Of a DNA stretch of 37,629 bases, positions 1 through 37,629 are shown piece after piece (within the stretch, counting starts at the first letter, position 1; every line of letters begins with the position of its first letter). The stretch comes from a virus: the IMG/VR virus record IMGVR_UViG_3300037473_000262; one strand, written 5' to 3'. The notes beneath the pieces were generated by a model, which worked only from the letters and a program-made list of their open reading frames with translations, did no database searches and had not been told where the DNA came from. Made by a program: the position numbers and the translations under genes.

Positions 1-127
1 TGTGACGCGAGACCACTCTGCAAGGCCTGCAGATACAGCGGATTCTGCTGCGTGAGCGCGCCCTGCGTGCCGAGTTCCTGCGCCAGCAACTGCTGCCACG
101 ATTGATCGGCCGTGACGAGTCCGGTCG
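1..127. repeat. Terminal direct repeat; nt 1-127 are identical to nt 37503-37629 (closure overlap of a circular or circularly permuted genome)
   Basis: Both ends read tgtgacgcgagaccactctgcaagg...cgtgacgagtccggtcg, 127/127 identical. The repeat lies inside an open reading frame. Confidence 0.95.
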
Positions 128-248
128 GGACATAGAAGTTACCACCCCCGCCACCACTGCCACCGCTTGTGCCAGGAGATAAGGCGCTGGACACCACGGC
201 GCCGCCGATGCCCGCAGCAAGACCGCCCGCGACTGCTCCGAATGGCAT
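1..248 (-). CDS. N-terminal part of a junction-spanning Gly/Gln-rich virion protein. The full gene is complement(join(36698..37629,128..248)), 350 aa.
   Basis: ATG at 248 follows GAAGGAGGG. Translation is MPFGAVAGGLAAGIGGAVVSSALSPGTSGGSGGGGGNFYVPTGLVTADQSWQQLLAQELGTQG and runs in frame into ORF 36698..37591 through the 127-nt overlap (1053 nt in total). The N-terminus has a glycine-zipper-like hydrophobic segment. Confidence 0.8.
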   Translation of the reverse strand, partial: MPFGAVAGGLAAGIGGAVVSSALSPGTSGGSGGGGGNFYVPTGLVTADQSWQQLLAQELGTQGALTQQNPLYLQALQSGLAS

Positions 249-251
249 GGC

Positions 252-596
252 CTAACCCTCCTTCAGTGTTTCGGGATCGGCGACGCTTTCGGCGTGGATG
301 CAAAGCCACGTCAGATCAGAAAGCGCCTGAATACGGTGCGCCTTGCCGGCCTTCACTTCCAGCATGCGCGGAGCCTCGAGAATGCTCAGCACGCCGTCGA
401 TCTCGATCATCGCTGTGCCGCGCGCGAGATAGCTAAGATGGTCGTACTCGTGCACATGCTTCTGCACCTCCTCGCCGGCGCGAAGCGTCTGCTCGCGCGC
501 GTACACACCGCCCGCGAAGTGGTGCTTTATATCCATCGCGGGGACCGCGCCCATGACGGCCGGAAGGGCGTGCATCATCGCTCGCACCTCAAACAT
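252..596 (-). CDS. Cupin-fold protein (small beta-barrel with a metal-binding-type motif)
   Basis: ORF track, 114 aa. KHVHEYDHLSYLARG and VKAGKAHRIQA resemble cupin motifs 1 and 2. An alternative start at 578 gives an ATGA overlap with the upstream stop and lies behind GAGG. Confidence 0.65.
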   Translation of the reverse strand: MFEVRAMMHALPAVMGAVPAMDIKHHFAGGVYAREQTLRAGEEVQKHVHEYDHLSYLARGTAMIEIDGVLSILEAPRMLEVKAGKAHRIQALSDLTWLCIHAESVADPETLKEG

Positions 597-1138
597 ACGA
601 TCAGCGTTATGCGGTCATCCTGACCGTCGTTGATCACCTCGTGCATCTTCGAGTTATCGAAGTACCAGACAGACCCCGGCTCCATGCAAACCCGCTCGTC
701 CTCGACGACGTTCACGCATTGCGGATTTGATTGGAGAACCACGTACAACTTCGTGTTGTAGTAGTCGGCATGCCACCCGCCGTCGACATGCGGTTCAATG
801 CGGCCACCGGGCGGAATACGCGTGATCAGGATGCCACCCAGCCGCGTTGCTTCGGTGCGAGCCATCATGGCGTACACAATCGGTCGTGCCTGCGGGAGCG
901 CGAACCACTCTGGATAGAAGATCGACTCGTGCTGGTCGTTAAACGTCGACCAGTCGCCAGATGCCTTGTGCGGCTTCTCATCGTTGTATCTCAGCCAGAT
1001 ATCGTCCATCTGCGAGTGCGGGCCGTCCGGAATCTCCTTCCGGTAACCATGACGATTCCACAGTCGCGGCTGGCGAGACAGAGCCAATAACAGTGGCGCT
1101 GTGTCCAGTCCGCGGGCGATCTGTACGAAATTCCTCAT
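575..1138 (-). CDS. Aspartyl/asparaginyl beta-hydroxylase-family (2OG/Fe(II) oxygenase-like) protein
   Basis: 187 aa. RIPPGGRIEPHVDGG ... WYFDNSKMHEVINDGQDDRITLIVCL matches the PG..I.PH.D / W.FD.S..HEV.N...R family pattern. Its start overlaps the holin stop. Confidence 0.7.
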   Translation of the reverse strand: MRNFVQIARGLDTAPLLLALSRQPRLWNRHGYRKEIPDGPHSQMDDIWLRYNDEKPHKASGDWSTFNDQHESIFYPEWFALPQARPIVYAMMARTEATRLGGILITRIPPGGRIEPHVDGGWHADYYNTKLYVVLQSNPQCVNVVEDERVCMEPGSVWYFDNSKMHEVINDGQDDRITLIVCLRCER

Positions 1139-1512
1139 GCCTTGCCCTTCACGCGCTCAGCCACATGCAACCCACCCAGGCCAAGCATGCCGAGCGTCAG
1201 CGTACCAAGTTCGCTCATGTCGAGAGGAGGCAGGCTCAACGGATGGCCGTAGATCGAAGCGCCAGCATTCAGCAACGGCTGCAACACGAAGTTCCACGCG
1301 TAACCCGCGACGCAAACCCAGCCCATGCCGCCGCGCCAGTGCTGCAGCGGGTCTGTGCTCTGGGCTTCGGCCTGGTTGATCGATAACTGCCCTTGCACCA
1401 TCGCAAGTACTGCGGAAAGTTGCTGCTGCTCCTGCACCGACTTGTCCGGCCAGATTTTGCTGACTATCGTCTGCGCCAGATCGAGTCCGGCGGTAATGGG
1501 ATCAAGTGCCAT
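1135..1512 (-). CDS. Holin, '3TM holin for gene-transfer release' type
   Basis: 125 aa. The N-terminal IVSKIWPDKSVQEQQQL...INQAEAQS...HWRGGMGWV pattern is followed by hydrophobic segments. The gene sits directly next to the endolysin. Confidence 0.7.
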   Translation of the reverse strand: MALDPITAGLDLAQTIVSKIWPDKSVQEQQQLSAVLAMVQGQLSINQAEAQSTDPLQHWRGGMGWVCVAGYAWNFVLQPLLNAGASIYGHPLSLPPLDMSELGTLTLGMLGLGGLHVAERVKGKA

Positions 1513-1933
1513 CGTTATCTCCCGTGAGCATCATTGTCGCCAGGCGTTGCGCGCGAGCGCCGACCTGTTTGGCCCACTTTGAATCGAGCATCTCGTCATG
1601 CGCAGCCTGCCAGTTACCTTGCCTGGCCGCGGCGAGAAACTGCGTGAATTCCAGCAGACCGCCGAGCATGTTGAACGCCATGTTGACGATCACGCGCTGC
1701 CGCACGGCGTCGAGGCCGCGCCACCACGGCAGATTGCGATCTAGCCACGCCGTCGTGCGCGCCACGTCGTTAGCCAGCAGCGCATCGCACTCGGCGTCGG
1801 AGATACCGACGTCCGTCAGGTTGCGACCGACGCCGATCGACGTCTTGCCGACAGAGTCGACGTACGGCTTCAGCTCACGACCCTCGTCGCGGCTCAGTTC
1901 GGCCACCATCGTCTGCATGTCGAACGAAGTCAC
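1502..1933 (-). CDS. Endolysin, glycoside hydrolase family 24 (T4-lysozyme-like)
   Basis: 143 aa. SRDEGRELKPYVDSVGKTSIGVGRNL carries the E-x8-D-x5-T catalytic spacing of T4-type lysozymes. Confidence 0.9.
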   Translation of the reverse strand: MTSFDMQTMVAELSRDEGRELKPYVDSVGKTSIGVGRNLTDVGISDAECDALLANDVARTTAWLDRNLPWWRGLDAVRQRVIVNMAFNMLGGLLEFTQFLAAARQGNWQAAHDEMLDSKWAKQVGARAQRLATMMLTGDNDGT

Positions 1934-2142
1934 AGCTTGCCCACCGCATGCATGATTTCGGTCACCTTGTCGGCGGTCGCCTTCGTGGTGTCCTCGATAA
2001 TCGTCGTGACCGACGCCTCGATCGCCGACAGGCTCTGCGCTTTGCCGTGCAGCTCGACCAGCGCCGCCAGTTTTTCCGGGATCGAGCGCGCGTCCGCGAT
2101 GATTGCGGAAAATTCGCTTTCAATCCCTGTCCAGATGCTCAT
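1930..2142 (-). CDS. Hypothetical protein (70 aa, helical, no TM segment) in the lysis cassette
   Basis: ORF track. AGGAGAG lies 4 nt upstream of the ATG at 2142. There is an ATGA-type overlap with the endolysin start. Confidence 0.7.
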   Translation of the reverse strand: MSIWTGIESEFSAIIADARSIPEKLAALVELHGKAQSLSAIEASVTTIIEDTTKATADKVTEIMHAVGKL

Positions 2143-2151
2143 GACTCTCTC

Positions 2152-2343
2152 CTAGAAAATCTTCTTGAGGCCGCCGCCGGCGCCGTAAGCGGCCACCGCG
2201 ATCAGGGCATAAATGAACACCCGCCAAACCACGCCGAGAACGCCCTTGCCAACGTTGAGTTGGAATTTTCGGAGCAGGGATCGCTCGAGTTGCTCGGTTA
2301 TGGCCTCTACGTCGGCATTCGACAAAGTGCGCTTATCGTCCAT
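2152..2343 (-). CDS. Small membrane protein (63 aa, one C-terminal TM segment); possible holin, antiholin or lysis accessory
   Basis: ORF track. The hydrophobic stretch is GVLGVVWRVFIYALIAVAAYGAGGG. This is the first gene of the lysis block. Confidence 0.6.
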   Translation of the reverse strand: MDDKRTLSNADVEAITEQLERSLLRKFQLNVGKGVLGVVWRVFIYALIAVAAYGAGGGLKKIF

Positions 2344-2372
2344 TTATTTCCCCGGTTGATGAATCGTTCGCT

Positions 2373-2831
2373 CTAGTTCGAAGGCAGCACGGTGAAGTTG
2401 TCGGTCTGGCCTGCGCGAAACAGAAAGGGCACTGTGGTGCTTGAGGCCCATGAAGTCGGGCCGCCTGACTGTGGCAGCACAATGCTTGCGCCGGTTGTGT
2501 TGTTCCGAAGCAGGATGTTTCCGCTCCAGTTCGGCGCGACCGAAAAAGACAATCCGGTCTGTGGAATCGTCACGTTCTGGCCGGCGCTTAACAGCGCGCC
2601 GCCGAACCACGGCGCGCCGCTAAAACTGATCGACTGCCCGCCACCGCCGCTCGAGCAGAACAGCGCGCCGTCGAAGCGCCCGGTCTTGCCTCGCAGGCTG
2701 CCGAAGTTGCACGACGCGCCAGTGACCTGCGCGAGCGCGCGCACCCACGGATGCTGCAGGTCGAGCGGCAGCGTCAGGCCGATCTCAGTCGCGACCTGCG
2801 ACATGGCAACAGCACCAGCGGATAGAGTCAT
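2373..2831 (-). CDS. Hypothetical protein downstream of the tail fibre (152 aa, Gly/Ser-rich beta-type composition)
   Basis: The start was moved to the ATG at 2831, which lies behind GGAGGCGAA and forms an ATGA overlap with the stop of 2828..3475. The track's longer N-terminus is Arg/Ala-rich. Confidence 0.65.
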   Translation of the reverse strand: MTLSAGAVAMSQVATEIGLTLPLDLQHPWVRALAQVTGASCNFGSLRGKTGRFDGALFCSSGGGGQSISFSGAPWFGGALLSAGQNVTIPQTGLSFSVAPNWSGNILLRNNTTGASIVLPQSGGPTSWASSTTVPFLFRAGQTDNFTVLPSN

Positions 2832-3475
2832 TTCGCCTCCAGCAGCGCGCGCAGCCGCATCACTTCCTCGGCCAGTTCGGCGCATGCAACAAGCGCAGCC
2901 TGGCCATACGCGACCGCGAGGCGCTCGTCGCCCCGCACAGCTTCTGGCATGAATGCCTGTAGCGATTGCGCACCAACACCTACCTGCCGCTTCCCGGTCT
3001 CGGTGTTGGTGAACGTGCCGCGCTTGAGCGCTGCCAGCCGTTTCAGGAAATCAGGCGCCAGAGGTTGCCAGTCGGTCTTCATGCGCTCATCCGATGCAGA
3101 CGTGATGTCGCCGAACGCCCACAGGTTTCCCGAGTCGTCGAGCGTCATCAACTGCTGGGTGAAGGCGTCGTTGACGATGTTGAAGATGCCGCCGATCACG
3201 CGCAGCGTCTTCGACGGCGTCGTAGCGCCGTTGCCGAGAAGCACCACCTGCGCGCCGTTTGTGCCGTCGCCTGATCCGTCCACCTTCAGCATCGCAGGGG
3301 TCGTCGGCGTGGATACCACGGTGATCGTCCCCGTCGAGGTGAACCCGTCGGGCTCGACAGGCATGGCGTTGGCGTTGACCTGATTCGCGATGAAATTCAG
3401 GTCCGCCATCACCTGCGATGCGTCTGCGGTGGTGCCGTTCTGAAGGTTGTCAGGTAGCGATCCGACGATGGACAT
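2828..3475 (-). CDS. Short tail fibre with a C-terminal peptidase-S74 intramolecular chaperone domain
   Basis: 215 aa. SASDERMKTDWQPL...VGVGAQSLQAFMPEAV...LAVAYGQ...LEAK matches the SDxRxK autoproteolytic chaperone signature. A GNGATTPSKTLRV..G.F.I.ND...D.GNL module is shared with 9882..11264. Confidence 0.8.
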   Translation of the reverse strand: MSIVGSLPDNLQNGTTADASQVMADLNFIANQVNANAMPVEPDGFTSTGTITVVSTPTTPAMLKVDGSGDGTNGAQVVLLGNGATTPSKTLRVIGGIFNIVNDAFTQQLMTLDDSGNLWAFGDITSASDERMKTDWQPLAPDFLKRLAALKRGTFTNTETGKRQVGVGAQSLQAFMPEAVRGDERLAVAYGQAALVACAELAEEVMRLRALLEAK

Positions 3476-3478
3476 GAT

Positions 3479-5098
3479 TTACCCCTGGTTCGTGTAGCCC
3501 GCGTCCTGATAGCGGGCGAAGAAGGTGCCGATCTGGATCTCGTTGACCGCTGTTACCAGCACGTCGAGCGACATCTTCTGGAAAACGAGCGCAGCCGCCC
3601 ACGGGATGGAATAGACGCGCGGAATGCTGGTGTTGGTCGACCAGTTGGCCTGCCCCCACAGGAACGAGCCCCACACGGTCCCTGCCCTCGGGGTCTGCAC
3701 AAACGCGGATCCCAGCGTGCCGCCCTGATCGTCGAGCGCGCTCAGGTTGAAATTTGCCGCGGTGCCTGTCGAGGCAAGCTCGATCGTTGACTCGACCACC
3801 TGGATCTGCTGCATGTGGCCGGTCTTCGGGAAACTTGCGGAACGCAGGTGCGACATGAACGCGGCGCCGGCGTCCTGATACAGGCTGTCGGATGTTGGGA
3901 TCGTCTTACTGACAAAGAGCGCCGCGCCGTGCGATGCGCTCGACAGCACGAACGCGCTGCCGAACTGACCGGCGCAGTCATACGGGAACGAGTGCGGGCC
4001 CGTCCAGCGTTTGCGCCGGATGTCGTACCAGTAGTCGTTCGTCTGCTGCTGTCCCTGAATCAGCGTCGGCACGCACACGCGATAAATGTTGCCGGCAAAG
4101 GCGGCGCTGATCCGCGATGGTTGCGTGGTGTTCTGAAACGGCACCTGCAGGTCAGGCGGAAAATCCGTGCCCGGCCGGCTCGATAGCGGGACCAGCGTGC
4201 CGAGGAAGTTCAGGATGTACGGCGCATCCGGGCCTGCGAAGAAGATGCCGAATGGCCCCTGCACGACGCTGCGCGGCGCCACACACCCGGTGGTCAGCGA
4301 GATGTAGTTCAGCGCGAGGTTGTTCGTGGCGGGGTCACCCGTCACCTGCCAGATTTGCGACTGCTTGAACACCACCAGTGCGCCAACCACCCCGCCAGAC
4401 GTCGTCTGGATCGGCAGGCCTGACTGTGCCGTCACTGGCGTCGTATCGCCGATCGTCACTGCCTGCGAGGCGTTCGTGCGCGTGGTCGGCGCCAACGGGT
4501 CGCTGAACTCGAGCGTGTTACCAACAGAGAAATATGCGCGGTTGTTGAAGTTCGCGACGGACGTCGGCACGCCGGTCAACCCATTCGTGGCGAGGTTCGC
4601 CGAAGACCACGCCGGCGCGTTCGGATTGGAGATGTCGATCACGCCAAAGAAGTTCGATCCGGCGCCGCTGAAACCCGGGTGCGTAACGAGTACCTTTGTG
4701 CTGACCACCGCCATGGTGGGTGGTGTCCACGGGCCGCTCGTCGCAGGCGAGGCCGGCGTATTGCCTGACGTGACGCCGGTGATCGTCACGAACGAGTTCG
4801 TCGACAGGTTGTACGCAAACGGCTCGTCCTGGCCGGGGTTCCGCGCGCTCGACACCATGCCGTATGCGACGTTGCCGATCACGATGTACACCGAGACGAA
4901 CGTCGGCGCGCTGAAGCCGCTGAAGTTCGTCGCGGCCGCACCCACGCCCGGGCGCGCCACGACAATCTCCGGGTTTCCCTGATCGAAAACGAGATTGGAC
5001 AGCAGCTGGCACGCGCCGGGGAAAGCGTCCGTCGCATCGAACGCGTCGCACAGCCCCTTCGGCGTAAAGCGCACCGGCTTGCCATTACGGATCGCCAT
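3479..5098 (-). CDS. Virion structural protein, putative tail tube/nozzle protein (539 aa)
   Basis: Large ORF with high GC3 located between an adaptor-like gene and the tail fibre. Beta-rich composition. The functional call rests on position only. Confidence 0.5.
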   Translation of the reverse strand: MAIRNGKPVRFTPKGLCDAFDATDAFPGACQLLSNLVFDQGNPEIVVARPGVGAAATNFSGFSAPTFVSVYIVIGNVAYGMVSSARNPGQDEPFAYNLSTNSFVTITGVTSGNTPASPATSGPWTPPTMAVVSTKVLVTHPGFSGAGSNFFGVIDISNPNAPAWSSANLATNGLTGVPTSVANFNNRAYFSVGNTLEFSDPLAPTTRTNASQAVTIGDTTPVTAQSGLPIQTTSGGVVGALVVFKQSQIWQVTGDPATNNLALNYISLTTGCVAPRSVVQGPFGIFFAGPDAPYILNFLGTLVPLSSRPGTDFPPDLQVPFQNTTQPSRISAAFAGNIYRVCVPTLIQGQQQTNDYWYDIRRKRWTGPHSFPYDCAGQFGSAFVLSSASHGAALFVSKTIPTSDSLYQDAGAAFMSHLRSASFPKTGHMQQIQVVESTIELASTGTAANFNLSALDDQGGTLGSAFVQTPRAGTVWGSFLWGQANWSTNTSIPRVYSIPWAAALVFQKMSLDVLVTAVNEIQIGTFFARYQDAGYTNQG

Positions 5099-5107
5099 CG
5101 TCCAGTC

Positions 5108-5812
5108 CTAATCCGTGATCTTCGTCGGCTTGAGCGTGCGATTCGTGTGGAAGCGCCGCGGATCGAGCCGGACGGACTTGACCACCGCCTGCTCGTCGCC
5201 TTCCATGATGATGTGCGTCGCAAGCATCGCATTGCACTGCGCGAGGAATGACTCCTGGCGCGTGTCGTCGGTCTCGCTCATCAGCTCGGCTGCCGTGCGC
5301 TTGATGAGGTACTGCTGGTCCGGAAACCACGGAATCAGCGTCGACGTTTCCGGCGCGACGATATCCGGCTGCTTCACCATGTACCGGTGCGTCAGCGTGA
5401 TCTGTCCCGACGACTGCGGATAGATGAATATCTGGCCGGCAGACTGGTTCGCCTGTGCCGTGGTCTCGTCGTACAGCAGCGTCATGAACTCGTACGGATA
5501 GTTCGCGATCGACGGATCCTTGAACTCCTGGTCGTACTCTTCGGGCGAGATCGGATGCAGAAAGTAAGGCAGATTGTTCTGCTCGAAGAACAGATCGTAC
5601 GTGCGCAGGTAGTTCAGCGGCAACGTGAACGGGCCGTAGGCGTTCGCCTGCACGGTGATGAACTCCGTGACCCGATTGATCTTCAGGTCACGGTGCAGCC
5701 ACAGGTCCTCCAGGACCATGTTCAAATAGATGCCGCCCTGGGAAATCCAGCCCGGCGCCTTGGCGATCGCGCAAGCGCGCGCGACGATCTGCTGAGCCTG
5801 GAGGTAGGCCAT
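5108..5812 (-). CDS. Virion structural protein, putative head-tail adaptor or tail tubular protein A-like (234 aa)
   Basis: ORF track; tightly packed within the structural module. The functional call rests on position only. Confidence 0.45.
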   Translation of the reverse strand: MAYLQAQQIVARACAIAKAPGWISQGGIYLNMVLEDLWLHRDLKINRVTEFITVQANAYGPFTLPLNYLRTYDLFFEQNNLPYFLHPISPEEYDQEFKDPSIANYPYEFMTLLYDETTAQANQSAGQIFIYPQSSGQITLTHRYMVKQPDIVAPETSTLIPWFPDQQYLIKRTAAELMSETDDTRQESFLAQCNAMLATHIIMEGDEQAVVKSVRLDPRRFHTNRTLKPTKITD

Positions 5813-5813
5813 A

Positions 5814-6242
5814 TCAGACGCCCGCGCGTGCGTTGGCGATTTTCTGCCGTGCCTTTTCCAGTTCCTGATTGATGCTCTTGATCTGCGCCGGATACGTGTT
5901 CAGGTTGGCCTGCTCCTGGCTTGTCAGGCTCTTGGCTCCGGCCTTCCCGGTCTTCTTGGCATTGAAGCGGGTCAGAAGATCCTCATAAGCCTGAGAGATG
6001 TCTCGCTCGGCTTTCTCGTACTGCTCGATGTGAGCCTCGAGCACCGGAATTTCCAGCATGCGCTGCTGGCGCTGCAGAGCTTCACGAACCATGTCCATGC
6101 GGCTGTCGAGCGAGTCTTTCGATTCGCCCTCGACGAGATAACCACTAGCGGACAATTGCGCCTGATTCGGCGCGGGCAGAGTGATCTGGAAATTTCCGAT
6201 CACGGTCGCGGGAGTAGCCGTAACTTCCTGAGAGGCTGTCAT
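5814..6242 (-). CDS. Hypothetical structural-module protein (142 aa, coiled-coil C-terminal half)
   Basis: ORF track. AAGGA lies upstream of the ATG at 6242. Confidence 0.7.
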   Translation of the reverse strand: MTASQEVTATPATVIGNFQITLPAPNQAQLSASGYLVEGESKDSLDSRMDMVREALQRQQRMLEIPVLEAHIEQYEKAERDISQAYEDLLTRFNAKKTGKAGAKSLTSQEQANLNTYPAQIKSINQELEKARQKIANARAGV

Positions 6243-6266
6243 GTTTTTCCTTGGTGGTTAAAAGGG

Positions 6267-6824
6267 CTACTGGCGAGCCCAGGACGGCACAGCGCCGGGA
6301 TTGCCGAGCACCCGGTTCTGAGCTTGCCGGTAGGGGTTGAACGCGTGACCGTTGATGTCGTTCTCGTGCACCCAGGTGCGCGCGACCATCTCCTTCACCG
6401 TGCGCAGCGTGTCGGTGTCGAACTTGTAGGTCTCACCGTGCAGATACGGGCGACCATTGATACGCAACTCGGTACCGCCACACGGCGCCATGTCGATACG
6501 GTAGTACCAGAGGTCGGTACCGTCGTCTGCCTTGCCTGCAAAGCGTTCCACCACCGACGACGTGAGCAGGGACGACTGGGCCTGCGCAGAAAGGCGGGCC
6601 GATTCTTCCTCGGCAATGTCTTTGGCCGCTTCGAGCTTTTCGTTCTGCGCTTCGAGTTGCCTGATGCGTTCGCGAAGTGCGTCGATCGACTCATCCTGAT
6701 CTGCAGCGAAAGCCGGAGTGGTGCCGGCGCTCAGGTCTTGACCGATGCCGGCTACTTCAGCATCGGTTGCGGGCTTCTTGTCCGGCTCACCTGGAGCCGG
6801 ATTCTGCGGATTGCGCGAAGGCAT
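6267..6824 (-). CDS. Hypothetical structural-module protein (185 aa)
   Basis: ATG at 6824 lies 6 nt after AAGGAG. The track's 6827 start is a TTG one codon upstream. Confidence 0.7.
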   Translation of the reverse strand: MPSRNPQNPAPGEPDKKPATDAEVAGIGQDLSAGTTPAFAADQDESIDALRERIRQLEAQNEKLEAAKDIAEEESARLSAQAQSSLLTSSVVERFAGKADDGTDLWYYRIDMAPCGGTELRINGRPYLHGETYKFDTDTLRTVKEMVARTWVHENDINGHAFNPYRQAQNRVLGNPGAVPSWARQ

Positions 6825-6834
6825 CAACTACTCC

Positions 6835-8253
6835 TTACGGGGTCGTGATAGTGCCGCCCTGATAGCCCGGGCTGAATGCAGAACCGGTTTCGACGCGGGC
6901 AAGGAAGGCGGTGTTGAGAAGAATCGAGCCGTAGAAGACTTTCCACGACACGACGCGTGTCTGGTTCAGCGGATCCGACTTGTCGGCGCCGGTCAGATAG
7001 TGGAACTCGGGATTTTCGAGCAGCACCTGGCCGTAGCTATGGTTGCCGATGAAAATCGTCGGGAACACCGACACGCCGTTCGCGGGCGCAGCGGGCGGCG
7101 TCTGCGTCACACCTACGCCAGTGAGCGTCACAGTCTGACCCGGCTGCAGTTGCGTTGCCTGACCAGCCAGCACGCCCGTCACTGGCACGCCATTGCCGAT
7201 CGCTGTCGCAAGGTTCGACGGGTTGCTCGTCGAGCCGATGTACACGTTGAACACGTAGTTCGGGAACGCTGGCAGCGTGACCGCGATTGAACCGGTCGGG
7301 CCCGTCACGGCAACCTGTGCCGACACCTGGTAGATCGTCTGCTCGACCGACGTGAGCGCGGGCGCCGCGGTGACCTGAATGAAGTAATTGCCCGTCGGGA
7401 GTTGCCCGCCCGACGCCGATGCCGTGCCGTTGATCTGCGGACCGCCGGTCCAGTACGGCATCATGTTGGTTTCGCAGAAGCGAATACCGCCGAAGTCGCC
7501 CAGCTCGTTGTTATAGAGCCGGTTCACGTCGCTGAATGCCCATGCCTGCTGGACCGATGCGTTTTCGCGCATGTCCTGCGTCGGGAACGGGCTGATCAGC
7601 GCCACATAGTGCTGTTTCACACTCGGTGTTCGCGACGGATCGCGATATGCGCCCGCCTCGATCATCATGTCCTCGCGCTCGTCGCCGTTGAAGCGCGGAA
7701 CACCGTATGCGGCCATCGACGCGAACAGGCGGTTGCACTCGTGCGGCGACAGAACGTCGCCAGCCGTCAGCGCGGCGCGGTTCGCCTTGCCGCCGCCGTA
7801 GTTCACCTGCGGCGCGGACAGCAGAGTGTTCAGCGTGTTGCGCTCGAGCGTTTCCGGCATCTGCAGCGACACCAGTTCGCACGCTTGCTGGAAGAGCGGG
7901 TGCTTGATCGTCAGGTTCGCGACGTCGGTGATGATGACGCGGTCGCCCCACTGCTGCGCGGTTGCACTGACCTGTTGCAGCGTCATTGCCTCGCCCGGGG
8001 GCGCCACGCCTTCCTGCAGCGGCGCATATGGCAGCGGCAGGCGCTGGTAGCGCGACGCTGTGTACGTCGTGCCGCGGTTCGTGTCGAGCTTCAACGGCTT
8101 GCCGAACTGATACGCGACCAGTTGTCGGCGCGCGAGCGGCTCAACCTCTTCCTGAATGTAGGCTTCGACATCGGCCGTAAAGCTGGTCGACTGGTTCGTC
8201 ACCCCGGGAAACAGCAGACCCAGCAAGAGGGTCAAGTGGTTCAGTACGATCAT
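6835..8253 (-). CDS. Major capsid protein, N4-gp56 family, with an inserted domain and an N-terminal leader
   Basis: TYTASRYQRLPLPYAPLQEGVAPPGEAMTLQQVSATAQQWGDRVIITDV fits the family pattern (rfrRY..lpl...PL.EGv.P.g......v.a...qyG....itD). The start was set at the ATG at 8253 behind AGGGAG. The N-terminus reads MIVLNHLTLLLGLLFPGV. Confidence 0.8.
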   Translation of the reverse strand: MIVLNHLTLLLGLLFPGVTNQSTSFTADVEAYIQEEVEPLARRQLVAYQFGKPLKLDTNRGTTYTASRYQRLPLPYAPLQEGVAPPGEAMTLQQVSATAQQWGDRVIITDVANLTIKHPLFQQACELVSLQMPETLERNTLNTLLSAPQVNYGGGKANRAALTAGDVLSPHECNRLFASMAAYGVPRFNGDEREDMMIEAGAYRDPSRTPSVKQHYVALISPFPTQDMRENASVQQAWAFSDVNRLYNNELGDFGGIRFCETNMMPYWTGGPQINGTASASGGQLPTGNYFIQVTAAPALTSVEQTIYQVSAQVAVTGPTGSIAVTLPAFPNYVFNVYIGSTSNPSNLATAIGNGVPVTGVLAGQATQLQPGQTVTLTGVGVTQTPPAAPANGVSVFPTIFIGNHSYGQVLLENPEFHYLTGADKSDPLNQTRVVSWKVFYGSILLNTAFLARVETGSAFSPGYQGGTITTP

Positions 8254-8282
8254 GATTGCTCCCTGGTCTTCCCTTTTTCTGG

Positions 8283-9053
8283 TCAAATATTCTGGTTTTC
8301 CAGTCGCGCGATGCGCTTCTGGTGTTCAGTCGTCCCACGTCCGCTTGATACGTTCGAGCGCACGGCCGGCGTGCGACCACGCGGCACATCAGCTGCCGGC
8401 GCTTTGGCTTTGGCTTTAGGCTTCAACTTGCCTTCTGCGATGTCCTTGCCGAGCATGTGGAAGTAGATCGCCTCGCGAGACGCATTGCGACCTTGCCGGC
8501 GCTCTTCGGCAAGTGCATGCTCTACCCGGTCGCGATAGCGTGCTCGATGCGGGTCCGCCGCAATCTTCGATTCAAACGATGTGCGATCGTTGAGGTCTTC
8601 CGCTCGCATCAAAGCCTGATGAGCAAGACGCTGGTTATCGCGCAGCACGCGGTTCGAATGGATCTGCCAGCGCTCCTGCTCGGTAATGTCCGTCGCACGG
8701 AGACGCTCTTCTTCGCGCTGGAATTCCGGATCGACAAAAGGCGCAGCGGTCGGAGCACGGCCTGCGTCCACCGCCCGACCGCGACGCTCGACCTCTTCTT
8801 CCAGCCGGCGCAGGCGTTCCGCTGCATCGTTGGGATCAGGTGCGGAGGCGCGTCTCGGTGTCGGTTCGACGAAATCGAAATCGAACTCATCGTCGAGCGG
8901 ATCAGCGCCACCAGCGGGATCGCCGCGCCCCGGATCCCCGGCGGGGTCGCCGCCACCAGCGGGGTCTTCGGCTGGATCACCACCGGGATCGGCGGCCGGA
9001 TCGTCGACGCCCGGGAACAGCAAACCGAGAAGACTCTTAAGAAGTTTGCTCAT
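8283..9053 (-). CDS. Scaffolding-like protein (256 aa)
   Basis: The gene lies immediately upstream of the capsid gene. It has an acidic (G)DPAG repeat tract, a charged helical body and a basic C-terminus. The N-terminus reads MSKLLKSLLGLLFPGV. Confidence 0.6.
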   Translation of the reverse strand: MSKLLKSLLGLLFPGVDDPAADPGGDPAEDPAGGGDPAGDPGRGDPAGGADPLDDEFDFDFVEPTPRRASAPDPNDAAERLRRLEEEVERRGRAVDAGRAPTAAPFVDPEFQREEERLRATDITEQERWQIHSNRVLRDNQRLAHQALMRAEDLNDRTSFESKIAADPHRARYRDRVEHALAEERRQGRNASREAIYFHMLGKDIAEGKLKPKAKAKAPAADVPRGRTPAVRSNVSSGRGTTEHQKRIARLENQNI

Positions 9054-9062
9054 CTCGTGCCT

Positions 9063-9581
9063 TTATGATTGCGTGCCGGTGCCGACCGCCTGAATCGTCG
9101 CAGTCGTCGGGCTGGTGATGGTGATGATGAAATCGCGCCAGGTGTTCTGCGCGATGCTCATGGTTCCACCGAGCGTCCAACCGGTATTCGTCGTCAAGGT
9201 CCAGGCAAAAGCGCCGCTCGAGCTGTTGATCGCGCGCAACTGGAAGCTGAGACCCACCGGGCTTTGCTGCACGTTCGACGGCAGCGCCGCGAGCAGTTGA
9301 GCAACCGTCGGCAGTTGAGCGTTCGCAGCAGCGCCAAGCGCACCGGTGAGATTGAGGAAATTCTGTGCGGCGCCGGCGATTTGCGAGCCGGCGAGAGTGA
9401 AGCCGGCGGTGTTCGCCGCCACGTTGTAGCCCGTTTCCTGAAACGGATTCATGCCGAGGATGGCGTTCACCAGGCCGATCTGATCGGGCATCGCGCCGTT
9501 ATCGGGGATGTTCGGGGTATTGCCGGCGCCGATCGCCGGAAAGATGAGCCCAATCAACCGGGCGAGAAACGTTTTGCGCAC
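9063..9581 (-). CDS. Head-module structural protein (172 aa) carrying the shared N-terminal leader
   Basis: GTG at 9581 lies 5 nt after AGGAGA. The product starts (M)RKTFLARLIGLIFPAIGAG. The track's ATG at 9635 has no such RBS. Confidence 0.65.
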   Translation of the reverse strand: MRKTFLARLIGLIFPAIGAGNTPNIPDNGAMPDQIGLVNAILGMNPFQETGYNVAANTAGFTLAGSQIAGAAQNFLNLTGALGAAANAQLPTVAQLLAALPSNVQQSPVGLSFQLRAINSSSGAFAWTLTTNTGWTLGGTMSIAQNTWRDFIITITSPTTATIQAVGTGTQS

Positions 9582-9641
9582 GATGTTCTCCTGAACAGGT
9601 TGCGCAATTTGTACAGATATTTCCCGGAGGTCCAAAGCGCG

Positions 9642-9872
9642 TTAAACGCCGCGCATCAGGTATAGCGTAATCTGCACCGTGCTGTAATCGACATTTGCGA
9701 TCTGCTCGATCTGGTCATCCGCAGACGCGAACGCCTCGAACAACGATTGAAAATTCTTGCTGGCAAACACCACGTCACCAGCCTTCACGCCGGGCACCGA
9801 CACGGGCCCATACGCCGCACCGCCGGTGAACGTCGCCCGAATGATGGTTGGGTTAACCGTATCGACTGACAT
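9642..9872 (-). CDS. Hypothetical small head-module protein (76 aa)
   Basis: ORF track. AGGAGA lies upstream of the ATG at 9872. Confidence 0.7.
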   Translation of the reverse strand: MSVDTVNPTIIRATFTGGAAYGPVSVPGVKAGDVVFASKNFQSLFEAFASADDQIEQIANVDYSTVQITLYLMRGV

Positions 9873-9881
9873 GGCTATCTC

Positions 9882-11264
9882 CTATCGCATCCGCCGCCAG
9901 CGAAGCGTCCCGGTAACGGCTGAGGTGCCGCCGCTGTAGGTTGTCTGGCAGACGAGAAAAATCTGCGTCGCCACGGCGAGCTTGAATATCTGTCGCGGCG
10001 CGGGCATATCCTGATTGCCAGCGGTCATCGCCCATTGCCATTGATATGCAGTCCCGATGCCCGACACTGTTGCGGAGGTGGTACTGAGGCCTGCGATGAT
10101 GCTGCTCACTGAGGTCGTGCCCGAATATGTGAAGTGAACATCGCCCCATACCTCCCAGTCGCCAGGCTGCAAGGTCTGGCTTGCGGCATTGGTGATAGCC
10201 AAACTTGCGGCAGATGTGGGGCCGGTCTGAACCGTTCCTGACTCGCCTACACTTCCCGCGTTTGCGTTATTGTTGGTGTTCGTGCCGATGATGCCGCCGG
10301 TCTGCGACGGCTGGATAGAGCCGAGCACAGACAGGTTTCCGGCGTCGGTCAGCGCGAGCGCGAGCGCAGAGTTCGCATCGTTCGCGATCCCGAAGGTGCC
10401 GTTCACCACGCGCAGGTATTTCGTCGGCGTCGTCGAGCCGTTGCCGGTCATGTGGATGTTGGCGCCCTGCGACCCGGTGTTCGTCACCTGCAGCGTATTC
10501 AGGCCGTTCGAGGGCTCCGTTGCGCTGAGCGTGGTGAATGCGCCTGCCGCGGGTGTTCCGCTCCCGATTGCCGGCGGGTTGAGGAACCGGTCCTGCACGA
10601 AGAAGGTGGTCGCGAGCGCGTTGCTGCTGTCCGTGCGCGATGGGCTCGCAGCAGCAACAGCCGTCGTGAGCGTCGGAGATGTGCCGAATACCAGGCTTCC
10701 TGAGCCGGTTTCGTCGGAAATGACGCCAGCCAGCTGCGCAGACGTTGTCGAAGCGAACTGCGCGAGCGTTCCGGATGTCGACGCCAGGCTCAATGCCGAA
10801 GCGCTTTGGAAAGCGGGATCGGCGCCAGTACCCGTGGACGAGAAAATGGTACCTGCCGCACCCGGAGCGGCGAATCCGACGCCGGCCGTACCTTCGCCAA
10901 TCAACACGTTGTGCGCGCTCAGCGCGTTTTGACCGGTGCCCCCGCTCGCGACACCGATTGCAGAGGAAGTCGACAGCGATACGCCGGAAATCGTGCCGCC
11001 GGTAATGCTCACGGCGTTCGCGTTCTGATTGGCCATCGTGCCGGCCGCGGCGCCGTTCACTTTCGACACGACAGGATTCGGATACGTGCCACTCAGGTCG
11101 CCACCCGCTGGCCCCGTGGGGGGCTCAGGCTCACCAACCAGCGCATTGAGCGCAAGGGTCATCTGACGTGCAAGTGCGTTTAGCGCAGCCTGGATCTGTT
11201 CGGGCGGAACATCCTTCCCTTCCGCCCGAACGATCGGTGCCTGAATCAGAAACTGGTCAGCCAT
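9882..11264 (-). CDS. Fibre-like protein (460 aa) located between the portal/protease genes and the head genes
   Basis: The start was set at MADQFLIQ (11264), overlapping the upstream stop. GDLSGTYPNPVV and ISDETGSGSLVFGTSPTLTT are motifs typical of phage tail fibres. It shares the GNGSTTPTKYLRV..G.F.I.ND...D.GNL module with 2828..3475. Confidence 0.7.
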   Translation of the reverse strand: MADQFLIQAPIVRAEGKDVPPEQIQAALNALARQMTLALNALVGEPEPPTGPAGGDLSGTYPNPVVSKVNGAAAGTMANQNANAVSITGGTISGVSLSTSSAIGVASGGTGQNALSAHNVLIGEGTAGVGFAAPGAAGTIFSSTGTGADPAFQSASALSLASTSGTLAQFASTTSAQLAGVISDETGSGSLVFGTSPTLTTAVAAASPSRTDSSNALATTFFVQDRFLNPPAIGSGTPAAGAFTTLSATEPSNGLNTLQVTNTGSQGANIHMTGNGSTTPTKYLRVVNGTFGIANDANSALALALTDAGNLSVLGSIQPSQTGGIIGTNTNNNANAGSVGESGTVQTGPTSAASLAITNAASQTLQPGDWEVWGDVHFTYSGTTSVSSIIAGLSTTSATVSGIGTAYQWQWAMTAGNQDMPAPRQIFKLAVATQIFLVCQTTYSGGTSAVTGTLRWRRMR

Positions 11265-11601
11265 CGAGAGCCCCCACTCGATCGAATGTCGAGGGATGAA
11301 GCGGCCCGCTGCCATGCGGGAAGCGCGTTAGGAATGAGCGCAGGCCACGCGCTTCGCCGCGCTCTTTCACGTATCGATCCGCGGCGAATTCCTGCTCGTG
11401 GCATCGCGCGAATACCCACTGTGGCCGGAAAACGATTTGCAGCGTCATCACCCACCAGAGCCGACGCAACGCGTCGTGCTTTACGATGTGAGCACGCTCG
11501 TGCAACAACACCGCGGACTTCTCTGCCTGCGTCAACCGTTCGAAGAAGTCGCCGGTCTGGATCGTTCCCCACGGCGTACACCGCGCAACAAATGGTTTCA
11601 T
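11257..11601 (-). CDS. Small HExxH zinc-metallopeptidase-like protein (M48/M56-type motif), 114 aa
   Basis: LLHERAHIVKHDALRRLW is followed by HEQEFAADRYV. There is an ATGA overlap with the portal stop, and the 3-prime end overlaps the next start. Confidence 0.6.
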   Translation of the reverse strand: MKPFVARCTPWGTIQTGDFFERLTQAEKSAVLLHERAHIVKHDALRRLWWVMTLQIVFRPQWVFARCHEQEFAADRYVKERGEARGLRSFLTRFPHGSGPLHPSTFDRVGALDG

Positions 11602-13787
11602 CGCGGCCCCGCAGTCGGAGATGCCATCTGGTCAGGATGAATCGCGCCGGGCGGCTGCTGCGGGCGCGGGGGAGCCGGCTGGGCACCGGGTCGTGGCGTA
11701 CCGGGCACGCCAGGGCCCACCCCGCCGGGCACGCCTGGTTGACCTGGCTGTTTCTGTGGACCCATCTGCTGTTGCAACTTCGCCTGCATCGCGGCGACGT
11801 GTTGCTGCACGTGCGCGCGGAACAGGCCCGACGGATCGCCCGTCAGTTGCGCCGCCTGCAGGTGCGACTGAATGTGTCGACGATCATCGTCAGCCTGATG
11901 GATCTCGGCCTGCAGACCGTTGTGCATCATCAGGTTCTCGTCTTCCGGATCGATGTGGAACATGTTGCGTTCGTCGATCAGGATGCGCGGCGCGACTTCG
12001 GGTCCGAATATCTGCTCGGTGCCGTACTCGAGGATCGGGCCGATGTTCAGACGGCGGCCGTCGAGCTGCTGCGGCGGGATACCACGCAGCACGTTCATCC
12101 ACGAAATCATCTGCTGCATGCGCTGCAGGTTCTGCTGGTACGACGTGCCGCACCACCGGAAGAAATACCGCTCACCGAATGCCTGCGGCGGGATGACCTG
12201 AAGGTTTGCGCGCGCGCCAACTTCGCCGAGCACCTCGACCGTCAACTCTTCCGTGCGGAACTGCCGGTCCAGTTCGAACATCCACTCGAGCAGCGGATTT
12301 AATATCACCTCTTCGTAACGCTTGGCGTTGTCGATGATGTTCGATTCCTGAGCTGCAGACATTGCGGCAATCTGCTGAGCACCCTTTCGACCAGCGGGCA
12401 TCTTGCCGAGCATGGCGTCGTTGACGTCCATCGACTCGTTGATCTGCTGCTTGAGGTTCTCGCACAGAGGGATCGCGTCTTTGTAGAGCGCCGGGAAGTT
12501 GACGAACTTCGTCTTGTTCGGATCCGTCAGCCACACCGCAGCGAGACCCACCACCATTGACTGATAGCTCGGGTTCGACAGAGGGTCGACCATCGTGATC
12601 GGCAGCAGGCTGTACTGCGCCGAGTCCTGCCCCATGTTCCAGAAGTCGTTCAGGTTCCACTGCAGGAACTTGACGGGTTCGATCTTCGACACGCCGAAGA
12701 AAGATCCCTGGATTCGCTCGATTGGTGCCGACAGGATTGGTCGTTTTCCAGACCAAAATGGGTTGCGGATAATGCCAAGAATTTCGTCCTGGCCTGCGAA
12801 ATAGACGTAGCAGGGTTCTTTGCCGTTACCGAGGTCGAGATTGGTGTGGCATTCATAAATCAGCGCGTACTTGAAGGTGCCTTCAGTGCGGATACCGGCG
12901 TCGCCGGTGCGCTTCTTCGGCGGCACGTATTTTTCGCGGCCGCCGTCCGGTTTCGCGAGGTTCTCGACAAGTTCTTTCGCCGAGTGCCCGAGAAAAATGC
13001 CTTCGTCGATGAATTGCTGGACTGCATCCTTGTCGAGCCGGAGACGGATGCACGATGCAGTCGCCTTCTCTATGTCGTTGCAGGTCGGCGGATAGACTGC
13101 GAGGTCTTCGGTCGCGAAAGGTACGATGTCCGGCCCTTCGGTCGTGACCTCTTTCGTCTCCGTTTCCCACGTCCAGTCGTCGTCTTCCGCGGCAACATCC
13201 TGAACCTCGACGCCAAGCTCGGCGTTTTCCAGAACCGGCGGCTTCCTGATCAACTCGCGGACACGGCGCTGCGTCTTCGACCAGTCGATATACAGGTTCC
13301 ACTGGCCGGTGACGTCTCCCGCAATCAGGTCGGTGCGCACCGCATCCTTGACGTTGGCCGAGCGGATGTAATGCTCCAGCAGACTTACCTGCGCGAACGG
13401 AATGTTGCCGTCAGGACCAGTGGCACCAACATGCTTGTGATTGACGGGAAAGAGCTGCGCCAGCGTGCGCTTCATGCGCGCGTTCACCGCGTTGCGTACG
13501 GCCGGGATGTAGCACTGGCTATTGCCGGAGTACTGCTGGTTTTCGTCCGGCTGAGCGTTGTAGATGGACCAGTACTCCATGATCCGGTCCATCTGCTCCT
13601 GCTTGTTCTGGTAGCACTTGGCGAGCTTGGGGTATAGCCCCGCCGCGTCTATGTAGGCATCGGAATCGGGCTGGTCAGCCCAGTTTTCTAGCGGTTCGCC
13701 TGACTTCTCAGCGTCGATTGCCCGCGAGTCAATTTTCTCGACCGCGGGCTTGTCGTCCTGCTTTTTCTCACTTTTTCGGCGGGCCAT
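11598..13787 (-). CDS. Portal protein (729 aa) with a Pro/Gly/Gln-rich C-terminal tail
   Basis: The call rests on size, on position just downstream of the large terminase, and on the conserved-looking N-terminal YSGNSQCYIPAVRNAVNARMKRTLAQLFP region. The low-complexity C-terminus reads QKQPGQPGVPGGVGPGVPGTPRPGAQPAPPRPQQPPG. Confidence 0.75.
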   Translation of the reverse strand: MARRKSEKKQDDKPAVEKIDSRAIDAEKSGEPLENWADQPDSDAYIDAAGLYPKLAKCYQNKQEQMDRIMEYWSIYNAQPDENQQYSGNSQCYIPAVRNAVNARMKRTLAQLFPVNHKHVGATGPDGNIPFAQVSLLEHYIRSANVKDAVRTDLIAGDVTGQWNLYIDWSKTQRRVRELIRKPPVLENAELGVEVQDVAAEDDDWTWETETKEVTTEGPDIVPFATEDLAVYPPTCNDIEKATASCIRLRLDKDAVQQFIDEGIFLGHSAKELVENLAKPDGGREKYVPPKKRTGDAGIRTEGTFKYALIYECHTNLDLGNGKEPCYVYFAGQDEILGIIRNPFWSGKRPILSAPIERIQGSFFGVSKIEPVKFLQWNLNDFWNMGQDSAQYSLLPITMVDPLSNPSYQSMVVGLAAVWLTDPNKTKFVNFPALYKDAIPLCENLKQQINESMDVNDAMLGKMPAGRKGAQQIAAMSAAQESNIIDNAKRYEEVILNPLLEWMFELDRQFRTEELTVEVLGEVGARANLQVIPPQAFGERYFFRWCGTSYQQNLQRMQQMISWMNVLRGIPPQQLDGRRLNIGPILEYGTEQIFGPEVAPRILIDERNMFHIDPEDENLMMHNGLQAEIHQADDDRRHIQSHLQAAQLTGDPSGLFRAHVQQHVAAMQAKLQQQMGPQKQPGQPGVPGGVGPGVPGTPRPGAQPAPPRPQQPPGAIHPDQMASPTAGPR

Positions 13788-13794
13788 GGATGGT

Positions 13795-13968
13795 TCAACC
13801 GATCACCTTGCCCTCGAGCTTCTTGCGAAGCGAGGTGCCAGTGTTGCGGTCGCGCGGCGTGCGGTTCGGCTTGTCGTCGACGTTGGACTTGTACGGCGAC
13901 TTGCCGAAGAACTCGTTCACGTCGCGCGACATCGAGCGCGTGCCCTGAAACTCGCGGCGCTTTTTCAT
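13795..13968 (-). CDS. Tiny basic protein (57 aa), not in the ORF track
   Basis: Hand translation gives MKKRREFQGTRSMSRDVNEFFGKSPYKSNVDDKPNRTPRDRNTGTSLRKKLEGKVIG. There is a TGATG overlap with the upstream mini-ORF, and GC3 is high. Confidence 0.5.
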   Translation of the reverse strand: MKKRREFQGTRSMSRDVNEFFGKSPYKSNVDDKPNRTPRDRNTGTSLRKKLEGKVIG

Positions 13969-14129
13969 CACAGACCCTTGCGGCCCATCTTCTCGCGCAT
14001 GGCGCCGCTCTGCATGCGTTCGCCCATACGTTCCGGCTTGCCGTATGCACCGCCTTGCTGCTTACCCTGGTAGAAGTCGGTCGGCTTCTGCGTCGGGGCC
14101 TTCGGCATGATCTTGCGGTCGATTGCCAT
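13968..14129 (-). CDS. Tiny basic protein (53 aa), not in the ORF track
   Basis: Hand translation gives MAIDRKIMPKAPTQKPTDFYQGKQQGGAYGKPERMGERMQSGAMREKMGRKGL. The ATG lies 2 nt after the TerL stop, and GC3 is high. Confidence 0.5.
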   Translation of the reverse strand: MAIDRKIMPKAPTQKPTDFYQGKQQGGAYGKPERMGERMQSGAMREKMGRKGL

Positions 14130-14131
14130 GT

Positions 14132-16138
14132 CTATCCTCTTCGGGGCAATGTGGTGAAGTAGGTCGCACCCTGCGGATTGACGCCGATGTTCACGCCTTC
14201 CGGCAAAGCGTCATTGCGCTGCGTGCTCAGTACATGCACCGCAGACTCCAAACCTTCGATCAGCGTGCGGTGCGGACTGGTCTCGGGGAGGCTACCTTTA
14301 TTTCCCGAGCGGTCCACGTCGAATTTGTAGCCGCCGGCCATGGCATTCACCGTGTGTTTTGCGTTGACCTGGTCGACGAGAAACAGACGCCTTGCTTTCG
14401 ATTCCGTCCGAATCAGTGGCGAGAGTGATCCACGCGAGACGTTGATGTAACCGCCGCGCATCGGATACAGATTTGCAGACCGAAGAGCAGGCACGATCGG
14501 CATGCGATCAGCCTGGTCGAGTACGTCGCCCGGGACGTATGCCGTGAGCCGGGCCCTCGGGAAAGCAGCGCGCACGAGCGCGACGATGTCAGGCACTGCG
14601 TCTTTCGGCGTAGCGGGCGCAATCCAGTCGGCTGCGACCACGAGTCGCTGTCCCTCTATGCTCACCAGTGCGGCCGTCGTTTCCGTACCCGAAGCGTTGA
14701 AAGCGAGCATCATCGGGTTTTGCTGCGTCGGCTCATAGTCCGACACGAGATTCCACTGTCCGAAGTCCTCGTACACGGCCACTCCCGAAAACACGCGCTG
14801 GAAGTAGGCAAGCGCATTCAGGATGTCGCGCTTGCCGCTGGGGAAGTTCTGGATCTCGGCGACGAGCTTCGCGTGCGCGCCACGACCGCCGACCAGCACA
14901 ATGTCGCCCGCTAGAAAAAATGGCTGCATACCCATGATGAACTGCGCCTTGTCGCGATCCTGCGGCGCGGACAGCGGACGCAGCGCCAGCGTCACGCCGC
15001 GGCGAATCATCTCGGCGCGCATCGGCTGCATGAGCCACTCGTCCAGCGAGTTTTTCTCGATCGCCACCGCCGCATCATTGAACCGGGCGGACGTCTCGAA
15101 TGCGTCCTCGATCACCTGATCGGGTTTCCAGAATTCGCCAGACGACGCGTGCACGTATATCTTCGTGCCCAGACGACTGACCACCACCCGGCCAGACCGA
15201 TCACTCTTCTTCGTGTCGGTCGTACGTGCTGGATCGGTAATGACGACCTTCGGCACCCACGGCGCCGGGTCGAGCGCGATCTCCGCAATCTGGTCGTCGG
15301 AGAACGGCTTGTCCTGCGAGCCGATCGCCTGCAGCATGTACTCCTGCATGAAACCTCGAAGTTGGCCCGCCCGCTCCTTCTCGTCGCGCGTCTTGCGGAT
15401 CCACTCCATCGGGTATCGATCGGGCCATTGGGATTCGGCCGCCGGATCGTCGATATCCCCATTGCAGATCGGGTACCGGCGACAGGTCCAGTCCGGGTTG
15501 TCGCGCAGCCGCGTGACCATGCAATCCTCGGCAAGGGGCGTCTGCGTGAAGCGGATCTTGCCCTTGACCTTGTCCATCGCCGGCATCAGCTCGAGATAGA
15601 GTTTGCGCATGGACGCGTCGACCGCCGCCTTGTCCTTCACACGCTCCATGTTCTCGATGTCGTCGAGGTACGCGCGATCGGGCCGCAGGTCGTGCCACTT
15701 GAAGCCGCGCAATTCCTCCTCCCAGCCGTGCGCCTCAAGCAGCACACCGTTCGAGAGTTCCATCTGATGCTCGTTCCACAGCCTGCCCGACTCCTTCAGA
15801 CGGCCGAACAGGCTCTGCAACTTCATGTTGCGAGACGCCTCGAACTTGATCGCCTCAAGCCTCTGGCAGGCCTTCGTGTACGTCTCGCCGAGGATCAAGC
15901 AATATCCAAAATTTCCGAATGCCGCCTCGATCAACAGGAACTCCTCCGACAGCGTGGACTTCGCCCCTTCCCGGAACGCCTCGATCAGCACGAACTCATC
16001 CTGACTGCGCCAGAGGTCCATAATCTCGACGTGAAACGGTGGCGACGTCTGCGGGTGACGATGGGGAAACAGCATCGCCGAAGCGAGCGCACGGTCGTCG
16101 GAGAGCGCCTTGACAAGGGCTGCGTTGGATAGGGCCAT
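14132..16138 (-). CDS. terL: Terminase large subunit (668 aa)
   Basis: There is a Walker-A-like AFREGAKST, an acidic Walker-B-type region, and a C-terminal RNaseH-like nuclease region (VVITDPARTTD...). The start was trimmed to MALSNAALVK at 16138 because the upstream 71 codons look non-protein-like. Confidence 0.85.
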   Translation of the reverse strand: MALSNAALVKALSDDRALASAMLFPHRHPQTSPPFHVEIMDLWRSQDEFVLIEAFREGAKSTLSEEFLLIEAAFGNFGYCLILGETYTKACQRLEAIKFEASRNMKLQSLFGRLKESGRLWNEHQMELSNGVLLEAHGWEEELRGFKWHDLRPDRAYLDDIENMERVKDKAAVDASMRKLYLELMPAMDKVKGKIRFTQTPLAEDCMVTRLRDNPDWTCRRYPICNGDIDDPAAESQWPDRYPMEWIRKTRDEKERAGQLRGFMQEYMLQAIGSQDKPFSDDQIAEIALDPAPWVPKVVITDPARTTDTKKSDRSGRVVVSRLGTKIYVHASSGEFWKPDQVIEDAFETSARFNDAAVAIEKNSLDEWLMQPMRAEMIRRGVTLALRPLSAPQDRDKAQFIMGMQPFFLAGDIVLVGGRGAHAKLVAEIQNFPSGKRDILNALAYFQRVFSGVAVYEDFGQWNLVSDYEPTQQNPMMLAFNASGTETTAALVSIEGQRLVVAADWIAPATPKDAVPDIVALVRAAFPRARLTAYVPGDVLDQADRMPIVPALRSANLYPMRGGYINVSRGSLSPLIRTESKARRLFLVDQVNAKHTVNAMAGGYKFDVDRSGNKGSLPETSPHRTLIEGLESAVHVLSTQRNDALPEGVNIGVNPQGATYFTTLPRRG

Positions 16139-16259
16139 GCGCGCGACGGTAATTTCTTTTCCCGGGCCATGCGTGTTTTTTCGGTGCGCGGATTGGGGAG
16201 AGGCTCCCCGAATTCTGTGGACCCCGTCCGGCGGGGGGCTAGGGTGGTCCCAGAGTTGA

Positions 16260-16660
16260 GAATCATTCTCGATTGGACGCTGATAACGGCATCGCGGCGC
16301 GTCAAAGCGGTGATAACATCTATTATGTAAAATCGTGATGCACCGCACCAACTCAATGCAATCAATGACTTACGCTTGCCGTCAGTGTCAATCATCGCAT
16401 ATATGCTATTGGTGCGATGCGACATTGGAGAATTGTTGTCAGATCGTAATGCAATGTCAGCCGTGTGCAACGATGTCCGAAACGCCGCAAATCAATGTTT
16501 TTCAGGCTCATCCGGAACCTCAAACCGCCACCTCTCCATTCATTCCCATCGCAATCATTGAGCCTTTCCTCGCGCGTGTGCGTGCGCGCGTAATAATGAT
16601 GTTCGCCGCTATCGGGTCAGCGCGTCTCACCTCAAACGTTTAGGGTGACCGAATCGCTAC
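16260..16660. other. AT-rich island (about 47% GC against more than 60% elsewhere) with iterated CAATCA and TGATAAC motifs, upstream of terL
   Basis: GC was counted per 60-nt line (25-31 of 60). CAATCA-type motifs occur near 16359, 16388, 16489 and 16551. TGATAAC occurs twice (16281-16287 and 16311-16317). Confidence 0.7.
16335..16643 (+). CDS. Possible Cys-rich protein with a hydrophobic C-terminus (102 aa); doubtful
   Basis: ORF track. The Cys pattern is CxxC-x5-CxxC-x6-CC-x5-CxxC in YACRQCQSSHICYWCDATLENCCQIVMQCQPC. The ORF is on the opposite strand to its neighbours. There is no SD sequence and GC3 is low. Confidence 0.25.
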   Translation: MMHRTNSMQSMTYACRQCQSSHICYWCDATLENCCQIVMQCQPCATMSETPQINVFQAHPEPQTATSPFIPIAIIEPFLARVRARVIMMFAAIGSARLTSNV

Positions 16661-16672
16661 GCGGTCCGATCG

Positions 16673-16852
16673 TCACTGCACCGGCGCGTACCCGATGTAC
16701 GGGTAGCCGTTCGCCATCACCCATTCGTCACGGTCTGCGTATCCGCTCACGTTGGCCATGTGATCAGCCAGTTCCTCGATCGTGGGGATTCGCTCGCTGT
16801 CGAAGTATCCCCATGGGATGGCGCGGTTTGGACTGATGATGGCGTAGAGCAT
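16673..16852 (-). CDS. Small hypothetical protein (59 aa), not in the ORF track
   Basis: Hand translation gives MLYAIISPNRAIPWGYFDSERIPTIEELADHMANVSGYADRDEWVMANGYPYIGYAPVQ. GGAGA lies 5 nt upstream of the ATG at 16852. Confidence 0.55.
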   Translation of the reverse strand: MLYAIISPNRAIPWGYFDSERIPTIEELADHMANVSGYADRDEWVMANGYPYIGYAPVQ

Positions 16853-16961
16853 GGTGTTCTCCGTGTCGGGCTCCGTTCTGTGCCGGACCGATGGTCAGGG
16901 TGTGACTTCCCACCCGCTTTGTTAAGCGTTGCAAGGTCGCGGCGGGTATATCCGGGTTCGT

Positions 16962-17124
16962 CAGACTGCCGCGGCTTGGTCCGGTCGGCCATTCCATCTG
17001 ATCGTGGCGGGGCTGCTCCGCCATTCACCACTGTTTATCGAGCTGGCGCGACACCAGTTGTTCGGGCCTGGGCTAATGGGCCCCCGTCGGCGTTTCTTCT
17101 ATACCGCGCTGCCTGTTTGCGGTT
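16962..17124. repeat. Copy A of a conserved noncoding element (paralogue of 18972..19161)
   Basis: Shared blocks are cagactgccgcg, ggccWttccatctg, gtttatcg and ggctgggYtaatgggcccccgtcggcgtttcttctatMccgcg...gcggtt. The blocks are separated by variable hairpin-forming spacers, and the indels break every reading frame. Confidence 0.75.
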
Positions 17125-17188
17125 GAGAGCGGCAGCATTGGCAGATGGTCGCCGCTGCTTACGCGGATCGTTGCGCTTGCGCTCTCTC

Positions 17189-17289
17189 GGGTGGCATCTC
17201 AAAGCCTTAGACTTCGCGTCATCCATGCGTCTAAGGTCCCACGTTGTGGAGATGCCACCCGGGAGAAGTTCCGACGTAAAGCGTCGGAA
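17189..17289. other. Long nested hairpin plus a second 8-bp hairpin in an ORF-free region
   Basis: GGGTGGCATCTC (17189-17200) pairs with GAGATGCCACCC (17249-17260). The inner stem is CCTTAGAC (17205-17212) with GTCTAAGG (17229-17236). A second hairpin is TTCCGACG-taaag-CGTCGGAA (17269-17289). Confidence 0.7.
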
Positions 17290-17345
17290 CACCCTCGTGA
17301 TGATTCATCAATCAAACGCCTCGTCTGGAGGCGGCTGTGCCACGT

Positions 17346-17531
17346 TCAAGGCGCAGACTCAAAGCTCTCGCGCGGTCTCTCGGGATGCCGCCTCTCCGCC
17401 TCTTCGAGCCTCATGTCGGCCAGTGCGATGCACGCTGCGCACCACAACGGCTGACGGCTGCGAACCATCCTGAGCAGTGGAATCTGCCATTCACTACCGC
17501 AGGATGGGCAAAGAACTGAATCTGGCTTCAT
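17346..17531 (-). CDS. Possible zinc-ribbon protein (61 aa); uncertain
   Basis: CPSC-x19-CAAC. There is no SD sequence; the ATG abuts the U-tract of the upstream terminator. GC3 is about 66%, lower than in neighbouring genes. Confidence 0.4.
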   Translation of the reverse strand: MKPDSVLCPSCGSEWQIPLLRMVRSRQPLWCAACIALADMRLEEAERRHPERPRESFESAP

Positions 17532-17557
17532 CGAAAAAGAGCCCGGCGGACCGGGCT
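17532..17557 (-). terminator. Intrinsic terminator at the end of the early (replication) operon
   Basis: The minus strand reads AGCCCGG-TCCG-CCGGGCT followed by CTTTTTCG, 40 nt downstream of the stop of 17597..17959. Confidence 0.65.
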
Positions 17558-17596
17558 AAAGCGCTCTCACCGAAAACAAGACGCGCGGAGACGAAA

Positions 17597-17959
17597 TCAC
17601 TCTACGAATATTTCCCGTTGCCCGCGAATCATGGCGTTCATCGCATCCTGCAGCGCCGATGCATGATCAATCGGTGGCAGTGCAATCGGGACCTCAGGCA
17701 GCGGTTTCACGGTCCGCGCATACAGCCACGGAAGTTTGCCGATGCTCGATCCCTTGCGATTGAAGGTCCGCTTGATACGCTTCACGTATCCCTCTTCAGC
17801 CAGCACGCGCAGGCACTTGCACGCACACGAGATCGTGATGTGAAGTCGCATGGAGAGTTGCTGCTGAGTCATTGGCCCGTAAGTGTCGAGTGCCGTGAAT
17901 ATGATCCGCGTGCTCGAGTCGTCTCGCTGAAGCTCGGTAGGGTCGGGCATTCTCGTCAC
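17597..17959 (-). CDS. Winged-helix (MarR-like) DNA-binding protein, 120 aa
   Basis: QQQLSMRLHITISCACKCLRVLAEEGYVKRIKR is a wHTH-like segment. It is paralogous to 27125..27448. The alternative ATG at 17950 lies behind GAGG. Confidence 0.65.
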   Translation of the reverse strand: MTRMPDPTELQRDDSSTRIIFTALDTYGPMTQQQLSMRLHITISCACKCLRVLAEEGYVKRIKRTFNRKGSSIGKLPWLYARTVKPLPEVPIALPPIDHASALQDAMNAMIRGQREIFVE

Positions 17960-17960
17960 C

Positions 17961-18380
17961 TCACTGATTCCCGCGCATCACCTGGTCAATCAACGCTGCG
18001 ACCCGCTTCCGGACGCGCTCTATTTCGGCTGGATCCGTGACGGGCGTGACCTGGTCGTAGCCCAGCGGTTCATAGATCGGGTTGCCGAACATGTCGTGGT
18101 CGATCGGCTTGCGCCCGTGCTCATCACGGTGAACCGGCAGCGGTAACTCGTTAGCGAGGCGATCCATTGCATACTTGCGCCACGCTGCGCACGTCCACAT
18201 GCCCCAGTAACGCGGGTGGTGCAGCATCTCCCGATATGACGGCAGGCGCAGATACAGCCGCGTTCCCTCCAACGTCCCATCCAGCAACTTCGTACGCCAG
18301 CGAAACACAAGCGGATTGCGCAACATCACGAAGATGCCGTAAGCGCCGAGCAGTGTGCAGAGGTAATCTCCAATGGTCAT
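17961..18380 (-). CDS. Hypothetical protein with an N-terminal TM segment (139 aa)
   Basis: The start was set at the ATG at 18380 (ATGA overlap with the stop of 18377..18616). The N-terminus reads MTIGDYLCTLLGAYGIFVML. Confidence 0.65.
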   Translation of the reverse strand: MTIGDYLCTLLGAYGIFVMLRNPLVFRWRTKLLDGTLEGTRLYLRLPSYREMLHHPRYWGMWTCAAWRKYAMDRLANELPLPVHRDEHGRKPIDHDMFGNPIYEPLGYDQVTPVTDPAEIERVRKRVAALIDQVMRGNQ

Positions 18381-18616
18381 GACTGTTCCTTCGGTTCGAA
18401 CCAGCGCCCCTGCTTGCCGCACATATGTGACTTCCAGAAAAACTCTTTGTGCGCTCGGTGTGTTCCACAATACGCGTAGTGCCACGAAACCTCGACCTCA
18501 CCGGTCACGAGGTTTGTGTGCTCGATGCGGTTTTGGGGCGCTTCGCACCGGCCTGTATCCCGGCGGTGGCGGCAGTCCTTGCACAACCTCACCGGTTCCT
18601 TGATCCAGATGTTCAT
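18377..18616 (-). CDS. Small Cys-rich hypothetical protein (79 aa)
   Basis: ORF track. It has CKDC...C and C...C patterns and is tightly coupled to its neighbours. Confidence 0.6.
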   Translation of the reverse strand: MNIWIKEPVRLCKDCRHRRDTGRCEAPQNRIEHTNLVTGEVEVSWHYAYCGTHRAHKEFFWKSHMCGKQGRWFEPKEQS

Positions 18617-18617
18617 G

Positions 18618-18812
18618 TCACGCTCCGTCCTGCGGGTAACTGCCGCTCAGCTGTCGGTGGCACTCGCGCTCAGCGAGCCGGTAATCGCACTCCTGCCAGA
18701 ACCACTCCTTGTGCTGCGCTACGTACATGGGATTGATCGTGTAAAACGGCTCCTTTAGGCTTTGGGAGCCATCCCTCTTTTCCTTCGTTACCCATCCAAC
18801 ACTGGTTTCCAT
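18618..18812 (-). CDS. Small hypothetical protein (64 aa)
   Basis: ORF track. GGAGA lies 4 nt upstream of the ATG at 18812. Confidence 0.6.
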   Translation of the reverse strand: METSVGWVTKEKRDGSQSLKEPFYTINPMYVAQHKEWFWQECDYRLAERECHRQLSGSYPQDGA

Positions 18813-18971
18813 CGCTTCTCCGTTGCGTTTCGATGTTGCCGTTAGCGACCAGGATTTTCATGGGCCTGCGCAAGAACGAAGACCTCAAAACCTGGCTCCT
18901 GCTTCTCAAGAACCACACCCGTAGCGCGCCTCAAATCGAAGCGCGGTAGCGTTGGGTTTATCTAACCTGAG

Positions 18972-19161
18972 CAGACTGCCGCGCCCGTGTGCGGTGGCCT
19001 TTCCATCTGCTCCAAGGGGTACACATTCAAGCTCCCCAAGTTCGGTACGTTTATCGCGGCAGGCGCTACGCCGAATCCGTCTCCGGATCCTTTTCTCCGC
19101 TAGGGCTGGGTTATGGCCCCCCGTTCGGCTTTCTTCTATCCCGCGGCGCCTATTCGCGGTT
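18972..19161. repeat. Copy B of the conserved noncoding element (paralogue of 16962..17124)
   Basis: It carries the same ordered sequence blocks as copy A, in the same orientation, and lies in the 437-nt ORF-free gap between the primase gene and the small-gene cluster. Confidence 0.75.
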
Positions 19162-19249
19162 ACCGCTGACACCGGGCTCTCCGGTTCACGCTTGTCAGAG
19201 CGTTTCGACAGCGTCGGTTAAACCTACGCTGTCGACGTCACGCAAAATC

Positions 19250-20149
19250 TCACCTGCCCATTACCAGCTTCGCGTGGCGCATGATCTGCATGCGCACCCG
19301 AGCTGCCGCCGCTGCATCGCCACCCCACTCCTGGAGTGCGTCCGCCCAATCGGTCCCGCGAATCCCTTCCGGATACGCGACACCGCAACCCATCCGTTCG
19401 GCGGCCTTCCTGCCGTTCTCCACGCCCTTGTTCATGCCGCGATCGCGCTGCGTCTGCCAGTCGTTGTCTGCGCACACGACGGTCATGCCGCGCGGTTTCG
19501 TGTCTTCAGACACTGCGAGCAGATTGCCGGCGTCGAAGCACACAACCACGGTTGCGTTTGGCAGCGACTGGAACACCGCGAGGCCCGTGGCGAATCCCTC
19601 GACAAACGCCGTCACGACGGATCTGGCGCGGGACATGACAAACGACGCGCCCTTGACCGGACAACCCTTGCGGTAGAGTTTTTCGCCTTCCATGGAGATC
19701 GTCTGCAGGTTGACCAGCGCGCCGTAGCGGTACATCGGAATGACCAGGTCATCTCCATGCAGCCTGAGACCCTTGCAGCCCTGCAGCGACAGCCCTTTGC
19801 GTTCGAAGTAAGCATGCCACTGGGTGAGGATGGGGAGCGCGTCCCAATGGTCGCGTGCGGCATGGATTGCACGACCGCGTTCGGCCGCTTCGCGCTGGCG
19901 GTTAGCGCGGATACGCTCGTCCATCGCCCGCCGGTCACGCGGCTCCATCGGCGTATCGTCACGCCACTCGATAGCCTCGACGTCCGAAGCGAAGTTCAGG
20001 AAGTACCCACGCTGGCCGCCGATCCAGAGCTTGTACGCGCCGTTCTTCTTGCGCGGCTTATCCGTCGTCGGGCAGCGGTGCCACTTGCCGTCGTCGACCA
20101 CTTCGCGTGGCGTCAGACCGTGGGCATTGAGAGCATCCATAAATCTCAT
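19250..20149 (-). CDS. DNA primase, Toprim-domain (phage/plasmid P4-alpha-like N-terminal part)
   Basis: GKWHRCPTTDKPRKKNGAYKL is a zinc-binding/primase N-motif type segment. EGFATGLAV ... VVCADNDW is the Toprim E...DxD pattern. Confidence 0.8.
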   Translation of the reverse strand: MRFMDALNAHGLTPREVVDDGKWHRCPTTDKPRKKNGAYKLWIGGQRGYFLNFASDVEAIEWRDDTPMEPRDRRAMDERIRANRQREAAERGRAIHAARDHWDALPILTQWHAYFERKGLSLQGCKGLRLHGDDLVIPMYRYGALVNLQTISMEGEKLYRKGCPVKGASFVMSRARSVVTAFVEGFATGLAVFQSLPNATVVVCFDAGNLLAVSEDTKPRGMTVVCADNDWQTQRDRGMNKGVENGRKAAERMGCGVAYPEGIRGTDWADALQEWGGDAAAAARVRMQIMRHAKLVMGR

Positions 20150-21693
20150 GCGGCCTTCCTGCGTGCGGCTCTCACACGGGCCCAGTAAGCCTTGTCCATG
20201 TTCTCGAGCTTCTTGCGCACCTCGGGTGTCATGGGCTTGGGATCGGTCGTATAGAAATCTGCCTTTGCCATCTGGCCGGTCAACTGCTTATAGATCGCAT
20301 ACGCACGGCTGCGGGCGCGCATGAGGTCATCCGGACAGGCATTGCGTGCGTACGTGCAAACCTGAGGCCATACATCGGCATTGAGACGGTTATGCATGCC
20401 GGACGACAGCATTTCCTCAAGCGTCCCGGCAACATGCTCGATGGTCGGCCGGCGCGGATATTCATGCCCGCAGTTCGGGCAGAACGGACGACGTTTATGA
20501 AGCACCTTGCAGTTCGGGCACTTCATCATCTCGTCTTCTGCTTTCGGCTTCGCCTTCTTCGGCTTTGGCTTCTTCGTACCGTCATCAAGCTCGGTCGCAC
20601 CGGTCTCGAAGAATTCGTTCATCTCATCCCAGAACCGTTCGCAGTTGCCGGAATGGTCGAGCACGATCAGTTCGGTTTTGCCGGTCTCGTGACTAGTGCG
20701 CAAACCCCGGCCGAGTAACTGGATATGGTCGGAAAGAGACTTGCGCAGCGGTCGGCACATGATTACGCAGCCGATGTCTTCGACGTCAAAACCTTTGCTC
20801 GCCTTGCTCACAGTGACAAGTCCGCGAATGTAGGAATCCGGCTTGCGAAACTCCTGGACAATTTCGGCGCACTCTTCGTCGGATTCCTTGCTGGTGTACA
20901 CGACACACTGAATGCCTGCCTTGGTGAATTGGCGATGAATCTCGCGAGCATGATCAACCGTGATCGCGCTGCAGATGAATTTCTGGTTATTGCCGTGCCT
21001 CAGGTATTCGGTGACACAATCACCAATCACCGGGAGCGCACGGCTGGTTGCTTCCTTGCCGACCCACTCACCATCGGCTTTGGTTTTCACGCCGGTCATG
21101 TCCGGCGCAGACGGTGAAAAGATGCGATACGGCACAAGCGCGCCCTGCTCGATTAACCGGTTTGTCGTCTCGACGTTGATCAGGCTGTCGTAAATGAGCC
21201 CCAAGCCTTTCGTGAGCGGCGTGGCACTCAATCCCAAGCCTTTTACGTCGCCCTCGGCGAGGCGCTTCTTCGTCTCGCCGTGGACCGTATGACACTCGTC
21301 GACGACGATAAGGTCAGGCTTGGGATCTGCAGGCCAGCCACGGCGCATGACTGTCTGGACGGACAAGATCTGTGAGCGCAGGTATGGACGATATCTCCAG
21401 TGCTTCTGCTTCACAACGCCGTGATCGATGCCAAATTGGTCGAAAGTTCTCGACGTCTGCTCAACGAGATTTTCCCGATCGACGACGAAATGCGACTGCT
21501 TGCCGCGCCCTTGTGAGAGATAAACCACGCAAGCGGAAATGCGAGTCTTGCCGGCGCCGGTCGGCGCGCATAGCAGAACGTTGCGCGCGCCGTGTTCGTA
21601 GGCATCGCGCACACGACGAACCGCGTCGATCTGATACGGCCGCAATTTGAAATGGTCGTACGCGGCCTGCTCTTCTGGCGTGATGGGTCTCAT
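20146..21693 (-). CDS. Superfamily-2 DEAD/DEAH-box helicase with a C-terminal zinc ribbon
   Basis: Walker A is CAPTGAGKT and the DEAH box is VVDECH. Helicase C motifs are present, and CPNCKVLHKRRPFCPNCGH forms the zinc ribbon. Confidence 0.85.
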   Translation of the reverse strand: MRPITPEEQAAYDHFKLRPYQIDAVRRVRDAYEHGARNVLLCAPTGAGKTRISACVVYLSQGRGKQSHFVVDRENLVEQTSRTFDQFGIDHGVVKQKHWRYRPYLRSQILSVQTVMRRGWPADPKPDLIVVDECHTVHGETKKRLAEGDVKGLGLSATPLTKGLGLIYDSLINVETTNRLIEQGALVPYRIFSPSAPDMTGVKTKADGEWVGKEATSRALPVIGDCVTEYLRHGNNQKFICSAITVDHAREIHRQFTKAGIQCVVYTSKESDEECAEIVQEFRKPDSYIRGLVTVSKASKGFDVEDIGCVIMCRPLRKSLSDHIQLLGRGLRTSHETGKTELIVLDHSGNCERFWDEMNEFFETGATELDDGTKKPKPKKAKPKAEDEMMKCPNCKVLHKRRPFCPNCGHEYPRRPTIEHVAGTLEEMLSSGMHNRLNADVWPQVCTYARNACPDDLMRARSRAYAIYKQLTGQMAKADFYTTDPKPMTPEVRKKLENMDKAYWARVRAARRKAA

Positions 21694-22733
21694 TGCCCAC
21701 CCTCCACAAGCCTCCGGACGAGGCCGACGACGTCGCGATCTTCCTTCGCGCCAGTGAGTTTGCGCAGTTCAGCGAATTTCGCGCCGAACCAGTTCAAACG
21801 TTTTGCGTCACGTGTGGTTTTATCGCTCAGATCGCCTACCCGGTTTTCCAGGTGAAACACCTGCTGCGCCAGCTTGCTGATTTCCTCGGCCTGGTCAGAT
21901 GCATTCAGCGAGTCGATTTGCCGGTTGAGGTTGCTCACCTGCTTGCGCAGAGAATCCATTTCAGCCCAAACCTCGTCGGAATCAGGTTGCGGTGAGGAAT
22001 CCTCAACGGCGTTGTCACGCGAAGACGGCGCGGTTGCTGCCGCCTCCGACTTCTTTCCCCGTGCCATTTTCGACACGTCCATCACGCCGACGTCCCCATG
22101 CTTGTTCCGGTAGAAACGTGGTTCACCGCCAGACGCACGAACGTCGTCCGCCTTCTTTTGCGCTGCTTCAGGCACTGTCGGAGACGTTACGCCGCTCGAG
22201 ATACCTTCACCGGAACCTGCGTCCTCACCTAAAACGTTTAGGGTGACACTGCCCAAACCTTCATCTTCGGAGACGTCTGCATGTGACGCAGCCCGGATCT
22301 TGGCGACGAAGGGCTGCGAGACGTGACACGTTTTCGCAATATCCGCATCGCTCCACTTCGACCATTCTTCATCGTCAAGCAACATCCCGACGGCACGACG
22401 CTTGTCGTCATTGGTGCGGCGCTTGCCGTGATTCCAGTTCGCGCCGAGCGCATAGAGCTGCGCGTCGCGAAAGGTGCCGTCAAGCACATCCGCCTGGATC
22501 TCGCCTATCGACGCGGCCAGATGCGCCTCGTAACGGTGCCAGCCATCGCTGAGAAAGTAATAAGTCCGGTCGAAGACCACCGTCACCGGCGGAAACTTCG
22601 CGCCATCGCGAAGCGCCTCGGCGTACTCGGCGACCACATTCGGATCAATATCGACCCGAGGTTGCAGATTCGGGTGCCGGCGCACCTCAGACAGTTTCAA
22701 TAGCTTAGGCCGCGGCTTGGTTTGCACGTGCAA
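21690..22733 (-). CDS. ParB-like nuclease-domain protein (347 aa)
   Basis: The N-terminal HPNLQPR...VAEYAEALRDGAKFPPVTVV...SDGWHRYEA is a ParB/Srx-type motif, and the C-terminus is coiled-coil. The start codon is uncertain (TTG at 22733, GTG at 22727). Confidence 0.75.
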   Translation of the reverse strand: MHVQTKPRPKLLKLSEVRRHPNLQPRVDIDPNVVAEYAEALRDGAKFPPVTVVFDRTYYFLSDGWHRYEAHLAASIGEIQADVLDGTFRDAQLYALGANWNHGKRRTNDDKRRAVGMLLDDEEWSKWSDADIAKTCHVSQPFVAKIRAASHADVSEDEGLGSVTLNVLGEDAGSGEGISSGVTSPTVPEAAQKKADDVRASGGEPRFYRNKHGDVGVMDVSKMARGKKSEAAATAPSSRDNAVEDSSPQPDSDEVWAEMDSLRKQVSNLNRQIDSLNASDQAEEISKLAQQVFHLENRVGDLSDKTTRDAKRLNWFGAKFAELRKLTGAKEDRDVVGLVRRLVEGGQ

Positions 22734-23010
22734 GTCTCTCGCGAGAAAATTTGGTGAGGGGATGGTCGGGGAAGCGGCGAACTACACGCTCGTCGATGGC
22801 GTAATTGAATGCGGCGCGGGCTGCCAGCTTCGTGACATCGTCGAACGAGGCTCGCCGCCATTCGGATTCGAACTGGCTGTCGCGGTAGATGGTCAGTCCA
22901 ACTAGGCCGTTGACGTGCAACTCAATGGTTTCTGCCAGAGCAGTGAAGTGGCGGACGGCGCCGGCCACCGAGATAGATGCCGCTGACTTTGGGCGCTGGA
23001 GGCTGATCAT
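22705..23010 (-). CDS. Hypothetical early protein (101 aa)
   Basis: ORF track. It is the second gene of the early operon and has an ATGA-type overlap with the Cro-like gene. Confidence 0.6.
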   Translation of the reverse strand: MISLQRPKSAASISVAGAVRHFTALAETIELHVNGLVGLTIYRDSQFESEWRRASFDDVTKLAARAAFNYAIDERVVRRFPDHPLTKFSRERLARANQAAA

Positions 23011-23222
23011 GAGCTCAACCGGACGAATTCGGCGAAGCGCTCGGCAACGACTTCGTCGCGGAGCTTTTCAAGCGCAATCACGGTCTCGTACGGCATCCGC
23101 TTGCCCTTTCGGCCGGTCTTCAGCGCCGATACCACCGACTGATCGACGCCCGATCTCCGCTGGATCTCCATCTGGTTAAGGCCCAGCATGGACAGCTCAT
23201 GCACTAGAAAATTCGCTCTCAT
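23007..23222 (-). CDS. Cro-like HTH regulator (71 aa)
   Basis: LNQMEIQRRSGVDQSVVSALKTG is an HTH segment. The gene is divergent from the cI-type repressor. The ATG at 23222 is preferred over the track's GTG at 23252. Confidence 0.7.
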   Translation of the reverse strand: MRANFLVHELSMLGLNQMEIQRRSGVDQSVVSALKTGRKGKRMPYETVIALEKLRDEVVAERFAEFVRLSS

Positions 23223-23252
23223 CGTTGCCCTATTATTCCCGTCGCTATACAC

Positions 23253-23331
23253 TCATGGCCAAAGCACTCAGCGCAGTGTAGGGCGGAAGCAATAGTGCGC
23301 GCAAGTGCAAAACCTATAGGGGAATGAAAAA
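23253..23331. promoter_or_regulatory. Divergent immunity control region (cI / cro promoters and operators)
   Basis: This is the 79-110 nt gap between divergent HTH genes. AGTGC-type half sites occur at 23264-68 (as GCACT), 23275-78, 23294-98 and 23304-08, and the palindrome TGCGCGCA is present. Confidence 0.6.
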
Positions 23332-24078
23332 ATGTCGAATCTTGCCGAGAGATTGCGAGAGGCGCGCACGACCGCGGGCATGTCGCAGACAGAGCTGGCG
23401 CAGCGATCGGGGGTTTCTCAGTCCACGATCGCTAACATCGAGTCGGGTAGGAACGAAGGGAGCAAACACATTTTGCAGATTGCAGACGCACTCAATACCA
23501 ACCCGAACTGGTTGTTGGAGGGTCGATTACCCAGGATGGTGCACGTCGTCCGGACCGTCCCGCCAGATGAGGTCCGTAGCGGTGATCCGAATGTTCTGCC
23601 GGAAGAGCGGCCGGGCGGGTACTCGCCATTTCCTACAGTGCTGCCCTCCGTGCTGCCCGACGTGTGGATGGATCTATCCGAGGTTCGGTCGCACCAGCGA
23701 GAACGGGCGCCTGAGTGGCGGAAGACCCGCGATCGGGCTCTCTGCTTGAAGACAGCGGTGTTCGGTGATCTGGGTACGCATCCCACAAGATGTCGTGTCA
23801 TTACAGTGCCCGATGACAGCATGGCGCCGTTCGTCTTCAAGGACGACCTTTTCATGATCGACATTAGCAGGGCGGCGCCGCGTGACGGGCGCATCTACGC
23901 AGTGCTGTTTGAGGGCGACTTGCTTGTCAGACAGATATTCAAGCTCCCAGGCGGCGTGGTTGTTCTGCACGCTTACGACGACAAGCATTTCCCGGACAAA
24001 CATATCTCGTTCGACCAGGCGCCGTCGATCGAAGTGGTTGGCGAATATGTCTACAGGGCAGGCGCGGCAAGGGTGTGA
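23332..24078 (+). CDS. cI: cI-type repressor: N-terminal XRE HTH plus C-terminal S24 (LexA-like) autopeptidase
   Basis: MSQTELAQRSGVSQSTIANIESG is the HTH segment. The C-terminal VPDDSMAP...LLVRQIFKL carries the Ser/Lys dyad context. Confidence 0.9.
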   Translation: MSNLAERLREARTTAGMSQTELAQRSGVSQSTIANIESGRNEGSKHILQIADALNTNPNWLLEGRLPRMVHVVRTVPPDEVRSGDPNVLPEERPGGYSPFPTVLPSVLPDVWMDLSEVRSHQRERAPEWRKTRDRALCLKTAVFGDLGTHPTRCRVITVPDDSMAPFVFKDDLFMIDISRAAPRDGRIYAVLFEGDLLVRQIFKLPGGVVVLHAYDDKHFPDKHISFDQAPSIEVVGEYVYRAGAARV

Positions 24079-24086
24079 CAATTTAA

Positions 24087-24126
24087 GACGAATGCACTTG
24101 ACTTCTATAGTGCATTCGTCATAATA
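24087..24126 (+). promoter_or_regulatory. Near-consensus sigma70 promoter (TTGACT-17-ATAATA) embedded in a 12-bp-arm perfect palindrome; PL-like promoter/operator
   Basis: GACGAATGCACT (24087-98) pairs with AGTGCATTCGTC (24109-20). The -35 is at 24098-24103 and the -10 at 24121-24126. The arms contain the AGTGCA half site also seen between cI and cro. Confidence 0.6.
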
Positions 24127-24310
24127 GGTTCGGTGGCGCACATCGCGTGCCCGCGATTACCGTGTTAGCAATGTTGCACATTCGACGTCTTTGCCTCACG
24201 ATTCTCAGCAGAGCAACTTCATACCGAAAGGAGCGTAAGAAGAAGCACAAAAAGACCCGCCGATATCCATCTCGTAGAGTCCCCACTTTACTTGGCAGTC
24301 CTGCCCAGTT

Positions 24311-24781
24311 GTGGACGCTCACGCCTATGCAAAAGAAGCAGAGAATTTTTTGGGGGATGCCCGGAGGGGCGTCTTTGGAAGTGTCACGCCCACTGATTCC
24401 AGCAGTGAGCGTGACGATACAGCGAGAGAGACTACAGATATGCAAGCCGATTATACGCAACACGAAGTAGAGGTCAAGCGAGTTGAGAACCCTCTCAGCG
24501 AAACGTACGACACAGTCGTAACTTCTTCGTTGATCCCGGAGGCGTGCGCGCGACACCTTAACAAGTTGCATCGCGCGTTCGCCGGCGTAGAAGCGATCAC
24601 GCGCATCATCACCGCCAGCATGGTCGAAGACCTCAACGACGGCGGTCAGCCGCTCAGCCCGTACCTTGTGGGCGGGTTGATGGCTGGCATGCTGCAGCTC
24701 GCCGAATTCGCGATCAACGACATCGAGCATCTGCAGTCGTGGAGCGAGCGCCAACTCGAAGGGGGTAACGCAAATGCCTAA
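24311..24781 (+). CDS. Hypothetical early-left protein (156 aa, or 113 aa from the ATG at 24440)
   Basis: ORF track. The ATG at 24440 follows GAGAGAGA. The composition is acidic and helical. Confidence 0.6.
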   Translation: MDAHAYAKEAENFLGDARRGVFGSVTPTDSSSERDDTARETTDMQADYTQHEVEVKRVENPLSETYDTVVTSSLIPEACARHLNKLHRAFAGVEAITRIITASMVEDLNDGGQPLSPYLVGGLMAGMLQLAEFAINDIEHLQSWSERQLEGGNANA

Positions 24782-25094
24782 GAGCGCCCCCACCTGGAAG
24801 CAAACTGTCGTCGGCAATGTGACGGTCCGGCCGTTATCCCGCGGTGATTGCGAAGTGTCCTTTTCAGGTCATGGCGCGGTGGCCGAGCGCCTGATGCTGA
24901 AGGCGAACAAGTTGAAAGCCTTCATGATCATGATCAGCGGTGAAGGGCTGCATGCCCTCGACTATCTCAACGACGAGTTGAAGTCTGACATCGTTTCGAT
25001 GATGAGCGACCTCGCCGACGAAGTGGCAGCGCTCGCCACAGCCGCGTATGAGATTGAGTACGGATCGTCAACCGTGGAGGCCGAGCGTGCCTAA
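24774..25094 (+). CDS. Hypothetical early-left protein (106 aa)
   Basis: ORF track. There is an 8-nt overlap with the upstream gene. Confidence 0.65.
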   Translation: MPKSAPTWKQTVVGNVTVRPLSRGDCEVSFSGHGAVAERLMLKANKLKAFMIMISGEGLHALDYLNDELKSDIVSMMSDLADEVAALATAAYEIEYGSSTVEAERA

Positions 25095-25611
25095 CATCGA
25101 CTACTCGACCCTGCCGATCGACGAGGCGCGGCGCCTCGCTCACGCAGCCGGCGCAACGATTGGCACTGACAACGCAATCATGTCCGATTGCTACTACACG
25201 CTTTTTCTTGCATGGGTTGACCGCTATATCCCGCGTGCCGGAAACGGCGAGTCAGACGAAGCGTTCGGCGAGCGTCTCGACGCGATCGGCGATGAGTTCA
25301 GAGACGGCTTTAACGGCACCTTCCCGGAAAAGCCGACCCAGGACAAATCTTCCGAATATAAATCCGGTCTGCGCGACGCAGTGAGTCTGCTTCAGACCTG
25401 GAAGACGCGCGGCGAGGAAGGTTCGTCCCCAGGCCTCATGATGCAGGAGTTGATTGCTGCCTATTACGGCCGTTGCGATGCAGAAAGGCAAGGGTTCTCG
25501 GACGGCTTCATGTGCTGGATTGCGTGCGTCCTGGAGGGTGGAGTGCCGGATGTCGACGGGAGTTGGAAGGTTGAAGAAGATCTTGCTTTGTGGGGGGCAT
25601 CCGTTGATTAA
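25087..25611 (+). CDS. Hypothetical early-left protein (174 aa)
   Basis: The GTG at 25087 overlaps the upstream stop (GTGCCTAA). The track's ATG at 25048 is an alternative start. Confidence 0.6.
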   Translation: MPNIDYSTLPIDEARRLAHAAGATIGTDNAIMSDCYYTLFLAWVDRYIPRAGNGESDEAFGERLDAIGDEFRDGFNGTFPEKPTQDKSSEYKSGLRDAVSLLQTWKTRGEEGSSPGLMMQELIAAYYGRCDAERQGFSDGFMCWIACVLEGGVPDVDGSWKVEEDLALWGASVD

Positions 25612-25713
25612 GACCCTTCTGAAACAGTTCTTGATGAAGCTATGGGCAACCGGCACCATCACGGACCGCGAAACCGAACTCATGATCCACTTTTTCAAAG
25701 TTGAGGAATCCTG

Positions 25714-26343
25714 ATGCGCGAAGAAATTGCACGGGAATACGCCTGGTTGGCAGCCGATGTTGAGACGCCGCCGGTGACACGATATATCGCGCTGCGCCGC
25801 ATCGCCCGGGCCGGTCGTGAAAGCCGCGATCTCATTAGCGATGATGTTCGCGTCCTGCGTCGCTATCTGAAAAAGGTCGACGCGACCAAGTGGTACAACA
25901 AGGCGCGAATTATTTCGGCTAAAGCGGATCTCGCCTGCAACGAGGCGCTGCTGAAGCAGTTGAACGAAACCGAGCCGGTACTCGGCCGCGAGATCATCAA
26001 CATCGGCCAGATGTTGGAGAATCGGCTGGCGTTCGACCAGTTGTGCGATCTGCTCGAGGTCAATGCCGCCCAGCGGCGAGAAATCGTCAACACGGAACTG
26101 ACCGACAAGCGAGATTTCATGACGATCGCTTCGGTGTTCGGCGCCGAGCACTCCGCCACGTACGGAGACAGGGACTTCAAATGCGGTCCCGTCTTCCTTG
26201 CCATCAACGCGGAGCTGATGCGCGTCATGTTCGACACGCCGGAGGGCCGGGAGGCATCCGACCTCATGTTCAAGGAACTGTTCAAGCCCGGCGGCGTTTT
26301 CGGCAACGTGAAGATCGTTAGAGTCGGAGAAGAGCCGGCATGA
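25714..26343 (+). CDS. Hypothetical early-left protein (209 aa)
   Basis: ORF track. Codon bias is good. A possible 26-aa micro-ORF (25634..25714) ends in a TGATG overlap with this start. Confidence 0.7.
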   Translation: MREEIAREYAWLAADVETPPVTRYIALRRIARAGRESRDLISDDVRVLRRYLKKVDATKWYNKARIISAKADLACNEALLKQLNETEPVLGREIINIGQMLENRLAFDQLCDLLEVNAAQRREIVNTELTDKRDFMTIASVFGAEHSATYGDRDFKCGPVFLAINAELMRVMFDTPEGREASDLMFKELFKPGGVFGNVKIVRVGEEPA

Positions 26344-27128
26344 GTAAATACAAAGACCTGATTGAGCAGCTGCGCCAATGCGGCGAGACCCGAAGCGCGG
26401 ACGGACGCGGCAGCCGGATTTGCGACGAAGCCGCCGACGCCCTCGAAACCCTCCAGCGTGAGCGGGATGACCTGAAGCACGATGTCGAACGCTACGTCAC
26501 CATCTCAAGCGAGGAGGCAACGCGCGCCGAGGTCATGCGGCGCGAGCGGGACGAGGCAGTGACCGCTCTTGGGCGTATTCACGAGTTGGTCAGCCTCAAG
26601 AACCAGGAAGGCTGGAAGGACGAGCGCCATTCCGACTGGACGCGCGGCCGGATTCTCGCGGTCCTTGAAATGGCCGATTTGTCGCCTGATGAGCGCTCAC
26701 CTAGCGCGTCAGGAGGCGTCACAGCGATCGCGCCATTCGAGGGCATGGATCGGGAGTGGACCGCCGAGGAAAAGAACGGGATCAACGACGCTCTTCGGCA
26801 ATATGGGTGGAAGGATGACCCATCCCCCGAAGCATCGGTATCTGTCCCGGTGAAAGCTACGGATACCCTGCTGCGCCCGTTCTACGAGTGCCCACCCGAG
26901 GAACTCGAGTCAGCGTGGAGAGCCATGATTATGGTCGCTCGCAATACCGTTGACCAGGGCCCTCTCACCGAAGTATTCCCTGTAGAAGACTGTGCGGAGC
27001 GCCGCTACCTGCTGCGTATCTCTTCCGAGTTGAAGAGGCAGAACACGTGCATGCTGCTGCCCACGATTCACCAGGTTTTGAACGCGGCGAAGCGCGTGAA
27101 GAATGGTCTTTCCGAGGAAGAGCGATGA
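26340..27128 (+). CDS. Hypothetical early-left protein (262 aa, N-terminal coiled coil)
   Basis: ORF track. There is an ATGA overlap with the upstream gene. Confidence 0.7.
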   Translation: MSKYKDLIEQLRQCGETRSADGRGSRICDEAADALETLQRERDDLKHDVERYVTISSEEATRAEVMRRERDEAVTALGRIHELVSLKNQEGWKDERHSDWTRGRILAVLEMADLSPDERSPSASGGVTAIAPFEGMDREWTAEEKNGINDALRQYGWKDDPSPEASVSVPVKATDTLLRPFYECPPEELESAWRAMIMVARNTVDQGPLTEVFPVEDCAERRYLLRISSELKRQNTCMLLPTIHQVLNAAKRVKNGLSEEER

Positions 27129-27448
27129 AGGGTCGCCCGAAGTCAGAAATCGTCGATTACCTTGCCGAACAGGGTAAGCCAGTCGCCACGAAGAACATCG
27201 CCGAGGCGCTTGGCATCAATCCGACGACCGCATGCACGCGCGTCAAGCAACTTGAGCAGTCCGGCCTCATCAAGCGGGTCAATCAGTGTCTGAAAACGCG
27301 TGACGTTCGGTGGGTACCCGACGATTCCGCCAAGCCGCAGATCGTCATCTCCTACCGCGGAATCGAGAATCTCGAAGCCATGCAGGCAGTCATGCGTTCG
27401 CGTCTGCTGGCTGGCCTGCATGCCGAGCATGTCGAGGAAGCGGCATGA
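27125..27448 (+). CDS. Winged-helix DNA-binding protein (107 aa)
   Basis: The ATG at 27125 forms an ATGA overlap with the upstream stop. NIAEALGINPTTACTRVKQLEQSGLIKRV is a wHTH-like segment paralogous to 17597..17959. Confidence 0.65.
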   Translation: MKGRPKSEIVDYLAEQGKPVATKNIAEALGINPTTACTRVKQLEQSGLIKRVNQCLKTRDVRWVPDDSAKPQIVISYRGIENLEAMQAVMRSRLLAGLHAEHVEEAA

Positions 27449-27783
27449 CCGACAACCTGTCTATCGTCGGCGGTCGCGCGATGACCATCCGGGAGGTCGC
27501 CAGGATCCTGCGCGTGTCGTACGGAACGGTCTACGCGCACCGCGCCGAGATGGGTTTCTTCCAGATCGGCGCGGCGTGGCGGGTCTTCCCTCAGAAGCTC
27601 CAGGAATTTCTGGACGGTTATAATCAGCCCCGGCCGGCGCGGACGGATAAGGAAACTGTATGTCAATCCGAAAACGTGGAGACGTGTATCACGTTGACAT
27701 CCGCAAACCAGACGGCGGTCGAATTAGATGCTCTGCTGGGACCGACGACCGCAAGAAGGCGCAGGAGTATCACGACAAGTTGA
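27445..27783 (+). CDS. xis: Excisionase-family HTH protein (HTH_17/AlpA-like)
   Basis: MTIREVARILRVSYGTVYAHRAEMGFFQIGAAWRV is the HTH segment. The gene sits directly upstream of int, with an ATGA overlap to the upstream gene. Its 3-prime end overlaps int by 124 nt. Confidence 0.65.
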   Translation: MTDNLSIVGGRAMTIREVARILRVSYGTVYAHRAEMGFFQIGAAWRVFPQKLQEFLDGYNQPRPARTDKETVCQSENVETCITLTSANQTAVELDALLGPTTARRRRSITTS

Positions 27784-28715
27784 AGCATGAGCTGTGGCGC
27801 GTGTCGAAGCTTGGCGAAAAGCCGTCGCGTTCGTTCGACGACGCGGCGCTGAGGTTCCTGAAGGAACAGTCGAACAAGGCGGACTTCGACAGCAAGAAGC
27901 GGCACCTGAAGCACTTTCGGTCGGTCTTCGCAGGTCGGGAGTTGGGCTCGCTCAAGCGGGACGAGATTTACGACGCACTGCCCGACGTCGACCTGCGAGT
28001 GAAGACCGAAGACAGGCCAGTCGCCAATGCGACGAAGAACCGGTACCTCGCCACCATCCGGGCAATGCTGAATGATGCGGCGCACGATTGGGAGTGGATC
28101 GACAAGGCACCGAAGCTGCCTGATCTGGAGGAAGGAAGCAGCCGTATCCGGTGGATCACGCGCGACGAGGCGCAGCGTCTGCTGGGCACTATCCGGACGG
28201 AGTGGATGCGCGACGCGACGATCTTCGGGTTTGCGACGGGGCTCCGGCAGGCGAATATCCTCGGTCTCGAATGGTCGCAGGTTGACCTCGTGCGCAAGCG
28301 CGCATGGGTGCATCCGGACCAGGCAAAGGCGAGAAAGCCTATCGGCGTGCCGCTGAACGCGGAAGCGGTCGAAGTGATCCGGCGGCAGATCGGCAAGCAC
28401 CAGACGCACGTGTTTGTCAGGAACGGGAAGGTTCTGGAGTATTGGGACGCAGTGCAGTGGCGCCTGGCATGTGGGCGGGCCGGAATCGAGAACTTCACGT
28501 TTCACGATGTCCGGCACACCTGGGCCAGTTGGCATGTTCAGAACGGTACGCCTCTGAACCGGCTAATGGAGCTTGGCGGCTGGTCGACGTACGAGATGGT
28601 TTTGCGTTACGCGCATCTCGCACCTGATCATCTGGCACAGCACGCCGACGCGGTCACAATCTGGGCACACAATACGTCGGAGAATGTGGGCACAGGTAAC
28701 AAAAAAGCCGGCTAG
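27660..28715 (+). CDS. int: Tyrosine integrase
   Basis: 351 aa. ATGLRQANILGLEW (Arg), FHDVRHTWASWHV (HxxR) and LGGWSTYEMVLRYAHL (catalytic Tyr) are present. The gene is adjacent to the tRNA fragment. Confidence 0.92.
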   Translation: MSIRKRGDVYHVDIRKPDGGRIRCSAGTDDRKKAQEYHDKLKHELWRVSKLGEKPSRSFDDAALRFLKEQSNKADFDSKKRHLKHFRSVFAGRELGSLKRDEIYDALPDVDLRVKTEDRPVANATKNRYLATIRAMLNDAAHDWEWIDKAPKLPDLEEGSSRIRWITRDEAQRLLGTIRTEWMRDATIFGFATGLRQANILGLEWSQVDLVRKRAWVHPDQAKARKPIGVPLNAEAVEVIRRQIGKHQTHVFVRNGKVLEYWDAVQWRLACGRAGIENFTFHDVRHTWASWHVQNGTPLNRLMELGGWSTYEMVLRYAHLAPDHLAQHADAVTIWAHNTSENVGTGNKKAG

Positions 28716-28723
28716 GCCGGCTT
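28705..28723. terminator. Hairpin terminator spanning the int stop; stronger on the minus strand
   Basis: AAGCCGGC-tag-GCCGGCTT. On the minus strand the stem is followed by TTTTTTG, so it would terminate the reconstituted tRNA gene after integration. On the plus strand it is followed by CGTTGTCTTG. Confidence 0.6.
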
Positions 28724-28746
28724 CGTTGTCTTGCTGCATAAGGGTC

Positions 28747-28805
28747 TTGGCGGAAAGGGTGGGATTCGAACCCACGGTACGGTATAACCGTACACCGGAT
28801 TTCGA
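28747..28805 (-). other. attP core: 3-prime 59 nt of a tRNA-Ser(CGA) gene (anticodon loop to CCA end); not a complete tRNA
   Basis: The reverse complement reads CTCGAAA-TCCGG-TGTACGGTTATACCGTACC-GTGGGTTCGAATCCCAC-CCTTTCCGCCA. That gives an anticodon loop with CGA, a long variable arm, a T-arm and an acceptor 3-prime strand with CCA. The 5 nt upstream (AATCA) cannot pair with TCCGG, so the 5-prime half is missing. Confidence 0.8.
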
Positions 28806-28962
28806 GTGATTTCAAAAGCACCCGACATGACGCCAAGTTGTTGATTTTAAACGGTAACAGTCTTGCGCCGGCCAGCCTTGATTGACGCCGTTTTCAGCGA
28901 TTTTCAGAGGCCGTCATGGATTGTGGGCACAGATTGGGCACACGCCCGCTGCTCGGCTCGGG

Positions 28963-29331
28963 TTATCGGTGTGCGCCAATGGCACCGATCAGTTGCCGGG
29001 CGAACTCGACGTCACGGCGCAGCGCCGCCGCTTCCGAGTTCTCAGGGGCGCGTGCTATCGCCTTCTGGACTCGTTCCAGAACCTCATCCGCGCGTTCCAT
29101 GGCGCCCCACATGATGTCGATCTGCTTCGACAAGCTCTCGGCGGCGACCGAATCGCGCTTTCGGATTTCATCCAGCACCACGGCTGCCGTATCGACGTGG
29201 GGGTTGCGCGCCAGCCGCAGCAGCATTTCCGCGTTGATCGAGATGCCGGCCTTCGTCGCCGCACGGTCTATCTGTGCGTGCAGGTCCTTGGGCAGGCGCA
29301 GCGAGGTTTTGAAGGTGTCGTCGTTCGTCAT
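28963..29331 (-). CDS. Arc/Mnt-like ribbon-helix-helix repressor with a helical C-terminal extension (122 aa)
   Basis: FKTSLRLPKDLHAQIDRAATKAGISINAEMLLRLARN matches the Arc-type RHH pattern. The ATG at 29331 is preferred over the track's TTG at 29355. Confidence 0.7.
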   Translation of the reverse strand: MTNDDTFKTSLRLPKDLHAQIDRAATKAGISINAEMLLRLARNPHVDTAAVVLDEIRKRDSVAAESLSKQIDIMWGAMERADEVLERVQKAIARAPENSEAAALRRDVEFARQLIGAIGAHR

Positions 29332-29492
29332 GCGGCGGATTCTATCTACCGACAAATACTGACGCTAGAATCGCGCTTTTAAGCATCGAAGTAGCACCAT
29401 ATACGCCCTCTTTTCGGATCATCCGTGCGCTTTCTTAGGTATTAGATTGACCCCACACATGGTTTGCTGACGCACTGGAAGGCGGGTGATAA

Positions 29493-29735
29493 ATGGAACG
29501 GGAGAGAGGTGGTACAGACGCGGCACAGACCGCGACAGTCATACGCGTCATCGACGATCTGTCGACGAAATCGGCTCAGCTGCATTCGTTGATGGTCTTG
29601 CTGATGCAGGCCGCGCGTGATCGGGAAATGCCGCGCGCGCACCTTGAAACGGCGTGCTGGTTGGCTTGCGACCTGGCCGCCGGAATCGGGTCGAGCGTGA
29701 TGCTACTAGGCGAGATTCACGGTCGAATTAACTGA
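29493..29735 (+). CDS. Hypothetical protein (80 aa), first gene of the cassette divergent from the RHH gene
   Basis: ORF track. The composition is helical. Confidence 0.55.
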   Translation: MERERGGTDAAQTATVIRVIDDLSTKSAQLHSLMVLLMQAARDREMPRAHLETACWLACDLAAGIGSSVMLLGEIHGRIN

Positions 29736-29763
29736 GGGACCAACCGAAAAATCGGGGATTCAA

Positions 29764-29949
29764 ATGAAAAAGACATTGAAAGCGTTATCAGCGGCCATTT
29801 TGTGCGCGGCTATTTCCGCGTGCGGCGGTGGTGGTGGCGACCCCACCGCGCCGACCGGGCCGGTCGTTCACAGATCCATCGGACCGCAGTTGCGGCCGTG
29901 CGAAACCACAGGACCGACTGCGCCGCCCTGCCCTGCATCCGCGCCGTGA
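29764..29949 (+). CDS. Small Pro-rich lipoprotein (61 aa)
   Basis: The signal peptide and lipobox are MKKTLKALSAAILCAAISA-C. The mature protein is about 41 aa and Gly/Pro-rich, with 2 further Cys. Confidence 0.6.
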   Translation: MKKTLKALSAAILCAAISACGGGGGDPTAPTGPVVHRSIGPQLRPCETTGPTAPPCPASAP

Positions 29950-30758
29950 AGTTCTACGCTACTGCCAACGTCGCTGCGTCGATCCGGAAGGCTCACGAGG
30001 ATTTCACTCACATCCTCGTGAACCGCGGCTACACGACCATCAAACCGGTGTTCTTCCAGAGCGGCAAGATTGCCGACCTCCCGGTTTTTCAGTGGGCATG
30101 GTGGCAACCGGCAACCTTCGGCCAGCTCGAGCGATGGCGAGCCGCTGGCGGCGTACTGATCGACCAGTACACGTATTCGGACAAGTCAGGCGTGGCCGAC
30201 GTGCTGGTGTTCGTCGAGTGCCCGATGACCATGGATCGCATCAACCGGTGCGCGCAGCCGATCGTCGATTACACGGTCATCCCGCGCCCGCACACGTGGA
30301 AAGTGCACGAGCAGTGCATCGATCTGCGTACGCCGACGGCGGATGCGTTGCGTCCCATGTGGCAGGTGTGCCGGGGACAACGAGTGACCGACGCGCAACT
30401 CGCCGAGGCTACAGGTTTGCCGAAACAGCACGTGCAGTACATGCGCGCGGGCCTGAAACCGGTCGAAGAATGGCAGATCCGGCCAGGTTTGCCGCCGGAA
30501 TTCGCTGGCTTCGCGGACGCGTGGCGCTGGATTGGCACCGGACGATGCGCCAGCCGGAAGGACGTCCGGGAGGCGGGTCACAAGGCGGCCGTAAAGGAGA
30601 TGGCGCGGCTTGGCCACGTCCGTCTAGAGAAGATCCACCGTTATCCGGACGGAGAGCCGGACTGGCAGCGCATCGAGCGCAAGCGCGCCGCGGCTATTGC
30701 CGATCTGGCTGCAGTTCGATCGTTACTTGAGGGACTGCCTGACCATCTGTCAGTTTGA
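29946..30758 (+). CDS. Hypothetical protein (270 aa) with an internal HTH-like segment; GTG start coupled to the lipoprotein stop
   Basis: There is a GTGA start/stop overlap at 29946-29949. The protein-like sequence begins at VKFYATANVAASIRK. The track's longer N-terminus (RGYFRVRRWWWRPHR) looks out of frame. The HTH-like segment is VTDAQLAEATGLPKQHVQYMRAG. Confidence 0.6.
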   Translation: MKFYATANVAASIRKAHEDFTHILVNRGYTTIKPVFFQSGKIADLPVFQWAWWQPATFGQLERWRAAGGVLIDQYTYSDKSGVADVLVFVECPMTMDRINRCAQPIVDYTVIPRPHTWKVHEQCIDLRTPTADALRPMWQVCRGQRVTDAQLAEATGLPKQHVQYMRAGLKPVEEWQIRPGLPPEFAGFADAWRWIGTGRCASRKDVREAGHKAAVKEMARLGHVRLEKIHRYPDGEPDWQRIERKRAAAIADLAAVRSLLEGLPDHLSV

Positions 30759-31227
30759 TGACGGTCTGGCGTATTTCCTTGATGCGCGGGGCGTTCTGGT
30801 GGTAAAGCGTGTTCAGCTCGCTCAGTGCGTGTTCGATTTCCCGGTCGCCCGCCACCTGCTGATGGCCGCCACGCAATGCAATTGCCGCCTGCAGCTTGAC
30901 CTTTGCCATCGCTGCACTGTCTGCGACGTCCATCGTCGCAAGGCTGTGCAACTCTTCGATGCCTACCACCTTGTAGGCAAGACTCAGGTCCGCGAGCCGG
31001 GTTTCAAATTGCTCGATGCTCATCCGGGAATACGCCGGATCGACCTTCACCTTCTCGATCGCCGCCGCAAAGTTCTGAAGCTCGGCCGAAGACCGGATGT
31101 AGCGATCCAGCTCCTGGGCCGTGCAGTCGAGCGTGGTCGACGCCAGGAAAATGTCGCCCTTAGCTTCGGTGAGCGCTTCCTTGATGGCCTCTTCGGAAAT
31201 CAGGCCCGCCCTCTTTGCACGCATCAT
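30694..31227 (-). CDS. Putative DNA-binding protein (177 aa) with a Fis-like HTH near the N-terminus; last gene of the late operon
   Basis: The start was set at the ATGATG at 31227. GDIFLASTTLDCTAQELDRYIR is the HTH-like segment. The track's upstream extension is Arg-rich and overlaps the 74-aa ORF. Confidence 0.6.
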   Translation of the reverse strand: MMRAKRAGLISEEAIKEALTEAKGDIFLASTTLDCTAQELDRYIRSSAELQNFAAAIEKVKVDPAYSRMSIEQFETRLADLSLAYKVVGIEELHSLATMDVADSAAMAKVKLQAAIALRGGHQQVAGDREIEHALSELNTLYHQNAPRIKEIRQTVIKLTDGQAVPQVTIELQPDRQ

Positions 31228-31249
31228 CACCCGTCCCACCCTTCCCGGT

Positions 31250-31474
31250 TCACTTTTTGCCCCGCATCGGCATTTTCGGTGCGGTTTTGCGCGTGCCGCC
31301 GGCAACGCTCGAATACCGCTTCGCTTCCTTCGCAGCATGAGCCTGCGCCGCCGAGTGGCGCGAACGATCCTGCATGATCTCCTGGGCGCGGGCAAGGGTG
31401 TCCGCATCCGACTGCGCCCGCCAGCGCTTTTCGTCCGCCGAGATCGACGGCGGCGCGGCCTTCTTCGTAGCCAT
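31250..31474 (-). CDS. Small basic protein (74 aa) with Lys-rich termini
   Basis: ORF track: MATKKAAPP...KTAPKMPMRGKK. It lies directly downstream of the ATP-grasp gene. Confidence 0.6.
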   Translation of the reverse strand: MATKKAAPPSISADEKRWRAQSDADTLARAQEIMQDRSRHSAAQAHAAKEAKRYSSVAGGTRKTAPKMPMRGKK

Positions 31475-31486
31475 CCTGTTCTCCTG

Positions 31487-32830
31487 TCAGTAACTGAGAC
31501 CTTTCGCGTAGCCCATGCGCTGGAGGTCAGGCAACTGCTTTTTCAGCCGGCCGACGCCGATGTCGGTGCGGTAGAACGGGCTGTTCGGGATTTTGACTTT
31601 TTTGATCGCGCTGTAGGCGGATCGTCGCGCACCGGTGATCGTGTCCCCGGTACCGGTCGCGATCATCACGTAGTCGCCGGCAGTGACCGGGCCTGGCAGG
31701 TCCACGACCTTGCCGTTCACCTCACGTGGCGCAACTCCCATCATGACCTCGGAAAAGTGCAGGTGGTCCATATCTTCGGCGCCGTAGATCGGAATTCCGC
31801 ACAGTTCCTTGTTCGTGATCTTCGAATACGGAAAGTCCGGCAGGGCCATCAGCACAGACACGCATACCTCATCCATCCGGAGCTTTATCGTGTCTTTCCC
31901 GTTGATCTTGTCGACCATCCACTGCGCCGGGTCGCCTTCGATCAGAGCGGTCAGGTTGTGGCGGATCGGCCAGCCGTCGCGCATCGTCCACTCGAGGGGA
32001 AACGGGCCCTTGCCGTCCGTGGGGATCATGCAGTTCACGTCGACGTAGCCGACATAGCCAATGCGGTGCAGGTGGTCCGTCGCGGGCTTCAGCACCTCGT
32101 CGGCCAGCTTCGACTGGCGAACGACGCGCACGGTAGTGCCCATCTCGCCGGTGTTCACGCCGAGATCGCCGTTCATCAGCTTCTTGTTTTCCCAGTTCTC
32201 GACCCAGCCCTTCGACCAGCCATCGGGGCCGAAGAAGCCGCCAACGGCCATTTCGATACCGTCGATCTTCTCCTGCAGGATGAAGCCGTCTTCGCGTGCG
32301 GCGGCGCGGTATCTGTCGATCTTCTTCCAGCGGCCGAGCATGTACACCATGTCGGCCGCATTGTTGGCTACGTACGACATGGCGCGCTCGCCATCGCCGG
32401 ATGGTTTGGAAACGAACGGTTTGGCGTTTTTTTTCACGTACGCTATTGCTGAATCGTAGTCGTGAAAAGTCTTGCCCGGAATGATGCGCATGCCGCACTC
32501 TTCCATGACCTTCTGACCGACGCCGCGGTCCAGTTCCCACTCGACGGCCGCCAGATTGCACCCGTAGATCGGGTAGCCGATCTTCCGGAAGGGCTCAAGC
32601 ATCTCGAGGTACGAGACGTTATCCGGTGTATAGATGAGGTCCGCCCAGCCGAGCCACTTGCGACGCAGCTCGTCATAGTCGCGGATCTTCGGCACGAACC
32701 CCTCGCCGGCATGACGGTCCGTTCCGTCGGGACGGGGCTTGTCGTACCATAGGACCTGATGCCCCCAGTCCTGGCAACGCATCAGCCAGTCGAGGCAGTT
32801 CGATCCGACGTCGATTGCTAGAATTCTCAT
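31487..32830 (-). CDS. PurD-like (phosphoribosylamine-glycine ligase family) ATP-grasp enzyme, 447 aa
   Basis: It is collinear with PurD as I recall the family: KPFVSKPSGDGERAMSYV (compare IVIKADGLAAGKGV), LQEKIDGIEMAV (compare EEFL.GeE.S), GDLGVNTGEMG (compare D.GPNTGGMG), PLEWTMRDGWP (compare IEFN.RFGDPE), and the C-terminal VTAGDYVMIATGTGDTITGARRSAYSAIKKVKIPNSPFYRTDIG. Confidence 0.8.
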   Translation of the reverse strand: MRILAIDVGSNCLDWLMRCQDWGHQVLWYDKPRPDGTDRHAGEGFVPKIRDYDELRRKWLGWADLIYTPDNVSYLEMLEPFRKIGYPIYGCNLAAVEWELDRGVGQKVMEECGMRIIPGKTFHDYDSAIAYVKKNAKPFVSKPSGDGERAMSYVANNAADMVYMLGRWKKIDRYRAAAREDGFILQEKIDGIEMAVGGFFGPDGWSKGWVENWENKKLMNGDLGVNTGEMGTTVRVVRQSKLADEVLKPATDHLHRIGYVGYVDVNCMIPTDGKGPFPLEWTMRDGWPIRHNLTALIEGDPAQWMVDKINGKDTIKLRMDEVCVSVLMALPDFPYSKITNKELCGIPIYGAEDMDHLHFSEVMMGVAPREVNGKVVDLPGPVTAGDYVMIATGTGDTITGARRSAYSAIKKVKIPNSPFYRTDIGVGRLKKQLPDLQRMGYAKGLSY

Positions 32831-32854
32831 GGTCGTTTTTCCTGGGAGACCACA

Positions 32855-33142
32855 ATGAAACGGCTTATTCCATTCGCTCTTTTATGCATAGCGGGTAGCG
32901 CCAATGCATGGGGACTCGCTGGATTGGGCTGGTATCAGACCTACCAGTACGGGGCCCCTCCGCCCGTTCAGGTACAGCAACCCAGCTACAGCGACAGCTA
33001 CAACCAGGGCTACATGGACGGCTTCAATGAAGCGCATGGCCTGATCGGACGCCATGGTTACGGCACGCACTACGACGAGGGGTATAAAGCGGCTCGTCAG
33101 TCGGTAGAGGCGACGTATCAACTCAACCGCCCGGCGTACTAG
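32855..33142 (+). CDS. Small secreted Tyr/Gly/Gln-rich protein (95 aa); opposite-strand moron candidate
   Basis: GGGAGA lies 5 nt upstream of the ATG. The signal peptide is MKRLIPFALLCIAGSANA followed by WG. This is the only plus-strand gene inside the late operon. Confidence 0.65.
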   Translation: MKRLIPFALLCIAGSANAWGLAGLGWYQTYQYGAPPPVQVQQPSYSDSYNQGYMDGFNEAHGLIGRHGYGTHYDEGYKAARQSVEATYQLNRPAY

Positions 33143-35225
33143 GGAGTTGCTCTGCTCCCTGGCCATATGCGGCGCGCAGGGATCCCATCGCGGCATTGCG
33201 CACTGCCGGCGTGCCACCCGAATACGCCTTGCGCAGCAACTCGCGCCCGCCCTCGGTTAGCAACGCCTTCGATGCGATGTAGGGGGTCACGACTGCCGCC
33301 ACGCCAGCGACTGGGTGCGTAAAGAGCAGCCCTCCGGTCCCGATCATGTGCGCCGCGGCGCTCGTCCCGGACGGATTGGCTCCCGTGCGATCGCCCGCAC
33401 GCGACATCGTGTCCGTCACGTCTTTGATGTCCTTGATCTCTTTCGCCGTGAAGCCCATGTCTGCGAGCTTCGGCTCAACGCGATCGATCTCGCGCCGGAA
33501 CTTCGAGAACGAGATACCGGACGCGCCGGGAGCGGTATTGCGTGCCTGCTCGAGTCCGTTGCGCAGCACGAAAGACTTTGCGTCCTGCAGGACCTGCGGC
33601 GCATGCTCACGCAGGATCGCCGTCACCTGCGCCGCCTGGCTAGGCTCCATCGACAGGTAGCGCTTCGCGATCGCTTCGGGCGCCTTCGTCGAGAAGGTCT
33701 CGCCCGTGAATGCAGCGTCCGTCACATCCTTGCCGAGAAGCTTGCCAAGCGCAGACTGGTCGATGAACTCGATCGATTTCGAGGCCTTCGCGTAGTTCTG
33801 GTTGGCGTCTTTTAAAGCTTTCGCGATAGGCGTGTCGGCGGTGCTCGCTGCGTCGAAATCCTTGTTGACAGCGCCGAACAGCCGGCGCGCCAGTACCTGG
33901 TTTGCGTTGGGATCAATGTCGGTGAAGATGTTCCCGGTGCGCCGCGCGGCCTTTCCCCATGCCGAGCGTGTCTTCATCGCGTCGGACACGGTCGTAGACT
34001 TCGCTCCCGCCACGGGCGGCGGGGGAACGCTGGCCGGTTTTCCGGTTGGCAACAGGATCGGCGACGCCTTTTGCACAGTCGGCGTTTCGGTAAGTTGGTC
34101 GAGAAGGCTTCGAGCCTGCTTCGCGATCTTCACCGCATCGCCCGCCGGCACGTTCTCATTCTCGCTGATGATTTTCTTCAGCTCGTCGACCGTGTTCTGA
34201 TACTTGATGACAGGCTTGTCGCCCGCGAGCGCGCGCACCTTTCCGTAGTCGGCCGAAGCCTGCTTGTCGCGCGCAGCCGCGATCTTTCCCACCGTCTCGG
34301 TATATGCGCCACGCAGCCTGTTCCCGATGGACTCGGCATCCGCCGTGCCCCCCGCGCTCAGCTGGTCGGCGAGTTCGTTCACGCGTCGCGCGCCGGCGGC
34401 CACCTGCCGCGCCTCATCGGCATTCGCCGTACCCTTCGATGGAAAGAGTTCGCGTAGCCTGTTCTCGAGGAATTGCAGCGACGAACTTCCGGTTTCCTGC
34501 CCCAGTGTCAGCGGGATACCTGACGATTCGGCCGCGCGCGCTGCTTCGCTTTGCGGGGGCCTCGCGATCTGACTCGGTCGCGTCGTCGCCAACCCACCGC
34601 CAGCACCGCCGAGCAACGTGCCAGCGATGCGCCCGGGAGTGCCGAACATGTCCTGGCCCGCCTCGCCGCCGATCGCCCCTCCCACCTGCGGTAGCACGCG
34701 TCCGAGCACCGTTTCACCGGCGCCAGGCAGTGCGGCGGCTGGCAGAGCCCGAAGAGCTGCGGCGCCATATCTCTGTGCGGTTGAGCGCGGCTCCGCCGAC
34801 GGACCGATGACACCGACCTTCTTCATCGCCGCCTGCAACGCTTCGTCACCAACCGGAAGGCTTTTTGACGTCGTCGGGAGTTGCGGCGCAGTCTTCTTTC
34901 CACCCGTGACGATGTCGAGCGCCTTGTTGAAAGCCTTCGCGGGAAGATCAACGAGGCTCTGCGCTTTCTCGGCAATCGGGCCAACCGTATCCGCAACGCC
35001 CTTAGCCAGATTGCCGCCTACGAACCCGGCCACGCTTTGCGGCGGCTGAGCCGGTGCAGGCTTTGCAGCAGGCGCCGCAGCGCCGCCCGACGCTGGCGAC
35101 GAAGCGCCCGAAGGTGGGCCGAGTCGCTGCTGCAAGATCGCGAAAGCCTGCTCCTTTGTAGCGCCTTCAGGACCCTGGACGTCATAGTTCTTCCCGTCCG
35201 GCGAGGTGAACGTGAATGTCGGCAT
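33123..35225 (-). CDS. Large internal virion / ejection-type protein (700 aa)
   Basis: The start was set at MPTFTFTSPDGKNYDVQGPEGATKEQAFAILQQ (ATG at 35225, TGATG overlap with the upstream stop). It has an Ala/Gly-rich low-complexity N-region followed by a long helical body. The function is inferred from position. Confidence 0.6.
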   Translation of the reverse strand: MPTFTFTSPDGKNYDVQGPEGATKEQAFAILQQRLGPPSGASSPASGGAAAPAAKPAPAQPPQSVAGFVGGNLAKGVADTVGPIAEKAQSLVDLPAKAFNKALDIVTGGKKTAPQLPTTSKSLPVGDEALQAAMKKVGVIGPSAEPRSTAQRYGAAALRALPAAALPGAGETVLGRVLPQVGGAIGGEAGQDMFGTPGRIAGTLLGGAGGGLATTRPSQIARPPQSEAARAAESSGIPLTLGQETGSSSLQFLENRLRELFPSKGTANADEARQVAAGARRVNELADQLSAGGTADAESIGNRLRGAYTETVGKIAAARDKQASADYGKVRALAGDKPVIKYQNTVDELKKIISENENVPAGDAVKIAKQARSLLDQLTETPTVQKASPILLPTGKPASVPPPPVAGAKSTTVSDAMKTRSAWGKAARRTGNIFTDIDPNANQVLARRLFGAVNKDFDAASTADTPIAKALKDANQNYAKASKSIEFIDQSALGKLLGKDVTDAAFTGETFSTKAPEAIAKRYLSMEPSQAAQVTAILREHAPQVLQDAKSFVLRNGLEQARNTAPGASGISFSKFRREIDRVEPKLADMGFTAKEIKDIKDVTDTMSRAGDRTGANPSGTSAAAHMIGTGGLLFTHPVAGVAAVVTPYIASKALLTEGGRELLRKAYSGGTPAVRNAAMGSLRAAYGQGAEQLPSTPGG

Positions 35226-36688
35226 CAGTGCTCCGTCACCGACCATCCAGCCGGCAACCCTCCTGCGGGCGGAGCAGGATTCGCCATCGGCTTGCCACGC
35301 GTCACCGCGTCACGAAATTCTGCGCGCACCTGCCCAGGTGAACGCTGAGCAGCAGCCATCTCGCGTTTCATCATGCCGATCACCGACGCGTACTGCTCCG
35401 GGGTCTGCGCGGTGTTGAGCATTTCGCGCGCGTGCTCCTTATCCGACACCGTGGGGGTGCCGCTCGGGCTGACGGCACGCGCGTACGCATTGATAAGCGA
35501 GTTGGTGGCCGCGCCGAACGCGACGATCTTCGGATCGCCTGTGTTCGTCTGGTACGCGTTCAGTGCCTTGTTGGCGGGCACGAACTGGCTGCGCGGTACC
35601 GAGTTCGACGCCTCAAGCGCAATGTCGGCAAACTGGTCGGCTTCGTTGACAGCCATACCCGCCTGTGCAGTTCGCGTGCCGAGTGCGCGCTCGCCCGACT
35701 TCACGCCTTCGAACTCCGCGACGGACGCCGCCAGATCCTTCCCGGTCATGCCCTGTGCCTGCGCCTGTTTTCGCACCTCGTTGCGCAGCGCGACCAGATT
35801 CTTCGATCCCTGCGCGCCACGGCCGAGGTTCTGCAGTACGGTTCGGTCGCCGGCGAGATACTGCTGCGCCATGAACTTCAGGTCATCAGGATCGAGGGCC
35901 GCATTCGGGTCGCCCTGCAGACGAGCGTTCAGCGACTCGCGCCGGACGTCGAGCATCGCGCGCTGGATACCGAGTGAATCCTGGTGAGCCTGCTCGCGAT
36001 CGGCGCGGTTTGCCGCGTTGTCTTCCGCGCGCTGGCGCAGCGAGTCGTAGCGCTCCTGCAACTGCGCGAGCTGAAGTTGATGCGTGAATTGCTGCTGCAA
36101 CTGCGCGGCCTGCGTCTTCGCCTGTGAATCCAGAATCGGCGTGAGTTGCTGAAGACCAGCCATCAGGTCGGCACCGGAAAGGCCTTGATCCTGCAAAACC
36201 TTGATCGCGCTGTCGAGCGTGAGCGGCCCCGATTGCTGCTGTTGACCCGCTCCACTGGAAGCCGGAGGCGGGGGCAATTGCGACATCTGAGCCTGAGCCG
36301 GAGAACCCGAAGTCGGCAATGGCCTGAACGGAGGCAGTCCTGCTGGTGTCATTCCACCCTGCGAGCCGCCCGAAGGAAGCGGCGGACGCGGCAATTGACC
36401 GGGCACAGCGCCGGACGGCAAAGGCGCCCCGACCTGCCGCATCGGTACAGACGGCTGGCCCGGATTCGGTGCCTGAGGCGGGGGTGGAAGTTGCTGTTGC
36501 TGCTGACCGGCTAAAAGAGTCGGAAGAGCGTTACCTGCCGCGGCGAGCGCAGCCTGCTGACGTTGACGATCCTGCTGCTGTTGTTGAAATTGAGCCATCT
36601 GCATCGCCGCGTACTGACGCTGCAACGCCTGCTGTTGCGCAGCCTGCTGGTCTTGCAGATAGTAAGGAAGCCCGGATAGTCCAGCCAT
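35225..36688 (-). CDS. Internal virion / ejection-type protein (487 aa) with a Gln/Pro-rich N-terminal third
   Basis: ORF track. The first ~150 residues are dominated by poly-Q and PPPP tracts. The function is inferred from position. Confidence 0.6.
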   Translation of the reverse strand: MAGLSGLPYYLQDQQAAQQQALQRQYAAMQMAQFQQQQQDRQRQQAALAAAGNALPTLLAGQQQQQLPPPPQAPNPGQPSVPMRQVGAPLPSGAVPGQLPRPPLPSGGSQGGMTPAGLPPFRPLPTSGSPAQAQMSQLPPPPASSGAGQQQQSGPLTLDSAIKVLQDQGLSGADLMAGLQQLTPILDSQAKTQAAQLQQQFTHQLQLAQLQERYDSLRQRAEDNAANRADREQAHQDSLGIQRAMLDVRRESLNARLQGDPNAALDPDDLKFMAQQYLAGDRTVLQNLGRGAQGSKNLVALRNEVRKQAQAQGMTGKDLAASVAEFEGVKSGERALGTRTAQAGMAVNEADQFADIALEASNSVPRSQFVPANKALNAYQTNTGDPKIVAFGAATNSLINAYARAVSPSGTPTVSDKEHAREMLNTAQTPEQYASVIGMMKREMAAAQRSPGQVRAEFRDAVTRGKPMANPAPPAGGLPAGWSVTEH

Positions 36689-36697
36689 GTCGATACC

Positions 36698-37629
36698 TCA
36701 CTGCAACGTGAATCCGTACGAGTTCCCGCCGCCGCTGTAATAGGGACTCGAATTGAACGCGCCGCTGAAATCTCCGCCACTGAACGATCCGCTGGCGGGA
36801 TTGAAAAGGTTAGAAAACGCGTTTTGCACCTGGGTATTGTTTCCAATTCCCTGAATGGCGTTCGACACAAGACTTCCTGCCGCTCCTGCGCCAGCCGACT
36901 GTGCCTGGAACGGCACGGACTGTGCGCCATTGCCGTAGTTCAGATAGGGGATGATCTGGCTGTTGATCGCACTGGCCGAAGACAGCGGCCCCTGCTCGAG
37001 CTGCTGCTGATAGGTCGCAGCAAGTTGGCCCGGCGCTGCGGACAGCCCCATTGCGGTCTGGTATGGCAACTGGCCAGCTTCGTACGTAGCACCTGCACCT
37101 GCCTGCCCCAACGTCGCACCCTGTCCTGCCAACTGTCCTGCCTGTCCCGCAGCCTGACCGTAGCCCTGCAGCCCCTGCAGCGCGCGCGACAGCTGGTTGT
37201 TCTGCCAGTCGATGTTGAAGTTCGACAGCGCCTGGTTCTGCACACCGGCGCCGGCAGCCGACGAGCCGAGACCGTACATGGAGTTGGTCGCGCCGGTCTG
37301 CTGCGTGACCTGGTTTAGCGTGCGATCGTATAGCGCGCTTTGCGGGTCCAGGCCCATGTTGAAGACCTGTTGCCCAGCGTTCAGCAGACCCTGCTGCGCG
37401 CCGAAATCTAGGCCGGCAGCGCCCTGCAGTTGGGAACCCAGATTGGCATACTGGCCACTCGCCATGTTGGCGTACTGCTGCGCGCCGGCCCCGTACTGGT
37501 TTTGTGACGCGAGACCACTCTGCAAGGCCTGCAGATACAGCGGATTCTGCTGCGTGAGCGCGCCCTGCGTGCCGAGTTCCTGCGCCAGCAACTGCTGCCA
37601 CGATTGATCGGCCGTGACGAGTCCGGTCG
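36698..37629 (-). CDS. C-terminal part of the junction-spanning Gly/Gln/Asn/Ser/Tyr-rich virion protein (continues at 128..248)
   Basis: The reading frame is open to the window end and joins 1..248 in frame through the 127-nt overlap. Low-complexity Q/G/A/N composition runs throughout. Confidence 0.8.
   Translation of the reverse strand, partial: TGLVTADQSWQQLLAQELGTQGALTQQNPLYLQALQSGLASQNQYGAGAQQYANMASGQYANLGSQLQGAAGLDFGAQQGLLNAGQQVFNMGLDPQSALYDRTLNQVTQQTGATNSMYGLGSSAAGAGVQNQALSNFNIDWQNNQLSRALQGLQGYGQAAGQAGQLAGQGATLGQAGAGATYEAGQLPYQTAMGLSAAPGQLAATYQQQLEQGPLSSASAINSQIIPYLNYGNGAQSVPFQAQSAGAGAAGSLVSNAIQGIGNNTQVQNAFSNLFNPASGSFSGGDFSGAFNSSPYYSGGGNSYGFTLQ
37503..37629. repeat. Terminal direct repeat, the second copy of nt 1-127
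   Basis: 127/127 identity with the window start. Confidence 0.95.

Follow-up and report, generated by a model that had tools for sequence, protein, structure and literature searches.

Here we show that three consecutive genes in the window (the whole stretch of 37,629 nucleotides of viral DNA that was analysed) encode proteins with one N-terminal leader peptide, which is conserved among relatives, co-varies within genomes and ends at a sharp boundary, referred to below as the junction. Together with a 114-aa zinc protease candidate of the M48 type encoded in the same window, this leader set suggests metalloprotease-based particle maturation. The best explanation, to which we give about an even chance of being right, is that the leaders are cut at the junction during particle assembly by the 114-aa protease; we infer the cleavage, its exact site, the enzyme responsible and the role of the leader before its removal.

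The window is a Burkholderia-type prophage, with the leader and protease genes all on its minus strand. The features discussed are the following, with a slash marking the junction:

11598..13787, minus strand: portal protein, 729 aa; its stop codon overlaps the protease gene start (ATGA)
11257..11601, minus strand: 114-aa minimal M48-type zinc metalloprotease, candidate leader peptidase; starts within the ATGA portal overlap
11488-11502, 11377-11391 and 11278-11298, minus strand: protease motifs HERAH, EFAAD and HPSTFDR, respectively
9063..9581, minus strand: p172, 172 aa, GTG start; leader, flexible linker and beta-sandwich knob
9534..9581, minus strand: p172 leader, V(M)RKTFLARLIGLIFPA/IGAGN, junction before I17
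8283..9053, minus strand: scaffold-like protein, 256 aa, so named because its gene lies just upstream of that for the capsid and its composition is acidic and helical
9009..9053, minus strand: scaffold-like protein leader, MSKLLKSLLGLLFPG/VDDPA, junction before V16
6835..8253, minus strand: major capsid protein of the N4-gp56 family, 472 aa from the ATG at 8253
8203..8253, minus strand: capsid protein leader, MIVLNHLTLLLGLLFPG/VTNQS, junction before V18
2828..3475, minus strand: fibre-like protein, 215 aa, with a C-terminal S74 chaperone domain (Pfam Peptidase_S74)

The six-frame translation of the window contains the motif L-[LI]-G-L-[LI]-F-P-[GA]-[VI] in exactly three places, each at residues 8-18 of one of three consecutive minus-strand genes, which encode the 172-aa knob protein, its scaffold-like neighbour and the capsid protein of N4-gp56 type. 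A regular-expression scan of all six frames with [LIVM][LIVM]G[LIVM][LIVM]FP matches only 9537-9557, 9012-9032 and 8206-8226, and BLOSUM62 scoring of 9-mers in the same frames gives 45, 45 and 43 at these sites versus 27 for the next-best match, which lies inside an ORF with only 24 codons left. Both scans confirm the initial annotation, which had proposed a single leader in three consecutive genes and in no further ORF of the window. Over 24 bases, the coding DNA of the scaffold and capsid leaders differs at 6 positions, all of them synonymous, so that the leader is conserved as a peptide and is not a DNA repeat, as had also been claimed; peptide-level conservation holds for all three genes in 80 IMG/VR relatives. 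The p172 leader (9581-9534) starts with GTG and is preceded by AGGAG, the capsid leader (8253-8203) starts with ATG and is preceded by GGGAG, and the scaffold leader runs into an acidic D-P-G-rich tract.

The portal (Pfam SU10_portal, E 8.6e-12, exceeding the gathering score; PHROG 1216 portal) and the capsid protein (NCBIfam TIGR04387, 126.7 bits against a cut-off of 60; PHROG 1357, E 1.1e-38) are readily recognised. The scaffold-like protein has no family match in Pfam, PHROG or NCBIfam, and the synteny of its gene is kept in all relatives. The 172-aa product, which gene callers predict identically elsewhere and whose homologues keep the leader, had been described simply as a head protein; its AlphaFold2 model (pLDDT 85.9) instead has a helix at residues 3-13, a stretch of lower confidence and no regular secondary structure at residues 14-26 (block means 60-68) and a beta domain at residues 48-169. 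Its sole significant PDB match is an external capsid spike, Pa223 gp52 (E 3.3e-4), next to a weak match to PHROG 673, and p172 may serve as a spike or decoration of the capsid.

Beyond the window, the leader is found throughout a large uncultivated phage clade spanning Burkholderia, Paraburkholderia, a Rhodanobacter MAG and a betaproteobacterial MAG; no cultured relative was found in the phage collection, where the best capsid match is 27% identical. Among the matches listed, the conserved junction is preceded in 120 of 120 capsid homologues by an N-terminal leader that is hydrophobic and 8-26 aa long. The leader evolves fast against a nearly invariant mature capsid protein, with column entropies of 1.3-3.6 bits versus a mean of 0.31 over 40 positions from the DVEAYIQ core. 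Its sequence falls into genome-specific dialects (LLFPG/V, FLTLG/V, FLxLP/V, LFPR/V, LFRPG/V), and a dialect changes jointly in every tagged protein of a genome: L104, which carries FLFPR/V, YLFPQ/V and FVWPR/V, and L153-158, which carry LFRP[GA], are both nested in LxLG clades of the capsid tree. Capsid leader 9-mers score a mean of 23.6 against the scaffold leader of their own genome versus 16.1 after permutation (sd 0.97, maximum 18.9, 200 permutations), and a similar own-genome match is seen at the p172 position (18.5 versus 14.4 permuted). This excess identity is located at positions -6 to -1 and is essentially nil (<=0.14) at -14 to -7 and +2 to +6; at position -2 (P or L), capsid and scaffold agree in 36 of 36 genomes versus 0.51 when permuted.

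The same boundary is marked by orthologues without a leader, since leaderless capsid, fibre-like and ~120-aa proteins begin at the junction or within two residues of it. Homology to leaderless capsid proteins begins at residues 18-20 of the window capsid protein, bearing out the proposal that its leader precedes the N4-gp56-homologous part. Capsid proteins starting at the junction are found in MW202637, MW202477 and L207-212, and in the sister clade 65 of 69 capsid proteins lack the leader; the leaderless form likewise begins at the junction when p104 of L083 is compared with p119 of L088. The 215-aa fibre-like protein of the window is itself an orthologue, without the leader, of fibre proteins that are tagged in related genomes, its residues 2-3 aligning with residues 12-16 of the tagged forms. 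Three proteins per genome are tagged in the window and five to seven in some relatives, where tail-fibre-like and knob proteins carry the same tag. The leader had been described as a feature of head proteins, but because relatives tag fibre-like proteins and some scaffolds of a protease-less sister clade are leader-like, "head-specific propeptide" is too narrow a label. A tag on fibre-like and knob proteins, expected outside the particle, also does not suit a protease that acts only inside the prohead.

The 114-aa protein, singled out at the outset for its HExxH motif, scores 23.5 bits against Pfam Peptidase_M48 (cut-off 20.3), and the structure prediction since run on it gives a confident M48 fold (AlphaFold2 pLDDT 90.7). 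The top Foldseek matches of the model are ZMPSTE24/Ste24p (TM 0.72-0.73, probability 1.0), followed by proabylysin and BlaR1. The only residues invariant across 60 homologues (27-73% identity) are H34, E35, H38, E71, A74, D75, P103 and R108, and all three motifs are present in 155 of 170 family members. The invariant residues map to HExxH, ExxAD and P103/R108 of HPxxxxR. Judged by sequence and model, the protein is a genuine minimal M48-type catalytic core, with predicted catalytic activity. Its coupling to the portal through the ATGA overlap was verified, and the gene does occupy the usual prohead protease slot directly after the portal; a 477-aa fibre-like gene and a 76-aa gene separate it from p172, scaffold and capsid, and in some relatives it lies away from the portal. 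Across 30 window ORFs (Pfam, PHROGs, NCBIfam), no further protease-like gene was found besides the Peptidase_S74 chaperone domain of the fibre protein; 10 ORFs of the region were scanned in all three libraries, 17 further in Pfam and overlapping sets in PHROGs. Many of these ORFs have no match at all, so the claim that this is the only protease-like gene stands in the form that it is the only recognisable one.

Protease and capsid leader co-occur at the level of clades, so that for the capsid protein the hypothesis passes the test set at the outset, which looked for leader or HExxH gene without the other. Wherever at least 6.5 kb of upstream sequence is available, ingroup loci have both (113 of 113), and the protease gene is found in none of 80 sister-clade loci, 6 outgroup genomes and 2 phage records, consistent with the largely leaderless sister-clade capsids; because this co-occurrence divides two sister clades, it counts as essentially a single evolutionary event. 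A leader-like N-terminus (..FAP/EN..G) is present on about 12 of 55 sister-clade scaffolds without a protease gene nearby, and also on the scaffold of MW202477; such a helix can thus be present, and presumably functional, in the absence of the 114-aa enzyme. The scaffold helix therefore probably predates the protease, perhaps with its own assembly role.

We propose that the 15-17-residue N-terminal segments are removable leaders or tags, each comprising a short amphipathic or hydrophobic helix and a recognition element at -6 to +1 (here L-L-F-P-G/V). The tag would have originated, probably, on the scaffold protein and then been copied to the capsid and other virion proteins within the clade of the window phage. 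The soluble 114-aa zinc metalloprotease would recognise the junction and remove the leader as the particle assembles, leaving V/T-N-Q-S as the mature capsid N-terminus. Such an enzyme would stand in for the usual serine prohead protease as a non-orthologous replacement, and its function would parallel that of Prp, the trimmer of the 80alpha capsid and scaffold proteins. No protease residue was found that follows the leader dialect.

It is possible, if on balance unlikely, that the leader is instead a permanent, uncleaved docking or assembly helix, with the tagged proteins binding one common site (capsid, scaffold core or each other), the dialects co-evolving with that site and the HExxH protease acting elsewhere, for instance in degrading the scaffold in bulk or on a target outside morphogenesis. 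A shared binding site predicts within-genome co-variation equally well, and the leader-like scaffolds of the protease-less sister clade and the tag on fibre and knob proteins would suit it. Furthermore, the 80alpha scaffold N-terminus is needed for assembly while its cleavage is dispensable (PMC5744158), and p172 resembles the Pa223 spike, which is anchored via its N-terminal 40 residues (bioRxiv 10.1101/2025.06.11.659172). Against a docking helix, conservation and co-variation fall on the six residues that end at the junction and trace no helix face, and a leader so variable in sequence and length beside a near-invariant mature N-terminus is unusual for an element of a conserved lattice; moreover, leaderless orthologues start exactly at the junction in three protein families, and a protease with intact catalytic residues is universally kept in exactly the capsid-tagged clade. 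Cleavage by a host protease, with the HExxH protein unrelated to it, strikes us as improbable despite the 80alpha precedent (PMC5744158, PMC9405229) and the lack of a phage protease beside the leader-like sister-clade scaffolds: dialects differ among close phages of similar hosts and co-vary per genome, which favours a partner encoded by the phage and able to co-evolve over a host enzyme that is conserved, the family extends over the several host lineages named above, and the Prp-type extension is absent from proteobacterial L27 (PMC9405229).

Two further readings carry little weight. Many capsid leaders of the family do look like Sec-type signal peptides or membrane anchors, with a basic N-terminus, a hydrophobic run and small post-junction residues (e.g. 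MKKLFSIILAFLSLG/VTNAA), and M48 and M56 relatives work at membranes; that virion proteins are thereby sent to the inner membrane or periplasm is nonetheless very improbable. Most tagged proteins have charged residues within a motif of only ~8-10 residues (LRKFLHLG, LRNFLQLP, KLLKSLLG), the window capsid leader has no basic N-region and would place Gln at position -1 of a VTNQ/S site, and the lipobox cysteine is absent; tailed-phage heads, besides, are assembled and packaged in the cytoplasm. We give almost no credence to an artefact of wrong start codons or chance similarity, with true starts at the junction and an untranslated "leader". The capsid junction codon is indeed GTG, but those of the scaffold (GTC) and p172 (ATC) are no start codons, the sequences before the upstream p172 and capsid starts are Shine-Dalgarno-like, it is the amino-acid sequence that is conserved, with synonymous change, over hundreds of genomes, and independent gene callers include the leader.

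Canonical prohead proteases (HK97 gp4, S78; lambda C, S49; ClpP-like, S14) are encoded in the order portal-protease-scaffold-capsid, and non-orthologous displacement among them is known. The window gene resembles theirs in lying directly after the portal, in translational coupling and in its association with scaffold and capsid genes; it differs in encoding a metallo rather than a serine enzyme, with no Pfam or PHROG match to the S78, S49 or S14 families, and in the intervening fibre-like and 76-aa genes. With M48 enzymes (Ste24/ZMPSTE24, HtpX, BepA), M56 BlaR1 and the minigluzincins, the protein shares HExxH, the Glu ligand in ExxAD and a C-terminal HPxxxxR. Characterised M48 and M56 enzymes are membrane proteins, and the soluble mini-versions known so far were crystallised as zymogens; the window protease has no transmembrane segments, TPR or sensor domains, sits in a phage head module, and is similar in size to soluble proabylysin and projannalysin (~105-115 aa), its match to proabylysin being only partial (TM 0.33).

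That such maturation would be an undescribed scheme, as the initial annotation held, stands for the enzyme class: the literature searched describes no metalloprotease prohead protease, save speculation on genomic grounds about gp46 of Vibrio phage XM1, a Spartan/SprT-like metalloprotease (PMC10457771). Like our candidate, gp46 is a small HExxH protein close to head genes with a proposed role in capsid processing, but it is a SprT/Spartan zincin rather than M48, no shared leader is reported for XM1, and both roles are putative. In T4 (gp21) and phiKZ/SPN3US (gp175/gp245), one phage-encoded morphogenetic protease removes a common N-terminal propeptide (PMC9026906, PMC5694885). As with the T4-type capsid targeting sequence, several virion proteins here have a common N-terminal segment, with cleavage proposed; those enzymes are serine proteases of assemblin-like fold that cut L/I-x-E or S/A/G-x-E in head-internal substrates, and the window system differs in fold, motif and part of the substrate set.

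The shared leader itself is not without precedent, the closest being phage 80alpha, whose capsid (gp47) and scaffold (gp46) proteins have a common 10-15-residue N-terminal leader that ends in hydrophobic/aromatic residues right before the cut (..KLNLQFF'A) and is removed by host Prp (MEROPS C108), one small dedicated cysteine protease whose evolution is coupled to that of the site it cuts; in other taxa, homologues lacking the leader begin at the cut site (PMC5744158, PMC9405229). The window system likewise has a leader shared by capsid and scaffold and leaderless homologues that begin at the junction. Prp is host-encoded, with ribosomal protein L27 as its main substrate, and no Prp/DUF464 gene was detected in the window; the candidate here is a zinc metalloprotease, encoded by the phage and unrelated to Prp in fold. 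A different motif, proteobacterial hosts and the tagging of up to seven virion proteins in relatives, fibre-like ones among them, further set the window system apart.

Three consecutive late genes of this phage encode proteins that begin with a common leader of 15-17 residues, and a small HExxH protein encoded directly after the portal is a candidate for the enzyme that reads its end. All of the genes at issue lie on the minus strand, within a tailed-phage late region laid out as follows.

Main features of the window
16351-14132 (-): large terminase (PHROG 38)
13787-11598 (-): portal (Pfam SU10_portal)
11601-11257 (-): 114-aa HExxH protein, after the portal
between the HExxH gene and the 76-aa ORF (-): 477-aa fibre-like protein, placed by gene order
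between the 477-aa fibre-like gene and p172 (-): 76-aa ORF, placed by gene order
9581-9063 (-): 172-aa protein (p172), GTG start
9053-8283 (-): 256-aa scaffold-like protein, between the p172 and capsid genes
8253-6835 (-): major capsid protein, NCBIfam N4-gp56 family (TIGR04387)
3475-2828 (-): fibre protein with S74 chaperone domain, among the virion genes beyond the capsid gene
beyond the capsid gene (-): lysozyme and holin, with further virion genes
27660-28715: integrase, encoded in the window

The window appears to be a complete, circularly permuted temperate-phage contig: large, unannotated minus-strand ORFs of 297, 487 and 707 aa at its right end (33123-37591) continue the late block that ends at its left end (1-3475, minus strand), making the contig a circular permutation of the phage genome. 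In or beside the late structural and lysis region lie a GARS-like ATP-grasp enzyme (Pfam GARS_A/GARS_C) and an Asp/Asn beta-hydroxylase-type cupin (31487-32830 and 575-1138, both minus strand), which recur in related loci (L083 20799-end, L084 14845-end, L085 16973-17536) and could be modifiers of virion proteins. The longest ORF for the 477-aa fibre-like protein overlaps the 3' part of the HExxH gene by 59 nt (11257-11315, minus strand); an alternative internal ATG (MADQFLIQ.., ~11264) would reduce this to 8 nt.

The initial annotation had placed the leader on these three proteins and on no other ORF, and a six-frame scan of the window agrees: the pattern [LIVM][LIVM]G[LIVM][LIVM]FP has three matches only, and the leader 9-mers score 45, 45 and 43 (BLOSUM62) against 27 for the next best match anywhere. 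With an arrow for the junction with the mature part, the leaders read (M)RKTFLARLIGLIFPA↓IGAGN in p172, MSKLLKSLLGLLFPG↓VDDPA in the scaffold-like protein and MIVLNHLTLLLGLLFPG↓VTNQS in the capsid protein. As had also been proposed, the conservation is at the peptide level, since all 6 differences between the scaffold and capsid copies, over 24 coding bases, are synonymous, which rules out a DNA repeat or gene conversion as the origin, and the capsid leader precedes the N4-gp56-like part, the TIGR04387 match (126.7 bits, cut-off 60; NCBIfam scan) beginning at residue 41. Mis-called start codons were likewise rejected, the junction codons of scaffold (GTC) and p172 (ATC) being no start codons. 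A Sec or lipoprotein signal was rejected on composition and biology: by inspection, the leaders do not combine a basic n-region, an unbroken hydrophobic h-region and small residues at -3/-1. The window's capsid leader has no basic residue and would place Gln at -1 of a VTNQ↓S site, and the scaffold, p172 and most relatives' leaders have K, R or H within the hydrophobic stretch. Signal-peptide and artefact readings are unlikely. The leader of the scaffold-like protein runs straight into an acidic, low-complexity D-P-x-G tract (VDDPAADPGGDPAEDPAGGGDPAGDPGRGDPAGGADP; residues 16-58, window 8880-9008, minus strand), poorly conserved in sequence but kept in composition in relatives and in a sister clade of related phage loci.

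Peptide-level conservation of all three leaders extends to 80 IMG/VR relatives, with capsid proteins 77-93% identical. The capsid family is abundant, with more than 1,900 hits at E <= 0.001, and the 120 best listed homologues (70-92% identical to the window's protein) all have an N-terminal leader, of 8-26 residues. Entropy runs at 1.3-3.6 bits in leader columns as opposed to a mean of 0.31 bits over 40 positions from the mature DVEAYIQ core. More distant homologues are leaderless, their Met aligning with the junction: two Manatee Spring phages (MW202637 and MW202477) start MTISNSTIS.. and MNTTTFAK.., six proteobacterial genomes or MAGs start MAVNSASAF.., MPTNVASQF.. or MASVNKSASF.., and the capsid protein is leaderless in 65 of 69 sister-clade IMG/VR loci. 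Across the family, these alignments show the leader to be a rapidly evolving module with a sharply defined end. Within a phage collection, the capsid proteins of cultured phages reach at most 27% identity to the window's; Burkholderia phage CSP3 encodes a capsid protein of the N4-gp56 type, yet the phage is no close relative. In IMG/VR 3300048916_000052 and its relatives (L049, L051, L052, L055), the capsid leader region reads KLGLLWA-LTLQTIISFFVNYHKRDSGRTWTLMAYRQLPMY-LFPG↓VTNQ, with ~27 residues apparently inserted in the leader or, alternatively, a new internal start (MAYRQLPMYLFPG).

The leader is not restricted to these three proteins in relatives, some of which have five to seven proteins per genome that bear it in a local form, or dialect: a ~120-aa protein, knob proteins of ~165 aa and ~265-287 aa that are kin to p172, the scaffold and capsid proteins, and proteins of ~280 aa whose N-terminus is typical of fibres (..↓VIVGPLPNNIVDGT..DA.PVMANF..). 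The original description of a head-protein leader therefore holds for scaffold and capsid, but the tag is not head-restricted. Leaderless orthologues exist as well: residues 2-3 of the window's 215-aa fibre-like protein align with residues 12-16 of tagged ones, and a 104-aa protein of locus L083 (p104) is the untagged counterpart of the ~120-aa proteins. In the p172 model, a leader helix (residues 3-13) is followed by residues 14-26, of lower confidence and without regular secondary structure, and then by a beta-sandwich. The sole significant PDB match of p172 is gp52 of Pseudomonas phage Pa223 (E 3.3e-4, TM 0.36), an external capsid spike (bioRxiv 10.1101/2025.06.11.659172); the predicted likeness is a lead, not an assignment. 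Only the C-terminal domain of p172 aligns with leaderless outgroup proteins, and this beta-sandwich, a shuffled knob module (residues ~70-172; window 9063-9370, minus strand), recurs in many proteins of 136-295 aa (P0373-P0410) behind unrelated, leaderless N-termini.

Dialects include LLFPG↓V, LLLPG↓V, FLTLG↓V, FLxLP↓V, LFPR/Q↓V, LFRPG/A↓V and FLPL↓V/A. When each locus was scanned with its own capsid 9-mer, the scaffold and p172-type genes gave the best matches, at their N-termini, as did still further genes in divergent lineages. The mean capsid-to-scaffold score was 23.6 within genomes and 16.1 with genomes permuted (sd 0.97); the capsid-to-p172-window score was 18.5 and 14.4, respectively (sd 0.65). 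With scaffold sites located through their similarity to the capsid 9-mer, only positions -6 to -1 show excess identity between proteins of one genome, and the two proteins share P or L at -2 in 36 of 36 genomes. When mature capsid sequences are placed on a neighbour-joining tree, dialect switches appear inside clades of other dialects (L104; L153-158), and in switched lineages the tagged proteins with a detectable match changed together (all three in L104, two each in L155 and L158). Such co-variation and nested joint switches argue for a single partner that would read the junction and co-evolve with it. The protease alignment, in which residues tracking the P or L dialect were sought, is highly divergent, and none were called.

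A candidate for this partner is the 114-aa protein, whose translational coupling to the portal is borne out by an ATGA overlap of the portal stop with its own start. It has HERAH at residues 34-38, its HExxH pattern invariant in 21 close and 60 diverse homologues, a third zinc ligand in E71-F-A-A-D75 (ExxAD helix) and a C-terminal H102-P-S-T-F-D-R108 (HPxxxxR). Among the 60 homologues (27-73% identical), the only invariant residues (H34, E35, H38, E71, A74, D75, P103 and R108) all fall in these three motifs, which occur together in 155 of 170 family members. Pfam PF01435 (M48) matches at 23.5 bits over a gathering cut-off of 20.3, PF05569 (M56) stays below its cut-off (24.4 bits, cut-off 31), no NCBIfam model matches, and NCBI labels homologues "M48 family metalloprotease". 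An exhaustive profile search returned 278 cluster representatives, nearly all of 105-177 aa. For distant homologues, the contigs returned, at ~1.3-1.4 kb, gave no informative gene context. The structure prediction (AF2, pLDDT 90.7) agrees with the metalloprotease first proposed for this gene: the top 12 Foldseek matches are ZMPSTE24/Ste24p (TM 0.59-0.73, probability 1.0, though E of only 6e-3 to 0.1), the best at TM 0.72-0.73, followed by proabylysin and BlaR1, with viral M48 peptidases also matched; a PDB sequence search with the protease profile gave weak BlaR1 and HtpX matches only (E 0.08-0.15). The model is a compact, soluble-looking domain with no transmembrane-length hydrophobic run by inspection and with a Trp-rich stretch (residues 46-63) separating its two zinc-ligand helices. 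By its motifs and predicted fold, the protein is a minimal M48 catalytic core. ImmA/IrrE-type and SprT-type identities were unsupported, Pfam and Foldseek both indicating M48/Ste24. Furthermore, no scanned ORF of the window matched prohead protease families S77, S78, S49, S14, S73, S80 or C108 in Pfam, PHROG or NCBIfam.

Among 113 loci of the clade with the capsid leader (the ingroup) that extend at least 6.5 kb upstream of the capsid gene, 110 have a same-strand profile match to the protease, and the other three have divergent small HExxH ORFs directly after the portal. Profile searches found no match in the six proteobacterial genomes or MAGs (L207-212), in MW202637 or MW202477, or in any of 80 sister-clade loci, of which 31 extend at least 6.5 kb upstream, and sister-clade and outgroup gene order is portal, scaffold, capsid, with nothing between. 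With the gene in 113/113 ingroup and 0/80 sister-clade loci, capsid leader and protease gene appear together, although this splits two sister clades and is effectively one evolutionary event. In the window, L085 and L088 (L088 313-1610) the gene follows the portal directly; it comes after an 81-aa gene in L118 (948-1600), and after an 81-aa gene and a 306-aa collagen-like (G-x-y-rich) gene in L083 (2900-4450).

The expected co-occurrence of leader and HExxH gene thus holds for the capsid leader but not throughout, since some protease-less sister-clade scaffolds are leader-like. A leader-like segment (MFRQMLMAGASRAVFSP↓ENDEG, MLKRHLLMTTAAFAP↓PGEGNG ..) precedes the acidic tract in about 12 of 55 distinct sister-clade scaffold N-termini, and in the MW202477 scaffold, in the absence of the protease gene; the remainder begin directly with the tract. 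Such N-termini suggest that the helix arose on the scaffold with a function of its own. About a fifth of sister-clade scaffolds are extended at the N-terminus by a hydrophobic segment that ends ..F/Y-A-P↓E/P-x-[DE]-G (e.g., L207 6925-7737, L216 6364-7137, L213 4860-5621, L241 7170-7967; MW202477, L200 807-91, minus strand), in phages with leaderless capsid proteins and no HExxH gene, and this extension may be an evolutionary precursor of the leader.

The sequence feature is real and well supported, and the mechanism proposed for it is plausible. The best-supported model, to which we would give roughly an even chance, takes the leader as removable and its junction as the site that the phage's own mini-M48 protease would read; the junction motif common to the candidate substrates is present in the window (L-L-G-L-L-F-P-G↓V), and a junction-spanning peptide such as KSLLGLLFPGVDDPA would be a candidate substrate. 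The leader might act first in assembly and then be removed, as with the T4 capsid targeting sequence. The main rival of this model, a permanent docking or assembly helix with the protease employed elsewhere, seems to us improbable but deserves serious weight: the leader-like scaffolds of the protease-less sister clade temper the protease model, and tags on presumably external fibre and knob proteins misfit a prohead-confined protease, while junction-confined co-variation argues for a reader of the leader's end. Indeed, the scaffold N-terminus of Staphylococcus phage 80alpha is essential for assembly and cleavage there is dispensable (PMC5744158), and the two leading models are not mutually exclusive. 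A host protease, the kind of enzyme that cuts the 80alpha leaders, ranks next and is quite doubtful.

Returning to the phage-encoded protease, a more ambitious version, less likely than not, is that each phage of this large soil/Burkholderiales clade would tag from three to seven of its structural proteins (not only capsid and scaffold but also capsid knobs and even fibre-like proteins) with a leader in its own dialect, removed by a co-evolving, soluble 114-aa M48 protease. To our knowledge, all characterised tailed-phage capsid-maturation proteases are serine enzymes or cysteine enzymes (Prp, Cp-1). If true, virion-wide tagging would establish a first metalloprotease class among the morphogenetic proteases of tailed phages, and one whose substrates, also for the first time, extend beyond the head interior. 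Cleavage by this protein would also mark another non-orthologous displacement in the portal-protease-scaffold-capsid cassette, give enzymes of the Ste24, HtpX and BlaR1 types a model in the form of a 114-residue M48 core that is soluble by nature and has defined peptide substrates, and make the dialects a compact, experimentally swappable protease-substrate specificity system. If the leader is uncleaved, a docking helix common to capsid, scaffold, spike and fibre would be a new assembly principle for the group. Homologues are present in Burkholderia and Paraburkholderia genomes, and since members are prophages in isolates of both, among them Paraburkholderia tropica LMG 22274 (L201), Burkholderia semiarida CCRMBC74 (L203) and P. 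phenoliruptrix LMG 22037 (L205), experiments are feasible.

The literature searched holds no account of this phage family, and no HExxH prohead protease except the speculation on gp46 of Vibrio phage XM1 (PMC10457771). The suggestion of an undescribed head-maturation scheme therefore stands for the metalloprotease class but not for leader trimming as a concept, which is known from 80alpha: there, a short capsid and scaffold leader is trimmed by one small dedicated protease, Prp, that co-evolves with its site (PMC5744158, PMC9405229). Propeptides common to many head proteins also occur in T4 and phiKZ-like phages (PMC9026906, PMC5694885). Pfam scans detected no Prp-like gene (C108/DUF464) in the window; what would be new is the catalytic class and fold (an M48 zinc metalloprotease), its encoding by the phage in Proteobacteria, the genome-specific dialects and the tag on fibre and knob proteins. 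The candidate gene is placed as prohead protease genes are, inside the head module, with the portal on one side and the scaffold and capsid genes on the other. As in 80alpha, a short N-terminal motif is common to capsid and scaffold, and homologues that lack the leader begin at the motif's end, the motif being the L27-type MLxx(D/N)LQ(F/L)F'A in 80alpha and L-L-G-L-L-F-P-G↓V here.

Follow-up and report, generated by a model that had tools for sequence, protein, structure and literature searches.

The window analysed here, a stretch of 37,629 nt, is a JGI metagenome contig (IMG/VR record IMGVR_UViG_3300037473_000262) that holds a complete temperate-phage-like genome of ~37.5 kb with identical ends (1-127 = 37503-37629). 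Genes encoding a cI-like repressor (23332-24078) and an integrase (27660-28715) lie on the plus strand. From ~22.7 kb leftwards, the annotated genes are on the minus strand, beginning with those for a ParB-like protein (21690-22733), an SF2 helicase (20146-21693) and a P4-alpha-like Toprim primase (19250-20149). The primase gene is followed on its left by a 437-nt gap, by small genes of 64, 79 and 174 codons on the minus strand, by a MarR-type HTH gene (17597-17959, minus) and by a gene encoding a 61-aa Zn-ribbon protein (17346-17531, minus). A gap of 493 nt separates the Zn-ribbon gene from a 59-aa gene (16673-16852, minus), and further left a gap of ~540 nt precedes the large terminase gene, the portal gene and the capsid genes. 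The two gaps after the Zn-ribbon and primase genes house two copies of one element, copy A (493-nt gap) and copy B (437-nt gap), and the distances to the cI-like gene are ~4 and ~6 kb for the two copies. Judged by gene order and strand, one long stretch of early-to-late transcription runs through both copies, and they lie on its sense strand, the minus strand.

Two terminator-like hairpins on the minus strand were identified near the copies by a consensus scan. One (17317-17333) stands between the Zn-ribbon gene and copy A, just 3' of the gene, and is context outside the RNA; the other lies just ahead of the Zn-ribbon start codon and downstream of copy B (17540-17557), likewise as context. A similar hairpin ahead of the Zn-ribbon gene can be read by eye from the sequence of the related locus L050. 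Between copy A and the terminase gene, the consensus scan found no sense-strand terminator down to position 16000. No match was obtained when the 61-aa Zn-ribbon protein was used to look for homologous proteins. Relatives of the large terminase among isolated phages all showed less than 60% identity, with ~24-27% in the best matches listed.

Copies A and B align as ordered blocks in a pairwise comparison, and a repeat search recovered a 54-nt block with 78% identity (17071-17124 and 19108-19161). The initial annotation had described a duplicated noncoding element, and this description was borne out by matches of a covariance model, R1, at both sites. The conserved RNA core of copy A, from helix P1 to a pseudoknot, spans 193 nt (16931-17123, minus strand; 201.6 bits, E 3e-63). 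The core of copy B spans 220 nt (18941-19160, minus strand; 158.7 bits, E 3e-49) and belongs to another subtype with an extra hairpin, P3a. These were exactly the two R1 matches within the window, and no third copy was found there with this model from homologues or with a profile of the two copies. The copies had been placed at 16962-17124 and 18972-19161, but the element extends further, to ~16895 in copy A and ~18880-18900 in copy B. The 3' extension of copy A (16895-16930, minus strand) is composed of a small linker hairpin and then the P8 hairpin, GGGUG-GGAAGUCA-CACCC (16898-16915), in which three of four pairs show compensatory change (alignment A6). In copy B, the 3' extension (18880-18940, minus strand) contains a variable hairpin and then CGGGUGUGGUUCUUGAGAAG (18902-18921), which is kept in all B-type copies. 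When read on the plus strand, the P8 hairpin of copy A also appears as a terminator-like site in the consensus scan.

Upstream of copy A, a homologue of the stretch 17135-17345 was found in no related locus. This stretch is unique to this genome and is therefore outside the conserved element. The 12-bp plus 8-bp and 8-bp hairpins that had been pointed out within it (17189-17289) are indeed present in the minimum-free-energy fold, but they share its lack of homologues and do not belong to the element. Copies A and B represent two subtypes, each with its own orthologues elsewhere, and thus are not recent duplicates. Subtype is not bound to slot, as the B subtype is located after the Zn-ribbon gene in L001 and L089.

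Homologues were retrieved with three sequence patterns taken from conserved blocks and by protein-anchored retrieval using the primase and the large terminase. In this manner, 104 loci were gathered from IMG/VR, from JGI metagenomes and from one isolate genome, that of Paraburkholderia phenoliruptrix LMG 22037. R1 was built from 26 diverse copies (Infernal effective sequence number 1.67). Among related prophage contigs it yielded 72 matches of 55-207 bits, corresponding to ~44 distinct sequences, one of them from P. phenoliruptrix; because the search patterns came from the element itself, this collection may miss divergent members and other contexts. The P. phenoliruptrix copy is on contig NZ_CADIKB010000028.1 and occupies ~1271-1535 of locus L012. 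An initial scan of metagenomes with a pattern gave zero matches, and a single scan of a genome collection gave one locus. DNA searches of isolated phages and plasmids gave no match to the region or to either element type. Two matches to the third pattern were rejected. L091 reached 19 bits with the model and sits inside a flagellar rod gene, marking it as a false positive; L086 had no nhmmer match and none with the covariance model at E<=1.

The fold was derived with RNAalifold and with a direct search for covarying helices, and the two approaches converged. On the minus strand, in 5'-to-3' order, it comprises nine helices (9-10 for cores of 193-220 nt) and a loop-to-3'-tail pseudoknot. P1 is the 5' hairpin, CCGC-loop-GCGG, with a conserved loop, and a purine-rich linker, AUAGAAGAAA, lies between P1 and P2. 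P2 has four pairs (in copy A, CGGG at 17083-17086 with CCCG at 16943-16946) and closes a multi-helix junction from which P3, P4, P5 and the P6/P7 arm radiate. P3 is a hairpin that comes after P2 in the 5'-to-3' order. The optional P3a is restricted to the copy-B subtype and is missing in copy A; in copy B it reads GGAUCCG-GAGA-CGGAUUC (19073-19090). Of seven B-type copies inspected, six have a GNRA tetraloop at its tip (GAGA, GCAA, GUAA or GAAA), whereas L008/L018 has a longer GUAACU loop; the stem is maintained by compensatory changes in homologues. Such GNRA loops on an optional hairpin are a hallmark of RNA. P4 is a short hairpin (17043-17057 in copy A) whose loop, GUCGCG (17047-17052), pairs with CGCGAC (16936-16941), one base past the 3' strand of P2, to form the pseudoknot. 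An invariant single strand, CGAUAAAC, connects P4 to the P5 hairpin. This is followed by the P6/P7 arm (16959-17004 in copy A), which consists of CAGAU/GUCUG, an inner CGG/CCG helix and a conserved internal loop, GGAAUGGC..CAGCAG. The pseudoknotted core contains many invariant unpaired bases. Located 3' of the core are a variable hairpin and the motif CGGGUG(G/U)GG, which is conserved and forms P8 in the copy-A subtype.

Covariation was evaluated in two alignments. In a plain MAFFT alignment of 38 copies, 98.8% of 1440 cells held standard pairs, compared with 35-40% when the partners were slid by 1-3 columns, and 22 of 40 pairs had changes on both sides. In a model-fitted alignment of 44 distinct copies, which is biased toward the model, 96.4% of cells held standard pairs against 30-44% with slid partners, and 24 of 41 pairs were compensatory. 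The observed values were matched in 0 of 500 shuffles for each alignment. Because of the shared descent of the copies (effective sequence number 1.67), counts of covarying cells are inflated relative to independent events; the distinct pair types and the slide controls are unaffected by kinship. Six pair combinations occur at P2 (CGGG/CCCG, GCGG/CCGC, GUGG/CCAC, CAGG/CCUG, UGGG/CCCA and ACGG/CCGU). P6 switches wholesale from CAGAU/GUCUG to CGACC/GGUCG in about half of the copies, and 5-6 of its seven pairs show compensatory change. The 5' strand of the pseudoknot occurs as GUCGCG, GUAGCG, GCCGCG, GUCGAG or GCCGAG, each with a matching partner; 99-100% of its cells are paired, with three of six pairs compensatory on alignment A6 and four of six on A9. 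A scan for additional tertiary or loop-loop covariation returned scattered subtype-linked correlations and no consecutive pairs. The spacer hairpins recognized in the initial annotation correspond to P5 (TGGCGG/CCGCCA), P3 (GGGCC/GGCCC versus GGGC/GCCC) and P1 (ACCGC/GCGGT), all with compensatory changes in homologues. Covariation and conservation in related phages had been proposed there as a check; compensatory changes were found in both alignments, and conservation across the 72 copies.

The same alignments bear on strand and coding. Cells with G:U outnumber cells with A:C by 73 to 3. This large excess indicates that the minus strand is the one that folds and excludes a symmetric double-stranded DNA site; the element had been described on the plus strand, which is not the functional folding strand. 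All 72 copies are sense relative to their neighbouring genes. The variable columns are distributed over the three codon positions as 40, 45 and 42 (of 65 each) and show no 3-periodicity, and indel runs are mostly of 1 nt (45) and 2 nt (20). Stop codons occur in the sense frames of nearly all copies. The Zn-ribbon ORF of many relatives extends into the element as far as a UAA inside CGAUAAAC, and the same conserved bases are read in different frames by different copies. The 493-nt gap had been called free of ORFs; it does contain listed ORFs of 85-237 aa, yet no frame among them is conserved. The earlier claims that the two copies lie in different reading frames and that conservation acts at the nucleic-acid level, on a folded element, were upheld, the latter strongly, by the indels, the missing periodicity, the covariation and the strand test. 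By these sequence comparisons, the element is non-coding.

The genomic context of the element was compared across the collected loci. The usual order is one or more MarR-type genes, the Zn-ribbon gene, the element, the 59-aa gene in either orientation and the large terminase gene. A second home is located directly 3' of the primase gene, as for copy B of the window and in L002, L008/L018, L083, L095 and L100. In single cases, the element lies ahead of a helicase gene, with a cro-like gene a few hundred nt upstream (L010), or ahead of an integrase gene (L090). The next gene is convergent in many phages. In close relatives the Zn-ribbon and 59-aa genes abut or overlap and leave no space for the element (L053-L056, L059, L060, L062, L065, L066, L073 and L077), and the covariance model had no match at these loci. 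The element is optional in this phage lineage. Relatives without copy B can carry a different structured RNA in the post-primase slot. Betaproteobacteria-1 (RF02932) was found at this position in L001, L003, L004, L006 and L037 (83-101 bits), on the sense strand and starting ~10 nt beyond the stop codon of the primase orthologue. As a result, the block of small genes between the primase gene and the 59-aa gene is flanked by two structured RNAs in the window, L001, L004/L080 and L037, either by the element twice or by Betaproteobacteria-1 and the element. At the nucleotide level, the core is 80-90% identical between phages compared with 78-79% for the large terminase genes, a difference that points to selection on the element. 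Small neighbouring proteins show only 45-70% identity. Terminator-like hairpins occur just upstream of the element at window copy A and in L008/L018/L095 and L088, so that the element may be transcribed by read-through only.

The element was also compared with known RNA families. The Rfam/Infernal scan that had been proposed as a check matched neither copy to any family: none of the 4227 models of Rfam 15 reached its gathering threshold anywhere in the window, and at E<=10 nothing overlapped either copy. Against the A-type copy in L050, the Rfam models gave only chance matches of 11-21 bits. The RF02932 model (threshold 49.4 bits) had no match to the window element even at E<=10, nor did any Rfam model of a self-cleaving ribozyme class at E<=10. 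ARAGORN detected 0 tRNA or tmRNA genes in the window, and no tandem repeats or iterons were found in or near either copy. Within the searchable literature, no published description of the motif was found. Betaproteobacteria-1 resembles the element in being a phage-borne structured RNA that occupies the same slot in sister phages, with the Rfam type 'Gene; sRNA', but its sequence and fold are unrelated, with ~120 nt, three hairpins and no pseudoknot. GOLLD and ROOL are RNAs of 500-800 nt from other phyla and are often located near tRNAs. The element is 3-4 times smaller and shows no similarity to either. GOLLD and ROOL are described as orphan RNAs with complex folds that are often carried by prophages (PMC5737381; PMC12286853).

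Several other assignments were considered and rejected. A group I intron, which would have a P3-P7 pseudoknot topology and interrupt a host gene, does not fit, as there is no Rfam match (RF00028), the helix order is different and the primase and Zn-ribbon proteins are complete without a downstream exon. A ToxI-like type III antitoxin would be expected to have tandem repeats of a 34-45-nt unit ahead of an endoRNase toxin gene; the element has neither tandem repeats nor a consistent downstream protein partner. A sponge for CsrA/RsmA acting through GGA motifs was also set aside, since a hand count gave about five GGA in 250 GC-rich nt, close to the chance expectation. Judged by its comparison with known families, the element is a new, well-supported RNA family among the orphan structured phage RNAs, carried by temperate phages of the Burkholderiaceae.

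These features describe a predicted RNA domain that lies on the sense strand, is co-transcribed with its neighbours, folds independently, is under purifying selection and is not tied to one neighbouring gene. Its independence is indicated by the varied contexts (primase, Zn-ribbon, helicase and integrase genes), by the convergent next genes and by its absence in close relatives. The reading preferred here, held tentatively and with slightly less than even confidence, is that the element is an autonomous accessory ncRNA, an 'RNA moron'. It would be optional cargo, co-transcribed with the early genes, that forms a stable protein- or ligand-binding or catalytic domain. With no conserved promoter of its own, the RNA would have to come from early-operon read-through, from the primase gene into copy B and from the Zn-ribbon gene into copy A. 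It would then fold into a compact domain with P1, the junction closed by P2, the radiating hairpins and the pseudoknot. The domain may act as an RNA in its own right, by binding a protein or a small ligand or by catalysis, and not as a regulator of the adjacent gene. It would probably persist as a stable piece of the long early transcript, its release from that transcript being assumed. In the post-primase slot, the element would fill the same niche as Betaproteobacteria-1 does in sister phages. Among the guesses of the initial annotation, a processed or stand-alone RNA is the one most compatible with the data, which are those of sequence comparison. Some observations weigh against an autonomous RNA. 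No conserved promoter or terminator delimits a discrete RNA, terminator-like hairpins stand upstream of several copies, and the location at module boundaries would suit cis action in transcription or RNA processing just as well.

When a complex pseudoknotted RNA of ~200 nt has numerous invariant bases outside its helices, it is usually a ribozyme, the aptamer of a riboswitch or a specific partner of a protein. New complex RNA classes are rare, and each has historically exposed new biochemistry. A bolder and distinctly doubtful reading would make the element the first member of a new catalytic or ligand/protein-binding class of phage RNA. Examples would be a self-cleaving ribozyme that punctuates early transcripts or an RNA sponge or decoy against a host factor or defence signal, swapped with other RNAs at cargo slots in the way of protein morons. 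The present results suggest exchangeable 'ncRNA cargo slots' that phages maintain at early-operon boundaries, and they supply a genomic context for the orphan Betaproteobacteria-1 RNA. The setting is tractable, as the carriers are temperate phages of the Burkholderiaceae and one of the prophages resides in P. phenoliruptrix LMG 22037, a culture-collection strain. Sister phages that lack the element or have a different RNA in the slot provide a natural experiment.

The main rival to an autonomous RNA is that the element punctuates the early transcript. Either by cleaving itself, which would make it a new class of ribozyme, or by guiding host RNases or holding them off, it would cut this transcript into blocks of separate stabilities. 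The small-gene block flanked by two structured RNAs (window, L001, L004/L080 and L037) fits such a role. The consistent sense orientation, the optional occurrence, the location at module boundaries and the pseudoknotted core with its invariant unpaired bases fit it as well. Self-cleaving ribozymes of prophages (hammerhead types, twister, pistol and hatchet) are likewise optional, sense and intergenic in long phage transcripts, and hammerhead-type ribozymes of prophages sometimes flank blocks of unrelated genes, which offers a precedent (PMC3088659). The element is much larger, however, and has no sequence or structure match to the Rfam ribozyme models. At ~200 nt it exceeds most self-cleaving classes, no cleavage site could be inferred, and phages with a convergent next gene have no downstream block to be set apart. 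Transcript punctuation is, on balance, unlikely.

An antitermination role, one of the initial guesses, was weakened and is now regarded as improbable. The nascent RNA would act in cis like put, for processive antitermination or against Rho, and modify its own polymerase so that downstream terminators are read through. HK022 put confers terminator read-through in cis without phage proteins; it is ~70 nt long, folds into two stem-loops and directly follows the promoters PL and PR, upstream of the terminators it suppresses. Like putL and putR, the element is a cis-encoded phage RNA that occurs twice per genome and on the sense strand of early operons, here inside a long one-directional early-to-late operon. 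A terminator-like hairpin is available downstream of copy B (17540-17557), and in L010 the position a few hundred nt past a cro-like gene recalls nutR in lambda. On the other hand, the 9-10 helices and the pseudoknot far exceed the two stem-loops of put, and the element lies kilobases into the operon. It is missing in close relatives of the same gene order and faces a convergent gene in many phages. Terminator-like hairpins stand both upstream and downstream of the window copies; none lies on the sense strand from copy A toward the terminase gene in the scan down to 16000, and in several loci the terminator is upstream of the element, not downstream. Lambda nut is a short boxA plus boxB hairpin that works with a phage-encoded N-type protein, and the element is unlike it in size and complexity.

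Could the sense strand act as single-stranded DNA? The element would then serve in loading primase or in priming, belong to an origin of replication or act as a site of recombination, a proposal given a rather low probability, below that of antitermination. Its appeal lies with the primase gene, directly after which copy B and its orthologues are found, and this link keeps it in consideration. P4 has an ori/crr pair, and copy A at a distance of 2 kb makes a loosely similar arrangement. The 73:3 ratio of G:U over A:C excludes a symmetric double-stranded site, while the pseudoknotted multi-helix junction and the GNRA-capped hairpins are hallmarks of RNA. Iterons and tandem repeats are lacking, and the other RNA that takes this slot belongs to a curated family.

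Still less probable is a riboswitch-like leader that senses a ligand and controls downstream genes. The core does look like an aptamer, with its closing helix, junction, loop-to-tail pseudoknot and invariant junction bases, and the variable hairpin after it is terminator-like in L010. Membership among riboswitches was nevertheless rejected, given that the downstream genes are unrelated or convergent and that no consistent terminator or platform for sequestering the SD follows the core. The one alternative pairing examined, a switch helix of ACCCGC with the downstream GCGGGU, lacks covariation: as read from the alignment, the downstream motif is invariant and its would-be partner varies.

The proposal of a duplicated promoter with a structured leader, also made initially, is highly improbable. 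It rested on AACCGC and TATAGA or GATAGA, which in the window copies look like a weak promoter, with a spacing of 15 nt to TATAGA and not the 17 nt first given, against 16-18 nt for sigma-70 promoters. In homologues with intact helices, the -10-like TATAGA is replaced by ACTCAG, CTCAAG or GGGTAG, and a consensus scan found no sigma-70 promoter at the element. The putative -35 and spacer sit within P1, which itself shows compensatory change. Finally, a decayed protein gene, suggested by the Zn-ribbon ORFs that enter the element and stop at the UAA in CGAUAAAC, can be dismissed with near certainty in view of the missing 3-periodicity, the 1-2-nt indels, the sense-frame stops, the differing frames and the compensatory changes throughout.

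A few minor observations concern the flanks of the element. The A-run or U-run past the core was considered as a sense-strand terminator and rejected, as no GC hairpin lies adjacent ahead of it. At loci with a convergent gene, the opposite strand has a GCGGG..CCCGC hairpin and then U7, which may end transcription of the 59-aa gene. In several relatives, an HNH endonuclease gene is inserted beside helix P1, and P1 is duplicated there.

The slot that follows the primase gene is occupied by different RNAs in different phages. In five related loci, a Betaproteobacteria-1 RNA (RF02932, an Rfam family without assigned function that is unrelated to the element) was found in this slot, whereas copy B of the element is present there in the window. 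The matches scored 83-101 bits across the five loci (L001:7882-8002, L003:6899-7019, L004:6899-7019, L006:7107-7230 and L037:2814-2934), and the distance from the primase stop codon is short, being approximately 10 nt in L004 and approximately 230 nt in L006. This orphan family thereby acquires a defined phage context. Two of these loci carry further known RNAs, namely C4 antisense RNA (RF01695; L001:1656-1745 and L003:932-1024) and int-alpA RNA (RF02996; L003:2094-2163), both of which are absent from the window at Rfam gathering thresholds.

Two more hairpins are found between copy B and the primase stop codon, at 19161-19249 on the minus strand. One has an 11-bp stem and the loop AGGUUUAACCG. 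The other, CCGG-AGAGC-CCGG, is replaced by GCGG-AGAGC-CCGC in L002, which is a compensatory change. Together, they may constitute a 5' extension of the B-type element.

On the 5' side of copy A, in the stretch 17135-17345, strong nested hairpins (17189-17260 and 17269-17289) are accompanied by a terminator-like hairpin (17317-17333). None of the 104 related loci has a homologue of this stretch, hairpins included. It appears to be an insertion peculiar to the window genome that separates the Zn-ribbon gene from copy A. A different insertion was observed in several relatives: an ORF of approximately 185 aa encoding an HNH endonuclease (L045:4266-4823; also in L076, L081, L041 and L027/L048), flanked on one side by a duplicated P1, the 5' hairpin of the element, where the Zn-ribbon gene ends, and on the other by a complete element. 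This pattern looks like homing beside a conserved RNA gene. Ahead of the Zn-ribbon gene, a hairpin that resembles an intrinsic terminator (AGCCCGGUCCGCCGGGCU, then CUUUUUC; 17540-17557, minus strand) ends 9 nt before the start codon and accounts for a weak Rfam match to 'Betaproteobacteria toxic sRNA'. A similar hairpin was read by eye at this position in L050. Such a hairpin suggests a regulated checkpoint ahead of the gene.

Downstream of copy A, a gap of approximately 540 nt without a conserved ORF (16136-16672) extends from the 59-aa gene to the likely terminase start (MALSNAAL...). The gap matched no Rfam family. Blocks at approximately 16173-16270 and 16496-16591 share 74-88% identity with nearly all related loci and could contain a late promoter, or a packaging site, or some other non-coding element. 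The 59-aa gene lies in either direction relative to its neighbours among relatives, and in the Paraburkholderia phenoliruptrix prophage (L012) a serine recombinase gene (2493-3314, minus strand) is located between the 59-aa and terminase genes. A 24-nt near-palindrome, CTCACCT(C/A)AAACGTTTAGGGTGAC, occurs twice in the window, once in the gap that precedes the terminase gene (16626-16649) and once within the ParB-like ORF (22224-22247); it is a candidate binding site for a protein, parS-like or otherwise. Finally, positions 1-127 and 37503-37629 are identical, indicating that the genome was circularly assembled or has terminal repeats and is therefore complete.

Follow-up and report, generated by a model that had tools for sequence, protein, structure and literature searches.

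Phosphoribosylamine-glycine ligase (PurD; EC 6.3.4.13) joins glycine to phosphoribosylamine (PRA), and the residues that serve its two substrates have been assigned. In human PurD, Arg13 and Glu14 bind at the phosphate/acyl-phosphate site and the PRA ribose; glycine is held by Asp217, Arg292, Asp295, and Glu297, which lie in the DHKR and RFGDPE motifs; and the C-domain residue Arg385, part of the GGR motif, faces the PRA/GAR site (PMC2978367). Lys143 of the Aquifex enzyme binds ATP (PMC8880213). Viromics surveys report purD/GART as a virus-enriched auxiliary metabolic gene of purine synthesis (PMC11360552, PMC11097641).

Phage proteins delivered with the virion form a second point of comparison. 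Domains fused to portal or MuF proteins are read as head-packaged, injected "polyvalent" effectors, and no ATP-grasp or amidoligase effector is described among them (PMC5512222). Little is known about the ejection proteins of short-tailed phages. Those of the P22/T7 type are not enzymes of the kind described here; a review and papers on ejection proteins mention no ligase companion, and our literature search found no ATP-dependent ligase linked to the ejection proteins of short-tailed phages.

Here we analyze a gene for a PurD-like ATP-grasp protein, hereafter the ligase, in a viral genome from IMG/VR (record IMGVR_UViG_3300037473_000262). The whole stretch of 37,629 nucleotides is referred to as the window, and its features are collected in Table 1. 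The ligase gene is an open reading frame (ORF) that runs from ATG to stop, and the plus-strand reading of the same interval contains stop codons throughout. The genome is circular, as indicated by a 127-nt terminal repeat at the window ends, so the minus-strand operon is continuous from the cupin and hydroxylase genes into the 37.6-30.7 kb region. No pur gene other than the ligase was found among the main ORFs of the 37.5-kb genome, in agreement with an earlier note made from the sequence. Proteins 93% identical to the ligase are encoded by inducible Burkholderia prophages (B. anthina, B. ubonensis).

Table 1. Positions of the ligase, its motifs, and neighboring genes in the window.
Feature	Coordinates	Strand	Basis or remark
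Cupin_2 protein, between hydroxylase and cassette	252..596	-	Pfam PF07883, 1.5e-7
Asp/Arg beta-hydroxylase-family (2OG oxygenase-like) protein	575..1138	-	Pfam PF05118, 1.1e-15
~177-aa protein	30694..31227	-	conserved downstream gene, 99/106 lineage loci, 0 outside lineage
74-aa Lys-rich ORF	31250..31474	-	no family matches
PurD-like ATP-grasp ligase gene	31487..32830	-	447 aa plus stop; ORF and translation
Residues 384-388, A-G-D-Y-V	31667..31681	-	aligns to PurD N-G-G-R-V
Residues 279-288, L-E-W-T-M-R-D-G-W-P	31967..31996	-	family signature E-x-T-x-R-x-G-[WY]-P
Residues 211-232, E-N-W-E-N-K-K-L-M-N-G-D-L-G-V-N-T-G-E-M-G-T	32135..32200	-	J-loop; PurD DHKR...GPNTGGMG
Lys142, putative ATP-binding Lys of ATP-grasp core	32405..32407	-	equivalent to Aquifex PurD Lys143, alignments
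Residues 9-14, G-S-N-C-L-D	32789..32806	-	aligns to PurD G-G-R-E-H-A, hhalign
707-aa protein, third and largest cassette member, directly upstream of ligase	33123..35246	-	syntenic in 32/32 relatives
487-aa Gln/Pro-rich protein, second cassette member	35225..36688	-	hhalign 100% (E 1e-41) to cluster c1
Gly/Gln-rich protein, at least 297 aa, first cassette member	36698..37591	-	hhalign 99.7% (E 3e-27) to cluster d1

A PurD-derived enzyme and its family

The ligase is a PurD-derived ATP-grasp enzyme. By a Foldseek search with its AlphaFold model (pLDDT 88, pTM 0.87) and by hhalign, it shares the four-domain N-B-A-C architecture and fold of PurD (PDB 2YW2, 1GSO, 2QK4; TM ~0.7). PurD occupies Foldseek ranks 1-15 (E 4.5e-30 to 4e-24, TM 0.67-0.73), and the family profile aligns with E. 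coli PurD over 395 columns covering residues 1-426 (hhalign probability 98.8%), which bears out the collinearity across all domains first noticed from the sequence. The model and fold search also point to the flexible B-loop and J-loop of an ATP-grasp fold: pLDDT is low in loops near 141-150 and at 218-227, and low in the J-loop at 211-232. The two proteins have in common the ATP Lys, the Mg Glu, the acyl-phosphate Arg, the DHKR Lys, and the C-terminal YRxDIG, whereas a conserved additional C-terminal helix is present in the ligase and not in PurD.

At the sequence level, the relationship is distant. Identity to PurD is low (~20%; just 22-26% for true PurDs), and HMMER matches are confined to ligase residues ~77-430. 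Pfam GARS_A passes its cutoff (37.7 bits against 27), GARS_C falls under it (34.1 against 34.8), and GARS_N has no match. The NCBIfam purD equivalog TIGR00877 gives the ligase 89.6 bits, far under its cutoff of 288, and gives E. coli PurD 631. Bit scores likewise leave a gap: family members reach at least 114 bits, true PurDs no more than 63. Unlike PurD, the ligase stands apart from any pathway genes, in a virion module.

Other ATP-grasp enzymes are clearly weaker structural matches. PurK, PurT, biotin carboxylase, and the L-amino-acid ligases YwfE/BacD follow PurD in the Foldseek ranking (E ~1e-18 to 1e-17, TM 0.55-0.65) with a similar three-domain layout, and none of their Pfam or NCBIfam models match the ligase. 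These enzymes use the same acyl-phosphate or carboxy-phosphate chemistry. RimK, tubulin-tyrosine ligase (TTL), LysX, and graspetide maturases offer a possible functional analogy in the ATP-dependent formation of amides on a protein carboxylate or amine, but the ligase has no specific sequence or fold affinity to them: none is among its 50 best PDB matches, and the TM of viral RimK/TTL-type proteins against its model is at most ~0.36. PHROGs, PADLOC, and BFVD returned no family match and no close viral structure.

We surveyed the active site in 150 diverse family representatives, of which roughly 125 aligned at each position, with the roles of the ATP-binding, Mg, and acyl-phosphate residues taken from published work (PMC8880213, PMC2978367). 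Alignments place the retained ATP, Mg, and acyl-phosphate residues at Glu99, Arg102, Lys142, Gln186, Glu193, Lys216, Glu280, and Arg284. Arg102, Lys142, Gln186, Glu193, Lys216, Glu280, and Arg284 each recur in 117 or more of the roughly 125 aligned sequences, and the Lys142 position is Lys in 125/126. Glu214, Lys216, and T-G-E of the J-loop are invariant across the family. The second Mg-ligand Asn of PurD is Thr282 in the ligase and Thr in the whole family; catalytic detail may thus differ from that of PurD.

The substrate-binding residues, in contrast to this ATP core, are replaced. The positions of human Arg13 and Glu14 are N and C in the ligase, and the GGREHA site is variable across the wider family, with no conserved Arg-Glu pair. 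The signature at 279-288 stands in place of PurD E-x-N-x-R-F-G-D-P-E (RFGDPE to RDGWPI); it keeps the Mg-binding Glu and the acyl-phosphate Arg (human Arg292, here Arg284) and loses the glycine-binding Asp and Glu. Asp295 corresponds to Trp287, which is W or Y across the family, and Glu297 to Ile289, a hydrophobic residue, while Asp217 has become Glu214. In the C-domain, the Arg385 position is Tyr387 (GGR to GDY), with Tyr in 81 of ~111 aligned representatives. Judged from these alignments, the PRA and glycine sites of PurD are both rebuilt, with replacements mostly conserved across the family, which argues that the ligase is not a GAR synthetase.

By sequence, the ligase belongs to a large, distinct, and undescribed ATP-grasp family of 412 clusters at E<=1e-30. 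The whole-family alignment was too diverse for a locus scan, and subfamily alignments were used instead. Searches by tblastn with three subfamily queries found no family member in cultured phages; the sole phage match was an ORF without annotation in the uncultured MW202796, and the other matches were ordinary purD. Family proteins carry the automatic annotation phosphoribosylamine-glycine ligase. LAGLIDADG inteins occur at four or more family sites, two of them in the J-loop region (211-232) and a third in the 279-288 signature. All lie within conserved active-site motifs, a placement that speaks for the importance of these motifs. The family also has a cellular branch, found in MAGs that include DPANN and CPR, where neighboring genes are non-viral, and one family member has a HAD-like C-terminal extension.

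Ejection cassette and head-module context

In the window, as in many distant podoviruses, the ligase is the gene that follows a conserved three-gene cassette whose members are homologous across lineages by hhalign. The 707-aa protein has no direct Pfam or PHROG match but aligns (89.6%, E 2e-6) with cluster c4, which in turn matches PHROG 26400 "DNA ejection protein" (E 7e-22). The cluster related to the 487-aa protein, c1, is found at -2/-3 in 38 distant viral loci, and the first cassette protein and cluster d1 have a common NFNIDWQNxQLxRAL motif. The same layout is seen in PfAn1 and L086, with annotated ejection proteins or PG-hydrolase domains. Cassette sizes (297, 487, and 707 aa) and order resemble those of P22 gp7/gp20/gp16. 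The 5' end of the Gly/Gln-rich ORF is uncertain, as it approaches the circular junction.

The association is stable among close relatives. Of 32 relatives retrieved via a neighboring gene, all 32 have the ligase, and no other protein of the block is as well conserved (57-93% identity versus 36-85% for the others). The upstream gene and the ligase are 18-24 nt apart in several relatives; this spacing and the synteny support late expression with the internal-virion-protein genes, as the earlier note had suggested, and the ligase is probably a late gene.

Viral family members from distant lineages lie in the head/virion module in every case; across about 280 loci, the neighbors are virion genes or, in cellular loci, unrelated genes. 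The ligase follows the cassette in L086/L087, MW202796, and a Caldanaerobius prophage, adjoins the portal gene in L093-L095, and in L091/L092 has TerL on one side and the portal gene on the other. At -1 or -2, a protein of 450 aa or more is encoded on the same strand in 54/64 and 41/59 diverse viral loci, versus a chance expectation of roughly 29-38% and 11/60 cellular loci. Finally, P0229 is a 1236-aa protein, encoded directly after TerL on 3 contigs, in which a portal domain (about 60-360), an ATP-grasp domain (598-1018), and a Mu_F domain (1107-1229) are joined. Fusions of this type are rare, being confined to a single cluster.

The P0229 architecture is the same MuF/portal arrangement from which packaging and injection have been inferred (PMC5512222). 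Like T4 Alt and the MuF/portal-fused effectors, the ligase family is encoded in the head/virion module; unlike the fused effectors, most of its members are stand-alone genes.

Two further candidates for a link with P0229 were rejected. The post-portal HExxH ORF of the window has no similarity to the P0229 linker (E 2.9), and a small HExxE ORF family (c3, at -1 in 22 loci), compared with "RHEIIE" of P0229, matches neither P0229 nor the window and has no Pfam or PHROG match.

Neighboring genes as candidate partners

The cupin and the Asp/Asn hydroxylase-like enzyme that the earlier note placed in the operon of the ligase are both real and share its minus-strand operon. The hydroxylase has a homolog (1.4e-53) in the distant phage L086, and the hydroxylase and ligase are the sole proteins common to the window and L086 at the phmmer level. 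A co-occurrence survey nonetheless argues against the suggested tie to the ligase: the hydroxylase is present in 16/80 diverse viral loci, and the cupin in 12/80 diverse and 87/106 lineage loci. Both are facultative neighbors of the ligase cassette. An obligatory pair of hydroxylase and ligase was likewise rejected, as PfAn1, DC33, and MW202665 have the hydroxylase without the ligase and MW202796 has the opposite.

A 74-aa Lys-rich protein encoded immediately downstream had been put forward as a partner. The ORF is real, but the partnership did not hold up; as a carrier or substrate it was rejected, with its presence in 3/32 and 11/106 related loci and none outside the lineage. LysX/LysW-like systems, in which the ligase depends on a carrier, differ accordingly from this locus, where no conserved adjacent small carrier gene was found beside the ligase. 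The next gene, for the ~177-aa protein, has no Pfam or NCBIfam match; it was listed as a 237-aa ORF (30694-31407), and its start is probably at an internal Met.

Other neighbor clues are sparse: SET in ~9/80 loci, LPG_synthase_C in 4/80, and AdoMet_dc and arginase each in a single locus. In CPR genomes, the neighbors include SET and DUF2156. A polyamine link, raised by AdoMet_dc in the Caldanaerobius prophage and arginase in L088, was set aside as a weak lead, each being one locus of about 280. A paper on polyamines in the virosphere reports nothing relevant to the ligase (PMC9992855).

Proposed function and alternatives

Our leading reading, which we hold tentatively, is that the ligase is a carboxylate-amine ligase that is made late, probably packaged with the ejection proteins, injected, and active on a host or phage target. 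ATP would convert a carboxylate to an acyl phosphate, the target of attack by an amine. Made late, the enzyme would probably enter the capsid together with the ejection proteins and reach a cell, where ATP is available, along with the DNA. As infection begins, it would ligate onto a host or phage target, a mode of action similar to that proposed for T4 Alt and MuF-fused effectors. An amidoligase role on a non-canonical substrate, one of the options first raised for this gene, is now favored by the failed purD model, the replaced substrate residues, and the virion-module position.

The more aromatic and less charged pocket predicted from the alignments, together with protein-modifying neighbors (in phages the hydroxylase and GNAT; in cellular relatives SET), suggests that the substrate is a protein or peptide and not a phosphosugar. 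A wider claim is possible but doubtful: that these proteins form an unrecognized class of virion-delivered, PurD-descended ligases, an amidoligase counterpart of T4 Alt. They would be packaged with the ejection proteins of many podoviruses, injected with the DNA, and use host ATP in the earliest phase of infection to attach a carboxylate-bearing group to a metabolite or to a protein of host or phage; DPANN and CPR episymbionts would have co-opted relatives.

Several observations run counter to the leading reading. Accessory genes are also common where late operons end, non-structural genes follow the last ejection gene in P22-type genomes, the portal/MuF fusion is rare, and the cellular branch shows that a virion is not needed for the enzyme to work.

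The first alternative, which we consider unlikely, is maturation of virion proteins in the producing cell, with an amino acid or isopeptide ligated onto an ejection, portal, or head protein by RimK-, TTL-, or graspetide-like chemistry; the enzyme itself would not need to be packaged. The tight linkage of the ligase to the ejection cassette and to the portal speaks for it. The recurrence of protein-modifying types (Asp/Arg hydroxylase family, GNAT) at the same place, the SET-domain neighbors in cellular relatives, and the exchange of PurD's charged substrate residues for aromatic ones also fit. However, a conserved motif that could mark a substrate was not found, the ligase accompanies cassettes too diverged for phmmer as well as quite different head modules, the cellular branch is without such targets, and the portal and MuF fusion fits packaging better.

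It is more improbable still that the ligase is a soluble late enzyme that makes or modifies a small molecule such as a polyamine or aminoacyl conjugate, and that its place in the virion module is incidental. Head-module placement is too consistent across unrelated lineages for this, a metabolic enzyme would have little reason to be fused to portal and MuF, and the polyamine-enzyme neighbors are single-locus cases. In favor of this reading, an AdoMet_dc-family gene overlaps the ligase stop codon in the Caldanaerobius prophage and arginase-family and LPG_synthase_C genes come after the ligase in L088. The HAD-like extension and the existence of a cellular branch point the same way, and phages do encode polyamine enzymes, including glutathionylspermidine-synthetase homologs (PMC9992855).

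We give very little weight to a catalytically dead PurD-fold protein serving as a structural or scaffold part of the head interior. The Thr at the canonical Mg-ligand Asn, the head-module location, and the homolog fused to a portal would suit it, but the ATP Lys, Mg Glu, and acyl-phosphate Arg persist in nearly all of the 150 representatives, inteins target exactly the active-site motifs, and the ligase is more conserved than its structural neighbors.

Finally, an ordinary auxiliary metabolic gene, that is, a working PurD boosting purine synthesis and one of the options in the earlier note, is hardly credible: the PurD-like fold, the best sequence matches, the automatic annotation, and the listing of purD in viromics surveys speak for it, but the curated purD model is failed by about 200 bits, true PurDs are too distant in sequence, none of Arg13, Glu14, Asp295, Glu297, and Arg385 (human numbering) is retained, the main ORFs include no further pur gene, and the gene sits in a virion module with inteins and a portal fusion in its family.

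If the viral purD/GART genes of published surveys belong to this ligase family, their reading as purine metabolism would be wrong. A new step in virion maturation or early host takeover would be directly testable, because inducible Burkholderia prophages carry the ligase. More broadly, the family is a clear instance of a core-metabolism enzyme fold that viruses have turned to another use, and DPANN archaea and CPR bacteria carry a sister branch.

A PurD fold with an intact catalytic core and rebuilt substrate sites

The ligase gene lies on the minus strand; translation of the same interval on the plus strand gave no open frame, with stops throughout. Its resemblance to PurD is genuine and extends over the entire protein, which bears out the collinearity proposed in the earlier note. 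A 21-member family profile aligns with E. coli PurD across 395 columns (residues 1-426; probability 98.8%), and the AlphaFold model built on the family alignment is confident (pLDDT 88.2, pTM 0.87). PurD/GAR synthetases fill the first 15 places among the PDB matches of this model (E 4.5e-30 to 4e-24, TM 0.67-0.73); PurK, biotin carboxylase, PurT, and YwfE come next at only ~1e-18 to 1e-17. Ordinary HMM searches cover residues ~77-430 only, with Pfam GARS_A at 37.7 bits (cutoff 27), GARS_C at 34.1 bits (cutoff 34.8), and no HMM match to GARS_N. Past PurD's end, the family carries a conserved C-terminal helix (GRLxKQLPxLQxxGYAxGL, residues ~421-447) that may serve in docking or oligomerisation.

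On the NCBIfam purD equivalog model, the ligase scores 89.6 bits against a cutoff of 288 and 631 for E. coli PurD. Its identity to true PurDs, which have a GARS_N domain, is just 22-26%, and a score gap separates them (at most 63 bits) from family members (at least 114 bits). The roles of PurD substrate residues (human numbering) were taken from PMC2978367 and PMC8880213, and conservation was read over 150 family representatives.

PurD functional residues and their counterparts in the window ligase and its family
PurD residue	Role	Window	Family
Arg13, Glu14 (GGREHA)	phosphate site / PRA ribose	G-S-N-C-L-D	variable, without Arg-Glu pair
Asp217 (DHKR)	glycine binding	Glu214	Glu, near-invariant
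Lys219 (DHKR)	ATP / transition state	Lys216	kept
T-G-G in GPNTGGMG	J-loop	T-G-E (227-229)	TGE conserved
Glu of E-x-N	Mg	Glu280	kept
Asn of E-x-N	second Mg ligand	Thr282	Thr
Arg292	glycine / acyl phosphate	Arg284	kept
Asp295	glycine binding	Trp287	Trp or Tyr
Glu297	glycine binding	Ile289	hydrophobic or Thr (close relatives)
Arg385 (GGR)	faces PRA/GAR site	Tyr387	mostly Tyr

The ATP-grasp core is retained across the family (Glu99, Arg102, Lys142, Gln186, Glu193, Lys216, Glu280, Arg284), and the signature E-x-T-x-R-x-G-[WY]-P replaces PurD's E-x-N-x-R-F-G-D-P-E. Residues that replace PurD substrate contacts are more aromatic and less charged. Judged by these scores and residues, the ligase is not a PurD; we conclude that its ATP/acyl-phosphate machinery is intact, whereas both substrate pockets are rebuilt. 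The protein is under strong purifying selection.

The phage genome and its ejection cassette

Nucleotides 1-127 of the window are identical to 37503-37629; the window is therefore a circularly closed genome of ~37,502 unique bases (~37.5 kb), and the minus-strand late operon is continuous across its ends. The phage is temperate, with podovirus-type virion genes, and encodes a CI-like repressor, an integrase, and an Arc/HicB-like protein. The tRNA-like sequence beside the integrase, in which ARAGORN found no complete tRNA, probably serves as the attP core, with a tRNA gene of the host as the integration site. A single long minus-strand operon encodes ParB-like, helicase, primase, large terminase, portal, scaffold, major capsid, tail fibre, endolysin, and GTA-type holin proteins, and continues through the hydroxylase, cupin, junction, three large proteins, ligase, a 74-aa ORF, and a ~177-aa gene. 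The lysis genes are not at the end of this operon but in its middle, flanked by the tail fibre genes on one side and the hydroxylase/ejection cassette on the other. No close cultured phage was found; no terminase in the phage database exceeds 27% identity to that of the window.

Coordinates of features in the window
Feature	Position	Strand	Remarks
Cupin	252-596	-	
Asp_Arg_Hydrox-family protein	575-1138	-	
GTA-type 3-TM holin and endolysin	1135-1512 and 1502-1933	-	
114-aa ORF	11257-11601	-	directly after portal
Integrase	27660-28715		tRNA-3'-like sequence adjoining
tRNA 3'-part-like sequence	28751-28803	+	Rfam 58.9 bits, sub-threshold
PurD-like ATP-grasp ligase	31487-32830	-	ATG-to-stop ORF, 447 aa
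C-terminal helix of ligase	31490-31570	-	
95-aa ORF	32855-33142	+	
Three large low-complexity proteins			at least 297, 487, and 707 aa; between junction and ligase

The viral ligase is constantly associated with the head/ejection module. Relatives from its own lineage were gathered via the neighbouring 707-aa gene, not via the ligase, and in 32/32 the ligase lies directly downstream of that gene. No other protein of the block is as well conserved: the ligase shows 57-93% identity, its neighbours 36-85%. The gap between the upstream gene and the ligase measures 292 nt in the window and is filled by an antisense ORF of 95 aa, which has a typical signal peptide (MKRLIPFALLCIAGSANA), a Tyr/Gly/Gln-rich body, and no Pfam match; since this gap is just 18-24 nt in several relatives, the ORF looks like an inserted moron.

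Among distant podoviruses, L086/L087 (52.6 kb) runs from Phage_stabilise (the P22 gp10 family) through the hydroxylase, three proteins (250, 489, and 975 aa, the largest bearing a glucosaminidase domain), and two tiny ORFs to the ligase and tailspike. MW202796 encodes a stabilization protein, GNAT, three large proteins, and the ligase, and in a Caldanaerobius prophage the ligase follows a 1369-aa SLT-domain protein. The cultured Pseudomonas phage PfAn1 (L090, PV364321) keeps the same gene frame although it lacks the ligase: hydroxylase, acetyltransferase, and three annotated internal virion/ejection proteins. Its hydroxylase gene (11626-12222), annotated "hypothetical protein" and situated just upstream of the acetyltransferase and internal virion protein genes, encodes a 40% identical homolog of the window's Asp/Arg-hydroxylase-family protein.

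When the neighbours at 160 further viral loci were clustered, the same upstream trio emerged. In hhalign comparisons, where mismatched control pairs stayed below 1%, the window's 487-, 297-, and 707-aa proteins matched neighbour clusters c1 (100%), d1 (99.7%), and c4 (89.6%), respectively, and c4 matched PHROG 26400 "DNA ejection protein" (E 7e-22). In 54/64 and 41/59 viral loci, position -1/-2 of the ligase is taken by a same-strand protein of 450 aa or more, where background ORF sizes predict ~29-38% by chance; this holds in 11/60 cellular loci.

Elsewhere, the ligase gene immediately follows the portal (L093-L095) or, in SU10-like L091/L092, lies between terminase and portal. In three contigs, one of 65 kb, portal, PurD-like, and Phage_Mu_F (MuF) domains are joined in one 1236-aa ORF that directly follows the terminase. 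Enzymatic domains fused to portal/MuF are the published criterion for inferring head-packaged, injected effectors, among which no amidoligase is described (PMC5512222). Separately, the window's 114-aa ORF has a clean HExxH motif (LLHERAHIV) with weak Pfam M48/M56 peptidase matches and is possibly a small zincin-like protein of the head; it proved unrelated to the linker of the fusion.

Family extent, inteins, and a cellular branch

An exhaustive profile search over 1.84 billion cluster representatives returned 1817 matches at E<=1e-10, of which 412 reach E<=1e-30. The best 120 matches are 58-93% identical to the ligase, many on 37-41 kb contigs, and the nearest proteins (93%) come from Burkholderia anthina and B. 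ubonensis genomes. Neither PHROGs nor PADLOC has a family for it, a viral structure library gave no close match to the model (best TM 0.48), and the sole member in the phage genome database is an unannotated ORF of uncultured MW202796 (42% identity).

About one-eighth of the top family representatives (P0002 and ~19 others, e.g., P0127, P0128, P0185, P0247) carry LAGLIDADG inteins, an unusually high load for a function-unassigned protein. At least four insertion sites are used, each falling in one of the best-conserved active-site motifs: at the Asn226-Thr227 and Gly231-Thr232 junctions, after Thr282, and in D-V-N|C (residues 266-269). Inteins typically occupy conserved, functionally important sites of widespread proteins, and their placement thus supports the importance of these motifs. 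One representative, P0251 (L084 277-1848), has a ~110-aa C-terminal extension whose HAD-type DxDxT motif (FDLDKT) suggests a fused phosphatase-like domain.

A sister subfamily with the same non-PurD signature (NFEHK...TGEMGT, LEFTxRFGYP) occurs commonly among MAGs of DPANN archaea, CPR/Patescibacteria, Omnitrophota, Planctomycetota, and Thaumarchaeota (at least 600 matches scanned; contigs up to 1.1 Mb), with clearly cellular gene context in one example; the enzyme is therefore not exclusively viral. Cellular members (L124-L203) are 56-77% identical across very different phyla. Their neighbours vary (SET-domain proteins at ~9/80 loci, LPG_synthase_C-like at 4/80; both types adjoin the ligase in some CPR genomes), and these contexts gave no hint of purine synthesis.

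Candidate substrates and roles

The earlier note had pointed to the hydroxylase and cupin as context for the ligase, and to the Lys-rich 74-aa protein immediately downstream. All are present in the operon, but hydroxylase co-occurrence with the ligase is facultative across loci and the 74-aa ORF is rare among relatives; the ~177-aa downstream gene is conserved solely within the window lineage. Hydroxylase and ligase are the only proteins detectably common to the window and L086. Recurring cassette companions are small protein-modifying-type enzymes (Asp/Arg hydroxylase family, GNAT, cupin), which are compatible with, although not proof of, a protein substrate. In the Caldanaerobius polysaccharolyticus prophage (L122 10001-11706), an AdoMet_dc-family gene overlaps the ligase stop codon, and LPG_synthase_C-like and arginase-family genes follow the ligase in L088 (264-3273); such polyamine-pathway-type neighbours are single cases, with no recurrence in ~280 loci.

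The predicted enzyme would form an acyl phosphate on a carboxylate and then effect transfer to an amine other than PRA. We consider a non-PurD ligase with a functional tie to the virion module quite probable. That it is packaged with the ejection proteins and acts in the newly infected cell, as the cassette and the portal/MuF fusion suggest, is plausible if somewhat short of probable. Modification of a virion protein during assembly, by a ligase not itself packaged, would suit the companion enzymes, but the fusion fits packaging better; we think it rather unlikely. A late soluble ligase for small molecules, for which the isolated polyamine-type neighbours could speak, seems more doubtful still. 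An inactive structural protein would agree with the virion context and not with the retained core, and is very improbable. Finally, a true PurD serving as an auxiliary metabolic gene (AMG) matches in fold and not in substrate residues, and can scarcely be entertained; genome searches found no further purine-pathway gene, just as had been noted earlier.

The fold, the chemistry, and the packaged-effector concept are already known. The literature searched yielded no description of the combination seen here: a PurD-derived ligase family that is widespread, has its own signature, resides in podovirus ejection cassettes, bears inteins, and is once fused to portal and MuF. Automatic annotation labels the family phosphoribosylamine-glycine ligase, and viromics catalogues list purD/GART as a virus-enriched purine AMG; if those viral entries belong to this ligase family, the purine-AMG reading would need correction.
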